Origin: an uncultured bacterium
GTDB lineage: Bacteria; Desulfobacterota_D; UBA1144; Nemesobacterales; UBA2774
Direction: 5' to 3'
Length of the DNA stretch: 64,000 nt
NCBI GenBank assembly: GCA_963705505.1
Contig: CAVPJU010000010.1
Span: forward strand, 256,001 to 320,000
Part shown: piece after piece, positions 1 through 64,000 of the stretch
Layout of the letters: each line of letters begins with the position of its first letter
How positions within the stretch are numbered: position 1 is the first letter of the stretch
Position numbers and translations under genes: made by a program
The notes under the pieces: model-generated
What the model was told of the DNA's origin: nothing
Seen by the model: the letters and a program-made list of their open reading frames with translations, nothing else
Databases searched by the model: none

Positions 1-198
1 TTCGGCGACGTTAGTCCCGGTCTTGATACCGTACTTTCTTGCCTCGTAACTCGCGGCTATACAACAGGTGCTGTCCGCCATAACCGGGACAACGACGGTA
101 GGCTTGCCCCTCAGCTCGGGTCTCAGCTGCTGCTCGACGGAGGCGAAGTACGAGTTCATGTCCACAAAAAGCCATCTCAGCGGGTAATCGTCCATCAC
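1..198 (-). CDS. dinB: DNA polymerase IV (Y-family), N-terminal part; runs off the left window edge
   Basis: Not in the ORF track. Manual minus-strand translation from GTG(198)/ATG(195) gives MDDYPLRWLFVDMNSYFASVEQQLRPELRGKPTVVVPVMADSTCCIAASYEARKYGIKTG, with the DinB motifs DMNxYFASVE and AASYEARxYG. Confidence 0.9.
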   Translation of the reverse strand, partial: MMDDYPLRWLFVDMNSYFASVEQQLRPELRGKPTVVVPVMADSTCCIAASYEARKYGIKTGTNVAE

Positions 199-284
199 GT
201 AAAAATGATAACATAAATTCCCAGGCAAATGCCTTTTCGATTTCCGCCCGGACTTTGGAAAGAACCGTATGATAGAATATTTCC

Positions 285-1554
285 ATGAGCGATTACGCAT
301 TTGATTTCCTCTTCATCGGCGCGGGAATACTCGGCTCTTCAGGAGCATACGCGCTTTCAAAAAAACTCGGGGAAAGGGGCAGGAAAGCGAGCATCGGGGT
401 GATCGACATCGACACCGAGGGGGAGCATTCCTCCACGCTTAAAAACGCGGGAGGAGTGAGGGCGACCTGGAGGAACCGCGCGAACATAGAGCTCTGCAAG
501 TACTCGATCGATTTCTACGAATCGATAGCTGAGATAATACAGTTCCGCGAGCTCGGATACTTCTGGATGCACGGCGGGAGGTCGTGGGAGGAGATAAAGG
601 AAAACCACCCGCTCTACGAAGAATACGGGCTCCCCGTCGAATTGCACCCCCCGGAAGACATACCGGCAATCCTCCCGTTCGTCGACAGCCTCGAAGGAAT
701 AGAGGGGCTCTCCGTCTCGAGGAAGGCGGGACTCATAGACCATTACTCGCTCAGGGAATTTTACAGGGGCGAGGCGCGAAAGAACGGGGTCAGGTTCTTC
801 GACAGGTGCTACGCGGAAGAGATCTCAGTCGAAGGCGGGAGAGTAAAGACGGTGACCGCATACGATCATCAAAGCGCTCGATAAGGACCGCGCGAGGCTC
901 GAAGAAAAGGTGAGGCAAATCCTCGAGAAAGACGACGTCGGGGACGATCTGCCGAGAGTGACTTTTAAATGCGGCACGCTCATAAACACGGCGGGAGCGT
1001 GGGCGCCCCGCGTCTCGGAGCTCTACGGGTTTAAGGACGAGGGCATAAAGCCGAGAAGACGCCAGATGGTCGTGCTCGACTGCCCGGACGTCGACCTTTC
1101 GCCTTACGGGATGCTGATCGACACATCGGATATCTACTTCCATCAGGATGGAGCGCATATCCTCGCGGGGTACTCCAACATGGACGAGCCCTACGGTTAC
1201 AATTTCGAATTCAGCTTCGGGGGTATGAGCGAGGAGAGCCCGTTCGTAAAGCACATCTGGCAGCCCCTATGGAAAAGAATAAGCGGGTTCGAGAAGTTGA
1301 AATTCATAAGGGGGTGGGCGGGGATGTACGCAGAGACGCCCGACCGCTCGGGCTACCTCGGGAAAGTCCCCGGACTCGATAACGTCTTTGAGTGCGAGGC
1401 GCATACGGGAAGGGGGCTCATGATATCTTACGGCGCGGGGACGGCGCTTGCCGACCTCCTCGTCGCCGGCAGATTCAGGGAAGAGCTCAAACACGCGGAA
1501 GATCTATCCAGAGAAAGGAAATCAGGGCCTCTCTTTGAAGGGCTGCATTTGTAA
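285..1554 (+). CDS. FAD-dependent oxidoreductase (DAO / sarcosine oxidase beta-like), split by one frameshift near 870-910
   Basis: ORF 285..884 has GAGILG and NAGG. ORF 910..1554 has NTAGAW, WAGMYAETPD and GRGLM; the two halves complete one family fold. Confidence 0.85.
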
Positions 1555-1571
1555 AGAATTAAAATTCACTC

Positions 1572-1880
1572 TTATATCTCGATCTTGATGACGTCGCCCA
1601 CAACGTGCACTTTATAGGAGTTGAGGTTCTCCTCGGCGGGCGGCCCGAGGACCTCGCCGGTCTTGATATTGAACTCCGCTCCGTGCCAGGGGCATGTGAC
1701 CGTATCGCCGTATAACTCGCCCTCGCAGAGCGGTCCCCCCACGTGCGTGCAATCGTTGTCTATAGCGTAGTATTCGCCGTCACAGTTAAAGAGAGCGATC
1801 TCCCTCCCGTCCGCCTCGACAAGCTTCCCTTCGCCGGGCGCGATCTCCCCGACTCTCGCAACCTCGATTAGATCTCCCAC
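1572..1880 (-). CDS. Rieske [2Fe-2S] ferredoxin
   Basis: CTH...CPWH Rieske motifs; GGAG RBS before the GTG start. Confidence 0.92.
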   Translation of the reverse strand: MGDLIEVARVGEIAPGEGKLVEADGREIALFNCDGEYYAIDNDCTHVGGPLCEGELYGDTVTCPWHGAEFNIKTGEVLGPPAEENLNSYKVHVVGDVIKIEI

Positions 1881-1942
1881 TCCTATTCACCTCATCTCAT
1901 AGGGATAATGATATTTTATAATGCAGGGCCGGCGCGGAAGGC

Positions 1943-2260
1943 TTATTCGCCGAGGAATTCGATGGCTTCCTCGAACTCTTCGACCATTCCCGGATGCCCG
2001 TGACGGGTTGCCGCTTCGATCCCCCTCCAGTAGGCCTCTCTCGCCTTCTCCGGCTCGCCTAATTGGATATAGCATTCTGCGAGCATCCTGTAAACGGCCC
2101 CCTCGTCGTCTGCGATCTTCAGATACTCGTTGATCTCCGAGACCGCTTCCTCATACCTCTCGAGTTTGTAATACTCGTTCGCAAGCCCGTACCTGCCCAG
2201 AGGGTTGCCCGGGTCCTTCGCCACGAGAGCTTTAAATGTTTCGATCCTCGAATCAGTCAC
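1943..2260 (-). CDS. Tetratricopeptide repeat protein
   Basis: TPR-like helices (RYGLANEYYKLERYEEA, YRMLAECYIQLGEPEKAREAY); GGAGG RBS. Confidence 0.8.
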   Translation of the reverse strand: MTDSRIETFKALVAKDPGNPLGRYGLANEYYKLERYEEAVSEINEYLKIADDEGAVYRMLAECYIQLGEPEKAREAYWRGIEAATRHGHPGMVEEFEEAIEFLGE

Positions 2261-2414
2261 CTTAAACCTCCGTCAACTTATTATAAATCAGAATCCGGCA
2301 TAGATTAAATACCCGATTCAAAAGGCCGGGATTAAATAATCTGTTCAGCGAAGGTTGAATGTTCCGTCCGATCCTGAATAATCATTATCCTATAAACACG
2401 GAAAGAGCGGTCAA

Positions 2415-2957
2415 ATGCCGAGAAAAATCATAGACTTTCTATTCAACGCGCTTGCGGTCAAGGAGTTCCTCATATTTTCAGGATGCTTTTTCGCCCTTAC
2501 GGCGTTCGCGATGATAACCACGGATTCCTTTATAAGACCGGCGGGATGTCCCGGGATCATACCGCTCGAGCTCGCGTTCACGAAGTCGGCGTTTGAGAAT
2601 ATAGTCGGTAAATGCGGGGCACAGGGCGTCCGCGCTCACACCATGCTGATCTGGATCGACTATCTTTTCATAATCGCCTATACGAGCTTTGCAGCAAATT
2701 TACTTGGCTCGCTCATCAGGGGTATGGAGCGGAGCAGGGCGCTCAACTACTTCAGCCTTCCGATACTCGCGGGCGTCCTGGACGTAATCGAGAACATATT
2801 GCTGCAGAATCAGCTTTCCAACCCCGAACACCTGAGCGGACTCCTAATACTCGCCGCCTCAACAGCCGCCACCATGAAATTCGTGCTGCTCGGCGCAACG
2901 ATAGCCCTTATCATCTGCTATCTATTCCTGGCTGTTTCGAAGAGGACTCATCACTGA
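2415..2957 (+). CDS. Hypothetical membrane protein
   Basis: About four hydrophobic segments; DYLFI and DVIEN motifs; host-like codon usage. Confidence 0.7.
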   Translation: MPRKIIDFLFNALAVKEFLIFSGCFFALTAFAMITTDSFIRPAGCPGIIPLELAFTKSAFENIVGKCGAQGVRAHTMLIWIDYLFIIAYTSFAANLLGSLIRGMERSRALNYFSLPILAGVLDVIENILLQNQLSNPEHLSGLLILAASTAATMKFVLLGATIALIICYLFLAVSKRTHH

Positions 2958-3044
2958 CACGAAAAATAAAGTCTTGTAATTGTTAGCTATTTGTACTAGA
3001 ATACCCTTCAAATTCAATATACCGAGTTATATAATTAAAAGTTA

Positions 3045-3449
3045 ATGAGCTTAAATAAAGATGTCCCTAGAATTTTATCGTTTATAGCTCGCGAAACATT
3101 TGGTGAGAGTTATAGGTCATATAAATATTGCTTTGAAAGAGAGCCTATTCCTACTTTAGATTATGAAGACAAGAAAGATATAGAGTATAAGAAGAGTGGA
3201 AAAACAGATAGAAATATTAAAAAACCAAAGTCTGTTAAAAAATTATCTGAATACATTAAATGTAATGAAAAACCACTATTCAAGTATTTTTTAGATGGTA
3301 CAAGGAGAACTTATAAAATTGACGATCTTGTTTACGATAAGCGAATTTATCCATTTATAGCTGGCCAGATTGGAGTTGGATGCTGTGAAAGAAGAAATCC
3401 GGATAATTTCAAACCGATTAAATATTATCGCAACTTATCGAATGTATAA
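3045..3449 (+). pseudogene. AT-rich truncated ORF resembling the N-terminus of a NurA-like nuclease
   Basis: Much more AT-rich than the flanks (15/60 GC in line 3181). The FLDGTRRTYKIDD...YPFIAGQIGVGCC motif recalls NurA-like proteins (from memory, not searched). It ends abruptly where composition switches at about 3430. Confidence 0.5.
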
Positions 3450-3733
3450 ATGCATTCCGGCGGAGGATGTGGTTCAGGAGAAAGGTGCTCGAGAAATTCA
3501 TCAGCGAGCAGCTGTTCTTCTACAGATTAAACGAAAACGGGAGACACGAGCTCACTCTCCCGAAGTTCACCAGACGCGAGCTCGAAATCATACAGATGGC
3601 AGGGAAGGGGGTCAAGAACAGAGAAATCGGCCGCAGTCTCTTCATCAGCGAAAAAACCGTCAAACACCATATGTCTAAAATCTTCAGAAAGCTCCAGATC
3701 AAAAGGAGAGCTGAGCTGAGAAGGTACTTGTAG
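3431..3733 (+). pseudogene. C-terminal remnant of a NarL/LuxR-family response regulator
   Basis: FTRRELEIIQMAGKGVKNREIGRSLFISEKTVKHHMSKIFRKL is a LuxR HTH. The frame extends upstream to QLIECINAFRRR (end of a receiver domain), then meets TAA at 3419-3421 in the AT-rich DNA. Confidence 0.8.
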
Positions 3734-3872
3734 TCTGCTTTCCAAATACCTGCTCTTCTTCTATCAAACTATCTAAACTTTCTGCAACTCCTATAAATAC
3801 TATACTTTAATCATAATCAGCGCTAAAATTAGCGTAACAACTCAAAAAGCCGCGTTTACAAGGGAGGGAGGC

Positions 3873-4769
3873 ATGATGGGTTTCTATGACTATCTGGGTA
3901 TATGCATTATATCTTTAACGGCCGGGCTTGCTTCCGGCTGTGTGAATTACCAGGCGGTTCAGGATTTCGGGACCGGGACAGGACAGTTCGCAGACTCATA
4001 CGACTCCGTCTTTACGGGGAGCTACGATACATGTCTCGCGACCTCAGAGATCAAGAATATAATTATGGAGCTCGGGCAGACTCCTTCAGCCTCGCCGCTC
4101 AAACAGTACACGAGCGACAAGGAGATATGCTCTCCTTATAAATCCGAAACAGAGGCTTTCAACCAAACGTCTCTCGCGCTCCTCGACTTCAGCAACGCGC
4201 TCAACCTCGTCGTGAAAAGGGCGGAGCTCAAGGGGGCGTTCGAGAACGTCCAGTTCGTCCCGCAATTTACAGGTGTGGATGAAAATATTATTTCGACGGT
4301 TCCCGAGCTGGGCGGGCACAGGGATGACGTGATCACGGTCAACAAGTGGAAGGATTATTTCGCATCGTTCTATGTGCAGAAATCACCGCAGGAGGTCATC
4401 CTCGAAAACCAGCCGAGACTCCAAGCGACGTTCGCGCTACTGGACAAGTTCTCGGATATTTATCAGGTGCAGCTCGACAATTACGAGAGGAACATAAAAC
4501 TCCTGGACACCTTACTCCAAGATAATGAAAGCAGGGACGCTCTCAAGAGGTCATTCGTCATCGACAGAAGCAAGAACCGCGACAGGCGGCAGGAGTTACT
4601 CGACAATTACAACCAGGCGCTCGACGCGGTCAAGGAATCGTATAAGAATATCTACGAGCGCTCGGAGCTTTCCGACCCGCACTACAACGACCCGATTTTT
4701 CAGGAGGATATGAAGGAATTCCTGATAAAGATTTCCAACCTCGTCCAGCAGTCAAAGCTCGTGTCTTAA
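3873..4769 (+). CDS. Hypothetical lipoprotein
   Basis: GGAGG RBS, signal peptide with lipobox LASGC, helical body. Confidence 0.7.
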   Translation: MMGFYDYLGICIISLTAGLASGCVNYQAVQDFGTGTGQFADSYDSVFTGSYDTCLATSEIKNIIMELGQTPSASPLKQYTSDKEICSPYKSETEAFNQTSLALLDFSNALNLVVKRAELKGAFENVQFVPQFTGVDENIISTVPELGGHRDDVITVNKWKDYFASFYVQKSPQEVILENQPRLQATFALLDKFSDIYQVQLDNYERNIKLLDTLLQDNESRDALKRSFVIDRSKNRDRRQELLDNYNQALDAVKESYKNIYERSELSDPHYNDPIFQEDMKEFLIKISNLVQQSKLVS

Positions 4770-4834
4770 TTCGGAGACCGGTGCACCGGAAGCGCCTCGA
4801 AAGTACGCCGAAGTGTATCCGGAATTCCATGCGG

Positions 4835-5580
4835 TCAGGCGGATTCGCCTCCGAGCCTTTCCCCGATTCTCCGGAGAAGGTCGAAGTCTAAGCCTTCATC
4901 GGCATCATTGCCATGAATAGTTATTGTATTCGAGTGGGTTATGTTAAATACTTGAGAGAATGCTTTAATAATGCTTCCTTCGACCTCAGACAAATCGACC
5001 TCTTCTTTTCGGGATAGCCACCTCTGAATCGAGGTCATTTTTACGTTTTCTATCCCGCAGGGCACTATCATATCGAAATACGAGAGGTCGGTATTCACAT
5101 TGAGCGCGAAACCGTGATACGTAACCCATCTCTTTACTCCAACGCCGATAGACGCGATCTTATGCCATTTTGCCCAGACGCCGGTAATGCCCTTAATCCT
5201 TCTGCCGCGGATACCGAAATCCTCAAGTGAAATAATAATCGTCTCCTCCAGATTGCGGAGGTACTTATGGATATCCCTCCCCATTTCGCTTAGAGTCCAT
5301 TATCGGATATCCGACGAGCTGACCGGGGCCGTGGTACGTAATATCGCCGCCCCTGCTTATCACCTCGAAATGAATGCCGGCTTTCGCAAGGTAGTTCCTG
5401 GCGGCAAGGAGGTTCCCCATATTGCCCCGCCGTCCGATCGTGAATGTAGGAGGGTGCTCAAGGAGTAAAAGTGTATCGCCGATCTCCCCGTTTCTCCTCA
5501 TTTCCAGGAGCTCAAGCTGGAGGTCGAGGGCTTTATCGGTAGGGGACAAGCCCGAGCTTATAGACATTGAAATCAGCCAT
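4835..5580 (-). CDS. lipB: Lipoyl(octanoyl) transferase, two frameshifts (about 5538 and 5295)
   Basis: Reconstructed as MADFNVYKLGLVPY-DKALDLQ...LLLLEHPPTFTIGR...RGGDITYHGPGQLVGYPI...KIASIGV...HGFALNV...IVPCGI. Confidence 0.9.
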
Positions 5581-5670
5581 GGCTTTATTATAGCCGGGAA
5601 TGGTGGGGTAAGGAATTTGCGGGCGGGTGGGGTTGAGATGACGAATAGCAGAAAGGACAAAAGAAAAAAC

Positions 5671-6005
5671 GAGATTGCCGCGCTCTGCTCGCAATGACAG
5701 AATAAGCAAAGGTACACCCCCATCCTGGCCTATTTTGGGTTGGCAGGCGACGAATCGGGATTCAATTAGCTTAAGTGTCTTTTAGGTAATGGCGTCCTAA
5801 ACCTCTTAATCATCGGTTTAGTTCCCCCTTAAAGGGGGAAGGAAATTAAAGGAAAGGAGGGAATTGAAAGACAAAGATAGATTTCTCATGTTCACTCGAA
5901 ATGACAGGGTGAGGATGAGATTGCCGCGCTGCTTCGCAGCTCGCAATGACAGAATAAGAAAGGTACACCCCCATCCTCACCTTCCCCCTTAATATGGGAG
6001 AAGGG
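5671..6005. repeat. REP-like palindrome mosaic A, with one 91-nt insert
   Basis: GAGATTGCCGCG..CTCGCAATGAC at 5671-5698 and 5917-5950; AGATTTCTC..CGAAATGAC at 5879-5905; GGTACACCCCCATCCT..TTCCCCCTT..GG split (5709-5730 + 5822-5842) and intact (5960-6005). Confidence 0.85.
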
Positions 6006-6036
6006 AAATTAAAGAAGAAATGACAATAGGAATGTA

Positions 6037-7470
6037 TTAGATATTCCTCGCTCTGCCGAGGGCGGCGAGGGCTGCTTCCATTACGGCCTCAGACAGGGTG
6101 GGGTGGGCGTGGGACGTAATCGCTATCTCTAGCGGAGTAGTTTCGAGCGTCCTGCCGACGGCTATCTCGGCTATGAGCTCGGTCGCCCCGTGGCCGATTA
6201 TGTGGGCGCCCAGAATCTCTCCCGTGGCCTTATCCGAAATAATCTTCACGAAACCTTCGGTCTCGCCCGTGCCTACGGCTTTCCCCGCGGCCCTGAACGG
6301 GAACTTCCCGACGCTGTAGTTGAACCCCTTTTCCTTGACCTGCTTTTCAGTCAGCCCTATCATCGATATCTCGGGCTGGCAGTAAACACAACCGGGTATG
6401 TTGTCGTAGTGGACCTTGCTCTTGAGTCCCGCCATCTTCTCGACGGCGGCGACGCCTTCTTCGGACGCCTTGTGAGCGAGGAGCGGAGGCCCTATGACGT
6501 CGCCTATCGCATAGACGTTATCGCAGGTCGTCATGTAAGAATCGTCCGTCTTTATGAATCCCCTCTCGTTAAGCTCTATTCGCAGGTCACTCAGCCCTAT
6601 ATCGCCCGACTTCTTGTAATAGCTCAAAGAAGTAGGCGCATCGTTCGCGACAGGACGTCTCCCGACAGCGACGAGGACCATCGAGGCGGTCACCGTAACC
6701 TCGCTCTTGTCGGCGAGCTTTTCGAGAATTACGTCCGCGTTCTTTTTCTTTTTCTTCACTTCTTTGAATTTCGTGGAAGTCAGGACCTCGATGCCGTTCT
6801 TTTTGAAATTCTTCTCAAGCTCTCTCGACACCTCTTCGTCAGCGCCCGGAATAAGGTGGTCCATCATCTCGACTATGGTCACTTTGCTTCCGAAGGAGTT
6901 ATACACGTAAGCGAATTCGGCCCCTATATACCCTCCTCCGATAACCACGACTGAATCGGGGACCTCTCTGTGAAAAATCGCTTCGTCGCTGGTCATTATC
7001 TGCTTACCGTCGATCTCAAGCCCCGGCAGTGTCATGGGGACAGACCCCGTGGCTATGAGAATCTTGTCGGTGTCGATCTCTATCTGACCGTTCTCCTGTA
7101 TGACGGCGACCTTATTTTTAGCAATTAGTCTGCCGACCCCTTTAAAGAGTGTGGACTTATTTTTCTTGAGCAGGAATTCAACGCCCTTCGTAAGTGTATT
7201 AGATGCGTTCCGGCTCTTGTCTATCACCTTGGAGAAGTCATAAGTAAGCCCTTTATGTTCTATGCCGAACTCCCCCGAATGCTTGAAGTATTGGTAGACT
7301 TCAGCGCATTTGAGTATCGATTTCGAGGGTATGCAGCCCCAGTTGAGGCAAACGCCTCCGGCCTTATCCCTCTCTATCACCGCAACGTTCATTCCGAGCT
7401 GCGCCGCGCGTATTGCGGCAATGTATCCCCCGGGCCCCGATCCTATCACTGTTAAGTCGAATTTTTCCAT
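6037..7470 (-). CDS. lpdA: Dihydrolipoyl dehydrogenase (copy 1)
   Basis: GSGPGGY, GGVCLNWGCIPSK and HAHPTLSE motifs; start placed at MEKFDL because the longer ORF start lies in a REP. Confidence 0.95.
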   Translation of the reverse strand: MEKFDLTVIGSGPGGYIAAIRAAQLGMNVAVIERDKAGGVCLNWGCIPSKSILKCAEVYQYFKHSGEFGIEHKGLTYDFSKVIDKSRNASNTLTKGVEFLLKKNKSTLFKGVGRLIAKNKVAVIQENGQIEIDTDKILIATGSVPMTLPGLEIDGKQIMTSDEAIFHREVPDSVVVIGGGYIGAEFAYVYNSFGSKVTIVEMMDHLIPGADEEVSRELEKNFKKNGIEVLTSTKFKEVKKKKKNADVILEKLADKSEVTVTASMVLVAVGRRPVANDAPTSLSYYKKSGDIGLSDLRIELNERGFIKTDDSYMTTCDNVYAIGDVIGPPLLAHKASEEGVAAVEKMAGLKSKVHYDNIPGCVYCQPEISMIGLTEKQVKEKGFNYSVGKFPFRAAGKAVGTGETEGFVKIISDKATGEILGAHIIGHGATELIAEIAVGRTLETTPLEIAITSHAHPTLSEAVMEAALAALGRARNI

Positions 7471-7528
7471 GGCAGGGACTATTATATATTCAATAGAAAG
7501 TGCGTCAATTGTTTTTTGGGGGGAAAAA

Positions 7529-8240
7529 GAGATTGCCGCGGTTCCTTCGGAACCTCGCAATGACAGATTAAAAAACAAACACGAGACCCTGAATAGATTT
7601 CAGGGTGACGGATTATGGATTCCCGATTTGTTAAAATTTGATTTAGCGGATTGCCAAAGTTAAATAGCAGAATGCTATATAAGCAAAGGCGTCCGGTTCT
7701 TTCTAATTTGGCTTCTACAACATCAGCACGGAGTGATATTCGCGTTCATGGATTCAACTATGAATGACCAATTCTTCACTTGTTCAGAATTGTTGCTCAG
7801 AACCGTTATTCGGGAATGACAAGAATTGATTTTTAAAGGTACACCCCCACCCAGACCCTCCCCCCTCAAGGGGGAGGGAAATAGAAAAAGACTCAGGACA
7901 TTATTGCATTTAGCGAATGGCGTCCGATTCCTTGCTTGCTCGGAATCGTCCCGTAAAACATTTTTATACGCATTAACAAGCGATTTTCTTAACGCCAATT
8001 CTGTGAATGTCGGGGAAAAGGAAAAGCGTTGAGGAACGATAGAATTATTAAGGTACACCCCCACCCAGACCCTCCCCCTCAAGGGGGAGGGGATTATAAA
8101 CAAGAGCAATAGAAAAGAAGAGATCCTGAATATTCTGCGTTAACAAACGAACTACAGTGGAACAGCCGCATTGTTGCATTTAGCCAATGGACGCGCATTC
8201 CTCTGTGCATCGCTTCAGTTCCCCCTCAAGGGGGAGGGAA
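7529..8240. repeat. REP-like palindrome mosaic B, with several inserts of about 90 nt
   Basis: REPs at 7529-7564 and 7583-7609; split GGATTCCCGA (7617-7626)...TTATTCGGGAATGAC (7806-7820); near-identical AAGGTACACCCCCACCCAGACCCTCCCCCTCAAGGGGGAGGG at 7836-7880 and 8050-8091; half-REPs at 8120-8130 and 8219-8240. Confidence 0.85.
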
Positions 8241-8346
8241 ATGGAAAAGTGCCGCGGGTGGAAGCTGTTAATGATGGTTGACTTAAGCAACGCGTGTGCA
8301 TTATTATTTTTATTATAGATTTTCTTCCGCCCGACAGGTCACACGA

Positions 8347-11031
8347 ATGGATGAAGGCACGGATAAAAAGAAAGGGACAGTCAGCCCCGAAGAAGCAGAA
8401 AACAGGGAATGGATCGAATCCCTCGACTACGTCCTTAAGACGAGCGGCCCTGAACGTGTAAGCAAGCTCATCAAAATCCTTCAGATACACGCCCAGAAAA
8501 AGGGCGTCAGGCTCCATTTCACAGCCAACACGCCCTACATCAACACTATCCCCGCCGAGATGCAGCCCCCGTATCCCGGCGACCAGGCTATAGAGTGGAA
8601 CATACGGAGCCTCATCCGATGGAACGCTATGGCCATGGTCGTGCGGGCGAACAGGCTCGAGGAGGGGATAGGGGGTCACATATCAACTTTTGCTTCCGCG
8701 GCGGCACTTTACGAAGTAGCTTTCAACCATTTTCTCAGGGCTAAAAACGGGAACTTTGAGGGGGATATAGTCTATTTCCAGGGTCACGGCGCCCCCGGTG
8801 TCTATTCGAGGGCGTTTCTCGAAGGGCGGCTCACAATAGAAAACCTGCAAAACTTCAGGCGGGAGCTCCAGCCGGAGGGAGGGCTTCCGTCCTACCCCCA
8901 CCCGTGGCTGATGCCGGGATTCTGGCAATACCCCACCGTTTCCATGGGGCTTAGCCCCATAATGGCAATCTACCAGGCCCGTTTCAGCCGCTATCTGGAA
9001 GACCGGGGATTCAAGGAACCCACCGATTCCAAGGTCTGGGCGTTCCTCGGTGACGGCGAATGTGACGAGCCCGAAGCCCTCGGCGCGATCACGCTCGCAT
9101 CGAGAGAAAAGCTCGACAACCTCATTTTCGTCGTCAACTGCAATCTCCAGCGCCTGGACGGCCCGGTGAGGGGCAACGGCAAGATAATACAGGAGCTCGA
9201 GGCTATATTCAGGGGCGCGGGCTGGAATGTCATTAAAGTCATCTGGGGCAGCAACTGGGACCCCTTGCTCGCAAAGGACAAGGACGGGATACTCGTCAAG
9301 AGGATGGGCGAGGTCGTCGACGGCGAGTTCCAGAAATACACGGTCGAATCCGGCGATTATATACGCAAGCACTTTTTCGGGACGGACCCGAGACTCCTCG
9401 AGATGGTAAAAGACCTCACGGACGAGCAATTGGAGAAACTGAGGCGGGGAGGGCACGACCCGGAGAAGATCTATCCCGCATACAAAGCGGCAGTGGAGAA
9501 TAGAGGCTCTCCTACCGTAATACTCGCCAAGACGGTAAAGGGTTACGGTCTCGGCGAAGCGGGAGAGGGCAGGAACATCACTCACCAGCAGAAGAAGCTC
9601 AACGAGGACGAGCTCAAAGAATTCAGGACGAGGTTCAGCATCCCTATATCCGACGAGGAAGTCGTGCGGGCGCCCTTTTACAAACCGCCCGACGACAGCC
9701 CGGAAATAAAATATCTGCAGGAGCGGAGGCGCGAGCTGGGCGGCTATCTGCCGAAGCGGGAAGTCAACTGCGAGCCGCTCGAACCCCCTTCGGAATCGAT
9801 ATTCGAGGAGTTCTACAAAGGCTCGCGAGGAAGACCCGCGGCGACCACCATGGCGATCGTGCGCATGCTCTCGAAGATGCTTAAAGATGAGAACATCGGG
9901 AAATTCATCGTCCCTATAGTGCCCGACGAAGCCCGCACGTTCGGAATGGAGTCCCTGTTCAGACAGGTGGGCATATACTCCCACGCCGGTCAGCTCTACG
10001 AGCCTGTGGACGCGGAGACGCTGTTATTCTACAAAGAGGCCAAAGACGGACAGATACTCGAAGAGGGGATAACCGAGGCAGGCTCCATGTCCTCCTTCAT
10101 AGCGGCCGGCACGGCGTACGCCACGCACGGGATCAACATGATCCCGTTCTTCATTTTTTACTCGATGTTCGGCTTCCAGAGGATAGGTGACCTCGTCTGG
10201 GCCGCGGGCGATTCGAGGGCAAAGGGTTTCATGGTCGGAGGCACCGCGGGGAGGACGACCCTTGCGGGCGAGGGCCTCCAGCACCAGGACGGCCACAGCC
10301 ACCTCCTCGCATACCCGGTCCCCAATCTCAAGTCATACGACCCGGCATACGCATACGAGATAGCCGTCATCCTTCAGGAAGGCATAAGGCGTATGTATAT
10401 AAACCAGGAGAACATTTTCTACTACCTCACGGTCATGAACGAGCCTTACGAGCAGCCGCCCATGCCCGAGGGCTCAAGAGAGGGGATACTGAGGGGGATG
10501 TATAAATTCAGGGCGTCCGGGCTCAGGGACGCCGAACTCCACGCGCAGCTCTTCGGAAGCGGCACTATTCTGAATGAAGTGCTGAAGGCTCAGGATGTGC
10601 TCGGGGAAAAATACGGAGTCGCGGCGGATGTGTGGAGCGTGACGAGCTACAAGGAGCTCTACAGGGACGGCTGTGAGGATGAGCGGTGGAACATGCTCCA
10701 TCCTTCCGAGATAAGGAGAGTCCCGTATATAACACAGTGCATCAAGGACGCCCCGGGCGTTTTCGTAGCGGCGTCCGATTACGTGATGGCCCTTCCCGAT
10801 TCGATCTCGCAGTGGCTCCCGCGCCCCCTCGTTTCGCTCGGCACCGACGGCTTCGGCAGGAGCGGAAGCCGGAAGGCGCTGAGAGACTTTTTCGAAGTGG
10901 ACTGGAGATACATTACGCTCGCAGTGCTCGCTTCATTGACGTGGGAAAACAAGATCGGTACGGATACCGTCGAGAAAGCCATAAAGGACCTCGACATCAA
11001 TCCGGGAAAAGCCAACCCTCTGATATCTTAG
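8347..11031 (+). CDS. aceE: Pyruvate dehydrogenase E1, homodimeric type
   Basis: GGHISTFAS, FQGHGAPG, GDGECDE TPP motif, NCNLQRLDGPVRGN, GEGLQHQDGHS. Confidence 0.97.
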   Translation: MDEGTDKKKGTVSPEEAENREWIESLDYVLKTSGPERVSKLIKILQIHAQKKGVRLHFTANTPYINTIPAEMQPPYPGDQAIEWNIRSLIRWNAMAMVVRANRLEEGIGGHISTFASAAALYEVAFNHFLRAKNGNFEGDIVYFQGHGAPGVYSRAFLEGRLTIENLQNFRRELQPEGGLPSYPHPWLMPGFWQYPTVSMGLSPIMAIYQARFSRYLEDRGFKEPTDSKVWAFLGDGECDEPEALGAITLASREKLDNLIFVVNCNLQRLDGPVRGNGKIIQELEAIFRGAGWNVIKVIWGSNWDPLLAKDKDGILVKRMGEVVDGEFQKYTVESGDYIRKHFFGTDPRLLEMVKDLTDEQLEKLRRGGHDPEKIYPAYKAAVENRGSPTVILAKTVKGYGLGEAGEGRNITHQQKKLNEDELKEFRTRFSIPISDEEVVRAPFYKPPDDSPEIKYLQERRRELGGYLPKREVNCEPLEPPSESIFEEFYKGSRGRPAATTMAIVRMLSKMLKDENIGKFIVPIVPDEARTFGMESLFRQVGIYSHAGQLYEPVDAETLLFYKEAKDGQILEEGITEAGSMSSFIAAGTAYATHGINMIPFFIFYSMFGFQRIGDLVWAAGDSRAKGFMVGGTAGRTTLAGEGLQHQDGHSHLLAYPVPNLKSYDPAYAYEIAVILQEGIRRMYINQENIFYYLTVMNEPYEQPPMPEGSREGILRGMYKFRASGLRDAELHAQLFGSGTILNEVLKAQDVLGEKYGVAADVWSVTSYKELYRDGCEDERWNMLHPSEIRRVPYITQCIKDAPGVFVAASDYVMALPDSISQWLPRPLVSLGTDGFGRSGSRKALRDFFEVDWRYITLAVLASLTWENKIGTDTVEKAIKDLDINPGKANPLIS

Positions 11032-11111
11032 CCCGGACCGATACAAATGAGCTGAGAATCCGGGCCGTAATATGTTAAAACAATAGGGATAGAAATAAGA
11101 GGCGGGACGAA

Positions 11112-12504
11112 ATGACAATCGAATTCAAGCTGCCGGACCTCGGGGAAGATATAGAAACAGGGGACGTGGTCAGAGTATATGTATCCCCGGGGGATAGGGT
11201 TGCACAAGAGCAGGCTCTGATGGAGCTCGAGACCGATAAGGCGGCGCTCGAAATACCTTCGCCCGCAGCAGGCGTGATCAAAGAAGTCCACGTAAAGGAA
11301 GGGGATACGATAAAGATAGGACAGCTCCTCGTCACCATAGACGACGGCACGGGCGCGGAGCCTGTAAAAGCAAAGGTTAAAGAAGCAGTCCGAGGAAAAA
11401 GAGGGCAGCGCTCAGAAAAAAGAAACGGAACCCGCGGCAAAACCGGAAGAAAAAAAGGCCAGGGGCACCGTCAGGGTAGAGCCCGAAGAGAGGCCGGTTG
11501 TTAAAGCGGCGAAAGAGCAAAAGAAAGAACCCGCAGCAGAAGCAGGTCTGATTCCAGAAGGTGAAAAGGGGCCAGCCCCACTAAAAATCGTACCGGCTTC
11601 GCCGACTGTGAGAAGGCGCGCTCGCGAGCTTGGGATCGATATAACGAAGGTCAAAGGCTCGGGACCCGGAGGACGTATTACGGAAGAGGACCTCAAGGCT
11701 TCCGGGAAGAAGGCAGCGCCGGAAAAAGAGAAGCCGAAGCCGGAACCTGAGCCTATCGAAGAAAAAGCTGCCCCGGCAGGAACCGCCCCTTCCGCCGACA
11801 AGTGGGGCGAGACAGAGCGCGTCGGGATGTCCAGGGTAAGGAGGCTCACCGCGGAGCGCTTGAGCGAGTCCTGGAAAGCCCCTCACGTCACTCAGCACGA
11901 TAAGGCGGATATTACGGAAGTCGATAAGCTGAGGAAGCAGTACGGCAAGGAGGTGGAGAGCCTGGGGGGGAAGCTGACGATGACCTCTATAATATTAAAG
12001 GCCGTTTCATCGGCGCTCAAGTTATTCCCGCAGTTTAACGCAAGTATCGATATGGAAAACGGCGAGATCATATACAGGAAATACTACAACATCGGAATCG
12101 CAGTCGATACCGACAGGGGGCTGCTCGTACCGGTGATAAAGGACGCGGACAAGAAGAATATCGAAGAGCTGTCCGTCGACCTGAGCGTGCTGTCTGAGAA
12201 AGCGAGGACGAAGAAAATATCCGTCGAGGAGCTACAGGGGGGGACGTTCACGATAAGCAATCTCGGCGGGATCGGAGGGACATACTTCACGCCCGTGATA
12301 AATTCCCCGGAGGTCGCGATACTGGGCATATCCCGCGCGTCGGTCGAGGCCGTCTATATAGACGGACAATTCCAGCCGCGGCTAATGCTCCCGCTCTCCC
12401 TTTCATACGACCACCGTCTCATAGACGGAGCTGACGCGGTGAGGTTCCTCAGATGGGTCGTCGAGGCGCTCGAAGAGCCCTTCAAGCTTTCGCTCGAAGG
12501 GTGA
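11112..12504 (+). CDS. aceF: Pyruvate dehydrogenase E2 dihydrolipoamide acetyltransferase, frameshift near 11370-11400
   Basis: Lipoyl domain ETDKA; E3-binding ASPTVRRRARELG; catalytic YDHRLIDGA. Confidence 0.93.
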
Positions 12505-12561
12505 CGCGCGCAATCAAATAAAACGAGCCGGATATCCGGGCTCGCTTAAGAACTTAAGAAC

Positions 12562-13983
12562 ATGGCGGAAGAAAAAACAACACAGGTAGCCGTTATAGGC
12601 GCGGGTCCCGGAGGTTATCCGGCTGCGTTTCTCGCGGCTGATCTCGGACTCGAAGTTACGCTGATAGACCCGGAAAAGAACCCCGGCGGCGTGTGCCTCT
12701 ACAGGGGATGCATACCGTCGAAGGCCCTTCTACACGCGGCTCAAGTTATAACCGAGGCCCGGCATTCTTCGCGAATGGGCATCGAGTTCGAGAAGCCCGG
12801 AATCGATATCGACAGGCTGAGAGAGTGGAAAAACGAAGTGGTGGAGAAACTGGTCGGTGGTCTCGGTCAGCTGACGAAACAGAGGAAAATAACACATATA
12901 CAGGGAAGGGCCAGGTTCCTCGATCGGCAGAGCCTCGAAATAAAAACGAACGGCGGAACTAGAGAGGTATTAAAATTTGAAAACGCCGTGATAGCGACGG
13001 GCTCGCGTCCTGCATTAATCCCCGGCCTCGATACACCTCCCGGTATCCTCGATTCCACCTCCGCGCTCGACCTCCCCGGAATACCGAAAACTATGCTCAT
13101 AGTCGGGGGAGGGTATATAGGGCTTGAGCTGGGGACGGTCTACGCAGCCCTGGGGACGGAGGTATCGGTCGTAGAGATGACTTCGGGCCTGATGCCGGGT
13201 GTGGACAGGGACCTCGTCAGGGTGCTTCAAAAAAGGTCGGAGGGAATATACAAGGCCATCATGCTCGATACCAGGGTCATCGGGTTGAAGGAAATCGGGA
13301 ACGGGACGATAGTCGAGCTCGAGAGGGGAGGGGAGGAAAAGCTGGAGATGGTATTCGACAAGGTGCTCGTCTCAGTGGGCAGGAAGCCCAACAGCGAGGG
13401 CCTCGGCCTCGAGAATACGAATGTCGAAACAGACTCAAAAGGCTTTATAAAAGTGAATGAGGAAAGGCGGACCACGGAGCCGAATATATTCGCTATCGGC
13501 GACGTAGCGGGCGAGCCGATGCTCGCGCACAAGGCCACGCACGAGGGGCGGGTCGTCGCGGAAATACTCGCCGGGAAAAAGTCGGCGTTTATGCCGAACG
13601 CTATTCCCGCAGTGGTGTTTACAGACCCCGAGATAGCATGGTGCGGACTCACGGAAACGGAAGCGAAGGAAAAAAGGATACCGATAACGGTCGCAAGGTT
13701 CCCCTGGGGCGCGTCCGGAAGGGCCGCAACACTCGACAGACAGGACGGCGCGACGAAGCTCATAGCAGACCCTGAAACGGGACGCGTGCTCGGCGTAGGC
13801 ATAGTCGGACCGGGCGCGGGAGAGCTTATCGCGGAAGGGGTGCTCGCGGTCGAAATGGGAGCGCTCGCCTCCGACATTGCGCTCAGCATACATCCGCATC
13901 CTACCCTGTCGGAGACCCTGATGGAGGCCGCGGAAGCATTCGACGGTCAAAGCACGCACATTTACAGACCCGGAAAAAAATAG
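12562..13983 (+). CDS. lpdA: Dihydrolipoyl dehydrogenase (PDH E3, copy 2)
   Basis: GAGPGGY, GGVCLYRGCIPSK, HPHPTLSE; follows aceEF. Confidence 0.96.
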   Translation: MAEEKTTQVAVIGAGPGGYPAAFLAADLGLEVTLIDPEKNPGGVCLYRGCIPSKALLHAAQVITEARHSSRMGIEFEKPGIDIDRLREWKNEVVEKLVGGLGQLTKQRKITHIQGRARFLDRQSLEIKTNGGTREVLKFENAVIATGSRPALIPGLDTPPGILDSTSALDLPGIPKTMLIVGGGYIGLELGTVYAALGTEVSVVEMTSGLMPGVDRDLVRVLQKRSEGIYKAIMLDTRVIGLKEIGNGTIVELERGGEEKLEMVFDKVLVSVGRKPNSEGLGLENTNVETDSKGFIKVNEERRTTEPNIFAIGDVAGEPMLAHKATHEGRVVAEILAGKKSAFMPNAIPAVVFTDPEIAWCGLTETEAKEKRIPITVARFPWGASGRAATLDRQDGATKLIADPETGRVLGVGIVGPGAGELIAEGVLAVEMGALASDIALSIHPHPTLSETLMEAAEAFDGQSTHIYRPGKK

Positions 13984-14008
13984 CGGAGCCAATGGAGATG
14001 AGACGGTA

Positions 14009-15511
14009 ATGAACGCGGAAGCCCAGGAAGATAAAAAGCCCGAGACTGAATTAGCCCGTCTCAGGGTTATCACCGAGAAATCCTATTTAAAAGCCGCGAT
14101 TGATCTGGTCACCGACATCGCCGGGGCAAGCGGGATCGGCGTTAAAGACGCTCAGAACCTCGACAAGGTGCTCGCCGATATATTCGATAATATAGTGAAA
14201 TACGGTTTTGAAGGCGACAGGCATAAACCAATAGACGTCATCGTATCGAGGCGTCTCCATTCCCTCGTCGTCGCTGTGGAAGACAAGGGCCTCCCCTTCG
14301 ATTACGACAAGCTCGAGTGCGGCGAGGAAAAGAGGTTTCAATCCTACATCTCGAAGCACTATGCAGACGAGGTCCATTTTTCAACCCTTGGCGCCGGCGG
14401 GAACAGGACCGAAGTCGTCAAGAATCTCCCCGCATCCGACATCCGCAATGAAATGGACATATCGGAGCACCACGAACACCTAAAAGCCGCTGAGGCTTCT
14501 CCCGATGAAGAGATCGCGATAGGGATGCTCGACACCGGGAAGATCCACGAGCTCGTGCGCCTCGTTTACAAGTGCTACGGCTATACGTATGCGAACGAAT
14601 TCATGTATTACCCGGAGCAGATCGAAGCCAGGCTCAGTTCCGGGACCATGCTTTCGGCCGCGGCTTATAACAGCAGGAATGAAATCATCGGGCACGTAGG
14701 GTTCATATTCAGCAAGCCGGGCGCGAGGGTCGCGGAGTCGGGTGAAGCCATAGTCGACCCGCGCTACAGAGGCAGGGGCATATTCCAGAAAATGAAAAAT
14801 TATCTGATGGACTACGTGGCTTCGATGAAAGTGGTCGGCATTTACGGGGAAGCCGTCACCGTCCACCCGTACAGTCAGAAGGGGAGCATCGAGTTGGGCG
14901 GCAGGGAGACGGGGTTCCTGCTCGGATACAGCCCCGGCACGGTCTCTTTCCATAACATTTCAGAGAACGAAAGACCGAGGCGTCAGTCAGTCGCCATGAT
15001 GTTCACGCCCGTCACGAAAAGCGGATCCGAGACCTCCTACGTGCCTCACGTTTACAGGGAGCTGATCGGGGGTATATACGAGAGAACGGGCTTCATGAGG
15101 AATCTGTCTCCGGAGGATGAGGGACCGGGATTCAGAGGAAGGCAGAACGGCCGGACGACCGTATCGATAAGGCACGACCACAACCAGGCGCTCATTCAGA
15201 TCGACCGGGTCGGCAGGATGACGTTAAAGGAAATACGCTTTCAGTGGAAGCACCTCGCGCTCGAGCGTTTCGATTGTATATACGTCGATCTGCCTCTCAG
15301 GCAAAAGGGGGCGGGCTACGTCGCCTCCGAGCTGCGCAAGTCCGGGTTTTTCTTCGGGTGCGTTATCCCCGAATACAGGGACGGGGACATACTGAGGCTC
15401 CAGTACCTGAACAACGTCGAGATATCGAGGGACGATATAAAGACCGCGTCTGACTTCGGGGAGCGTCTCCTCGGCACTATCTTCGAGGACATGTCCGAGG
15501 TCAGCTCGTAG
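14009..15511 (+). CDS. RsbW-like HATPase domain fused to a GNAT acetyltransferase domain
   Basis: N-terminal NIVKYG...VEDKGLPFD; central AIVDPRYRGRGI acetyl-CoA motif. Confidence 0.75.
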   Translation: MNAEAQEDKKPETELARLRVITEKSYLKAAIDLVTDIAGASGIGVKDAQNLDKVLADIFDNIVKYGFEGDRHKPIDVIVSRRLHSLVVAVEDKGLPFDYDKLECGEEKRFQSYISKHYADEVHFSTLGAGGNRTEVVKNLPASDIRNEMDISEHHEHLKAAEASPDEEIAIGMLDTGKIHELVRLVYKCYGYTYANEFMYYPEQIEARLSSGTMLSAAAYNSRNEIIGHVGFIFSKPGARVAESGEAIVDPRYRGRGIFQKMKNYLMDYVASMKVVGIYGEAVTVHPYSQKGSIELGGRETGFLLGYSPGTVSFHNISENERPRRQSVAMMFTPVTKSGSETSYVPHVYRELIGGIYERTGFMRNLSPEDEGPGFRGRQNGRTTVSIRHDHNQALIQIDRVGRMTLKEIRFQWKHLALERFDCIYVDLPLRQKGAGYVASELRKSGFFFGCVIPEYRDGDILRLQYLNNVEISRDDIKTASDFGERLLGTIFEDMSEVSS

Positions 15512-15541
15512 AATAATCCGGCAGCGGATATGCGGAGTGCT

Positions 15542-16255
15542 TCACGACTTCCCGTAAACGGGTATCGCCGCGCCGCTTACCGCGCGGGCGTCGTCCGAGC
15601 ATAGGAACGCGATGACCTTGCCTACGTCCCGGGGATCCACCCATTTTGTAAAGTCAGCGTCCGGCATGCTCTTTCTGTTGGCCGGTGTGTCCATAGTGCC
15701 GGGGATTATCGCGTTGACGTTGATATTGTGCTCTCGGAGTTCCTCGGCCATCGACTGTGTGAGGTTCAGCACTCCGGCCTTTGAAGCGCCGTACGCCGAA
15801 AGGTTAGGTGAGCCCTTGAGCGCCGGGCGCGAGGCTATGTTTACGATACTGCCGCGGCCCTGCTTCGTCATGTGAGGAACGACACCCTTCGAGCAGAGGA
15901 AAGCGGATCTGAGGTTCATGTTCATCATCCTGTCCCACGTCTCCTCGTCCGTGTCCGCGACAGGGGACTGCGCAAACCCGCCGACTACGTTTACGAGAAT
16001 ATCTATACGGGAGAACTTCTCTATAGTTTTTGTCACCACGTTCGAGACATTGGACGCCTTCGTCACATCCGCCTTGCCGAATGCTATCCTGGACTTATAC
16101 TCTTCACGCAGACTCACGCACCCTTTTAACTCTTCCTCATCGATGTAGGTGCTCAACACACACGCACCTTGTCCGAGGAACACATTTACCACGGCTTTTC
16201 CGAGCCCTCCGGTTCCGCCTGTTATGATCGCGACCTTGTCTTTTAACTGTTTCAT
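15542..16255 (-). CDS. Short-chain dehydrogenase/reductase
   Basis: TGGTGGLG, YGASK. Confidence 0.92.
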   Translation of the reverse strand: MKQLKDKVAIITGGTGGLGKAVVNVFLGQGACVLSTYIDEEELKGCVSLREEYKSRIAFGKADVTKASNVSNVVTKTIEKFSRIDILVNVVGGFAQSPVADTDEETWDRMMNMNLRSAFLCSKGVVPHMTKQGRGSIVNIASRPALKGSPNLSAYGASKAGVLNLTQSMAEELREHNINVNAIIPGTMDTPANRKSMPDADFTKWVDPRDVGKVIAFLCSDDARAVSGAAIPVYGKS

Positions 16256-16395
16256 TCCCGCCCCCTGGTTTTATGCCGATAATTATCCTTCCACAAGCCT
16301 TCCAAATCAATATATGCTTATGAAAGACGGTCTTGACATTCTCACCGGACTGAAAATACAATAGAGTTGCATTACCCCCCGCGCGAGAGAGGTAT

Positions 16396-16734
16396 ATGGA
16401 GTTATTCATTTCGATGAAGGCGGAAACCATCAACAAGGGCATTTATTTTCAGGAGAGCAATATCATGCAAATGCCCACCGCCCAATCCAAGGGTTATTTC
16501 ATAGCCGAATTCAGGGAAGGGAGCGATGAGAAACTCAGGCTTCTGAAAAAATACGTGGATATTCTCAGGAGTAAGCTCGAAGGTGATGATGAATTTCATA
16601 TAGAAGACACCCATATAGGATTCAAGCTCCTGAAAAAGGTCGAAGAGGATAAGGAATACATGGAGGTCTGGGCGGAATGGGTAATATTTTCGCGGAACCT
16701 CCTGAGGGATCTGGAGGAAATAGTCGATATGTAG
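16396..16734 (+). CDS. Hypothetical protein
   Basis: Preceded by TTGACA-18-TACAAT (16333-16362) and GAGG; start could instead be at 16464. Confidence 0.6.
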   Translation: MELFISMKAETINKGIYFQESNIMQMPTAQSKGYFIAEFREGSDEKLRLLKKYVDILRSKLEGDDEFHIEDTHIGFKLLKKVEEDKEYMEVWAEWVIFSRNLLRDLEEIVDM

Positions 16735-16874
16735 GGCCCCGGCTTGCATTTCCCCGCATCTAAGCTAATATTTTTCTTCAACTCGAAGTTGAAAATTATA
16801 TTCTATCCATCTCTATCGATTGAATATTATCCCGAATAGTATAGCTTTTGCCCGTTAAGGAGAAATGGCACCCG

Positions 16875-19721
16875 ATGTCGGAGGCGAAAAAAAGAAATTA
16901 TAAAGACACGCTCAACCTTCCGCGGACGGATTTCCCGATGAAGGCGAACCTCAATCAGAAAGAGCCCGAGTACCAGAAAAGGTGGAAAAAGATAAGGCTC
17001 TTCGAGAGGATGAGGGAGAAATCAAAAGGACAGGAAAAATTCATCTTCCACGACGGCCCGCCTTATGCGAACGGTCCCATACACCTGGGCCATCTGCTAA
17101 ATAAGGTGCTCAAGGACATAGTGGTGAGGTCGAAAACGATGCTGGGCTACGATGTGGATTTCGTCCCCGGCTGGGACTGCCACGGGCTGCCTATCGAGCA
17201 CAAGGTGTTAAAGGAGCTGGGGGAGGAAGCTAAAGAGCTCTCCAAAATAAAGATAAGATACAAGTGTCAGGCATACGCCGAAAAGTACGTGAAGCTTCAG
17301 GCGGGCCAGATGCAGAGCCTGGGCACGATAGGGGATTACGAACACCCGTACCTCACCATGACACCCGGCTACGAAGCCGGAGTGCTCGAGGTATTTTCGA
17401 AGCTCCTCGAAAGGGGGCTCGTTTACAGGGACTTAAAACCGGTCCACTGGTCGATCGAGAACCGGACCGCGCTTGCGGACGCAGAGCTCGAATATTATGA
17501 CAGGAACGACAGGAGCATTTACGTCCTCTTCGAAATAGAAAACCCGGAAGGCCTTCCCGCAAACCTCAATCTCCCCACGGACGTGTCTCCATCGCTCATG
17601 ATATGGACGACGACGCCCTGGACGCTTCCGGCGAACCTCGCTGTCGCCGTCTCGCCCGAAGGGAACTACAGCCTCTACCGTGTCACGAAAGACGGAAAGG
17701 AATATTATGTGGTCCTCGTGGAGAACCTTGCCGAGACCGTGTTCAAAAAATCCGGGACGGCGGAATACGAGAAACTGGGCACATGCACCGGACAGGAGCT
17801 GCACGATATGCCGGTGACATACAGGCACCCGTTCGCGGGACGCATGGGAAAGGTGGTTCTGGCGGATTACGTCACGTTCGATGAAGGCACGGGTCTTGTA
17901 CATACAGCGCCCGGCCACGGCATAGAGGACTATCAGACGGGGCTCAGGGAAGGGCTCGATATCTACTGCCCGGTGCTCGAGGACGGCACATTCGACGATA
18001 CCGTTCCCGAATGGTTACGCGGGCAGGACGTATGGGAGGCGAACGGGATAATAACCGACCGGCTCAGGGAATCGGGGAACCTATATTACGAAGAAGAATA
18101 CCTTCACAGCTACCCGCATGACTGGAGGAGCAAATCCCCCACGATATTCAGGGCTACCGAACAGTGGTTCATAAGCGTAGATAAGCGCATAGAGGAGTTC
18201 GGAGGGACTCTCAGGGAGCTTGCTCTCGAGTACTCGCGGAGCGGCATAGAATTCTACCCCGAGTGGGGCAGAAACAGGCTCAGAGGCATGCTCGAAGCGA
18301 GGCCGGACTGGTGCATAAGCCGCCAGAGAGCATGGGGGCTTCCCATACCTGCGTTCATGAGCGAGAGGGGAGAGATATTACTGACTCCGGATTCTGTGAA
18401 TGCAGTCATAGAAAAAATAAGACAAAAAGGGGCCAATTACTGGTTTCAGGCAACGGAAGAGGAAATACTCGAAGGCTACGACCCGGGGCAGGACAAGAAT
18501 GCGCCCGCATGGATAAAGAAAAAAGGGGCGCTCACGAAATTAAGGAAGGGCATGGACATATTCGACGTGTGGTTCGAGTCCGGCTCTTCGTGGCACTCGG
18601 TCCTGGAGCTGAGGAACATAGGGTACCCCGCAGACCTCTACCTCGAAGGGTCTGACCAGCACAGGGGCTGGTTTCAGCTCTCGCTCCTTCCCGCGCTCGG
18701 CGTGACAGGCAGGCCGCCTTTCAAAGCTCTCCTCACGCACGGCTTCATGGTCGACGCACACGGGAGGAAGATGAGCAAGTCCGGAGGGAACGCCCTCGAA
18801 GTGGACGAGCTCTTGAAGCAGCACGGGGCCGACATATGCAGGTGGTGGGTAAGCTCCCTCAAATATACGAACGACATAAAGGTCGATTGGGAGTTCTTCA
18901 AAGCAGCGGGGGAGGAATACAGGAAAGTCAGAAATACTATAAGGTTCCTGCTCGGGAATATATACGACTTCGATGCGGAAAAGGACGGCGTCAAATTTTC
19001 GGATGAGGACAGATACACGATCGACGGCTGGGCCATGGGAGAGCTCTCAAAATTCGTCCGGGAGACGAAGGAAGCCTACGACGGATTCCAGTACAAGAGG
19101 GCAAGCGAGCTGATATACGGTTTCTGCTACGATACTCTCAGCGCCGTTTATCTCGCAGCCACGAAGGACAGGCTCTATTGCGAACGGAGCGGCAGCAGGA
19201 AGAGGAGAAGGTGTCAGACCGCCATGTACCGTATTGCGGACGCGCTTATTAAACTGCTCGCGCCCATTCTCGCTCATACCTCCGACGAGGCATACCTTCA
19301 TCTGAGAGGAGAATCCGCCGACTCCGACGAGAGCGTGCATCTCATGGGCATGCCCGATGAAATAGAGACGGATACCGACCCGAACTGGGAAATGGTAATG
19401 GATATAAGGAGCAAGGTGTCAAAAGCGCTCGAAGAGGCGAAGGAGTCCCAGGGCGTATCCAACCCCCTCGATACGGGAGTGGAGGTTAGCCTCGAGTCCG
19501 AGTCTTACAGTAAGCTAAAACCATTCGAGCCCGAGCTTGCCGACCTCTCGGGTGTGAGCAGGTTTTCGCTAACGGAGGGAGAGGATTTTAAAATCACTAT
19601 CAATGACCTCACGGACGAGCCCAGGTGTGAGCGTTCCTGGAAGAGGGACGGCACCGTGAGAGAGCGCTCGGACGGGGGATTCCTTTCGGATAGGGATGCG
19701 GAGGCGCTGGGGATTGATTAG
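16875..19721 (+). CDS. ileS: Isoleucine--tRNA ligase (type 1)
   Basis: HDGPPYANG, HLGH, WTTTPWT, GTGLVH, EGSDQHRGWF, KMSKS. Confidence 0.97.
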   Translation: MSEAKKRNYKDTLNLPRTDFPMKANLNQKEPEYQKRWKKIRLFERMREKSKGQEKFIFHDGPPYANGPIHLGHLLNKVLKDIVVRSKTMLGYDVDFVPGWDCHGLPIEHKVLKELGEEAKELSKIKIRYKCQAYAEKYVKLQAGQMQSLGTIGDYEHPYLTMTPGYEAGVLEVFSKLLERGLVYRDLKPVHWSIENRTALADAELEYYDRNDRSIYVLFEIENPEGLPANLNLPTDVSPSLMIWTTTPWTLPANLAVAVSPEGNYSLYRVTKDGKEYYVVLVENLAETVFKKSGTAEYEKLGTCTGQELHDMPVTYRHPFAGRMGKVVLADYVTFDEGTGLVHTAPGHGIEDYQTGLREGLDIYCPVLEDGTFDDTVPEWLRGQDVWEANGIITDRLRESGNLYYEEEYLHSYPHDWRSKSPTIFRATEQWFISVDKRIEEFGGTLRELALEYSRSGIEFYPEWGRNRLRGMLEARPDWCISRQRAWGLPIPAFMSERGEILLTPDSVNAVIEKIRQKGANYWFQATEEEILEGYDPGQDKNAPAWIKKKGALTKLRKGMDIFDVWFESGSSWHSVLELRNIGYPADLYLEGSDQHRGWFQLSLLPALGVTGRPPFKALLTHGFMVDAHGRKMSKSGGNALEVDELLKQHGADICRWWVSSLKYTNDIKVDWEFFKAAGEEYRKVRNTIRFLLGNIYDFDAEKDGVKFSDEDRYTIDGWAMGELSKFVRETKEAYDGFQYKRASELIYGFCYDTLSAVYLAATKDRLYCERSGSRKRRRCQTAMYRIADALIKLLAPILAHTSDEAYLHLRGESADSDESVHLMGMPDEIETDTDPNWEMVMDIRSKVSKALEEAKESQGVSNPLDTGVEVSLESESYSKLKPFEPELADLSGVSRFSLTEGEDFKITINDLTDEPRCERSWKRDGTVRERSDGGFLSDRDAEALGID

Positions 19722-19741
19722 GCGGTTTCAGACTAAAAAAT

Positions 19742-19944
19742 AAATCCACCCTAGCCCTCCTTTACAAAAGGAGGGAATTATATAACAAAAGATGAGATCC
19801 TGAATCAAGTTCAGGATGACTGATTTTAATAAAAGGTGACACCCCCATCCTCACCTTCCCCCCTCAAGGGGGAAGGTAATAAATACTGCGCCCTTCGATC
19901 CTTCGACTTCGCTCAGGACAGGCTCACTGCTCGAGGATGAACGG
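19742..19944. repeat. REP-like palindrome mosaic C between convergent ileS and HIT genes (no 90-nt insert)
   Basis: CCCTCCTTTACAAAAGGAGGG; GAGATCCTGAATCAAGTTCAGGATGAC (19794-19820); CCCCCATCCTCACCTTCCCCCCTCAAGGGGGAAGG; CCTTCGACTTCGCTCAGGACAGG. Confidence 0.85.
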
Positions 19945-19981
19945 GTAATAAAATTACAGTATTCGAGACTGACACATTATA

Positions 19982-20323
19982 CTATCCGGGGGGCCAGTTC
20001 ATCTGCCTGCCGCCGAGGATATGCAGATGGACGTGGTAAACCTCCTGGCCGCCCTCCTTGTTCGTATTGATGACGATGCGGTAGCCGGAATCGGATACAC
20101 CGTGGTTTCTTGCGATTTCGGAAGCCTTGATGAGCAGATGCCCGAGGAGCGATTTATCCTTCTCAGTAACTTCCGCGAGTGAAGGTATCTCTCTTTTCGG
20201 CACGAGCAGAATATGAACGGGCGCTTTCGGGTCTATATCCTTAAAAGCGATACACTCATCGTCCTCATATACGATGGCAGCCGGTATCTTTCTATCGATT
20301 ATCCTCGTGAATATGGAACTCAT
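19982..20323 (-). CDS. hinT: Histidine triad (HIT) nucleotide-binding protein
   Basis: GQEVYHVHLHILGGRQMNWPPG. Confidence 0.92.
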   Translation of the reverse strand: MSSIFTRIIDRKIPAAIVYEDDECIAFKDIDPKAPVHILLVPKREIPSLAEVTEKDKSLLGHLLIKASEIARNHGVSDSGYRIVINTNKEGGQEVYHVHLHILGGRQMNWPPG

Positions 20324-20427
20324 AATCGTCTCCTGCTCCAGTGATATAAACTGAACCCGATAGTTATTAACCAATATAACACAGTTGCCCCGGCGCTCAA
20401 TCGGGAATTACGTATTTTATTTTTATG

Positions 20428-20672
20428 GTACCCCCTCACCCTAACCCACCTTTACGAAAGGAGGGAATTAAAAGGAAAGGACGAGATTGCCGCGCCGCGA
20501 TTTGTTTTTGGTTCCTTCATCCCGCGGTAAAGGTACTTGAATGTATTCTGTGAAGGGCGTCCGGTTGCGCGCTTGCTTACAACCGTTGCGGCTCGCAATG
20601 ACCGGTCTATCACCCCCATCCTTCACCTTCCCCCCTCGAGGGGGAAGGAAGTAAAAAGGCTCGGACGAACGG
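20428..20672. repeat. REP-like palindrome mosaic D, with one insert of about 85-87 nt
   Basis: CCCCCTCACCCTAACCCACCTTTACGAAAGGAGGG; split GAGATTGCCGCGCCGC (20483-20498)...TTGCGGCTCGCAATGAC (20586-20602); CACCCCCATCCTTCACCTTCCCCCCTCGAGGGGGAAGG. Confidence 0.85.
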
Positions 20673-20703
20673 GCCAATAAGATTAAATCCCCAGCAGTCC
20701 TAT

Positions 20704-21768
20704 TCAAAGCTTTATCCCGCGCCAGCTTTCGATTGGGTCGGTCGAGCGGACTACGTTCATTCCGGCATCGGAGAATCTGGCGAACGCCTTATCCGCTTCC
20801 TCCGTATAGTCGATCACGCCCGGAACCACGACGGGGGACGTGCAGTCTTCCAGCAGGTATATCTTTTCTACTAGCCCCTCATCCCCGGCCATGACCTTCT
20901 CCAGAAGGTCGGCTATGGTCCACGCGACGCAGTGGCTCTTTGCCTGACCCGCTATTATCACCGCATCGAACTCCGTGAGCTTCCCGTATATCGCCTCCGA
21001 AGCCGCGGGCTTCTGAAAGAGCGATTCGGTCCTTAGAATGAGCGGCTTTCCGTCGGGCCCCGTGGACACCTCGGGGCCGAGGACCGAGTAATGCTCGGTC
21101 AAAGGGTGGTCTCCCTTTACGTGAATATCGGGCTGGCTGAAGCGGGCGATCGAATGAAAGAAAACCGCTTCCTCCACAGAGGACGCGAGCGCGTGACCTA
21201 TGCCTCCGAGCATCGCATGGTAAGGCCATATCGTGAGCTCGTATTTGCCTGACTTTTTTAATTCTCTCGTGTAATGAAGTAAGTGGCGCTCCATATAATC
21301 ATCGCCGTGCATGAGGCTGTGGCTGAGCTTCTTATTGAACCTCCACCTGCCGGCCTCTATGTCCTCGACCGAGATGAGCGTATAGGGGGCAGGGTGCTCC
21401 CCGCGTTCGTTTACAAAAAATATTCCGTGAAATATCTGCATCGCCTGGTGCGTATCCATTGTAGGGGCGATCTCCGTAATACAACCCAGGTTCCTGTACA
21501 TGAACTCGCAGAGCCTCCTGTTGTCGTCCACGGCTCCCCGTCCAGAGCGCCCGCCCACGAAGAGCTCGAAGCCCGGTATGCAGAACGTGTTCTGAGCGTC
21601 CACAATGATGAGCGATATCCTGAACCCGTCCACAGAAGAGGGCCGGATGCCGTGCTTACCCGCCCATTCCGCAGCGGAATGGGAGATAGACTGATACTCG
21701 ACCCTGAAGACGTCTCCCGTTTTGTCGGGATCAAAATGCGGGGGCAAGGGCAGCTCTCTCTTTTTCAT
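20704..21768 (-). CDS. Isochorismatase / nicotinamidase-like cysteine hydrolase
   Basis: [30 protein letters not shown]. Confidence 0.85.
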
Positions 21769-21922
21769 TGCTCAGCTCCGGATTCATTTGCATGCCGGTC
21801 ACAGATTGAACCGGTCAATGATTAATCTAACAGATTGGAATAATCACTACTAATTGAAATAATCCGATTCATCGATGATAATGAATTCTTAAGGACTCAA
21901 ATAAACCGTATTTCAGCCCGCC

Positions 21923-22681
21923 ATGAAAGTCTATCTGTTCGTGACATGTCTCGTCGATACATTTTTTCCCGGGGTAGGGGAGGGGATGGTAAAAGTACTC
22001 GACAGGTTAGGCGTCGATGTCGAATTCCCCCCTGATCAGACGTGCTGCGGCCAGCCCGCATTTAACAGCGGGTACAGGGAGGAGGCGAGGGCGGTGGCCG
22101 AGAGGTTCATATCCATATTCGGGAAGGCGATAACAGAGAGCGGAGATAAGGAAGCATACATCGTATGCCCATCCGGATCGTGCACGACCATGCTTAAAGT
22201 ATTCTATAAAGAACTATTCGCTAAAGACCCGTTATACTTGGATAAAATAGAATACTTATCGAATAAAACGTACGAATTCTCGGAATTTCTGGTTAAGGTG
22301 CTGAATAAGTCCGACGTAGGCGCTGTTTACAACGGCGTCGTCACGTATCACGATTCCTGCCACCTATTGAGGGAGCTCGGCGTCAAGGACGAGCCCAGAA
22401 AGTTAATAGAGGCGGTCAGCGGGGTTGAATTCAGAGAGATGGACCTCCATGACGCTTGCTGCGGATTCGGGGGCACGTTCTCCATAAAATTCCCCCGTGT
22501 TTCGGTCTCGATGCTCGACGAGAAGATAGAGTGCATCCTGGGGAGCGGGGCCGATACAGTGGTATCGTCGGATATGGGATGCCTGATGAACATAAGCGGG
22601 GCGCTCGGCAGAAGGAAGATACCCGTTAAGGTTTTGCACATAGCGGAGCTTCTGGCGCGCACGGGAAGCGACAAAGATTAA
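21923..22681 (+). CDS. lutA: Lactate utilization protein A (CCG-domain Fe-S protein)
   Basis: TCLVD, QTCCGQPAFNSG, YHDSCH, CCGFGGTFS. Confidence 0.9.
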   Translation: MKVYLFVTCLVDTFFPGVGEGMVKVLDRLGVDVEFPPDQTCCGQPAFNSGYREEARAVAERFISIFGKAITESGDKEAYIVCPSGSCTTMLKVFYKELFAKDPLYLDKIEYLSNKTYEFSEFLVKVLNKSDVGAVYNGVVTYHDSCHLLRELGVKDEPRKLIEAVSGVEFREMDLHDACCGFGGTFSIKFPRVSVSMLDEKIECILGSGADTVVSSDMGCLMNISGALGRRKIPVKVLHIAELLARTGSDKD

Positions 22682-22693
22682 AGGCTGAAAACG

Positions 22694-24130
22694 ATGGGAT
22701 ACGAGAAGGTAAATTTCGAGAAAGATTCCGCACGCGCAGTCGAGGACAAAAAGCTCCAGCGAGCGCTCATCAACGTCACGAACCGATTCAGGTCGGCGAG
22801 GAATAAGGCGAGCGCGGAGGTGCCCGGCTGGGAGGAACTCCGCAGCCGCGGCAGGGAGATCAAAAAAGAGACCATAGAAAATCTCGATAGATATCTCCTC
22901 ATGCTGGAGAAGAACGTGGAGAAGGCGGGGGGACACGTACACTGGGCGCGGGACAGAGAAGAGGCCTGCAGGATCATCATCGGGATCGCGCGGAAGAACG
23001 GCGTCAAATCAGCGGTGAAAAGCAAGTCCATGGCGACAGAGGAAGTAGAGCTCAACCGGGCTCTCGAGACAGCGGGAATAAGGGCCATAGAGACCGACCT
23101 CGGAGAATATATAATTCAGCTGGCAGGGGAGCACCCTTCTCACATAATCGCCCCCGCGGTGCATAAGACAAAAGACGACATATCGAAGCTCTTCTCGGAG
23201 AAGCTCGGAATCCCGTACCTGAGCGACCCCGCCGACCTGACCAGGGTGGCAAGGGAGCTGATGAGGAGCGAATTCCTGAGCGCGGGTATGGGGATATCGG
23301 GGGCCAATTTCGCGGTCGCAGAGACAGGGACGATAGTGATAGTGGAGAACGAGGGGAACGCACGGCTCACGACTACTGTTCCGCGTATTCACGTAGCGCT
23401 CATGGGGATAGAAAAGATAATCCCCCGCTATAACGACCTTTCGCTCTTTCTCACTCTCCTCGCCAGGAGCGCGACGGGACAAAAATCATCCACGTATGTT
23501 TCGTTCATAACAGGGCCGCGGAGAAAAACGGATATCGACGGCCCCGAGGAATTCCACCTCGTGCTCTTGGATAACGGGCGCTCGGGGATAATCGCAAATG
23601 AAGAAACGAGGGAGTCCTTATACTGCATAAGGTGCGGCGCTTGTCTCAACAACTGTCCCGTGTATAGAAAGGTGGGAGGGCATTCGTACGGCTGGGTATA
23701 TTCGGGACCCATCGGGGCGATAATAAACCCTCAGCTGATGGGCATAGAAAAGGCTCCCGAGCTTCCCTTCGCATCGTCGCTATGCGGGGCCTGCCGGGAC
23801 GTGTGCCCGGTGAAAATAGATTTCCCGAAGGTATTGCTCGAACTGAGACACGAAGTAAGGGAATCGAAAATGGAGACGGGTAAGCGATGGGAGCTGTTCA
23901 TGGAGCGGCTTACTTTCAGGATGTGGCGCGTTATCGTTACGAACAGCAAGCTATACGGCCTCGCATCCGGGATTGCGTATTATCTCCAGATTCCTTTCCG
24001 CGGAAGCGACGGGAGTCTCAAATCACTTCCGTACCCGTTTTCGAGGTGGACGCAGGAGAGGGATTTTCCCGCGCTGGCCGCGACTCCCTTCAGGGAAAGG
24101 TGGAAAAAATTGAAAAGAGAGATAGGGTAG
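22694..24130 (+). CDS. lutB: Lactate utilization protein B
   Basis: KSKSMATEE, ETDLGEYIIQL, CIRCGACLNNCP, SSLCGACRDVCP. Confidence 0.93.
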   Translation: MGYEKVNFEKDSARAVEDKKLQRALINVTNRFRSARNKASAEVPGWEELRSRGREIKKETIENLDRYLLMLEKNVEKAGGHVHWARDREEACRIIIGIARKNGVKSAVKSKSMATEEVELNRALETAGIRAIETDLGEYIIQLAGEHPSHIIAPAVHKTKDDISKLFSEKLGIPYLSDPADLTRVARELMRSEFLSAGMGISGANFAVAETGTIVIVENEGNARLTTTVPRIHVALMGIEKIIPRYNDLSLFLTLLARSATGQKSSTYVSFITGPRRKTDIDGPEEFHLVLLDNGRSGIIANEETRESLYCIRCGACLNNCPVYRKVGGHSYGWVYSGPIGAIINPQLMGIEKAPELPFASSLCGACRDVCPVKIDFPKVLLELRHEVRESKMETGKRWELFMERLTFRMWRVIVTNSKLYGLASGIAYYLQIPFRGSDGSLKSLPYPFSRWTQERDFPALAATPFRERWKKLKREIG

Positions 24131-24142
24131 GGGAGGCGGAAT

Positions 24143-24868
24143 ATGGGAAACAATTCACGCGAAGAGATACTGAGCAGGGTGAGAAAGGGGCTATACGGTA
24201 GCGGTGCGCATCAAGCGGGAGCGTTTTCACCCGGAGAAGAGGAGAGGGATTTTCATAAAGAAGCAGAAGAGATTAGAAGACACAATATAACCAATGAAGA
24301 CAGTCTATTAAAGCAAATCCTTAAAGAACTGCTTAATGTCAATGCGGAGGTTAGAACAGCGGAATCCGAAGACGGATTGAAAGCTTCGATTGCAGAGCTT
24401 ATCAGTGCGAAAGGAATCTCGTCTTTTGCGATGTGTGAATCGGACTATTTAAAAAAACTCGGGCTGAGAGATTTCCTGACCTCGGAAGGATTGGAACACC
24501 TGGAAGCAAGCGATAAGGAAGTAGTCGCAAAAGCCGGGATCGGAATAACGGAGGTCGATTATGCGATAGCGGATACGGGGACTCTCGTGATCCTCACAGA
24601 CGTAATGAGACCGAGGAGTGTGTCGCTCCTTCCGCCGATACACTTGGCGATTGTGAGGAAGGGTAATTTAGTAAGCAATATAAGCGACTTATTCATCATA
24701 CTTAAACAAACGCTCGATGACACTCAAGACATCACGAGCTGCATGACATTTATCACAGGGCCAAGCAGGACGGCGGATATAGAGCTCAATCTTACACTCG
24801 GGGTCCACGGCCCGAAGGAGCTGTATGTCATTTTAATTGCAGATAAATTAGCAGAACGTGAATCCTAA
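24143..24868 (+). CDS. lutC: Lactate utilization protein C
   Basis: AIADTGTL, SLLPPIH, ITGPSRTADIELNLTLGVHGP. Confidence 0.9.
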   Translation: MGNNSREEILSRVRKGLYGSGAHQAGAFSPGEEERDFHKEAEEIRRHNITNEDSLLKQILKELLNVNAEVRTAESEDGLKASIAELISAKGISSFAMCESDYLKKLGLRDFLTSEGLEHLEASDKEVVAKAGIGITEVDYAIADTGTLVILTDVMRPRSVSLLPPIHLAIVRKGNLVSNISDLFIILKQTLDDTQDITSCMTFITGPSRTADIELNLTLGVHGPKELYVILIADKLAERES

Positions 24869-24874
24869 AGCCGG

Positions 24875-25375
24875 TCAATTCGGGAATTCAACATACGGTC
24901 CGGCGGGCTCTTTGCCGGGCGGCACGTAATCAGGCGTAGGCTCGCCCGCGGGACCCAATGACTTGATGAAGAGATAAACATCGGTCAAGTCCGTGTCGGT
25001 CATATCCCTCAGCACATACCAGGGCATAGGCGGTCTGGCCTTCACATAACGTACATTGTTAATCCACTCGGCTTCTGTAAGTCCCTGCACGAAAAGACGG
25101 AGGTTCAGAGCGTAAGTCGTGCCCCAGGGACCCCGCCAGCCGACCGGGCTCCCCGTGAGCCATTGATCGACGGGGATATTCCCGTCCGCCTCGGGATAAC
25201 CCGGCGTGTGGCAGTCATTACAGCCCGTGATTTTCACGATATACTCGCCGTGCTTGACGGGATCCGAATTCCCGTTTCCCGCCGACCCTGTGCCGGCCAT
25301 CTTGTTGCATGAGATTAACGCCGTACCCACCAAGACTGTAGCGGCCATCAAGAAGAGAACTTTTTTATATAACAT
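24875..25375 (-). CDS. Monoheme c-type cytochrome, probable lipoprotein
   Basis: Signal peptide ending LISC; CNDCH heme motif; RPPMPW distal Met. Confidence 0.85.
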   Translation of the reverse strand: MLYKKVLFLMAATVLVGTALISCNKMAGTGSAGNGNSDPVKHGEYIVKITGCNDCHTPGYPEADGNIPVDQWLTGSPVGWRGPWGTTYALNLRLFVQGLTEAEWINNVRYVKARPPMPWYVLRDMTDTDLTDVYLFIKSLGPAGEPTPDYVPPGKEPAGPYVEFPN

Positions 25376-25543
25376 TCTCCATCATCCTCCCGTAAGGAAT
25401 ATCGAGTACAATTTTGAGTTATCTATTATAGGGAGCTAAGAAAATAAACGCAATACTTTTATATTCAGATCTCGAGAGCCGGAGAGGATTGCTGAGTCCG
25501 TAAAATAAAAAAGGAGTAAAGTTTTGCGGCTGCCGATATAAAA

Positions 25544-26272
25544 TCATCCATTCCCGATCCAGTCACGGGCGTTAAATTCTTTGCCGGTAACGCCGGTCGA
25601 GTCATCCGATGCCAGATAGACGAAGACGGGGGAAATTTCCTCGGGCGAGGGCAGGGACATAGGGTCCTCGTCAGGGTAGGCCCCGGCTCTCATGTCGGTA
25701 CGCGTCCCCCCGGGGTTGACCGAATTCACCCTCGGCCCCGAATCTCCCAATTCGTCCGCAAGGACCTGCGTCAGGGCCTCGATCCCGAATTTGGAAGCGG
25801 CGTAAGCTCCCCATTCCTTTTTTCCCTTTCTCCCGACACTCGAGCTCACGTTTATGACGGAACCGCTTTTGGATTTCATGAGAAGCGGGAGGAGGGCTTT
25901 TGTGACGAAGAACTGGGCGTTGAGATTGATATGAATCACTTCCTCCCAGATATCTTCCGGATATTCGAGGATAGGTTTCCGTTCGCCGAGGATGCTCGCG
26001 TTGTTAACGAGTATGTCGAGCGATCCCCATTTTTCAGCGACCGACTTCGCGAGCTTCTTTACGTCATCCTTGTTCGCGATATCGGCGACGACGTAATCTA
26101 TTCGCCCATACTTTCCGAGCTCGTTGCATGCCGCTCTCAAATTGATTTCATTCCTTCCGCATATAACGACGGATGCGCCTTCGTTAAGGAACGCCCTTGC
26201 TATCCCTTTGCCGATACCTTTGCCTCCGCCGGTAATGAGAGCCTTTTTACCCTGCAGTTTCATTATCTTCAA
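25544..26272 (-). CDS. Short-chain dehydrogenase/reductase (YciK-like)
   Basis: TGGGKGIG, SSSVGRKG..WGAYAASK, NPGGTRTDMRA. Confidence 0.9.
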   Translation of the reverse strand: MKIMKLQGKKALITGGGKGIGKGIARAFLNEGASVVICGRNEINLRAACNELGKYGRIDYVVADIANKDDVKKLAKSVAEKWGSLDILVNNASILGERKPILEYPEDIWEEVIHINLNAQFFVTKALLPLLMKSKSGSVINVSSSVGRKGKKEWGAYAASKFGIEALTQVLADELGDSGPRVNSVNPGGTRTDMRAGAYPDEDPMSLPSPEEISPVFVYLASDDSTGVTGKEFNARDWIGNG

Positions 26273-26344
26273 TTCTACCTGTTGCAGTTATCGAAACTAA
26301 GAGATTCTGTGATATGAAACTTATACGCGTTATCGGGTAGAAGG

Positions 26345-27085
26345 TTACTCAGCTTTTATCAGCTCATCGGAGCCGGATAATTTCATTTCGACATCGGTAA
26401 ACCAGACCCGGAAGTTATTATCAGCGCCTACGTGATTTAAAGACATTACTATCGGACCCATATGATGGTTATTTTCCCAGGTGGCGATCACAGTCGGTTT
26501 CTCGGCACCTCCGCGTCTGAATATCCACTCCGCAATCATATTGTTATCGTCTAAAAATAAATCATATCTGTCCCCGGGGGTGTACCCGCCCGTGGGGGGA
26601 TAAATAACACTGACCATCCTGCCCATGCCGCCGCCCATCGGAAACTTTACCTTTTCATCAGCAAGCTCGACCTTCATCCCGCTGTCCCAGACCAAATGAA
26701 ACGGGAAGAGGAGCCAGTACTGGTCGTTAATAAAATGGGCGTCTATTTCCTTGAGCGATTCAGAACCCTTGTCCGCAATGTCTTTCCTGTTATAAGTTAT
26801 CGCCTTATCCGTTTTCCCGTCTCCCAGATATGTGACACGATCCTCTTTTGGCTGCCATATCCAGGATCGGCTGGCTATCTTATCTCCTTTTTTAACGTTG
26901 AAAGTGAATTTGAGCTCTTCGATTTCTCCGAAGCCGCTGACCCCGTAAGCCTGCGCGATTTTCTCGCCGATCGCGGGCTCTTGTGAAAATAGATCTCTGG
27001 TTGAAACGACCAAACACAAGAGTAGTAGAGCGCCCGCAGATAACCACAATCTATGTTCAACGTTCAGCTTCTTCATGGTTCCCAT
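26345..27085 (-). CDS. Hypothetical exported protein
   Basis: Signal-peptide-like N-terminus; FINDQYWLLFPF and GGYTPGDRY motifs. Confidence 0.75.
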   Translation of the reverse strand: MGTMKKLNVEHRLWLSAGALLLLCLVVSTRDLFSQEPAIGEKIAQAYGVSGFGEIEELKFTFNVKKGDKIASRSWIWQPKEDRVTYLGDGKTDKAITYNRKDIADKGSESLKEIDAHFINDQYWLLFPFHLVWDSGMKVELADEKVKFPMGGGMGRMVSVIYPPTGGYTPGDRYDLFLDDNNMIAEWIFRRGGAEKPTVIATWENNHHMGPIVMSLNHVGADNNFRVWFTDVEMKLSGSDELIKAE

Positions 27086-27192
27086 ACCTCTTTAGTACAT
27101 AAATAATTGAAGGAGGATTCAGTCCGACTCGAAATAGTATACTCGCGATGGTTGAAGGGACAAATAATACATCTCGGCACGAAGCTGGCATA

Positions 27193-27220
27193 ATGTCCGA
27201 TAAGATATATTATGTTAACT
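27193..27220. other. dif: dif site (XerC/XerD chromosome dimer resolution)
   Basis: ATGTCCGATAA-GATATA-TTATGTTAACT in 11-6-11 layout. The right arm matches the E. coli XerD arm TTATGTTAAAT at 10/11. Intergenic. Confidence 0.85.
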
Positions 27221-27459
27221 GATAAAATATGACTATTAATCCCGCTTAGAGGCTCCTAACCCGCCGTAGCCCGTCCGGGTCCGGATGCCCATGATCGGCT
27301 CTGTCCCATAGGCAAGAGGGATATTCGTCAATACCGCCATTCTGCAAAAATTCAATTGATACGAATCGGATAAACCGAATTCCGAACTTGAAAATTTGGC
27401 GGGAACTATTATATTAAAAACTAACCTGAAAATCTCATAGAGCTCATGAGGTAACCGAA

Positions 27460-27825
27460 ATGCCGATTTATGAATACGAATGTAAAAAATGCGGAAGAAT
27501 AACGGAAGCTCTCCAGGGCTTTAACGACCCGCCGCTAAAAAAATGCAAGTACTGTAAAACCGGGAAGCTGGAAAAGCTCATTTCCCTTTCGTCCTTTCAG
27601 CTGACGGGAACGGGATGGTATTCGACCGACTACGCGAAGGGTCCGGGCATACCCCCACATTCAGAAGACCTGGGTAAGCCCGCAAAAGACGGCGCAGAGG
27701 GTAAGGACAAGAAAGTAACTCCGGGCCTCCCGTCCGAAGCAGCAGCCGTATCGGGCGCATCGACGTACGATTCGATAAAAAAAGACACGGCAAAAGCCGC
27801 AAAATCAAAGTCTAAAGGCGAGTAA
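27460..27825 (+). CDS. FmdB-family zinc ribbon protein
   Basis: MPIYEYECKKCG...CKYC...FQLTGTGWYSTDY. Confidence 0.9.
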   Translation: MPIYEYECKKCGRITEALQGFNDPPLKKCKYCKTGKLEKLISLSSFQLTGTGWYSTDYAKGPGIPPHSEDLGKPAKDGAEGKDKKVTPGLPSEAAAVSGASTYDSIKKDTAKAAKSKSKGE

Positions 27826-27925
27826 ACGGGAGAAGAGTTAGTTTTACCGCCCTGCCCTATTGCATTCGGCTTAAAAATAGATAACTGCGATTTTTAGTTG
27901 CTAATAAATATAAGGTAGTCATATC

Positions 27926-28717
27926 ATGGACTTAGGAATCAAAGATAAAGTGGCCATAGTGGCCGCTTCAAGTAAAGGCCTCGGCAAAGCCGTAGCCTTC
28001 GGGCTCGCCCGGGAAGGCGTGAAGCTCACCCTGTGCGCAAGGGGCAAAGACGAGCTCGATAGAACGGCAAAAGAGATCGCCTCCGAGACCTCTTCCGAAG
28101 TGCTCGCCCTCGATTGCGACGTATCGAAGACCGCCGATATAAAGAAAGTCGTCGGCGAGACGATAAAAAAATATTCGAGAATCGATATCATGGTCAATAA
28201 CGCCGGGGGCCCTCCCACGGGAGCGTTCCTCGATTTTTCTCTCGAGGACTGGCAGAGGGCGATAGAGCTCAACCTCTTCAGCACGATCACGTTCTCAAGA
28301 GAAGTCCTCCCCCGCATGGTCGAGCAAGGTTGGGGGCGTATAGTCAACATCACGTCGGTCGCCGTAAAGCAGCCTATAGACGGGCTCATTCTCTCCAACA
28401 CCGCGAGAGCGGGCGTGATCGGGCTCGCGAAGACACTCTCGAACGAATTCGGCCAATACAACATAACCGTGAATAACGTCTGTCCCGGGAGGATACTCAC
28501 GGACAGGATAATCCACCTTGCCAACGAAAAGGCCAAGAGAGAAGGCAGGAGTTTGGATGAGGCGCTCAAGATCATGGAGCTGGATGTCCCTATGAGACGC
28601 ATAGGGAAACCGGAAGAGCTTGCGAACCTCGTCGTGTTTTTATCCTCGGAAAGAGCGAGCTACATTACGGGAACGACCATACAGGTGGACGGAGGGGTTA
28701 CGAGGGGGATATTCTAA
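27926..28717 (+). CDS. Short-chain dehydrogenase/reductase (3-oxoacyl-ACP reductase-like)
   Basis: AASSKGLG, NNAGGPP, LSNTAR, VDGG. Confidence 0.9.
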   Translation: MDLGIKDKVAIVAASSKGLGKAVAFGLAREGVKLTLCARGKDELDRTAKEIASETSSEVLALDCDVSKTADIKKVVGETIKKYSRIDIMVNNAGGPPTGAFLDFSLEDWQRAIELNLFSTITFSREVLPRMVEQGWGRIVNITSVAVKQPIDGLILSNTARAGVIGLAKTLSNEFGQYNITVNNVCPGRILTDRIIHLANEKAKREGRSLDEALKIMELDVPMRRIGKPEELANLVVFLSSERASYITGTTIQVDGGVTRGIF

Positions 28718-28749
28718 CCCCGGTAACCGGCGGCCCGAGGGAATTCCGC

Positions 28750-29274
28750 ATGACAGCCAGAGACGCGCAAAGAGACAGGAGCATTTCGATCCTTTATCTG
28801 GCCCTCCTGTGCCTCACATATTTCCTCATCGTTTCCGGAAACCAATATTTATCCCTCAGCCGTGAAGCCCCTGCAGACACACGCGGCAAAATCTATGTCG
28901 AGATCGACGACGGATACTCATCCGTGGTAAAGGCTCTCGATAATCATCATGATCTGATAGAACTCGCAAATATATACAATATAGACAGGGCATTAAAGAG
29001 CGGAGATAAAGTCGTGCTCGAGGACGGGGAAAAGCTTGAGTTAGGCAGGATAAGCGGATTGAAGAGCCTGTCGCTGGGCATCCCGATAGGAATCAACTCC
29101 GCGGGCTCAGAAGACCTCGAGGCGCTCCCGGGCATAGGCCCCAAGCTTGCCGAAAGGATAGTGTCTTACAGGAACGAAATCGGCCGCTTTACAGACGTAG
29201 GAGAGCTTCTTGAGGTCAGGGGCATGGGTGAGAAGAAACTATCCCAGGTGAGGGCTTTTATAAACCTGGACTAA
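28750..29274 (+). CDS. ComEA-family helix-hairpin-helix DNA-binding protein
   Basis: TM anchor; INSAGSEDLEALPGIGPKLAERIV...VRGMGEK. Confidence 0.85.
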   Translation: MTARDAQRDRSISILYLALLCLTYFLIVSGNQYLSLSREAPADTRGKIYVEIDDGYSSVVKALDNHHDLIELANIYNIDRALKSGDKVVLEDGEKLELGRISGLKSLSLGIPIGINSAGSEDLEALPGIGPKLAERIVSYRNEIGRFTDVGELLEVRGMGEKKLSQVRAFINLD

Positions 29275-31961
29275 TGTTTAAGCAGGTAATCTATTTCGGT
29301 TTCCGTCTCGTTCTTGGGCGTGCCGTATTCTTTGGGATAGTACATTCCCGAATTTTGTATTTCCTGTCCGTTTATCGTGACATTGTCGCGTATGGAATCG
29401 ATCACGCTGTCCCTGAGGGAATCGAGGCTGTACGGGATATACCCGTAAGGAGTCGAGACCATTTTGATGCCCGCGGGCTGATTGAAAACGCCTCCCGGAT
29501 ACTTGGCGAGGGCGTCCTCCATATAATCCATCCATATCGGGAGCGCGGCCGTAGAGCCCGCCTCTTTTCTTCCGAGCGGCTTGTGGTCGTCCCTGCCGAC
29601 CCATACTGCGGTCGTTACTTTCGGGCTGAACCCGACGAACCAGGCGTCGGTGAAGTCGTTCGATGTCCCCGTCTTCCCCGCTATCGGGGCAAGAGGCGTG
29701 AGCTTGAGCGCCTTCATTCCGGTCCCTTCTTTTACGACTGCCTGAAGCAGGTCCGTCATTATGAACGCAGTCTCGGGCTCAAGTGTCTGCTTTGAATTTC
29801 CGGCCGAAACGAAGTCGACCGACTGCTCCCTGATGAGCTCCAGGAATTCCGCGGGCGTAAGGAACGCATACTTGTCGGCGTTGGAAGATAGATCAGTTTT
29901 ATCCGTAAGCGCCTCTTCCTTTATGGATTCGGGCGCGGTTACGGGGTCCATGCCCTTCTTTTCGGCAAGCTCTTTTAGTATCCTGTTGCGGGCGTCCTCC
30001 CTCTCGGCCTTGAGGGACTCCTCCTTCGACATGAATTTCCCGCCTGTGTTGTCCTCTATTATTTTTCCGTTGCGGTCATAGATGCGCATTATGAACTGGG
30101 GTTCGACGAGCTTGCCCCCCGTTGCGAAAACATTGAACGCCCTGGCCATCTCGAGCACCGTCACATCCGAGCCGCCCAGGGCCAGGGACGGGTACGGCTG
30201 GAGCTTGGAGGTGAAACCGAAATTATTTGTTGCATACTTCTCGGCGTACCCGGGATCGATGTCCATTATAAGCCTTACGCTCGCAAGGTTTCTCGACCTC
30301 GCAAGCGCCCTCCTCAGAACCATCGGTCCCTCATAGTTTGCGTCATAGTTCTGAGGCGCCCAGTCCTTAACCACTACGGGCATGTCGTAGAGTATCGACG
30401 TCTCGGTATATCCTTTATCGATCGCGGCGGAATAGATGATCGGCTTGAAAGAAGAGCCCGGCTGCCTCAAAGCCTGCGTGGTCCTGTTGAACTGCGAAAG
30501 ACCGAAATCGTATCCTCCAACGAGCGCCCTGATCCTGCCGTTAGACTCCATCGATATGAGGGCCGCCTGCGACACCGGTATATAGACCAGCGAGAAAAAG
30601 TATTCGCCGTCCATGCTTTTATCCGCTTCGACTTTTACGACATCGCCGACCTTGAGCTCGTCCGGAGACAGACTCGTGCCTTCATAGCCGTCGGCGGGCG
30701 CGAGCTTTTTCGAATAGGGAGAGCTGAGACCCGGAACCGCCGTACCGTAAGGCGAGCTCACGGCGAACTTCAATATCCCCTCCACGCTGCCGACGCCTAT
30801 CTTGGCGGTGTACAGGGGTTTATTCGAATCTTTAGACTTATCGTCCTTCGAGACGCTCGTTATTACCGCGTCGTAGGTATCGCCGATCTCCACACTCTTT
30901 ATCCCCTGCTCCTGCCTGAACTTCTTTATCTCCTTATCGCCTGTCAGATGCCCGGAGACGAAATTATGACCGTGCCTTGAATCGAGGTTTATTATGCCCC
31001 TCTTGACCGCCCACTGCGCCTCCAGGTTCAGATCGAGGTCGAGTGTCGTAAAGACCGTGTAGCCGCCGTTCAGAAAATCCTTCAAACCGACTTTGTCCTG
31101 GAGGTACCTTCTCACGTGCTCGACGAAATAAGGCGCGAGGTCGCTATTGACCCTCCGCCTGGGGGCTATCTCTATTTTCCGGTCTATGGCGTCGAACCTC
31201 TGGTCTCTAGTTATGAATCCCGCCTCTTCCATCTTCTCGAGTACAAGCTTCTGTCTTTCGAGCGCCCTTTCGAGGTGCTTCCGGGGAGAATAGTACTCGG
31301 GCTTCTTCGGCAGCCCTGCTAAAAGCGCCGCTTCCGCCAGGTCGAGATCCCTTGCGGATTTGCCGAAATAGTCCTGGCTCGCGGCCTCGATCCCGTACGT
31401 GCCGTCCGCAAGATAGATATGGTTAAGGTAAAGATAGAGTATTTCTTCCTTGGAGAGGTTGTTCTCGATCCTGTGTGCGAGGATTGCTTCCTTTATCTTC
31501 CTCGATAACGTTCTTTCCGGCGTCAGGATTATATTCTTGATCACCTGCTGCGTGATGGTGCTCGCCCCCCTCACCCAGTCGCCCTCCTGTAAGTTTTCGA
31601 ACATCGCGCCGATTATGCTCTTTATGTCCACCCCCTCGTGCTCGAAAAACCGCTTGTCCTCGATGGCGATGAATGCGTTCCTCACGCGGGGAGGGATTTC
31701 ATCGTAAGGTATGAGCTTCCGCCTCTCGGCCGCGAACTCGGCTATGAGCGTCCCGTCCGAGGAATACACCTCGGTAATGAGCTTGGGCTTATATCCGGTG
31801 ATCGCCCTGAAATTAGGGAGGTCGCGCGAGTAATAGAGGTATGCGCCGTATAGAGCGATTGCCCCCGACGCGGTCAGGAGTAAAAAGGTTACCAGGAGGA
31901 AGGCCAGGAGTTTGCTTTTTTTAGGTTTTGATTTAAATTTAACCTTCTTTTTTTTGGTCAT
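29271..31961 (-). CDS. mrcA: Penicillin-binding protein 1A
   Basis: EDKRFFEH and GASTITQQ transglycosylase motifs; SSFK, SRN and KTG transpeptidase motifs. Confidence 0.95.
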   Translation of the reverse strand: MTKKKKVKFKSKPKKSKLLAFLLVTFLLLTASGAIALYGAYLYYSRDLPNFRAITGYKPKLITEVYSSDGTLIAEFAAERRKLIPYDEIPPRVRNAFIAIEDKRFFEHEGVDIKSIIGAMFENLQEGDWVRGASTITQQVIKNIILTPERTLSRKIKEAILAHRIENNLSKEEILYLYLNHIYLADGTYGIEAASQDYFGKSARDLDLAEAALLAGLPKKPEYYSPRKHLERALERQKLVLEKMEEAGFITRDQRFDAIDRKIEIAPRRRVNSDLAPYFVEHVRRYLQDKVGLKDFLNGGYTVFTTLDLDLNLEAQWAVKRGIINLDSRHGHNFVSGHLTGDKEIKKFRQEQGIKSVEIGDTYDAVITSVSKDDKSKDSNKPLYTAKIGVGSVEGILKFAVSSPYGTAVPGLSSPYSKKLAPADGYEGTSLSPDELKVGDVVKVEADKSMDGEYFFSLVYIPVSQAALISMESNGRIRALVGGYDFGLSQFNRTTQALRQPGSSFKPIIYSAAIDKGYTETSILYDMPVVVKDWAPQNYDANYEGPMVLRRALARSRNLASVRLIMDIDPGYAEKYATNNFGFTSKLQPYPSLALGGSDVTVLEMARAFNVFATGGKLVEPQFIMRIYDRNGKIIEDNTGGKFMSKEESLKAEREDARNRILKELAEKKGMDPVTAPESIKEEALTDKTDLSSNADKYAFLTPAEFLELIREQSVDFVSAGNSKQTLEPETAFIMTDLLQAVVKEGTGMKALKLTPLAPIAGKTGTSNDFTDAWFVGFSPKVTTAVWVGRDDHKPLGRKEAGSTAALPIWMDYMEDALAKYPGGVFNQPAGIKMVSTPYGYIPYSLDSLRDSVIDSIRDNVTINGQEIQNSGMYYPKEYGTPKNETETEIDYLLKH

Positions 31962-32075
31962 TAAGCTGTTCAGGGTCCTTTGAGCGCGTATTAATGATTG
32001 ACTTTTGAGGAATCAAAGTTAATTATACCTGAGTTAGAATTATTAAATAAATCAATTTCGAGTCATGGTAATTCA

Positions 32076-32273
32076 ATGGAAGAAAGCAGTGAAACACTCG
32101 ATTCCTACATCAGAAAAGTCGAAGACCAGGAGCTCAAGGGACTGCTCCTCAAACTCAAAAACGAGCTGAGAAAACCCGACGCAGCCTGGGACGCGGTCAA
32201 GTCCGTCCTGGAGTCTCTTTATAGGAAAAACAGCAAGGTATTCGGCGAGGTCGCACCGCTGATTATAAAGTAA
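32076..32273 (+). CDS. Small hypothetical protein
   Basis: Host-like codons from ATG 32076 (MEESSETL...); helical. Confidence 0.55.
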   Translation: MEESSETLDSYIRKVEDQELKGLLLKLKNELRKPDAAWDAVKSVLESLYRKNSKVFGEVAPLIIK

Positions 32274-32324
32274 TCGAATAGAAAGGCGCGTCAGCCGAAT
32301 CCGCAGAGCCGCAACCCCGATAAA

Positions 32325-33257
32325 ATGAGCGAGAGAGTAGTCGACAACATACTGGACCTTATAGGCGGGACGCCCGTTATAAGACTGAATAAAGTCGTTC
32401 CGGAAGGCTCGGCCGCGGTCTGGGCAAAGCTCGAGAACCTGAACCCGGCGGGAAGCGTAAAGGAAAGGATCTGCCTCAGGATGATAGAGGCCGCGGAGGA
32501 GAATGGGATTATAAAGCCCGGCAGCAGTGTGATCGTAGAGCCCACGAGCGGGAATACGGGTATAGGGCTCGCCCTCGTCTGTGCCGTCAAAGGGTACAGG
32601 CTGATACTGACCATGCCCGACGATATGAGTCTCGAACGGAGGCAGCTGCTTACGGCATACGGGGCCGAGCTTATACTCACACCCGCCTCAGAGCAGATGA
32701 ACGGAGCGTTAAGACGGGCCGAAGAGATACTGAGGGAGCACCCGGACTCGTTCATGCCGCAGCAGTTCAAAAACCGGGAGAACCCGGGCACGCACAGGGA
32801 AGGCACGGGACCCGAGATTCTGGAGCAGATCGAAGGGGAGATAGACGCTTTCGTCGCAGGGGTCGGAACGGGAGGGACGATAACGGGGGTCGGCGAGACG
32901 CTGAGGAAGAGCTACCCGGATATTTACATTGCCGCCGTTGAGCCCGAGGAGTCCCCAGTCCTTTCGGGGGGCAGGCCCCATGTTCACGACATACAGGGGA
33001 TCGGCGCCGGTTTTATTCCGGAAATACTCAACAGGGAGATATACGACGAGGTCATAAAAGTAGCCGGCGAAGAGGCAAAAAGCTTTACACGGGAGCTTGC
33101 GGTCAAAGAGGGACTCCTGGTCGGAATATCGGCCGGAGCAGCCGGAGTCGCTGCATTAAGAGTCGCAAAAAAGCTCGGAAAAGGTAAAAACGTGGTAACG
33201 ATATTTTGCGACACGGGGGAGAGATATCTGAGCACGGGACTTTTCGACAACGGTTAA
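32325..33257 (+). CDS. cysK: Cysteine synthase A
   Basis: [32 protein letters not shown]. Confidence 0.95.
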
Positions 33258-33305
33258 AACTCGTGGCAAACTATGTAATTATCCTTCATAATTGGGGAAT
33301 CTAAG

Positions 33306-33334
33306 TTGAAAAGCTTACGTTGGTGTGCTATCCT
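33306..33334 (+). promoter_or_regulatory. Sigma-70-type promoter upstream of ftsH
   Basis: TTGAAA-17 nt-TATCCT with an extended TG. Confidence 0.5.
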
Positions 33335-33379
33335 TTTCAAGGATTGTCTTTTATTAATTTCTAACAAAATGAGGTAAAA

Positions 33380-35278
33380 GTGAATAGCCAGCTATTTAAG
33401 AACTTGGTGTTGTGGTTAGTCATATTCGTGGCCATTATCGCCCTGTACCAGCTAGTACACACTCCCAGAAGCAACATCCAGGAAATAGCGTACAGCGACT
33501 TCCTGTCCAACGTCGATAAAGCGGAAGTCAAGGACCTGGAGTTCAAGGGCGAGGAGATCAAGGGTCAATACACTAAGCCCACAGGTGACCAGACCGTCGA
33601 GGGTTTCAAGACCGTGGGTCCGGCAAGCGACGATCTTATAAAAAAGCTCGAATCCAAAGGCATCTCGTTTAAGTTCGACTCCGATAAGGAAGGCTCGATC
33701 ACACACATGCTCCTTAACTGGGCGCCCCTAGTGCTGCTCATCGTAATTATGGTCATTTTCATGAGGCAGCTTCAGGCGGGCGGCACGAAAGCGATGTCGT
33801 TCGGAAAAAACAGGGCAAGGATGCTCACAGAGAACCAGAACAAGATAACGTTTAAGGACGTGGCCGGGATAGACGAAGCGAAAGAAGAGGTACAGGAGAT
33901 AGTCGAGTTCTTAAAGAGCCCCAAGAAGTTCACGAAGCTGGGGGGAAGGATCCCGAAAGGCATCCTGCTCGTCGGCCCTCCCGGAACGGGAAAGACCCTC
34001 CTTGCGAAAGCCATAGCCGGCGAGGCCGGAGTTCCGTTTTTTATTATCAGCGGCAGCGACTTCGTCGAAATGTTCGTCGGAGTCGGAGCTTCCAGGGTAA
34101 GGGACCTGTTCGTTCAGTCGAAGCGTCATGCCCCCTGTATCATTTTCGTTGACGAGCTCGATGCCGTCGGAAGGCACCGCGGCGCGGGACTCGGCGGAGG
34201 TCATGACGAAAGGGAGCAGACACTCAACCAGCTGCTCGTAGAGATGGACGGCTTCGAATCGAACGAAGGGATCATAGTTATGGCCGCGACCAACCGTCCC
34301 GACGTGCTCGACCCTGCTCTCCTGAGACCGGGAAGGTTCGACAGACAGGTCGTGGTGCCAAGGCCCGACGTTAGAGGTAGAGAGGAAATATTGAAGGTTC
34401 ACTCCAAGAACACACCGCTAGATGAAGACGTCGCGCTCTCCGTCATCGCCCGCTCTACTCCGGGCTTTTCGGGTGCGGACCTCGAAAACCTGGTGAATGA
34501 AGCGGCTCTCCACGCAGCCAGGTTCGGCAGGGCAAAAATCACCATGGACGACTTCGAGTACGCAAAAGACAAGGTGATTATGGGAGTCGAGAGGAAAAGC
34601 CTTATCATCAGCGACGCCGAGAAGAAAATCACGGCGTATCACGAGGCGGGACACGCGCTCGTTGCCAAGCTCACCCCGAGCACGGACCCCATACACAAAG
34701 TTACGATCATTCCGAGGGGGATGGCTCTAGGCGTCACTCAGCAGCTTCCGATCGAGGACAAGTACACGCTCTCGAGGACCAGCCTAAACGCCACGATCAT
34801 GGTGCTCCTCGGAGGCAGGGCGGCTGAGGAAATCGTATTCGGGGAAAGGACGAGCGGCGCCGGCAACGACCTCGAAAGGGTCACCGAGATCGCCCGCAAG
34901 ATGGTATGCGAGTGGGGGATGAGCGAGAAGGTCGGACCGATTACTTTCGGGAAAGGCGAAGAGCAGATATTTCTCGGCAAGGAGCTCTCGAGACCGAAGG
35001 ACTACAGCGAAGAGACCGCCGTCGAGATCGATAACGAGATCAGAAACATAGTCAACCATAATTATACGAAAGCAAAAGCGGCCCTGGAGGAGAATATCGA
35101 CCTGCTCCACAAACTCGCCGAAGTTCTTCTGGATAAAGAGGTAATAGACGGCAAGGAGCTGGACGAGCTTGTAAAAGGTTTTAAATCGAAAGATTTTCCG
35201 TCCCCGTGGGAAAGACCTATCGGATCCGAAGGTTCAGGCTCAGTAGCACTCAGAAACAGCAGCACTAAAGACGCTTGA
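33380..35278 (+). CDS. ftsH: ATP-dependent zinc metalloprotease FtsH
   Basis: Two TM segments, [11 protein letters not shown] motif, HEAGH. Confidence 0.98.
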
Positions 35279-35407
35279 TTTTACAAAGCCGGCTTCCGTC
35301 TGTTTTTGCAATTGATAAAGTATAATTAGAAAAAAACCTTTCCGCGTCAAGAGCTTTTAAAAGAAGGCCTCTTGCTATGATGAATAGAAACCGGAAAAAG
35401 GATTTCT

Positions 35408-36325
35408 ATGCGGCAGAAAGAAATGGACACTCGCACCGGCTCTATCGAAATCCCCCACGGGAACGGACAGTTACCGAAACACCCCGTCATATTATTTAAA
35501 TGCAGAGATAAAACGCTCAGCCTCCACGAGAGGACCCACATCATGGGCATCCTGAACGTCACCCCCGACTCCTTCTACGACGGAGGAAGGTACGGCGATA
35601 CGGACTCCGCCCTGAGGCGCGCAGGCGAAATGATAGAGGAAGGCGCCGACATCATAGACGTCGGCGGGGAATCGACAAGGCCGGGCGCGTCGGGTGTTTC
35701 CGAGGAAGAGGAATTAAGGAGAGTTATACCGGTCATAAGGGAGATTCAAAAGAGGTTCGATACGGTCATCTCGATAGACACGACGAAGGAGAAAGTCGCA
35801 CGCGAGGCTCTCCTCGAAGGCGCGTCCATCGTTAACGACATAAGCGGGCTCACGTACTCCCGCGGAATCGCGGAGGCGGCTTCGGAGCACGGAGCGGGAC
35901 TCGTCCTGATGCACACCCCGTCCCGCCCTGTCGACATGCAGGATAAAACAGAATACGTGTCGCTAATCGACGACATATTGAGCTCCCTGAGAATGTCTGT
36001 CAAGAAAGCTGAAAAAGCCCTGGTGAATGAACGGAGCATAATCGTCGACCCGGGATTCGGGTTCGGCAAGACGGCGGAGCAGAACCTCATCATTCTAAAA
36101 AACCTCAGGATGTTCCGGGAGCTCGGAAAGCCGGTGATGATCGGCACGTCCAATAAATCGTTTATAGGAAAGATAACCGGCGCTGATCCCGCCGGTAGAA
36201 ACGAAGGCACGGCCGCGACCGTCGCTATAGGAATCATGAACGGGGCGTCCATAGTGAGGGTGCACGACGTCGCATCCATGAAGCGCGCAGTCAGGATTGC
36301 GGACGCCGTCGCGGGTATAAATTAG
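35408..36325 (+). CDS. folP: Dihydropteroate synthase
   Basis: MGILNVTPDSFYDGG, GGESTRPG, DPGFGFGK, RVHDV. Confidence 0.95.
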   Translation: MRQKEMDTRTGSIEIPHGNGQLPKHPVILFKCRDKTLSLHERTHIMGILNVTPDSFYDGGRYGDTDSALRRAGEMIEEGADIIDVGGESTRPGASGVSEEEELRRVIPVIREIQKRFDTVISIDTTKEKVAREALLEGASIVNDISGLTYSRGIAEAASEHGAGLVLMHTPSRPVDMQDKTEYVSLIDDILSSLRMSVKKAEKALVNERSIIVDPGFGFGKTAEQNLIILKNLRMFRELGKPVMIGTSNKSFIGKITGADPAGRNEGTAATVAIGIMNGASIVRVHDVASMKRAVRIADAVAGIN

Positions 36326-36367
36326 AGCCGGACCCCGATCTTAGAGGACCCGGCAGGAAAATCTGGT

Positions 36368-37198
36368 ATGTTCGACGCGATACTTAACTACAGATACATA
36401 TGGGACACGGTAGACATAGTGCTCGTCGCCTTCATCATCTACTACGTCCTCAGGCTGCTCGAAGGGACGCGGGCGCTGCAAGTGCTATTGGGATTCGTAC
36501 TGCTGATCGTGCTCTATTACGTCTCGCAGAGGGGTTTATTCACGCTCAACTGGATCCTGGGGCAGTTCCTCGGCTCTATAATCATCATTGTCGTCATTCT
36601 TTTCCAGAACGATATCAGGAGGGGACTCGCGGCCATAGGCAGAAGACCGTTCCTCCTCAAAATGTCCCCCGGAAAATCGAGAGAGATCTTTTCAGAAGAG
36701 ATAGTAAAGGCAGCGAGCTATATGGCGAACCGTCATATAGGGGCGCTCATCGCGATAGAAAGGAACAACAGCCTCTCCGACTTTATCGAGATAGGGATGA
36801 GGATCGACGCCCTGGTATCGAGGGAGCTTATAATAAGCATATTCAACCCCACCTCCCCTCTCCACGACGGGGGGATAATCATTGTCGGGAACAGGATATT
36901 ATCGGCGGGGTCGTTTTTCCCGCTCGCAACCGACCCTGACCTCGAGCGCGAGCTCGGAACGAGGCACAGAGCGGCAATAGGGCTGTCACTCGAGACGGAC
37001 GCCGTGGTCATAGTGGTTTCGGAGGAGACGGGAAATATCTCGCTTGCGGTCGGGGGGGAAATAAAAAGGGGGCTCGACGCCACGTCGCTCCACAACCAGC
37101 TTCTCGATTCGCTCGGGATAAAAAGACCGAAGAAGACGAAAACCGAACCCATGGGCGGCATGATGGAAAAGGAGGAAGGTGAAAAAGCGAACACCTGA
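36368..37198 (+). CDS. cdaA: Diadenylate cyclase
   Basis: Three TM segments; LHDGG and GTRHRAA DAC motifs. Confidence 0.93.
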   Translation: MFDAILNYRYIWDTVDIVLVAFIIYYVLRLLEGTRALQVLLGFVLLIVLYYVSQRGLFTLNWILGQFLGSIIIIVVILFQNDIRRGLAAIGRRPFLLKMSPGKSREIFSEEIVKAASYMANRHIGALIAIERNNSLSDFIEIGMRIDALVSRELIISIFNPTSPLHDGGIIIVGNRILSAGSFFPLATDPDLERELGTRHRAAIGLSLETDAVVIVVSEETGNISLAVGGEIKRGLDATSLHNQLLDSLGIKRPKKTKTEPMGGMMEKEEGEKANT

Positions 37199-37207
37199 TA
37201 CGGCTCT

Positions 37208-38188
37208 ATGACAGACTGGTTAAAAAGACCCATCGATCCGGGCATGTATAAGGAGAGAGAAAAAGAGCCCTTCATAAAAGACTTAGGGAAGAAGGTGCTT
37301 GCGGTCGTTATCGCGATCTCGCTCTGGTTCGTGGCGAACCTGCAGCACGATGTGGAAAAGAGCATTGCGATAGACGTAAACTACGCGAACCTAAAGCAAG
37401 GGCTGATCGTTGTCAACAACCCGCCCGAGAAGCTCAACATCAGGGTCAGAGGGCCGCGCAGCCAGCTTTCGTCCATTTCACCGAAGGATATGGTCTTTAC
37501 GATCGACCTCTCGAACCTGACGACCGGGGCGTCCATGTTCGACATCAGGACGGACCAGATAATACCTCCCCGCGACGTACAGGTGATCGCCGTCAGCCCT
37601 TCCGAGATAAATGTGGACATAGACAGGGTCGCGGAGAAGGAAGTCGCTGTCGAGCCGGTTATCGGGCAGCCCGACGAGGGCTTCGAAATCGCGGGCAGTC
37701 CCGTAGTATCGCCGGAGGCGGTCAGGATCAGAGGACCCGAAAAACTGCTGAAGAGGATCAAGAGCGTGGGAACCGACCCGGTCTCGCTCGAGGGAGAAAA
37801 ATCGAAGTTCTCGATAGAAGTCCCCCTCCGCCCGCCTTACACCCTCGTGGAGATTACAGGCAGCAGCACCGTAAAGGTCACGGTCGATATAAAAGAAAAG
37901 ATACTGGAAAAAGAATTCAATAACCTGGACATAAACTTCGTCAACTTCGATAACCTGAAATATGAAGCGGACGGGAGCGTCGTAACCGAATTAACTTTCG
38001 AGGGGCCTTTCAGTATTATTAACAATCTCAACAGTAAGGATATAGAATTATACGTGGACGGAAGCGAAATAAAGAGCCCGGGCAATAATAAGACCCACAA
38101 TCTGAAAGTCAGCGTAAACTATCCGCATAAGGATATACTCAAGCTGACAAAGCAGTCGCCGAAGACGATTGCCGTGAAATTAAATTAG
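37208..38188 (+). CDS. cdaR: CdaR / YbbR-domain protein
   Basis: TM segment plus YbbR repeats (VRGP, IRGP); between cdaA and glmM. Confidence 0.85.
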   Translation: MTDWLKRPIDPGMYKEREKEPFIKDLGKKVLAVVIAISLWFVANLQHDVEKSIAIDVNYANLKQGLIVVNNPPEKLNIRVRGPRSQLSSISPKDMVFTIDLSNLTTGASMFDIRTDQIIPPRDVQVIAVSPSEINVDIDRVAEKEVAVEPVIGQPDEGFEIAGSPVVSPEAVRIRGPEKLLKRIKSVGTDPVSLEGEKSKFSIEVPLRPPYTLVEITGSSTVKVTVDIKEKILEKEFNNLDINFVNFDNLKYEADGSVVTELTFEGPFSIINNLNSKDIELYVDGSEIKSPGNNKTHNLKVSVNYPHKDILKLTKQSPKTIAVKLN

Positions 38189-38202
38189 GACGGAGGAATT
38201 TA

Positions 38203-39579
38203 TTGGGGCGTATAAGAAAAAGCCTATTCGGAACGGACGGGATCAGGGGGGTCGCAAACCAGCACCCGATGACCCCCGAGATGAGCCTCAAGCTCGGAAA
38301 AGCGCTCACATATGTACTCAAGCGGGGGAAATCCTCGCACATTCCCAAAATAGTTATCGGCAAGGACACGAGGCTCTCGGGGTATATGTTCGAGCAGGCG
38401 CTCTCCTCCGGTATCGCCTCGATGGGAGCCGACGTGCTACTCGTAGGCCCGCTGCCCACGCCGGCGATCGCCTTCATCACTCAGAGCATGCGGGCGGACG
38501 CGGGCATCGTCATATCCGCCTCTCACAACCCTTATGAGGACAACGGAATAAAAATTTTCGACAGACACGGGTTCAAGCTCCCCGACGAAGAGGAGCTCAA
38601 GCTCGAGGACCTGATGCATAACGGCGGAGAAGAACGCCTGATAGCCTCACCCGGAGAGATAGGAAAGGCGCACAGGATCGAGGACGCTCCGGGAAGATAC
38701 GTGGTCTTCGCTAAAAATTCATTTCCGTGTGATATGACGCTCGAAGGAATAAAGATAGTGCTCGACTGCGCGAACGGGGCCGCGTACAAGGTCTCCCCGA
38801 CCATACTCGAGGAGCTGGGAGCGGACCTTATAACCATAGGGGTCCATCCCGACGGCAGGAACATAAACACCGAATGCGGCTCGCTCAAGCCTGAGCTGCT
38901 CAGGGAAAAGGTGCTGGAAACGGGCGCCGATCTCGGGATCGCGCTCGACGGGGACGCCGACAGGGTGATATTCTGCGACGAAAAGGGCGAGATCGTGGAC
39001 GGAGATAAAATAATCGCGATCTGCGCCAATGAAATGATAGATAACGGCAAGCTCAAAGGGCGGGCGGTCGTCACGACTCTGATGAGCAACATGGCGCTCG
39101 AAAACTTCATACTGGGGAAGGGCATGGAATTCATACGCACCGAGGTAGGGGACAGGTACGTCGTGGAAGCCATGAGGTCAAGGAACTGCAACCTCGGAGG
39201 CGAGCAGTCGGGGCATATAATATTCCTCGATCACACGACGACCGGGGACGGGACACTGGCTTCGCTCCAGGTGCTCGCGATAATGAAAAGAGAGGGGAGA
39301 AAACTCTCAGAGCTGTCCAGGATCATCGACCTCTATCCCCAGCTCCTTCTCAACGTAAAAATACGGCAGAAGAAGGACCTCGATAAGATAAAAGGACTGC
39401 CAGAGCTATTGAGCAGGAACGAGGTCCGGTTGAGCGGAAAAGGACGGATAAATATCAGATACTCCGGTACGGAGCCCATATCGAGAGTAATGGTGGAGGG
39501 CGAGGACGTTTCACTCATAAGGGAGATCGCGGACGAGCTTGCGGACGCCATACAAAGGGACATAGGGGCAGTCGCCTGA
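38203..39579 (+). CDS. glmM: Phosphoglucosamine mutase
   Basis: [34 protein letters not shown]. Confidence 0.96.
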
Positions 39580-40292
39580 TGCCGAGATTAAACGTGAACG
39601 TGGATCACGTGGCCACGGTGAGACAGGCAAGGGGCGGGAATGTGCCCGACCCGGTTCTCGCAGCCTATCTGGCGGAGCTTGCGGGAGCGCACGGGATAGT
39701 CGTCCACCTCAGGGAAGACAGGAGGCATATACAGGACAGGGACCTGAGAATCCTGAGGCAGACCGTCAGGACGAAGCTGAATATGGAGATGGCGTCGACC
39801 GAAGAAATGGTCGCGATAGCGTCTCAGGTGAAGCCGGACATGGTCACTCTCGTGCCCGAAAAGAGGAAGGAGCTGACGACCGAGGGAGGACTCGACGTGG
39901 CAGGCAATTTTAAAAACATTTCCGGAGCCGTTAAGGAGCTTAAAAAAGCGGGTATCTTCGTAAGCCTTTTCATCGACCCCGACTCGGAGCAGATAAAGGC
40001 GTCGGGCGAGACCGGAGCACAGATGGTCGAAATCCATACGGGCTCTTACGCGGAAGCGGCGAGCGACGCGGCAAGGGAAGCGGAATTAAAAAAGATTACA
40101 AAGGCCGTCAAAAAGGCGTCCGAGCTCGGAATGAGGGTCGCAGCAGGACACGGGCTCGATTACGTAAACGTAGGGCCAATTGCCGGAATAAAAGAGATAG
40201 AAGAGCTCAACATAGGCCACAGTATAGTATCGAGGGCGATAATGGTCGGGTTTGAGCGAGCTGTAAGCGAAATGGTGAGGCTGATAAGTTAA
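39579..40292 (+). CDS. pdxJ: Pyridoxine 5'-phosphate synthase
   Basis: [33 protein letters not shown]. Confidence 0.96.
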
Positions 40293-40359
40293 ACACCGGC
40301 TAGCATTCCGCTGCCCGGCTTCGATTACAATCCCTTCTCACGCATTCAGGAAATTAAAC

Positions 40360-40824
40360 CTACTTAGCTTCCCTGCAGGAGGAGCAGAGGCCGTATATCT
40401 CGAGCTTGTGGTTCTCTAATTTGAACTCGTTCAGCTTTGCGATCTGGTTCAGGCAAGATTCGACCTGGTTATTGGCGAACTCGTAAATTTTTCCGCACTC
40501 TGTGCATATCATGTGATGATGGTGCTCGCGCTCGGAGCGGATAGGCTCGTAGCGGGCTTTGCCGTCGCCGAAGTTCCTTTCCGAGGCGATACCGCTCTCC
40601 CTGAAAAGCTTGAGAGTCCTGTATACCGTCGCAAACCCGATATATGGGTGCTTCCGTTTTATATCCTCGTACAGCTCTTCGACAGTCACGTGTCTGCCCA
40701 TATAGTTGCCGAAGAACTCTTCGAATATTATGTCTCTCTGCTTCGTCGACTTAAGCCGTTTTCTGGCTATGAATTCGTTGAAAGTCTTTCTTCTGTCCAT
40801 CTTCATCTGTGCTACAGGAGTCAT
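40360..40824 (-). CDS. fur: Fur-family transcriptional regulator
   Basis: TKQR, ATVYRTL, HHHHMICTECG, CSSC; start at ATG 40824 with a GGGAG RBS. Confidence 0.9.
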   Translation of the reverse strand: MTPVAQMKMDRRKTFNEFIARKRLKSTKQRDIIFEEFFGNYMGRHVTVEELYEDIKRKHPYIGFATVYRTLKLFRESGIASERNFGDGKARYEPIRSEREHHHHMICTECGKIYEFANNQVESCLNQIAKLNEFKLENHKLEIYGLCSSCREAK

Positions 40825-40842
40825 ATCAAAGCTCCCTGCGAA

Positions 40843-40861
40843 ATTGATATTTATTATCAAT
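40843..40861. promoter_or_regulatory. Fur box
   Basis: ATTGATATTTATTATCAAT has perfect 7-bp arms; 14/15 match to the 7-1-7 consensus TGATAATnATTATCA. Confidence 0.75.
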
Positions 40862-40998
40862 AATAAATTAAAGTGAAAGGAATATCAAGAGGTGAATATT
40901 ATTAACTGGAAATTATTACCATTCAATAGCCCTCAGACCCATTCCCAACCAGTCCCTAATTTCATGATATAATTTTCGGCTCCGGCCGGAAATTAATT

Positions 40999-42260
40999 AT
41001 GGATAACGCTTACCTGTACCTCGATTCCCTGGGGCTTCATAAAATAAAACCGGGGCTCCGCCGCATAAAAAAGCTCCTCGAATCATTGGGAAATCCTCAA
41101 GATAAGGTGCCGGGCATTATCGTCGGAGGGACAAACGGCAAGGGGTCTGTAGTATCGGCAATCTCGTCAGTCCTCACGGCGGAGGGATATAAGACCGGCA
41201 CTTACACCTCCCCTCACCTGATTAACGTTACCGAAAGGATAAAGATAAACGGGATAGAAATAGAGAGCGATGGGCTTGCTCAAATAATCCTCCGCGTAAA
41301 GAAGGCGGGAGAGAAATCACTCGCCGGAGAGCCCGAGCTACTTTGAGGTATTGACGGCCTCGGCGTTCGTCTATTTTGCCGAATCCGGGGCGGATTACAG
41401 CGTGCTCGAGGTGGGTATGGGAGGCAGGTGGGACGCTACGAACGTGATAACCCCTCTCGTCTCCGTCATAACGAATATATCGAAAGACCATACGGATTAT
41501 CTCGGAAGGACTATAGCGGAAATAGCTCTCGAAAAAGCGTGCATTATAAAACCGCGGGTCACTGCCGTGACCGGCGCAAAGGGAAAGGCGCTCGGAGTGA
41601 TCGCTGAGTACGCGGCGAAGAAAAGATCGCCCTTAAAAGTTTATGGCAAGGACTTCCTATCCCGTGGAGACAATACGGATTCTTTTGACTACATCGGAAG
41701 CGTGTGGGAATTCCAAAGACTGCGCTCGAACCTCGCGGGCGCTTACCAGATCGAGAACCTGTCGGCCGCTATCTCGGCTCTCGAGACGATGTCTCACGAC
41801 CACGGCATAAGGATCGGAGAGAAAAATCTGCGAAAAGGACTCGCGAATATAGACTGGGGAGGGAGGCTCGAAATCCTGAGAAAAAACCCGCCGCTCTACC
41901 TCGACAGCGCTCACAACCCCGGAGGCGCAAAAGCGCTCGTCGAGTCGTTAGCCGGCCTGCACCCCTCTCTCAAATTCACATTCCTCATAGGGATGCTGAA
42001 AGATAAGGACCATGCTTCTTTCTTAAGAGAGATCTCGACACTCGCGGAGAAGCTCGTGATCACGGAAATACCGTCGGAGAGGACTATGAGCGCAGAAGCC
42101 CTTTCAGAGAAAGCCTCAAAAATATTTTCAGGGAGAGATCAGGACGGAGAGCGATTACAAAAAGGCTTTTTCCGAATTGAAGAAACTCAAAGAGCCCGCA
42201 TGCATCGCAGGCTCGCTTTATCTTACGGGAGCTATAAAGGCGCTCCTCGATTCTCGATAA
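40999..42260 (+). CDS. folC: Folylpolyglutamate synthase / dihydrofolate synthase, two frameshifts (about 41335 and 42130)
   Basis: GTNGKGS, YTSPHL, EVGMGGRWDATN, DSAHNP; shifted-frame C-terminus CIAGSLYLTGAIKALLDSR ends at TAA 42260. Confidence 0.9.
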
Positions 42261-42336
42261 ACGATACATTTCTTTTGTCTAAACGCTGATACTGTGCTAG
42301 CCTTTTATCCCACATTTAAAAAGGGACAGATTGAAC

Positions 42337-43371
42337 ATGCGGAAAGTCGGAATAGTTCTGGATAAGCTCTACGTCGATCACGACAACGGGTTCGGCCACC
42401 CCGAATCGCAGGAGAGGCTGCTTGCGATAATAGACATGCTCAAACATACGAAGCTCCTCGATGAAGTATCGAAGATAGAGCCGAGGGACGCGACCAAAGA
42501 AGAGATAACCCTCGTCCACACGCCTGATTATTACGATAAGATAGCCTGGACAAAGGGTAAGCCTAAGGTATTCCTCGACGCCGACACATCCACAAGCCCA
42601 GTTTCGTTCGACGCCGCTGTCAGGGCATCGGGCGGTATGCTGTCCGCAATAGACAGCGTGCTCGACGGTGAAGTGGAGAGGGCTTTTCCGCTGGTGAGAC
42701 CTCCGGGCCACCATGCCGAAGCAGACAGGGCAATGGGCTTTTGCCTCTTTAACAACGTCGCGGTGGGCGGGGCATACCTGACTGAGATAAAGGGATTTAA
42801 CCGCGTGCTCATCGTGGACTGGGACCTCCACCACGGAAACGGGACACAGCACATGTTCTACGAGAGTCCCAAGGTGCTATATTTTTCGACACACCAGTAC
42901 CCCTATTACCCGGGAACCGGAGCTACGTCCGAATCGGGGCACGGAGAGGGGGAAGGATATACGGTGAACGTGCCTCTGCCGCCGGGGATGGGAGACAACG
43001 AATATATCAAAATTTTTAACGACATACTCGGCCCCGTAACCGAGCAGTATAAACCCGAATTCATACTCGTTTCAGCGGGCTTCGATACGTTTTACGACGA
43101 CCCCCTCGGGGGAATGAAGGTCACCCCGGAGGGATTCGCGAAGATGACGAGGTTCCTGACGGACGCCGCCGAAAAGCATTGCGGCGGGAAAATTGTCTTT
43201 ATACTCGAAGGGGGCTATAACCTGGACGGTCTCTGGATATCGACGAAGGAAGTCATCGAGGAGCTTCTCGACAAGAAACGCTCGGACTATGCTTCCCCGG
43301 AAGGACCCACGGAGGCCGACCTCATACTGGACAGGGTTAAAAAGGATTACTCCTCTTACTGGGACTTCTAA
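42337..43371 (+). CDS. Histone deacetylase family protein
   Basis: HPESQER, RPPGHHA, GFCLFNN, DWDLHHGNGTQ, LEGGY. Confidence 0.93.
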   Translation: MRKVGIVLDKLYVDHDNGFGHPESQERLLAIIDMLKHTKLLDEVSKIEPRDATKEEITLVHTPDYYDKIAWTKGKPKVFLDADTSTSPVSFDAAVRASGGMLSAIDSVLDGEVERAFPLVRPPGHHAEADRAMGFCLFNNVAVGGAYLTEIKGFNRVLIVDWDLHHGNGTQHMFYESPKVLYFSTHQYPYYPGTGATSESGHGEGEGYTVNVPLPPGMGDNEYIKIFNDILGPVTEQYKPEFILVSAGFDTFYDDPLGGMKVTPEGFAKMTRFLTDAAEKHCGGKIVFILEGGYNLDGLWISTKEVIEELLDKKRSDYASPEGPTEADLILDRVKKDYSSYWDF

Positions 43372-44198
43372 GCCTTCTTCTTCTCTTTCCTGTAATCCCT
43401 GCCCTCGAGGTAGATCAGCTCACACATCTCGAAAAGACGGGAAGCGATGCGGTCCCCTACCCTCACTTCCAGTATCTCGTCCGAATTGCCGGATTCTTTC
43501 GCGATCTCCCTTGTCACGTAGTTCGTGGTGATGAGCGTCTTCTTCGAGGCGTTATAACGCTTGGATATGAGCTGGTCGAGGATGTTCAGTTCCCATTCGT
43601 TGCTCCTCCCCTTACCGAGCTCGTCGATAACGAGCACCTCGGTCTCTATGAGCGGCATTATGACCTCGTTCTCAGGGGTGCCCTCGGAATAAGCCTGTTT
43701 GAGCTCCGAGAGGAGGTAAAAGAAGTCCTTGAACATGCATTTAACACCGTGATAAAGGGTAAGCTCCGATATGGTCCCCACCGCGAGATGGGTCTTGCCC
43801 AGTCCCGAGGGCCCCATGAGCAAGAACCCCTTTTTCGTCGGGTACTTCTTTACGAACTCCTCCTTCGCGTATTTGAGAGCCATCTGGAGGTGCCTGTTGA
43901 TATGGTTCGGCACGAGACCGGCGTCCACCTGCAACACGTGAGAATATTTGGCCGGTATCGCAGCCATGTTGTAGAGCCTTACGTTCCTCCTGACAACGCC
44001 GCAGGACGGGCACGGAGAAATATAGGAATAGCCCTTCTCGTTCTTTAAAAGCACGTTCCCCGCACCCCCGCATTCCGGGCATCCGAGCACACACCCGCAA
44101 AGTGCCGCCGCCGCATAATTCCCTTTATTCTTTATTACGAACCCCGACCAGTGACAATCGTCACAGCCGGCCGATTCTTTGTTCTTCGTCCTTTTCAT
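43368..44198 (-). CDS. DnaC/IstB-like AAA+ ATPase with Cys-rich N-terminus
   Basis: Several CxxC pairs; GPSGLGKTHLA; LVIDELG; ITTN; RIASRLFEMC; GRDYR. Confidence 0.85.
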   Translation of the reverse strand: MKRTKNKESAGCDDCHWSGFVIKNKGNYAAAALCGCVLGCPECGGAGNVLLKNEKGYSYISPCPSCGVVRRNVRLYNMAAIPAKYSHVLQVDAGLVPNHINRHLQMALKYAKEEFVKKYPTKKGFLLMGPSGLGKTHLAVGTISELTLYHGVKCMFKDFFYLLSELKQAYSEGTPENEVIMPLIETEVLVIDELGKGRSNEWELNILDQLISKRYNASKKTLITTNYVTREIAKESGNSDEILEVRVGDRIASRLFEMCELIYLEGRDYRKEKKKA

Positions 44199-44205
44199 GG
44201 GTTGT

Positions 44206-44859
44206 TTATGAGATTATACACTTTATTCCGTATTTTCTTCCGAGAATCTCGTTCCTGAAAGAAATGAGGCTTTCATCGTAGGCGCTCTTTGTCATGAAAC
44301 GAGCCCTCTCGTTTATCATCTTCTCGGCCTCAAGACTGATCTTCTCCCTCTCTTTTTCAGGCAGTCCGTTGAAAAACTCCTCCAGCGACTCTTCCTCAAG
44401 CAACGAGATTTGAGAAAGATAAGTCTCGCCGCCCTGTTTATCGAGTCCGAGAATTTTTTTTCTGAGTCTTATATAATAATCCCTTATAGACGAATCCTTC
44501 TCGTCATTTATAAAAGATTCGAGCCTCTCCTCTATGTCCCCTTTTACGCCTCCGGGCTTTGACTCTTTATCCCGTCCCGACCGGCCCTTTTTGATTAGGG
44601 GTCCGTATTCTTCGATGCACTTTTCCACATAGCCCGCGCAGTGCCTGAGATTCCTGGGAGAGTCTGTGCCCCTGTTCTTTCCCTCGCTCCTTTCCGCAAA
44701 CGCCCTGTTTATGCCCCTGAGAACGACCTCTTTAGGAATATTCCTCTTTTTCCAGTCCTGAATGAGGCTGTAGTCGATCGAGGAGAGCATAAGCCCCTCC
44801 CCCGCCAGTGTAAGAAAATATGTTTCGATTTCCTTAACGTACTCCGGGACGTGCTCCAT
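44206..44859 (-). CDS. Hypothetical protein with a DnaD-like N-terminal helical domain
   Basis: LSSIDYSLIQDW...IPKEVVLRGINRAF...LRHC pattern; ends 7 bp before the DnaC-like gene. Confidence 0.6.
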   Translation of the reverse strand: MEHVPEYVKEIETYFLTLAGEGLMLSSIDYSLIQDWKKRNIPKEVVLRGINRAFAERSEGKNRGTDSPRNLRHCAGYVEKCIEEYGPLIKKGRSGRDKESKPGGVKGDIEERLESFINDEKDSSIRDYYIRLRKKILGLDKQGGETYLSQISLLEEESLEEFFNGLPEKEREKISLEAEKMINERARFMTKSAYDESLISFRNEILGRKYGIKCIIS

Positions 44860-44961
44860 TGGTCTTTGTTTTATTCTAATCCATTTCCGCTTAAACGGAA
44901 AGAAGATCCATATAAGCAAGAGGGGCACAGCAATAAAACCGCGCCCCTCATATTCAACCTA

Positions 44962-45783
44962 TTACTGCTTTTTGAACGCATCCACTTCGAGGTATTCACC
45001 GAAAAGTGTAGTCGTGCCGTTCTCCGCAATATTGAAGTCCGAGAATACTCTCTCCAAATCTTTCCTGAGTGATTTCCCTCCTGTTTCGTCGAGCGCATTT
45101 ATCGCTTTATTCATTGGTCCATAGTTATCGAAAAAGAACTGAACGACCTCAGGCACATCAAAAGGATAATCCCATAAAGGATAGATCTTCTTTGTCAGTA
45201 TCATGTGACTTACCGAATAACCGAAACGTTCTTTAACGACCTCTTCGTTGCCCCAGAGGAGGGGTGAAGGCACACCGGACGGGGGCGGAACGTACTTAAC
45301 GAGGGTCTTGAACATTTGTCCGACGAACCCTTCGGGGGTCCAGTTAACCATCAGCATCCTGCCTCCCGGCTTGCAAACCCTGATAAATTCCTGGGCCACT
45401 TTTTCGGGCTGCGGGGCGAACATGGCGCCTACGAGTGTTGCGACGACATCGAACGACCCGTCCGGATACTGGAGACACTCGGCGTCCCCTTCATCGAACT
45501 TTGCATCCAACCCTTCCCTTCTTGCGCGTCCCCGGGCAACCGCAATCGAATTAGACGCAACGTCAACGCCTGTAACATTTATACCCGCCCTGGAAGCCAG
45601 GATGGATATCTGTCCGGTTCCGCAGGCTACATCGAGCAGGCTCCGTCCCTGCGGTATATGCCACCCCTTCAGTATCTCCAAAGCCCCGGGTTCCATATAG
45701 GTTGCAAATTTACCGTAGTCCCCTGCATTCCATGCATCCTTTATTCTTGACTTAATTGTTTCTATATTTGGTATGACGCTCAT
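44962..45783 (-). CDS. Class I SAM-dependent methyltransferase
   Basis: LLDVACGTG, GDAECL, FDVV, RVCKPGG; AGGAG RBS. Confidence 0.92.
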   Translation of the reverse strand: MSVIPNIETIKSRIKDAWNAGDYGKFATYMEPGALEILKGWHIPQGRSLLDVACGTGQISILASRAGINVTGVDVASNSIAVARGRARREGLDAKFDEGDAECLQYPDGSFDVVATLVGAMFAPQPEKVAQEFIRVCKPGGRMLMVNWTPEGFVGQMFKTLVKYVPPPSGVPSPLLWGNEEVVKERFGYSVSHMILTKKIYPLWDYPFDVPEVVQFFFDNYGPMNKAINALDETGGKSLRKDLERVFSDFNIAENGTTTLFGEYLEVDAFKKQ

Positions 45784-45865
45784 GACTTTTCTCCTTTAAA
45801 TTGATTTTTTTACCCAAGGGGCGGGAGCCGTATTTGTATTTGACTCCCTCCCCTTTAGTGCACCG

Positions 45866-46127
45866 TTAAATCCTGACGCCGAACACGAGAAGAGTAGTCT
45901 CATCGTTCGTCCCCTCAACCTTAGTCAAAGTTTCGTCATCATGACCTTTGACAGGGCTCAGGTAGAAGCTCATCGGGCTCGTCTCCACTTCCCCGCCTTT
46001 CGTCTCACACTTCACTTCATTGACCGCAGGACCGCTGGTGTAAAGGTCCATATAGTCAGAAGCGATATGAAAGGGCTGAAAAACCGAGCGATAACCCTAA
46101 TACCGTGACTGCGATTAACTTCTTCAT
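45866..46127 (-). CDS. Small secreted protein (about 86 aa), one frameshift near 46064
   Basis: GGAGG RBS then MKKLIAVTVLGLSLGFSALSY; removing one base joins it to ASDYMDLYTSG...LLVFGVRI (ORF 45866..46051). Confidence 0.75.
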
Positions 46128-46166
46128 TGCACTTACCTCCGTTTGGTTTATTTGCAGAGATATAAG

Positions 46167-46182
46167 TGCAACAGGTGTGCCA
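46167..46182 (-). promoter_or_regulatory. Sigma-54 promoter (-24/-12)
   Basis: Minus strand TGGCAC-ACCTG-TTGCA, matching the consensus; about 40 nt before the small gene and next to a bEBP gene. Confidence 0.88.
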
Positions 46183-46321
46183 AAGAGTTATTATCCGGAT
46201 ATTGTCTGTGATTACAGTGGGTTATGAATCGAATGTCATTATACGTCCGGTAGCGGATTTTCGCTTGCTGCGATTTCTCGCTATGAAATTGCGAGATCTC
46301 ACGATATTTATCAGGATTTAA

Positions 46322-48268
46322 TTACTTGGAAGGTATGTCTATGCCGAAAGACTTTATTTTCGAATTGAGCGTTGACGTCGGTATGCCGAGAATTGCGGCG
46401 GCACCATTTTTACCGGCTACTTTCCAATCGGCTTTTTCAAGGGCGCGCACAATATTTTTTCTTTCCAGCTCTTTCAATTCCCTGTCGGAAAGCACCTGAG
46501 CTCCGTCATCCGCCGGACCCGGGTCCAAGCCGGTTACTATATTATCACGGGAGGCGGGCAGAGCCCTTTCGAGATTCAACCTGCCGTCAGTTGCGGTTAT
46601 CACCGCACGCTCAATTACATTTTGAAGCTCTCTAATATTTCCGGGCCAGGAATACGATTCGAGACGTCCGATGTCTTCTTCGGTGAGCGGGTTCAGGGCG
46701 ATCCCGTTTCTCTTTGTATATATGTCCATGAATGCGTATGCCAGTTTCTCTATATCCCCGGCGCGCTCCCTGAGAGGGGGAAGCTCGATCTGAAATACGT
46801 TGAGCCTGTAGTAGAGGTCTTCCCTGAACCTGCCCTCCCTGACCTCTTTTAACAGATCCCGGTTCGTCGCGGCTATAACCCGGACATTTACTTTAACGGT
46901 CCTGGAGCTGCCGACGGGCTCGAACTCGCCTTCCTGAAGCACGCGCAGGAGCTTGGACTGCAGGTCTATGGAAAGCTCGCCTATCTCGTCGAGGAAAATC
47001 GTTCCTCCGTCGGCGATGGAGAAACGTCCCTCTCTCTTGTTCGTAGCTCCGGTGAAAGCGCCGCGCTCGTGACCGAAGAATTCGCTCTCGATGAGGTTAG
47101 AGGGTATTGCCGGGCAGTTCACCTTTACGAACGGCTTGTCCGAGCGGCGGCCGGATGAGTGGATAGACCTTGCCACAAGCTCCTTTCCCGTCCCCGTTTC
47201 GCCGAGGATCAAAACAGTCGCTTCGGTGCCAGCGACTCTCTTCACGTCTTCGAGGACCCTACGCAGAGGCTCGCTGTCACCGATTATGCCCTCTGATTCC
47301 GTGAGGGATTTCAACTCCTCTTTCAAATATTCCGATTCCAGCGTCAGAGACCTGATTTTCTTCTCCGCAAGGAGCCTCTCGTTCACGTTTCGCAAAATCA
47401 GCGTGTAGAAACGTTCGTTTCCCATATCGAAACCGGACAGTGTCGCTTCGACGGGGAATTCATCTCCGTTTTCGTTTACCGCCCGGAGACCCTCGGGTAT
47501 CCAGATGAATTTTTCCCCCTCGGGTTTTGCGTCCAGGAACTCAGAGAGCCGGACGAGCTTCCCGCTGCTTTCTTTGGTGAGCATAATGTTGAACAGCCTG
47601 CCCAGCACTTTGTCACTTCCGTAGCCGAACAACCTTGACGCCGCGGGATTAAGCCTCGTGACTTTAAGGTCCTTATCGAACTCGATTATCCCGTCCATAG
47701 CGCTGTCGAAAAGCCTTCTCAGCTTTTCTTCTCTCTCGAGAATTTCTTTTTCAGCGCGCAGCCGCTGCATTTCGGCAGTCCCGCGATTTGCGAAGATCCT
47801 GAATACATTGAAGACCTGCAGGTCTTCAGGAATGGGGTCCTTGTCAAGCACCGATATATGTCCTAATATCTTCCCGTCCACATCCACGAACGGATAGCCT
47901 AGATAACTGACTATTCCTTCTTTGGGAAAATCCTTCAGGTCCGGGTTACCTTTATACTTACTGAAGAGCCTCTCACGAACGTGCACAAGACGCTTTTCAC
48001 GAACCACCATCTCACACGCAGTGCCTGCGACTGCGTAGTCGAACTCTTTCAGACGTTGATTCCCCATTATACAGGCTATGGATCTGAGTCGTCCTTCTTC
48101 CTCAAGATACTCGGTAACCATAGCGCCATGGGTGTTGAGCACTTTTGAAAGGTTTTCAACCAGTGAACCAAAAAAGCTCCGCCCGGTTTGAGATGAAGTA
48201 CCCTCCAGAATGGCTCTGATCGCCTCGTTTTCCTGTACACCCCTGAAAGGGACTCTGTCTTTATCCAC
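46322..48268 (-). CDS. Sigma-54 enhancer-binding protein (GAF-PAS-AAA+-HTH, FhlA-like)
   Basis: GETGTGKE, GAFTGA, FLDEIGE, FREDLYYRLNV, WPGNIREL, C-terminal HTH. Confidence 0.95.
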   Translation of the reverse strand: MDKDRVPFRGVQENEAIRAILEGTSSQTGRSFFGSLVENLSKVLNTHGAMVTEYLEEEGRLRSIACIMGNQRLKEFDYAVAGTACEMVVREKRLVHVRERLFSKYKGNPDLKDFPKEGIVSYLGYPFVDVDGKILGHISVLDKDPIPEDLQVFNVFRIFANRGTAEMQRLRAEKEILEREEKLRRLFDSAMDGIIEFDKDLKVTRLNPAASRLFGYGSDKVLGRLFNIMLTKESSGKLVRLSEFLDAKPEGEKFIWIPEGLRAVNENGDEFPVEATLSGFDMGNERFYTLILRNVNERLLAEKKIRSLTLESEYLKEELKSLTESEGIIGDSEPLRRVLEDVKRVAGTEATVLILGETGTGKELVARSIHSSGRRSDKPFVKVNCPAIPSNLIESEFFGHERGAFTGATNKREGRFSIADGGTIFLDEIGELSIDLQSKLLRVLQEGEFEPVGSSRTVKVNVRVIAATNRDLLKEVREGRFREDLYYRLNVFQIELPPLRERAGDIEKLAYAFMDIYTKRNGIALNPLTEEDIGRLESYSWPGNIRELQNVIERAVITATDGRLNLERALPASRDNIVTGLDPGPADDGAQVLSDRELKELERKNIVRALEKADWKVAGKNGAAAILGIPTSTLNSKIKSFGIDIPSK

Positions 48269-48371
48269 TATCTATTGATTATAGAATTTTATTGGTATTA
48301 TTCAATAACGGATGCATATTCATAACCCGTTTGGGGATGGAGGCGGGATTAATTTCAGCCCGGTTAATCCG

Positions 48372-49044
48372 TCATAGGCCTTCTATCTCTTTCCTCATGC
48401 GCTCCATGGTCTCGGAGTAGCTCGGCGACTGGAATATGCCCGAGCCTGAGACTATGACGTCCGCCCCGGCTTCGGCGATAAGCCTGATATTATCGAGCTT
48501 TATCCCCCCGTCGACCTCTATGAGCGGCTTATGCTCGGAGCGGTCTACAATCTCCCTGAGCCTCTTCACCTTGGGCACCATGGAATGTATAAACTTCTGC
48601 CCCGGGAACCCGGGCTCTACGGTCATCACGAGGATCATGTCAGCATAATCGAATACCTCTTCGAGCACGAATAAAGGCGTTGTCGGATTTATGGCGACCC
48701 CCGCACTCACGCCCCTCGATTTGATCCTGGAGACGGTGCTGTAAAGGAGCTTGCAGGTCTCGTATTGAACCGTAATACCGAGAACGGCGTCCCCGCCCGC
48801 ATCTATGAACTTCTCCGCAAACTCGTCGGGGTTGTCTATCATAAGGTGAATGTCCATCGGAGGGGGGTCCGTCTTGCCTGAGCGCTTCGACTACCGGTAT
48901 CCCTATGCTTATATTGGGGACGAAGTGACCGTCCATGACATCGACGTGTATCCAGTCCGCACCCGCCTCTTTTATAGCCCTTACCTCCTCCCCAAGCCTG
49001 GTGAAATCAGCCGATAGTATCGAAGGCACAATTAATTTCTTCAT
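48372..49044 (-). CDS. rpe: Ribulose-phosphate 3-epimerase, frameshift near 48875
   Basis: [37 protein letters not shown]. Confidence 0.93.
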
Positions 49045-49186
49045 TTGTCCGTTTCCTTTCCGCGGAGTAATTTAATAATAAATTCAGGGAACGCATTATA
49101 CCATGCCCCGCCCCCCCATCAAAAAAGAGGGACATATGTCTCTTTTGCTCGTCGCGCCCGCACCCACGCATGTCAGGGCGGCTTTC

Positions 49187-49215
49187 TTGACAGAGACCTG
49201 AAAACTATTTACCAT
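49187..49215 (+). promoter_or_regulatory. Sigma-70-type promoter upstream of metK
   Basis: TTGACA-17 nt-TACCAT. Confidence 0.55.
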
Positions 49216-49261
49216 ATCGGCTTTTGTTAAACAATTTCCATTCTTCAACAAGGACTTAAAT

Positions 49262-50422
49262 ATGCCTCTGAGAAACTTTATTTTTACCTCGGAATCGGTA
49301 ACCGAGGGACACCCGGACAAGATGGCGGACCAGATATCGGACGCCGTGCTCGACGCCATGATCGAGGGGGACCCGCACAGCAGGGTAGCCTGCGAGACGC
49401 TACTCACGACGGGGCTCGTCGTAATCGCGGGGGAAATAACCGCAAATACCATCGTCGATATATCCAACATAGTGAGGAACACGATCACAGAGATCGGATA
49501 TACGGACAGCTCGATGGGATTCGACTCGAGCACATGCGGACTGATAATCGCGGTAGACAAGCAGTCGCCCGACATAGCCATGGGGGTCAACTCAAGCGCT
49601 GAAAGGGAGCAGGGAGCAGGCGACCAGGGCCTTATGTTCGGTTACGCCACGAACGAGACCCCAGAATTCATGCCCTCCCCCATCGTATTCGCGCACAAGC
49701 TCGCCAAGAGACTCACGGACGCGAGGAAGGACGGTATCCTCCCTTTCCTGAGACCGGACGGAAAAACTCAGGTGACTGTCCGTTACGAGAACAACGTCCC
49801 CGTGGGAATAGACGCGATAGTGGTTTCATCCCAGCATTCGGCGGACGTCGATAACAAGACGATACACGAGGGCATAATCGAGGAAGTAATTAAAAACTGC
49901 ATAAACGAAGAATTCCTATCCGAAAAAACCAAGATATACATAAACCCGACGGGAAGGTTCGTCACCGGGGGGCCCATGGGGGATTCGGGGCTGACGGGGC
50001 GGAAGATAATCATCGATACCTACGGAGGCTGGGCCAGGCACGGAGGGGGAGCCTTTTCCGGCAAAGACCCGTCTAAAGTAGACAGGAGCGCCGCCTACAT
50101 GGCGAGATACGTAGCGAAGAACGTCGTCGCAGCCGGCCTCGCGAAGGAGTGCGAGGTACAGCTCGCCTACGCGATCGGGATAGCCGAGCCGGTATCCATT
50201 ATGGTTGAGACGTTCGGCACGTCCGTCGTTCCCGAGGAGAAGATATCGGATGCCATAAGAGAGGTATTCGACCTGTGCCCGTCGGCAATCATAAGCACTC
50301 TCGATCTCCTGAGGCCCATATACAGGGAAACAGCCGCTTACGGTCATTTCGGAAGATTCGGCTCCGGATTCACCTGGGAAAAGACAGACAGGGTGAATGA
50401 CCTGCTGAAAGCCGTCTGCTGA
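49262..50422 (+). CDS. metK: S-adenosylmethionine synthetase
   Basis: [25 protein letters not shown]. Confidence 0.98.
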
Positions 50423-51724
<1,302 letters not shown>

Positions 51725-51737
51725 TGTTGTAAAATGT

Positions 51738-52631
51738 TTGAGCATGGACGTCCTCCTCGACTCCTTTCTTTCCTACCTCGCCGTTGAAAAAGGGCTTTCG
51801 GAAAACACACTCGAATCCTACGGAAGGGACGTGAGGAAATTCGTCCGCTACATCGAAGAAAACGGCCCCGCTTCGGCAGACGATATAAGGTACAGCCACA
51901 TACTCGATTACTTGTCACATTTCAAAGACCGGGGTTTAAACGCGACGACCCTGGTAAGAAGCATCGTTTCCCTAAAACAGTTCTTCAAGTACCTCCTGAT
52001 GGAGAAGATAATCCGGGAGGACCCCGCTGCGCACATACGCACGCCTAAAATGAAAAAGGGGATTCCGGGCGTCATCACTCTTGACGAAGTGGAGAGAATA
52101 CTCGGCGCTCCCGACGAATCGATACCCGAGGGACTGAGGGACTCCGCGATGCTGGAGGTGCTTTACGCAACGGGCACCAGGGTGTCGGAGCTGATCGGGT
52201 TAAAGCTCAACGACGTGAACTTCGAGCTCGGCTTCGTCGTCGTCTACGGTAAGGGCTCCAAGGAAAGAATCGTCCCCATGGGGGATAAGGCGAGGAATAA
52301 ACTCCTCGAGTACCTGGGGTCATCGAGACCGGCTCTCTTAAAATCGCGGGACGCGAAAGCGCTCTTCGTAACCCGGCTGGGAAAGGGAATGACGCGCCAG
52401 GGTTTCTGGAAGATAATAAAGCACCATGCGCTTAAAGCGGGCATAGCGAAGAAAATCAGCCCGCACACCTTGAGGCACTCCTTCGCGACGCACTTACTCG
52501 AAAGGGGCGCAGACCTCAGGACGATACAATTAATGCTCGGACATTCGGACATATCCACGACGCAGATATACACCCATGTCGAGAGCGAAAGGCTCAAGGT
52601 GATTCACAAAAAATATCACCCCAGATCGTAA
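51738..52631 (+). CDS. xerD: Tyrosine recombinase XerD
   Basis: LYATGTRVSEL, GKGSKER, TRQGFW, HTLRHSFATH, LGH, TQIYTHV, HPR. Confidence 0.93.
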   Translation: MSMDVLLDSFLSYLAVEKGLSENTLESYGRDVRKFVRYIEENGPASADDIRYSHILDYLSHFKDRGLNATTLVRSIVSLKQFFKYLLMEKIIREDPAAHIRTPKMKKGIPGVITLDEVERILGAPDESIPEGLRDSAMLEVLYATGTRVSELIGLKLNDVNFELGFVVVYGKGSKERIVPMGDKARNKLLEYLGSSRPALLKSRDAKALFVTRLGKGMTRQGFWKIIKHHALKAGIAKKISPHTLRHSFATHLLERGADLRTIQLMLGHSDISTTQIYTHVESERLKVIHKKYHPRS

Positions 52632-52686
52632 AGTCTCCGCAATTCGAGTATATTACTAAGAAAAACGGAGATTTATAACAACCGAT

Positions 52687-53373
52687 ATGAGCTTCGATTT
52701 CCTCAAAAACATAGACTTCATTTTAATCCAGGCCCCCGTGATACTGCTTTCGCTGACGGTTCACGAATATTTCCACGGGTGGACGGCGAACAAGCTCGGG
52801 GACCCGACGGCGAAACTCCGCGGGAGACTCACGCTCAACCCGATAGCGCACCTCGATATATTCGGGACCATTCTCATGTTCCTCGTAGGCTTCGGCTGGG
52901 CAAAACCCGTCCCGATCGACGCGCGTAACTTCAAAAACCCCAAAAAGGACACGATCCTCGTAGCTATGGCGGGACCGCTCTCGAATTTAGCCATGGCCAT
53001 AGTAGCAGGGGTGCTTCTGAGATACATGATCCCCCAAGTGATGGCGGGAGAAATTAAGTCCCATAATATTTATTCCATTGTCACGATCATTCTCATACTC
53101 GTCCTCGTTTACGGGATCGCGCTTGCGGTATTCAATATGATACCGATCCCCCCTCTTGACGGCTCGAGGGTGCTCTACGGAATCCTGCCGAATAAATACG
53201 CCTATGCGTACAGCAGGTTCGAGCCTTACGGTGTGCTTTTACTATTCGCACTATTCATATTCGGGAGAGGCATCTTCCACTATCTGCTCTATCCCGTCTC
53301 CTATCTGACAGTTGCGTTTTCAGGATACAATTACGGCAATCTTTGGGATATAATAGGGATGTTGCTGAGATGA
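52687..53373 (+). CDS. Site-2 protease (M50 family)
   Basis: HEYFH, AGPLSN, NMIPIPPLDG. Confidence 0.92.
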   Translation: MSFDFLKNIDFILIQAPVILLSLTVHEYFHGWTANKLGDPTAKLRGRLTLNPIAHLDIFGTILMFLVGFGWAKPVPIDARNFKNPKKDTILVAMAGPLSNLAMAIVAGVLLRYMIPQVMAGEIKSHNIYSIVTIILILVLVYGIALAVFNMIPIPPLDGSRVLYGILPNKYAYAYSRFEPYGVLLLFALFIFGRGIFHYLLYPVSYLTVAFSGYNYGNLWDIIGMLLR

Positions 53374-54143
53374 ACGAAAACACGCATGAAGCGGAAGCCC
53401 TTCAGCCCCATGAGCCGTGCCTCGTCAAGACACAGATGTTCGAGGGTCCGCTCGACCTCTTGCTCCACCTGATAAAAAAGAATGAAGTCGATATATACGA
53501 TATACCGATCGCCGTCATAACCGAGCAGTATATCGAGTACCTCGAGCTCATGAAGGAGCTAAACCTTCAGGTCGTGGGCGAATACCTCGTTATAGCCGCA
53601 GAGCTGAGCCTCATAAAGTCGAGGATGCTCCTGCCCAAGCCTGTGATAGAGGAAGACGAGGCGGACCCGCGCGCAGAGCTCGTGAGGAGGCTCATAGAGT
53701 ACCAGCGGTACAGGGACGCTGTCTCCGAACTACTCGAAAGGGAGATCCTCGGGAGGGACGTTTTCAAGAGGGAATACGATATCTCCATATACGATACCGA
53801 GGAAGAGGTCGAGCTCGTTCCCGTCGACCTGTGGTCGCTCATTGAAACGTTCCGCGATTTTTACAGGAGGAGGAGCTACCTCTGGGCGGAGCAGATAGTA
53901 TACGAAGTCGAAAGCGTAACGATCGAGGAAAAAATAGTACAGGTCCTCGAAAGACTCAAAGTAAAGGCGATGATTTCATTCGAGGAGTTCCTGGAAGGGT
54001 GCTCATCGAAATTCGACCTCGTCGTGACGTTCCTGGCCCTTCTCGAGCTCGCCAGGACGGAAAACATCCGTGTGGTGCAGGAATCCCACGGCTCGCCGAT
54101 TCTGATCTCATATTCGGGAGAAAGCAATATTGGAACCTACTGA
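53370..54143 (+). CDS. scpA: Segregation and condensation protein A
   Basis: FEGPLDLLLHLI, KSRMLLP, TFLALLEL. Confidence 0.94.
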   Translation: MNENTHEAEALQPHEPCLVKTQMFEGPLDLLLHLIKKNEVDIYDIPIAVITEQYIEYLELMKELNLQVVGEYLVIAAELSLIKSRMLLPKPVIEEDEADPRAELVRRLIEYQRYRDAVSELLEREILGRDVFKREYDISIYDTEEEVELVPVDLWSLIETFRDFYRRRSYLWAEQIVYEVESVTIEEKIVQVLERLKVKAMISFEEFLEGCSSKFDLVVTFLALLELARTENIRVVQESHGSPILISYSGESNIGTY

Positions 54144-54702
54144 TATAAAAAAGGCCATAGAATGCATAATCTTCATATCCGACCTGCCCGTCTCTACCGA
54201 TAAGCTGCAGCAGGTGTTCACGGAGCTTGAAAGAGCGGACATCAAAAAGTATTTAAAGGAGCTCGCCCAGGACTGGAGCGCTCTCGGGAGGGGAATAGTC
54301 CTGGAAGAGGTGGCGGGAGGATACCAGTTCAGGACAGACCCCGCTTACAGCGAGTACGTAACGAATTTCAACAAGCGGGTTAAGAAGTTCCGCCTGAGCC
54401 GCGCGGCGCTCGAAGTGATAGCGATTATCGCCTATAAGCAGCCCGTAACGAGGGTCGAGGTCGAAAGCATAAGGGGTGTGGATTCGTCGGGCGTCATAAA
54501 TGCGCTCCTCGAGAGGAGGATACTCGAGATAAAGGGGAGGAAGGAAGTAATCGGGAAGCCTTTCCTTTACGGCACGACCGCCGAGTTCCTCGAGGTGTTC
54601 GGGTTAAAAACACTCTCTGACCTTCCGACGCTAAAAGAGATAGACGAGATAAGCAAGAACCTCGATCCCGGAATCTCGAGCCTGCCCGAAGAATTGTCGT
54701 AA
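54130..54702 (+). CDS. scpB: Segregation and condensation protein B
   Basis: VAGGYQFRT, LSRAALE, IAYKQPVTR, YGTT..FL..FGL..L..LP. Confidence 0.94.
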   Translation: MEPTDIKKAIECIIFISDLPVSTDKLQQVFTELERADIKKYLKELAQDWSALGRGIVLEEVAGGYQFRTDPAYSEYVTNFNKRVKKFRLSRAALEVIAIIAYKQPVTRVEVESIRGVDSSGVINALLERRILEIKGRKEVIGKPFLYGTTAEFLEVFGLKTLSDLPTLKEIDEISKNLDPGISSLPEELS

Positions 54703-54743
54703 GACTCCCCGTTAACCGTTGCAAGATAAGAGGCCGGAGCAAG

Positions 54744-55490
54744 ATGAGCTCTCAAGAAATATTTGAAGAGGCAAGAAGTTATTTCGGAGAGGCCGGTTTC
54801 AACCTCTTCGTCAAAATTAAATCGGAGGAGTACGACAGGGTGTCGGCCGGTAAAAAGAGCTCCTCTGATTTCGTCAGAGGGGCGAAATCGATATTACTCT
54901 CCGGATTCGCCGGCAAAACTTTCTGGCCCGTCTTTAACCGTTTCCTCACCGACAACCCGGACTTTAAAGAAAAACACGAAGACCTCATAGACAGCTACAC
55001 GACATTAAAATTCAGCCATGTGTCGGAAATACTGGGAGCGGAGAGAGGCATAAGCTATAAAGCCGTATTCCCGTTCGGGAGCGGCGCGCTGGATATGGAC
55101 TTCGTAAATCTCGGGATGCTGGGGGGTGTCGGGGTGCCGAGCCTTTTGGGCATACTGCTCAATCCCGAATACGGCACGTGGATCTCACTCAGGGGCGCTC
55201 TTATAACCAATCTGGAATTCGAGGAGTATGACGAACCGCTCGTCACGTTTGAGCCCTGCCCTGCTTGTCCGAAGCCGTGTATAACTGCGTGCCCCGCCCA
55301 TACGGTGTCCGATAGAGGCTGGGACTGGGAATCGTGCATGAGGTTCAGGATAAGCTCGGAAACCTGTTCGGGGAGATGCGCGTCGCGGCTCGCATGCCCT
55401 TACGGGAAAGAACATGCGTATACGGGAGGGCAGATCGCTTATCACCACGGCTTCGTTTTAAAAAGCGTGAAGGATTATTTCAGAAAGTGA
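54744..55490 (+). CDS. QueG-like Fe-S protein
   Basis: PEYGTWISLRGAL; CPACPKPCITACP; WESC...C...C...ACP. Confidence 0.65.
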   Translation: MSSQEIFEEARSYFGEAGFNLFVKIKSEEYDRVSAGKKSSSDFVRGAKSILLSGFAGKTFWPVFNRFLTDNPDFKEKHEDLIDSYTTLKFSHVSEILGAERGISYKAVFPFGSGALDMDFVNLGMLGGVGVPSLLGILLNPEYGTWISLRGALITNLEFEEYDEPLVTFEPCPACPKPCITACPAHTVSDRGWDWESCMRFRISSETCSGRCASRLACPYGKEHAYTGGQIAYHHGFVLKSVKDYFRK

Positions 55491-55628
55491 GGAGATGATA
55501 ATTTATAGCAATTTCAGGGCGGCGAATGGATAAAGAGGCAAAAGCTGTTATATTATCAAAGTTATTTTATAAGTAAGATAGATTATGCAATAGCGGAATT
55601 AGAATACCCCCGAATTAATCCAGGAATC

Positions 55629-57014
55629 ATGAGCAGAGTCAGAAAACATACCCAACCACGGAGTAAACCGCTCGTAGCCATTATAGGCAGGCCGAACGTC
55701 GGCAAATCGACGCTCTTTAACAGGCTGATAAGGCAGAGAAAGTCCATAGTCGAAGACGTCCCCGGCGTTACCAGGGACAGAATTTATGCGGATACGGACT
55801 GGGACGGCTTTGAATTCAGCCTGGTCGATACGGGGGGATTCGATCCGGACGACGAGGAAATATACCCGTCCCTCATAAAGAACCAGATCCGTATCGCTAT
55901 AGACGAAGCCGAGCTAATACTCTTCGTGCTTGACGGAAAAGAGGGAGTAATGCCACACGACAGGGACGTCGTGAGCATGCTGAGGAAGGTTAAAAAGCCG
56001 GTCATCTTCGTCGTAAACAAGATCGACGATAAAAAGCACGAGCCGAGGGCGCTCGATTTCCACTCGCTCGGCATCGACGACTATATAGACGTATCGGCGC
56101 TCCAGGGCAGGAAAATCAACGAGCTCCTCGACACGATCGTTGAACACCTGCCTGAGCAGACGGAAAAAGAAGGAGAGGAAGTAGAGGAAGGCATTATTAA
56201 AATCGCTGTCCTCGGAAAGCCGAACGTCGGCAAATCCACTCTCGTAAATAAATTCCTCGGGGAGGAAAGATTGATCACGAGCCCCGTTCCCGGGACGACG
56301 AGGGACTCCATAGACACGTATATTGCGAAGAACGGGAAAAACTATCTCCTCATAGACACGGCCGGCATCCGAAGGAAATCAAAAATCACTTTTGCCGTCG
56401 AAAGACACAGCGTGTTCAGGGCGATAAGGTCGATGGAGAGGGCCGATATCGCGCTCCTGATGATAGACGCCGAAGAGGGACCGACGCACCAGGACGCACG
56501 GCTCGCGGAGCTGATAAGCGACAAAGGCAGAGCTTGCATTATACTCCTCAATAAGTGGGACCTCGTGCCGCAAGAAGTAGCTGAAACTCCCGACATTGAA
56601 GGCGCACTGAAAGAAAAACTCCTTGCCGTCGACTACGCCCCCGTGATGATAATTTCCGCTCTTACGGGGAGAGGAGTCGATAAAATATTTGAGAAGGTAG
56701 ATACGGTTTACGAAAATTTCTCCCGCAGGATCCCGACAAAAAGACTTAATTACTTCCTCCAGAGAATAATAAAAAAAACGCCGCCCCCCGTATACAAGGG
56801 AAAAGATATCAAGTTCTATTACATATCCCAGCCGCTGACCGAACAGCCCACGTTCGTTATTTTCACAAACGAGATAAAGGGCGTGCCTGAAAATTACAAG
56901 AGATTTCTCGAGAGCAGGATGAGAGAGGAGTTTCAGCTCGAAGGAACCCCTGTCAAAATACTTTTCAGATCGGAAAGAAAAAAAGACAAGACGATCGAAG
57001 GACGGTCAATGTAG
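55629..57014 (+). CDS. der: Ribosome biogenesis GTPase Der
   Basis: Two GTPase domains (GRPNVGKS, GKPNVGKS) plus KH-like tail. Confidence 0.97.
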   Translation: MSRVRKHTQPRSKPLVAIIGRPNVGKSTLFNRLIRQRKSIVEDVPGVTRDRIYADTDWDGFEFSLVDTGGFDPDDEEIYPSLIKNQIRIAIDEAELILFVLDGKEGVMPHDRDVVSMLRKVKKPVIFVVNKIDDKKHEPRALDFHSLGIDDYIDVSALQGRKINELLDTIVEHLPEQTEKEGEEVEEGIIKIAVLGKPNVGKSTLVNKFLGEERLITSPVPGTTRDSIDTYIAKNGKNYLLIDTAGIRRKSKITFAVERHSVFRAIRSMERADIALLMIDAEEGPTHQDARLAELISDKGRACIILLNKWDLVPQEVAETPDIEGALKEKLLAVDYAPVMIISALTGRGVDKIFEKVDTVYENFSRRIPTKRLNYFLQRIIKKTPPPVYKGKDIKFYYISQPLTEQPTFVIFTNEIKGVPENYKRFLESRMREEFQLEGTPVKILFRSERKKDKTIEGRSM

Positions 57015-57022
57015 GTTTGAAG

Positions 57023-58288
57023 CTATGCCTGCTTCCGGCAGACTTCGAGGATATTTCTTTCTATATCCCCGGCGACTGCTCCGGCTGAAAATTTTTCCTT
57101 TACCCGCTCCCTCCCCATCATCCCCATAGACCTCCTGACATCCGAGTCCCCTATGAGCCTTAAAATCGCCTTCGCCATATTTTCTATATCGCCCGGCTCG
57201 CTCAGGATTCCGGTAACCCCGTCCTCCACAGACTCGACGATGCCCCCTACCCTGAACCCGATTACGGGCAGCTCAAACGACATCGCCTCGATAACGGAGC
57301 GCGGGAAAGGGTCGGGATAATTAGAAGGTATAACGAATATATCGAAATCCTTAAGACAGGGCCTGACGTCTTTCCTAAAGCCGGTAAAAATGAAGTATTC
57401 ATCGAGCCCCTCTTCAGTGACCAGTCTCTTTAGATTGCCCATGTGGTCGTCCTGAAAAAAATACGGGGTATCCCCCACGATGACGAACCTCACGCTCTTA
57501 CGCTTTTCTCCGAGCTCATTAAGCGCAACGGCCGCCGCCTCTATAAACAGCTCATAGCCCTTCCTCGGCACTATCCTTCCTGTGCTCCCGACGATCACCG
57601 TGTCGCCGGCCAGACCGTAGGCCGACCTGATCTCCCCCTTTGTCGTCTCAGGGTCGTAATCCCCTACGTCGATCCCGTTATGTATGACTACCACCTTGTC
57701 TCTCCCGTGGCGGAACTGATCCGCAGTCGCGCCGGATACGCATATTATCCTTCTGACGACGGGAAGCCCGGCAAGGGTATTTATCAGAGAGCCGAGGAGC
57801 CTCGTCTGCTGAATATTCCTCACATGCCAGATGACAGGACACCGGTTAATAAGGCCCATAAGAGCCCCCACGATTTTAGCCTGGGTGCCGTTACAGTATA
57901 TGACATCGATCTTCTTCCGCCTTATCAGAAACGGCGAGGTAATCACCAGCGAAAACAGGTCGAGTATGTTGAGTAATACAGATAATAAATGCAGCCACTT
58001 GTTATAATAATATGAAAATTCCCCGTCATCGCCGCCCCCGTTAACTGTCTGAAAACGCGGCCTTTTGAGGTTCTCCGGGAACCTCTTGTCGGTAATTACG
58101 TTCTCGTATATGCCTTGAGCCCTGAGCCAGTCGGAAAAAACATCGTCCTTCGGGATCAGCACGTAGGGAGTGAGCTTAGTCCTGTCGAGGAACTTGAGTA
58201 TATAAAAAAGGCTTTTACCGGGTCCCCCGTCCCGTATAGAGTGGTTAATGAAAAGCACGCGCGGCAAAGAATCCATATCCATTCCCAT
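57023..58288 (-). CDS. Glycosyltransferase family 4
   Basis: GRIVPRKG, DPFPRSVIEAM, GGIVESV.DG.TG. Confidence 0.9.
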   Translation of the reverse strand: MGMDMDSLPRVLFINHSIRDGGPGKSLFYILKFLDRTKLTPYVLIPKDDVFSDWLRAQGIYENVITDKRFPENLKRPRFQTVNGGGDDGEFSYYYNKWLHLLSVLLNILDLFSLVITSPFLIRRKKIDVIYCNGTQAKIVGALMGLINRCPVIWHVRNIQQTRLLGSLINTLAGLPVVRRIICVSGATADQFRHGRDKVVVIHNGIDVGDYDPETTKGEIRSAYGLAGDTVIVGSTGRIVPRKGYELFIEAAAVALNELGEKRKSVRFVIVGDTPYFFQDDHMGNLKRLVTEEGLDEYFIFTGFRKDVRPCLKDFDIFVIPSNYPDPFPRSVIEAMSFELPVIGFRVGGIVESVEDGVTGILSEPGDIENMAKAILRLIGDSDVRRSMGMMGRERVKEKFSAGAVAGDIERNILEVCRKQA

Positions 58289-58422
58289 TTTTTGAGCTAT
58301 GCAATCGTACCATGATAAATATTAACAGGCTAATCACGGCAGATTAATGAAAATCCGTGAGCCGTGGGTATAATATTTAATTAAAGCGCTGGTAATCATT
58401 TGACGAGGAAAAGGGAGGATTA

Positions 58423-59094
58423 ATGAACCGCAATCTCAGAAAGCTTCTACCCAGGGGTATTGTATCTATTCTTTTTCTATGGTTCTTCGTAATCGGGGGT
58501 TGTGACATCGAGTTCGGGAGCGGAAATAGCGGAGGAGGAGGGGGCGGCGGCGGGAATACCGATGTCGAAACAATCCAGGGTACCGTTGTCGATATAATCC
58601 CGGACCAGAACATTCAGGGAATCCTCGTTTCAATCACGATCGATAATTCGTCGCCCGTGACGGACGTAACGGACGCCTCCGGCTTCTTTGCAATAGACGG
58701 CCCTTTTGCGGGCAATCCTCAGATATCGTTCACCGATACGAATGCGAACCCGCTGGGCACTATAGTCATAAACGTATTCCCGACCGCTCTGGTCGATCTC
58801 GGCGATATAAGCCTCAATAGCGGTACTGTGACTTTGCAGGATCAGACACAAGTCACTTTCGACGGGGACGTAACCGTAAACAACTGCACGGGGAACAGCG
58901 GCTCTTTAGAAGTAGAGGCGCAGAACGACCAGGGAAAAACGACTATCATAGTCCAGATATCGGCATCGACCGACCTTATAGACCAAGGCGACACCATCAC
59001 ATGTGAAGACATACTGCTGGGACGTAGCGTGCAGGTCCAGGGAGATATAGCGAGCGGCAACACTGTGGACGCCTCGAGGGTAGAGATAAATTAA
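58423..59094 (+). CDS. Hypothetical lipoprotein with Gly-rich tether and beta-rich body
   Basis: GGAGG RBS, lipobox VIGGC, poly-Gly stretch. Confidence 0.75.
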   Translation: MNRNLRKLLPRGIVSILFLWFFVIGGCDIEFGSGNSGGGGGGGGNTDVETIQGTVVDIIPDQNIQGILVSITIDNSSPVTDVTDASGFFAIDGPFAGNPQISFTDTNANPLGTIVINVFPTALVDLGDISLNSGTVTLQDQTQVTFDGDVTVNNCTGNSGSLEVEAQNDQGKTTIIVQISASTDLIDQGDTITCEDILLGRSVQVQGDIASGNTVDASRVEIN

Positions 59095-59161
59095 GCACGC
59101 GATCGTATTAAAATTCGTATAATCAAGCCCGACGGCATCCGGCAATATAATTTGAGCTTAT

Positions 59162-59746
59162 TTACTGCTTTTCCTCATCGAGGGACTTAATTTTCTTCTC
59201 AAGCTCTTTTATCTTCTCCTTGAGATACTCGACTTCTTTAGCCGTATGAGGGGGAGACGCTTCCTGTGCAGGTTCCGGCTTAGCCCAGGGGAATTCCCCG
59301 CCTGCAGGCATTTCCGATAAGTTCATGAGGTCGAAGTTGGGAGGGAGTTTAACGCCCGGAGGGAACCATCCCATCTCCTGCCAAAGGCGTATATTCTTCT
59401 TGAAATTCTCCTGCACCGAAAAATAGGGCTGAAACATCATGAGAAAGTAATTCTCAAAGAAGTCCTTCGCGACCTTATTCCCGTACTTGATGAGCATATG
59501 GAGAAAAGAAACGGGCAGAATATCCTCTTTGTTCTTCTCGCTCTCGAGCACTACCTGGATCAATATGACTTTTGAAATATCGGCGCCGGTCTGGGAGTCT
59601 ATAACCTTGACTTCGTTCCCCTCGCGTATGAGCGCACCTATGTCGTCCAGTGTGACATATCTCTTATTGGTGGAGTCGTAAAGTCTCCGGTTACTGTATT
59701 TTTTAATTGTGACCTGGCCCGGGGTTTCTTTTTCTTCTTTCGGCAT
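59162..59746 (-). CDS. phaR: PhaR-like PHA synthesis regulator (DNA-binding domain)
   Basis: IKKYSNRRLYDS...YVTLDDI...G....VID..TG.DI....L.Q. Confidence 0.82.
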   Translation of the reverse strand: MPKEEKETPGQVTIKKYSNRRLYDSTNKRYVTLDDIGALIREGNEVKVIDSQTGADISKVILIQVVLESEKNKEDILPVSFLHMLIKYGNKVAKDFFENYFLMMFQPYFSVQENFKKNIRLWQEMGWFPPGVKLPPNFDLMNLSEMPAGGEFPWAKPEPAQEASPPHTAKEVEYLKEKIKELEKKIKSLDEEKQ

Positions 59747-59880
59747 AAGTACTATAATTATTCAAAGAAACTATCGCGAGTCAAGAAATATATAAATTAA
59801 GCACTTGACAATTTACAGGAAAAAAAGGAATATTTTATAGATAATACGAAAGCAGAGTTAGTCGAACAGGAGCTTAGGGG

Positions 59881-60837
59881 ATGACCAGCAAACCTTACAA
59901 AATCTGGCTTAACGGCGGATTTGTACCGTGGGACGAGGCGTCAGTACACGTCCTGACGCACACTCTTCACTACGGGCTCGCCGTTTTTGAGGGCATAAGG
60001 GCGTATAAATGCGGCGGCAAGAAGTCGGCCGTTTTCAGGCTGCCCGAGCACATAGACAGGCTTTACGCATCTGCTCACATTGCCCAAATCAAGATACCCT
60101 ACTCCAAGGAAGAGACTCACGACGCGATCATAGACCTGCTCACGGTTAACGACCTTGAGGAAGCCTATATCAGGCCGATCGCCTTCATAGGCGGCGGGAA
60201 AGTAGGACTCCATCCCGGCGACAACCCCATTACTTTGGCAATTTCCGCCTATCCCTGGGGTACGTATCTCGGTGAGGGGGCGTTATCCAAGGGTATAAGC
60301 GCGAAAATCTCTTCGTTTACCAGGATGGGCGTAAATTCGTTCATGACCAAAGCCAAGATCAGCGGTAATTACGCGAATTCGGTCCTCGCCAAGCTCGAAG
60401 CAACCTCTCTCGGGTTCGACGAAGCCGTATTGCTCGACACGGAGGGTTACGTCGCTGAAGGGACAGGAGAAAACATTTTCATTATCAGGAACGGCATTCT
60501 AAAAACCCCGCCTCTCACGTCCGTACTCGAAGGAATAACAAGGGACTCAGTTATCGAAATAGCGAAGGACGAGGGGATCGAAATAGAAACCGAGCGTTTC
60601 ACGAGGGACGAGCTATACATCGCGGACGAGGCCTTTTTCACCGGGACGGCCGCCGAGATAACGCCTATCAGGGACGTGGATAAAAGGGTAATCGGGAAAG
60701 GAAAGCCGGGGCCTGTAACGAAAAGGCTGCAATCGAGGTTTTTCGATATTGTCGAAGGGCGGGATTCCAAGTTCATCGAATGGCTCGAATTCTTTCCCGC
60801 GGTATCGCCTCTCAAAGTCAAGAATGAGTCTTTATAA
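59881..60837 (+). CDS. ilvE: Branched-chain amino acid aminotransferase
   Basis: LHYGLAVFEGIRAY, AKISGNY, EGTGENIF, LEGITR, TGTAAE. Confidence 0.96.
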   Translation: MTSKPYKIWLNGGFVPWDEASVHVLTHTLHYGLAVFEGIRAYKCGGKKSAVFRLPEHIDRLYASAHIAQIKIPYSKEETHDAIIDLLTVNDLEEAYIRPIAFIGGGKVGLHPGDNPITLAISAYPWGTYLGEGALSKGISAKISSFTRMGVNSFMTKAKISGNYANSVLAKLEATSLGFDEAVLLDTEGYVAEGTGENIFIIRNGILKTPPLTSVLEGITRDSVIEIAKDEGIEIETERFTRDELYIADEAFFTGTAAEITPIRDVDKRVIGKGKPGPVTKRLQSRFFDIVEGRDSKFIEWLEFFPAVSPLKVKNESL

Positions 60838-61276
60838 GGGACACCTCGCAGGCGGTGTCTTTGCGTTCATCGTATATCTGGTCATACTCGCGGTATTCTT
60901 CTCCTATAAACCCACATACGAAACCCTAATATGGTTCGGACTCTGCATACTGGGTTCCATATGGCCGGACATAGACACGAGCAGTACGGCGCAAAAGCTT
61001 TTTTACGGCTTTTTTCTAGTCCTCGACGGGATATTCCTTCTTGCCGGACAATTCACGAAAGCTGCTATCCTCGGTTTTTTTGCGCTCCTGCCCATAATCG
61101 GCAAGCACAGGGGATGGACTCATTCCCTATCGGCCGCATTTATCATCCCCTCGCCCCTGATCGTGCTTCCGGTAATCAAGCCCGAGCTGAATGCGGGCGG
61201 GCTCGAATACTACGTTCCCGTGGTAATAGGGTATTTAAGCCACCTGGTACTTGATAAGGAGTTCAAGCTCTTCTAG
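60824..61276 (+). CDS. Membrane metal-dependent hydrolase (YdjM-like)
   Basis: GH, PDID, HRGWTHS, SHLVLD. Confidence 0.85.
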   Translation: MSLYKGHLAGGVFAFIVYLVILAVFFSYKPTYETLIWFGLCILGSIWPDIDTSSTAQKLFYGFFLVLDGIFLLAGQFTKAAILGFFALLPIIGKHRGWTHSLSAAFIIPSPLIVLPVIKPELNAGGLEYYVPVVIGYLSHLVLDKEFKLF

Positions 61277-61278
61277 GC

Positions 61279-62931
61279 TCATTTCACATCGATTCGGAAA
61301 GGCATAATGGCGAGGCAGCCCTCGGCAGACGCTCCGCCGATATTCTCTATCAGCCGTGTCAATTCATCCAGATAAGCGGATCCCCCGAATAACGACGAGA
61401 TCTTGACCCCACCGTAAGCTGAGTAGAACCTGAGCCGGGGAGTCTCGTCTCCGGGCATTCCGGATTCACGTTTTGCAATATTTACGGCATCCCAGAACCC
61501 GCCAAGCTCGTCCACGAGCCCGAGTGCCTTAGCCTGCCTGCCTGTCCATACCCTGCCCTTCGCCGCTTTCTCGGCCTCCCCCGGATCCATATCCCTCCCC
61601 TCGGAAACCGTCCTGACGAATTCCCCGTAATAGAATTTCATCAGTTCATCGAGCTTCTTCTCCTCGTCCTCCGAAAAGCCCCTGCTCGGAGAAAACATAA
61701 GGGATTTCTTTCCGACGGGAATGAGCTCCTTTTTAACCCCGAGTTTTTCATAAAAATCACCGAGAGCGAACTTGCCCGAGACTATGCCTATGGAGCCGGT
61801 GAGCGTCATCGGGTCGGCCACGATTTTATGAGCCCCGAGAGCGATAAGGTATCCGCCTGACGCGGATACATCCGACATGGACAGAACGACCGGTATCCTT
61901 TCAGAAACCTGCCGGAGACTTTCCCGTATCAGGTCGGAGGCGACCCCGGAACCGCCCGGAGTCAGTATCCTGAGAACGAGGGCCTTTATGTCCCTGTCTT
62001 TCGACAATCGCCCGAGCAGCTCGAGCAGGGAACCCGACCCCATGGTCTTCATCCCACTGCGCCCCATGCTCCGGCCGAGCGTAACGATGCCGGAGCAGGT
62101 TACGACCGCGATCCGACCGCCCCGTCCTCTGATCCTTCCGAGAAAGGAACCGAACGCGTCCTTAATTTTCAATATCCTGTTAAAACTCTCAGCAGTAAGG
62201 GCACAGACCTTGACACCCGTAAGCTCCCCTGCCCGGCCTTCGATTTCCGACTCATACGCCGTGCCGTCAATAAGTCCTTCCCCGAGAGCCGAAGCGGGTA
62301 TGAAAGGCCCCCTGTCCATTATGCCCCTGACATCCCCGCACTCGATTCCCCTGCCCTCGGATACGGCTTCCTCAAGCTGCGCTTGCAGGTCGCCGGTTAT
62401 GGAATCGAGCATCTCCCTATGGGGTTGGGACATGGAACCCCTCGTAAACGTTTCCGCCGCGCTCTTGTACTCGCCGTACCCCTTTAACAGGGCCGATATA
62501 CCGAGCTTGCCGAGCAGGTCCTTGAAAAATGTGACCTCCGCGCCAAGACCTATAAGGTTGAGCATCGACCAGGGAGGCATATATACATACTCCCCGGCAG
62601 AAGCTATGAGGTATTCGATATTCCCCCCGCTCTCTAAATATACGAAAACCCTTTTCCCGCGGCTCCTGAGGGCGAGAAGGCGTCTCCTCAGGGAATTGGC
62701 GCGGGCGAGTCCTATCTTAAGCTCGCTTATCACGACGAGCACACCCAGTATGTCGTCCGAGTCCTCGAGGCGAGACATTATCTTTTCTATATTTCCGATC
62801 GTAAGCTTCTTTTTGCCCCCTAGAAAAGGGAGAAAACCCTTTTCTTCCTCTTCGGGAATCTCCCCCCTGAGGTCAAAGGTAACAAAATTATATTTTCGTA
62901 AGGACTTAATCAGGCTATGAGCAAAATTCAT
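61279..62931 (-). CDS. sppA: Signal peptide peptidase SppA (67K type)
   Basis: YKSAAE, TPGGS, SASGGY, TGSIG, GRVWTG.QA..LGLVDELG. Confidence 0.92.
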   Translation of the reverse strand: MNFAHSLIKSLRKYNFVTFDLRGEIPEEEEKGFLPFLGGKKKLTIGNIEKIMSRLEDSDDILGVLVVISELKIGLARANSLRRRLLALRSRGKRVFVYLESGGNIEYLIASAGEYVYMPPWSMLNLIGLGAEVTFFKDLLGKLGISALLKGYGEYKSAAETFTRGSMSQPHREMLDSITGDLQAQLEEAVSEGRGIECGDVRGIMDRGPFIPASALGEGLIDGTAYESEIEGRAGELTGVKVCALTAESFNRILKIKDAFGSFLGRIRGRGGRIAVVTCSGIVTLGRSMGRSGMKTMGSGSLLELLGRLSKDRDIKALVLRILTPGGSGVASDLIRESLRQVSERIPVVLSMSDVSASGGYLIALGAHKIVADPMTLTGSIGIVSGKFALGDFYEKLGVKKELIPVGKKSLMFSPSRGFSEDEEKKLDELMKFYYGEFVRTVSEGRDMDPGEAEKAAKGRVWTGRQAKALGLVDELGGFWDAVNIAKRESGMPGDETPRLRFYSAYGGVKISSLFGGSAYLDELTRLIENIGGASAEGCLAIMPFRIDVK

Positions 62932-62988
62932 CCGGCAGACCCATAAAATACTGTTGATAAGAAAGCCGAGAACCCGCAAGCGTTCAGG

Positions 62989-64000
62989 CTATCTTTCCAT
63001 GATATAAGAAACCAGAGTCCTGACTCCGAACCCTGTGCCGCCTTTCGGGTTCCAGTTGCTATCCTTCTCGGTATAAGCGGGGCCCGCGATGTCGATGTGC
63101 GCCCAGGGAATATTCCCGACGAAGTTCTCGAGAAACATCGCCGCTGTAATTGCGCCCCCCCACCTGCTGCCGGCGTTTTTTATATCCGCGACATCGCTTT
63201 TAATATCCGAGCGCAATTCATCGTCCATCGGCAGCTGCCATATTTTTTCCCCGGCGGAATCGGCGGCCTTTTTAATCCTGTCCAAGAGCTTCTGGTCATT
63301 GCCCATCAGACCGGCTGTATATGTACCCAACGCGACCATACACGCCCCGGTGAGCGTCGCAAGATCGATAATCTCGTCGACCTTCAGATGCACCGCGTAA
63401 GAAAGGGCATCTGAAAGCACTATCCTCCCCTCGGCGTCGGTATTTATGACCTCTATCGTTTTCCCGTTATACGCCCTTATCACATCGTCCGGTTTATACG
63501 CTCCCGGACCCGTCATATTCTCGCACGAAGAAATAAGTCCATGAACCCTTATGGAGGGCCTGAGACGCGATAAGGTCTTCATAATTCCAAGGACCGCTGC
63601 CGCGCCCGCCATATCCATTTTCATCGTACGCATGCTGTCCGCAGGCTTTATACAGAGTCCCCCGGAATCGAACGTAATGCCCTTCCCGACGACAGCCAGG
63701 GTCGTTTTAGGCTTTTTGCCGGGCGGCTCATAGGTGAGATGGATAAACCTTGGAGGCTCATCGCTCCCGCTCGATACGGCGACGATGCCCGCCATGCCCC
63801 TCCTCTTTATCTCATCGAGATCGAATATCTCGCACTTCAGATTGCCCTCGTCAGCTATCGCTGTAGCCGTCTCGGCGAGCCTCGAAGGCGTCATATAGTC
63901 GGGCGGCTCATTTACCAGATCGCGGGCGAGGCACGTGGATTCCGAGACCGCTTTTGCCAAGTCTATCTCTTCCTCGAACTTCCTGTCTTTCATATGTTTG
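62989..64000 (-). CDS. pepA: Leucyl aminopeptidase (M17) catalytic domain; 5' end lies beyond the window
   Basis: VGKGITFDSGG, MKMDMAG, NTDAEGR, ATLTG, HIDIAG; frame open to the window edge. Confidence 0.95.
   Translation of the reverse strand, partial: KHMKDRKFEEEIDLAKAVSESTCLARDLVNEPPDYMTPSRLAETATAIADEGNLKCEIFDLDEIKRRGMAGIVAVSSGSDEPPRFIHLTYEPPGKKPKTTLAVVGKGITFDSGGLCIKPADSMRTMKMDMAGAAAVLGIMKTLSRLRPSIRVHGLISSCENMTGPGAYKPDDVIRAYNGKTIEVINTDAEGRIVLSDALSYAVHLKVDEIIDLATLTGACMVALGTYTAGLMGNDQKLLDRIKKAADSAGEKIWQLPMDDELRSDIKSDVADIKNAGSRWGGAITAAMFLENFVGNIPWAHIDIAGPAYTEKDSNWNPKGGTGFGVRTLVSYIMER

Follow-up and report, generated by a model that had tools for sequence, protein, structure and literature searches.

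Repeat units in the window

The window, i.e. the whole stretch of 64,000 nucleotides that was analysed, belongs to a genome (G000) that is assembled in 10 contigs and is 93.6% complete. Seven units had originally been proposed between positions 5731 and 20585. The window was searched in full and without filters with a covariance model, R1, comprising 35 copies from elsewhere in the genome together with U1 and U7, and the features listed below were delimited.

U1, 5731..5821, + strand: complete element of 91 nt, class I (the commonest subfamily); left end TATTTTGG, core GGCGTCC at 5791-5797, hairpin TAAACC/GGTTTA, final G at 5821; R1 match 5741-5823, E 4e-16.
U2, 5' part, 7626..7703, + strand: host element of U3; core at 7688-7694, 5' strand of the stem GGTTCT at 7695-7700, followed by 1-3 loop bases; R1 match 7635-7698, E 1.6e-5.
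U3, 7704..7792, + strand: element of 89 nt situated within the loop of U2's terminal hairpin; its left end is TAATTTGG, its core the variant AATGACC and its hairpin AATTCT/AGAATT, with the last G at 7792; R1 match 7714-7794, E 2e-9.
U2, 3' part, 7793..7805, + strand: rest of the loop TTGCTC, 3' strand of the stem AGAACC (7799-7804), closing G at 7805.
U4, 7886..7948, + strand: 3' two-thirds of an LP-E element (the subfamily of LP tips); the core occupies 7919-7925, and the hairpin GATTCC/GGAATC leads up to the final G at 7948; R1 match 7870-7950, E 7e-20.
U5, 7949-8038 as proposed and 7949..8016 as delimited here, + strand: right arm of the long palindrome LP, with a ..ATTCTGTGAATGTCGGGG tail; not an element.
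U6, 8131..8218, + strand: decayed copy in which the core has degenerated to GGACGCG and the hairpin is likewise degraded; weak R1 match 8140-8190, E 0.012.
U7, 20501..20585, + strand: complete element, its left boundary placed to within about 2 nt; the core occupies 20556-20562, and the hairpin GGTTGC/(A)CAACC leads up to the final G at 20585; R1 match 20507-20587, E 9e-19.

Of the seven units, six (U1, U2, U3, U4, U6 and U7) belong to a single repeat family and were all matched by R1 on the + strand. The seventh, U5, was not matched and is part of LP, a long palindromic repeat with the outer stem CACAGAAT...ATTCTGTG. The uniform orientation and the lack of terminal inverted repeats noted originally hold throughout the family; the junction tables reveal no such repeats.

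The six elements of the window sit in, or at the edge of, a palindrome. U1 splits the 5' strand of the C-rich hairpin repeat REP-B between CC and TT; upon its removal, the flanks ..CC^TTCCCCC..GGGGGAAGG (^ marking the junction) give back a 9-bp stem, as in the intact REP-B at ~5960-6010. U2 occupies the loop of the repeat REP-C, the 5' stem of which (..ATTCCCG) ends at 7625 and the 3' stem of which (CGGGAAT) lies at 7811-7817. U3, previously taken for a tandem neighbour of U2, is instead nested inside the hairpin loop of the latter, and a paralogous U2+U3 composite is found on contig C5 (~58.54-58.70 kb). U4 is located in a truncated LP tip, where a copy of REP-B replaces both its left part and the left arm of LP, while LP-E paralogues of this unit exist at full length. 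U6 separates the two halves of REP-D, a CCTGAA...TTCAG palindrome, with a REP-B hairpin immediately to its 3' side, and U7 is found in the loop of the repeat REP-A (GAGATTGCCGCG..CTCGCAATGAC).

Architecture of the family

The units had been considered mostly unrelated in sequence, but alignment of the copies revealed homology over their full length. The elements start on the left with a T-rich, TATTTTGG-like end and share the conserved core GGCGTCC, followed by a terminal hairpin of 7 bp with a loop of 10-11 nt. The sequence of the stem varies freely, with compensatory changes at six of the seven pairs among 35 copies, whereas the loop (YGCTYGCTY-like) and the closing C-G pair are conserved. 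As a consequence of the dimensions of this hairpin, the core ends at a fixed distance of 23-24 nt from the junction, precisely as observed in the original prediction. The right boundary of the element coincides exactly with the closing G of the hairpin. The G^TT proposed for this junction was retained in part: the final G is invariant (35/35) and GT nearly so (34/35), but GTT is complete in only 23 of the 35 copies. The length of 33 curated copies ranges from 71 to 93 nt, with a mode of 90.

A profile scan of the genome and its relatives, as had been suggested, returned 70 nhmmer matches in the genome against none in the reversed, uncomplemented genome (E <= 0.01), and the congeners were matched as well; the family is far beyond chance. 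No Rfam 15 family was matched, a single sub-threshold CRISPR-DR57 match falling on the REP-B hairpin, and the tRNA model RF00005 gave no match to the units of the tRNA arrays described below, even at E <= 10.

Insertion sites

Among 53 copies with complete 3' ends, at least 42 have another palindromic repeat, a further copy or a tRNA end next to or around them. Seventeen are placed 5' of a C-rich hairpin, 11 in LP tips, eight within the loop of another copy, three at tRNA ends and three in REP-A or REP-C loops; the remaining 11 were classified as 'other', and several of these are located in further palindromes. Insertion takes place into five or more kinds of palindromic repeat as well as into the family's own hairpin loop. 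REP-B is hit at the edge of its stem, REP-A, REP-C and REP-D in their loops and LP at its tip; further targets are the terminal-hairpin loop of another copy and the DNA immediately past tRNA 3' ends. At these targets the orientation of insertion is fixed, and copies within a region strongly tend to share one direction (34/34 on C5); in a weak comparison, orientation did not track GC skew. Insertion usually occurs before a T and after a C-rich run. Left junctions are of the form C^T(A/G), and the 3-4 flanking nucleotides immediately before them vary.

The subfamilies differ in their targets: LP-E was found only in LP tips and class I mostly at REP-B, while one subfamily occupies the loops of other copies and another lies behind tRNAs. 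The tRNA-associated copies form tandem arrays past tRNA-Arg(CCT), with two units in G000 and about nine in the congener G007, and also past tRNA-Glu and tRNA-Arg(UCU). Behind each array unit lies a stretch of 9-17 nt copied from the tRNA 3' end, and the two together measure 87-90 nt, a size equal to that of class I elements. The absence of target-site duplication stated in the original prediction thus applies to the repeat targets; duplication is present at tRNA ends only. At REP-B, LP and loop sites the donor junction and the target have at most one T in common, with no 6-8-bp identity. When elements were compared with their flanks, the longest exact match was mostly of 4-6 nt and at no consistent position, and nothing guide-like exceeded 4-7 nt save one match of 9 nt; short or mismatched guides would escape this comparison.

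Mobility and distribution

The U3 site was found in both filled and empty forms, confirming the polymorphism that had been sought. A 285-nt contig of sequencing run X3 spans 7615-7898 with the element in place, while a 151-nt contig of run X4, from another metagenome, joins 7701 to 7795 with six other letters between them. Orthologous intergenic regions of the congeners also differ in occupancy. The spacer orthologous to that of U7 is of ~18 nt in G002 and G007, contains an intact REP-A in G008 and carries a different copy, within a REP-A-like repeat, in G004. In a further sign of mobility, nine LP-tip copies share 93% identity, against 78% and 82% for their LP arms.

Copies are concentrated in accessory regions: contigs C5, C9 and C4, with a total of 137 kb, hold 48 of the 70, and the 821-kb contig C6 holds one. 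Among the matches listed, the model matched 23 of 41 related genomes. All nine genomes of the genus were matched, the smallest number per genome being 18 and the largest at least 113 among the matches listed; G007, when searched alone, yielded 137 copies, the highest number among the congeners. The only other searched genome of the order to be matched was G026 (family f3), with 15 copies, among the matches listed. The core and the loop are conserved across genera.

The six units other than U5 are very probably copies of lineage-specific, gene-less mobile elements of ~90 nt. This agrees with one of the two readings put forward originally, that of a diverged non-autonomous mini-element targeting REPs, which is supported by the existence of a single family, its conserved ends, its oriented insertion into palindromes, the filled and empty forms of U3 and the differing occupancy of orthologous spacers in congeners. 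The original observation was partly confirmed and its interpretation partly supported.

Search for the mover

The original prediction found no candidate enzyme in the window, and for the families tested this extends to the whole assembly. A search for an IS110, HUH or reverse transcriptase gene as the mover was unsuccessful in G000, where no gene for IS110, Y1 or Y2 HUH, serine recombinase, reverse transcriptase, TnpB or integron integrase was found. Neither the IS110 DEDD domain (PF01548) nor Y1_Tnp (PF01797) was matched in G000; the negative results for Y2_Tnp and the IS91 transposase are weak, because the controls for both were silent. PF01548 is present in three of the nine congeners and nine of the 41 relatives, without correlation to the copy number of the element, and Y1 genes were found in 15 of the 41. 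Tyrosine recombinases are the sole site-specific recombinases of G000 among the families tested, the best match to the integron integrase model TIGR02249, which has a cut-off of 265 bits, reaching 90.7.

Comparison with known systems

Several described systems share features with the elements. The insertion sequences IS621 and ISPa11, of the IS110/IS1111 group, are guided by a bridge RNA or seekRNA. IS1397 and ISKpn1 (IS3 family) are autonomous 1.4-kb insertion sequences with inverted repeats and 3-4-bp duplications that insert in REP loops. The elements resemble the latter pair in their insertion into the loops of REP palindromes, but are gene-less. A classical MITE was rejected, given the lack of terminal inverted repeats and of a fixed-length duplication at repeat targets.

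Like REPs and REPINs mobilized by RAYTs, the elements are short intergenic hairpin repeats of high copy number, lineage-specific and vertically persistent, and recognition is of their structure. However, a REP is a palindrome of 20-40 nt and a REPIN an inverted pair of REPs, while the elements are of 90 nt, asymmetric and inserted into REPs. This system was rejected in view of the absence of PF01797 matches in G000 and of the surroundings of the RAYT-like gene of G003, which is flanked by a different REP (of ATCGCGGCTGGAAGCCGCTCC type), the nearest element lying ~800 nt away inside REP-A. PATEs, the miniature derivatives of IS200/IS605, share the absence of inverted repeats and duplication, hairpin ends and strand-specific insertion, but carry a hairpin at each end and, on the left, a fixed target tetranucleotide; they were rejected since the elements have a single supported hairpin, at the 3' end, and a variable left flank. 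Integron attC sites and ORF-less cassettes are of similar size and likewise display hairpin recognition, a right G^TT and co-oriented arrays in accessory regions. The elements, in contrast, have no R''/R' inverse core sites or attC symmetry, their hairpin is confined to the 3' end instead of extending over the whole unit, they lack G^TT at the left junction and no IntI was found, for which reasons an integron cassette was rejected.

The closest published analogue, judging from the available part of its description, is ssr9 of ISPpu9, an IS110-family element of Pseudomonas putida KT2440 (PMC12288879). As described there, ssr9 is small, non-coding and without transposase, and its host insertion sequence is itself located in REPs; it occurs alone, flanked by IS-like boxes, or beside the insertion sequence, and forms its own circles with the ISPpu9 transposase, being moved in trans (PMC12288879). 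It has no inverted repeats and recombines at a dinucleotide, a further likeness (PMC12288879). The A'/B' boxes of ssr9 are, however, nearly identical to the ends of its insertion sequence, while none with matching ends was found here and G000 has no IS110 gene. The copy number of the elements is 10-40 times that reported for ssr9, and the same part of the description does not mention a terminal covarying hairpin, nesting or tRNA-end arrays. More generally, insertion sequences of the IS110/IS1111 group are described as inserting precisely and in fixed orientation into REPs or palindromes without duplication, and their guide RNAs (seekRNAs, 74-96 nt) equal the elements in size (PMC11187229). A family member in the congeners also uses REP-B. 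Differences include the absence from G000 of a DEDD gene and, in the elements, of detectable guide segments and IS1111-type subterminal inverted repeats.

Candidate mechanism and alternatives

The best explanation, tentatively held at somewhat below an even chance, combines a mobile non-autonomous family with a site-specific recombinase acting in trans. An excised copy, probably circular, would move by conservative site-specific recombination, with the donor cut at the foot of the hairpin and the target at a core of 1-2 nt, and the catalyst would be supplied in trans by a recombinase that is not encoded in G000. The known mechanism that fits best is that of DEDD recombinases of the IS110/IS1111 family, in view of their precise REP targeting, the absence of duplication and their small passenger modules, but an IS110-like mover is itself rather doubtful. 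In the congeners G001 and G004, an IS110-family insertion sequence likewise uses REP-B as its target, at a point 5-6 nt away from the class I site, and it too has C^T junctions; one copy of the element in G000 (C10:472685) lies at the identical CC^TA position. Against such a mover, the ends of this one characterized insertion sequence (TTGTATC.. / ..GGTATC) are unlike those of the element, and no trace of it or of its ends was found in G000. A TTAAGG-like motif near the left end is the sole likeness between the two. A class I element lies next to one of its four copies in G004 and is absent beside its single copy in G001, so that the adjacency is attributable to chance. Of 80 metagenome loci that encode relatives of a second IS110-type gene (G003:C19), none carries the element. 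IS110-type recombination does not explain the tRNA-end copies in the arrays, and the combination of variable stems and a conserved loop resembles the recognition of a structure by a protein more closely than it does RNA-guided recognition of the donor.

A covarying stem with a conserved loop is the classic substrate of structure-specific HUH enzymes. An endonuclease of the RAYT, IS200-IS605 or IS91 kind would move single-stranded DNA, recognizing the hairpin by its shape and loop, cutting at its foot (G^T) and pasting the copy into hairpin loops. The conserved core beside the hairpin, the lack of inverted repeats and duplication, the many targets that are hairpin loops and hence single-stranded once extruded, the co-orientation of copies, the GTTC that straddles the right junction in 13 of the 35 copies aligned (GTTC being the IS91 target) and the Y1 genes of relatives all accord with this reading. 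It is nevertheless distinctly unlikely, considering the gene searches in G000, the foreign REP around the G003 gene, left flanks without an invariant tetranucleotide and a hairpin at one end only. Equally unlikely is a tyrosine recombinase, either a tRNA-island integrase or the host Xer, for which the 70-nt body and hairpin would form an attachment-site arm and small circles would integrate by crossover within short identity; arrays of units and tRNA-end copies would arise in this manner and mark the borders of accessory gene blocks. The arrays themselves, their class I-like period, an integrase pseudogene adjoining the tRNA-Arg(UCU) locus, a 4-kb two-gene block on C8 between a tRNA array and another copy that is itself followed by tRNA-end-like sequence, and the presence of such recombinases in G000 favour this proposal. 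REP-B, LP and loop targets without 6-8-bp identity or duplication do not, nor do the sub-threshold integron-type match, the absence of an integrase from the element-rich contigs C5 and C9 of G000 and C10 of G007, or the variable hairpin arms, which are contrary to sequence-specific core binding.

The units might alternatively be small RNA genes or protein-binding sites, carried passively by REP blocks. Conservation of the core and loop across genera would fit such a cellular function, as would the higher identity of the nine LP-tip copies relative to their LP arms, a pattern that purifying selection would also yield. This function is very improbable given the lack of an Rfam match, of any consensus structure across copies beyond the terminal hairpin and of unusual folding energies (z from -2.1 to +0.5 in six copies), together with the six unrelated contexts, the self-nesting, the absence from an otherwise identical allele and the accessory-region concentration. 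The second original reading, a capture system storing ruler-measured foreign DNA in hairpins, is scarcely credible. Near-constant lengths and the placement of units in repeat arrays had spoken for it, but the constant length and core offset follow from the element's own architecture, and the supposedly variable parts are homologous between copies and genomes. Window positions 7600-8230, compared with 50,697 phage and 72,556 plasmid records, had no match, and a general scan of the ORFs of C5 and C9 revealed no Cas1-like or other acquisition gene.

Finally, the elements could represent an undescribed class of hairpin-seeking mini-elements whose own sequence sets the target, moved by an enzyme not yet linked to transposition or by a host housekeeping enzyme, although this is unlikely. 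If it were so, the covarying stem would be a cis-encoded guide for the element's own end or a fold-back signal, and the duplication of tRNA ends would point to a mechanism unlike those of all of the families tested.

A single family of insertion elements

Most of the units flagged in the window are non-autonomous insertion elements of one lineage-specific family, not described before, whose end is unusual in being defined by structure and whose targets are unusual as well. In genome-wide motif listings the GGCGTCC core of these gene-less elements precedes a hairpin whose stem strands are 6 nt long and whose pyrimidine-rich loop has 10-11 nt, and a closing G comes next; the hairpin reaches 7 bp when the pair between the last core C and this closing G is counted in. 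This arrangement (6 + 10/11 + 6 + 1) explains the offset of 23-24 nt between core and right end that had been noticed originally. A profile derived from 40 such sites identified 70 copies in the 2.88-Mb assembly (GCA_963705505.1, here G000) and none in the reversed, uncomplemented genome. The alignment of 35 copies yielded a single consensus across about 80 columns, for which RNAalifold returned one helix, with the last C of the core paired to the final G in 35/35 copies and compensatory changes at all six remaining hairpin pairs. Apart from this terminal hairpin, no consensus structure was supported by the 35-copy alignment or by that of class I, the commonest subfamily; the single-strand folding energies of six copies were unremarkable (z from -2.1 to +0.5), and Rfam gave no family match for window positions 5000-21500 or the tRNA-associated arrays.

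A covariance model built from element copies, run unfiltered over the window, recovered U4, U7, U1, U3, U2 and U6. It did not recover U5, which is the right arm of a long palindromic repeat (LP). The flagged units are therefore mostly real and of one family, but their segmentation was wrong, since U5 is an LP arm and U3 is nested in U2. The right junction noted originally, G|TT, holds in part: the final G is invariant and GT is found in 34/35 copies, but GTT in only 23. The lengths of 33 curated copies range from 71 to 93 nt.

Left ends and lengths of the main element types
Class I: left end TATTTTGG or TAATTTGG; 89-93 nt in 15 of 17 copies, 76 and 86 nt in the remaining two
LP-E (subfamily at LP tips): left end AATTAG...; 85-87 nt
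tRNA-type units: 71-73 nt; 87-90 nt together with the tRNA-end copy of 16-17 nt

Class I copies align end to end, so the inserts are not the mostly unrelated sequences of the original description, and a system capturing foreign fragments is contradicted by their homology. The alternative offered there, a non-autonomous mini-element, is borne out by the unity of the family, by its orientation-specific insertion into palindromic repeats and by the filled and empty forms of the U3 site described below.

Host repeats and insertion sites

Several families of palindromic intergenic repeats were recognized on reading window positions 5500-8500 and 20200-20900, and all flagged units lie within, or immediately adjoin, one of them. 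The names used are working labels of this analysis.

Palindromic repeats of the host
REP-A: GAGATTGCCGCG...CTCGCAATGAC
REP-B: C-rich leader, then a C-rich/G-rich hairpin
REP-C: GGATTCCCG...CGGGAATGAC
REP-D: CCTGAA...TTCAGG
LP: long palindrome of about 130 nt, outer stem CACAGAAT/ATTCTGTG

Along the whole 74 kb of contig C5, on C9 and C4 and at 7886-8016 of the window, LP was seen as a palindrome of about 130-200 nt with a T-rich hairpin followed by CACAGAAT...ATTCTGTGAATGTCGGGG. On the three contigs it recurs every 1-8 kb, on one strand throughout, between groups of one to six accessory genes that face either way; the ORFs scanned, those of C5 and C9, included no recombinase.

Targets of the 53 copies with complete 3' ends
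Immediately 5' of the C-rich hairpin (REP-B): 17/53, two assignments being doubtful
LP tips: 11/53
Nested in the terminal-hairpin loop of another copy: 8/53
After tRNA 3' ends: 3/53
REP-A or REP-C loops: 3/53
Other: 11/53, some of them in further palindromes, one next to a tRNA gene at its 5' end, and four at the 3' ends of a C9 gene family

In the examples read, the orientation of the element relative to the host repeat is constant. When U1 (5731-5821) is taken out, CC meets TTCCCCC and a 9-bp stem is restored, as in the intact neighbouring REP-B; the insertion was therefore exact, without duplication or loss. At LP tips and loops the filled and empty forms differ by 2-6 nt. Nesting is exemplified by U3 (7704-7792), which occupies the loop of the terminal hairpin of U2, the closing strand of the latter following at 7799-7805; a paralogous U2 + U3 composite is present on C5, as is a three-level nesting at about 24.15-24.42 kb. 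At C5:55520-55601, an LP-tip element carries in its hairpin loop a nested copy reduced to its first 13 nt, which may be the footprint of an imprecise excision or the product of an internal deletion.

The elements are concentrated in accessory regions, with 34 copies on C5 (all on one strand), ten on C9, four on C4 and a single one on the 821-kb C6; copy orientation bears no clear relation to GC skew. On C9 (25037-28668 and 37988-38767) ORFs of 177 aa form a small family, in which one member has an IPTL-CTERM sorting motif, and element copies lie antisense to these ORFs, abutting or overlapping their 3' ends.

Arrays at tRNA genes

Tandem units follow tRNA-Arg(CCT), two in G000 and about nine in the congener G007, and behind each unit 14-16 nt of the tRNA 3' end are repeated. 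The same arrangement is found at tRNA-Arg(UCU) and tRNA-Glu, where the copies measure 17 and 11 nt (or 15 and 9 nt without the two junction Ts), and on C4 the 5' end of the tRNA-Arg(ACG) gene is likewise duplicated. The units within one array differ in sequence and are thus separate arrivals. The absence of a clear target duplication noted originally applies at repeat targets but not at tRNA genes, and no standard mechanism considered accounts for both the duplication of tRNA ends and the duplication-free insertions elsewhere. By eye, the 5' part of the tRNA-type units resembles tRNA positions 3-16, but a tRNA covariance model gave no match to these units, and their derivation from a tRNA is at most a possibility. 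A short palindrome, CACACA(T/A)AGTGTG, possibly a terminator or one more family of repeats, was seen after several tRNA genes or arrays (G000 C8:189460, C10:547130 on the minus strand and C4:~110-130; G007 C9:369240).

Evidence for mobility

Contigs of four public sequencing runs were compared with window positions 5300-8700, a comparison that bears only on the parts these contigs cover. One 151-nt contig (depth 2.5) matches 7609-7701 and 7795-7846 without mismatch, six other letters replacing the intervening 93 nt. It represents an intact 11-nt U2 loop without U3, that is, an empty site, although the evidence is a single contig of low depth and calls for confirmation. The filled form is covered by a 285-nt contig from another study (7615-7898), so that the filled/empty comparison proposed originally has been achieved in independent reads for U3, with this reservation as to depth.

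Comparison among congeners also points to mobility. In G002 and G007 the spacer orthologous to that of U7 is about 18 nt long; the one in G008 contains an intact REP-A, and the one in G004 a different element copy. No two congeners inspected have the same repeats and elements in the spacers flanking a 513-aa ORF (6037-7578). Spacers beside conserved genes range from 18 to about 800 nt (window 5500-8300 and 20380-20700 against loci L011-L017 and L143-L149), a difference due wholly to differing loads of REPs, LP repeats and elements. Nine LP-tip copies share a mean identity of 93%, against 78% and 82% for their LP arms, and the same arm variants are also found empty.

Distribution

The covariance model matched 23 of 41 related genomes, including all nine members of the genus, with between 18 and at least 113 copies per genome, and all four of a second genus; among the other searched genomes of the order, only G026 (family f3) gave matches, 15 in number. 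G007 searched alone returned 137. In viral contigs the exact core pattern occurs at 11 loci, the only convincing partial copy being in a 1.2-kb contig that is uninformative.

Search for the mobilizing enzyme

Of the enzyme families searched in G000 (93.6% complete, ten contigs), Y1_Tnp (Y1 HUH), IS110 DEDD, RVT_1, TnpB zinc ribbon, integron integrase and Resolvase (serine recombinase) are absent; the Y2_Tnp and IS91 NCBIfam models likewise gave no match, but their controls were silent. Pfam analysis, applied to 42 ORFs on C9 and to 63 of 66 ORFs called on C5, revealed no recombinase or transposase.

Candidate loci
G004:C15 (L032), 869-2200, minus strand: IS110-family IS
G001:C119 (L033), 1240-2470: IS110-family IS
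L048-L050: IS110-family IS
G003:C8 (L038), about 1348-1974: RAYT-like Y1 gene, 209-aa open frame
G000 C10, 547318-547719, minus strand: tyrosine-integrase pseudogene

The reading favoured, though only tentatively, is that the elements are moved in trans by an IS110-like recombinase. The nearest published case is ISPpu9 of P. putida, an IS sitting in REPs (PMC12288879). Its small RNA gene, ssr9, is bounded by boxes resembling the IS ends, is present either next to the transposase gene or by itself, and makes circles of its own with the IS110 transposase. REP targeting, a non-coding nature, similar size and the lack of duplication at repeat targets are common to both; unlike that case, no cognate IS was found for the present family, and G000 has no DEDD gene. 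The seekRNAs of IS1111/IS110 elements measure 74-96 nt (PMC11187229). In G001 and G004, an IS110-family IS of about 1.2 kb has entered REP-B between ..AATCCTCCC and TAACCC..., a point 5-6 nt away from the site that class I uses. The 250 nt of non-coding sequence upstream in this IS repeat both the left flank of the target and the right end of the IS, with TTAG after each copy, as expected for a bridge RNA. This IS was rejected as the parent because its ends differ and a class I neighbour accompanies only one of four copies in G004 and the single copy in G001 not at all; no trace of it was detected in G000. For a second IS110-type gene (G003:C19), 148 metagenome loci were confirmed and 80 retained, and none of the 80 carries the element; no element was seen on the IS110-type contigs of G017 and G026, and a comparison of elements with their flanks disclosed no guide-like complementarity above chance, although short or mismatched guides would escape it.

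An HUH enzyme is a less likely mover. The RAYT-like gene of G003 was discarded, its flanking REP being a different one. That gene lies between inverted copies of a ATCGCGGCTGGAAGCCGCTCC-type REP, a classical REPtron arrangement; G000 contains this type of REP too (at the 5' end of C4, for instance), although it has no Y1 gene. A tyrosine enzyme is about as likely as an HUH enzyme. G000 has eight tyrosine-recombinase matches; one is the integrase pseudogene directly upstream (about 12 nt) of the array-bearing tRNA-Arg(UCU), a frame that lacks its N-terminus and ends just before the catalytic tyrosine. None of the integrases of four congeners is on the element-rich contig of G007. A mechanism of a kind yet to be described is a minority possibility, rated slightly above either of these enzyme classes. 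REP/RAYT systems, IS200/IS605 derivatives, integron attC sites and classical MITEs are all at odds with the family in their defining tests. In literature searches not specific to Dadabacteria repeats, no description of such elements was found.

Significance

What appeared to be a capture system becomes a definable family of selfish DNA with clear diagnostic features and no visible transposase; each genome of this little-studied, uncultured lineage carries about 70-140 copies. IS110-type RNA-guided recombinases are now used for genome engineering; if the mover, as tentatively favoured, is such an enzyme, the elements would offer that enzyme family minimal substrates of natural origin. Should it be another, a structure-defined end combined with insertion into hairpin loops and tRNA-end duplication would indicate a mechanism not yet described. 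The covariance model and the junction rules make this question testable in any Dadabacteria-type genome or metagenome. For the host, the elements reshape intergenic regions, all orthologous spacers examined differing among congeners, and mark the flexible parts of the genome.
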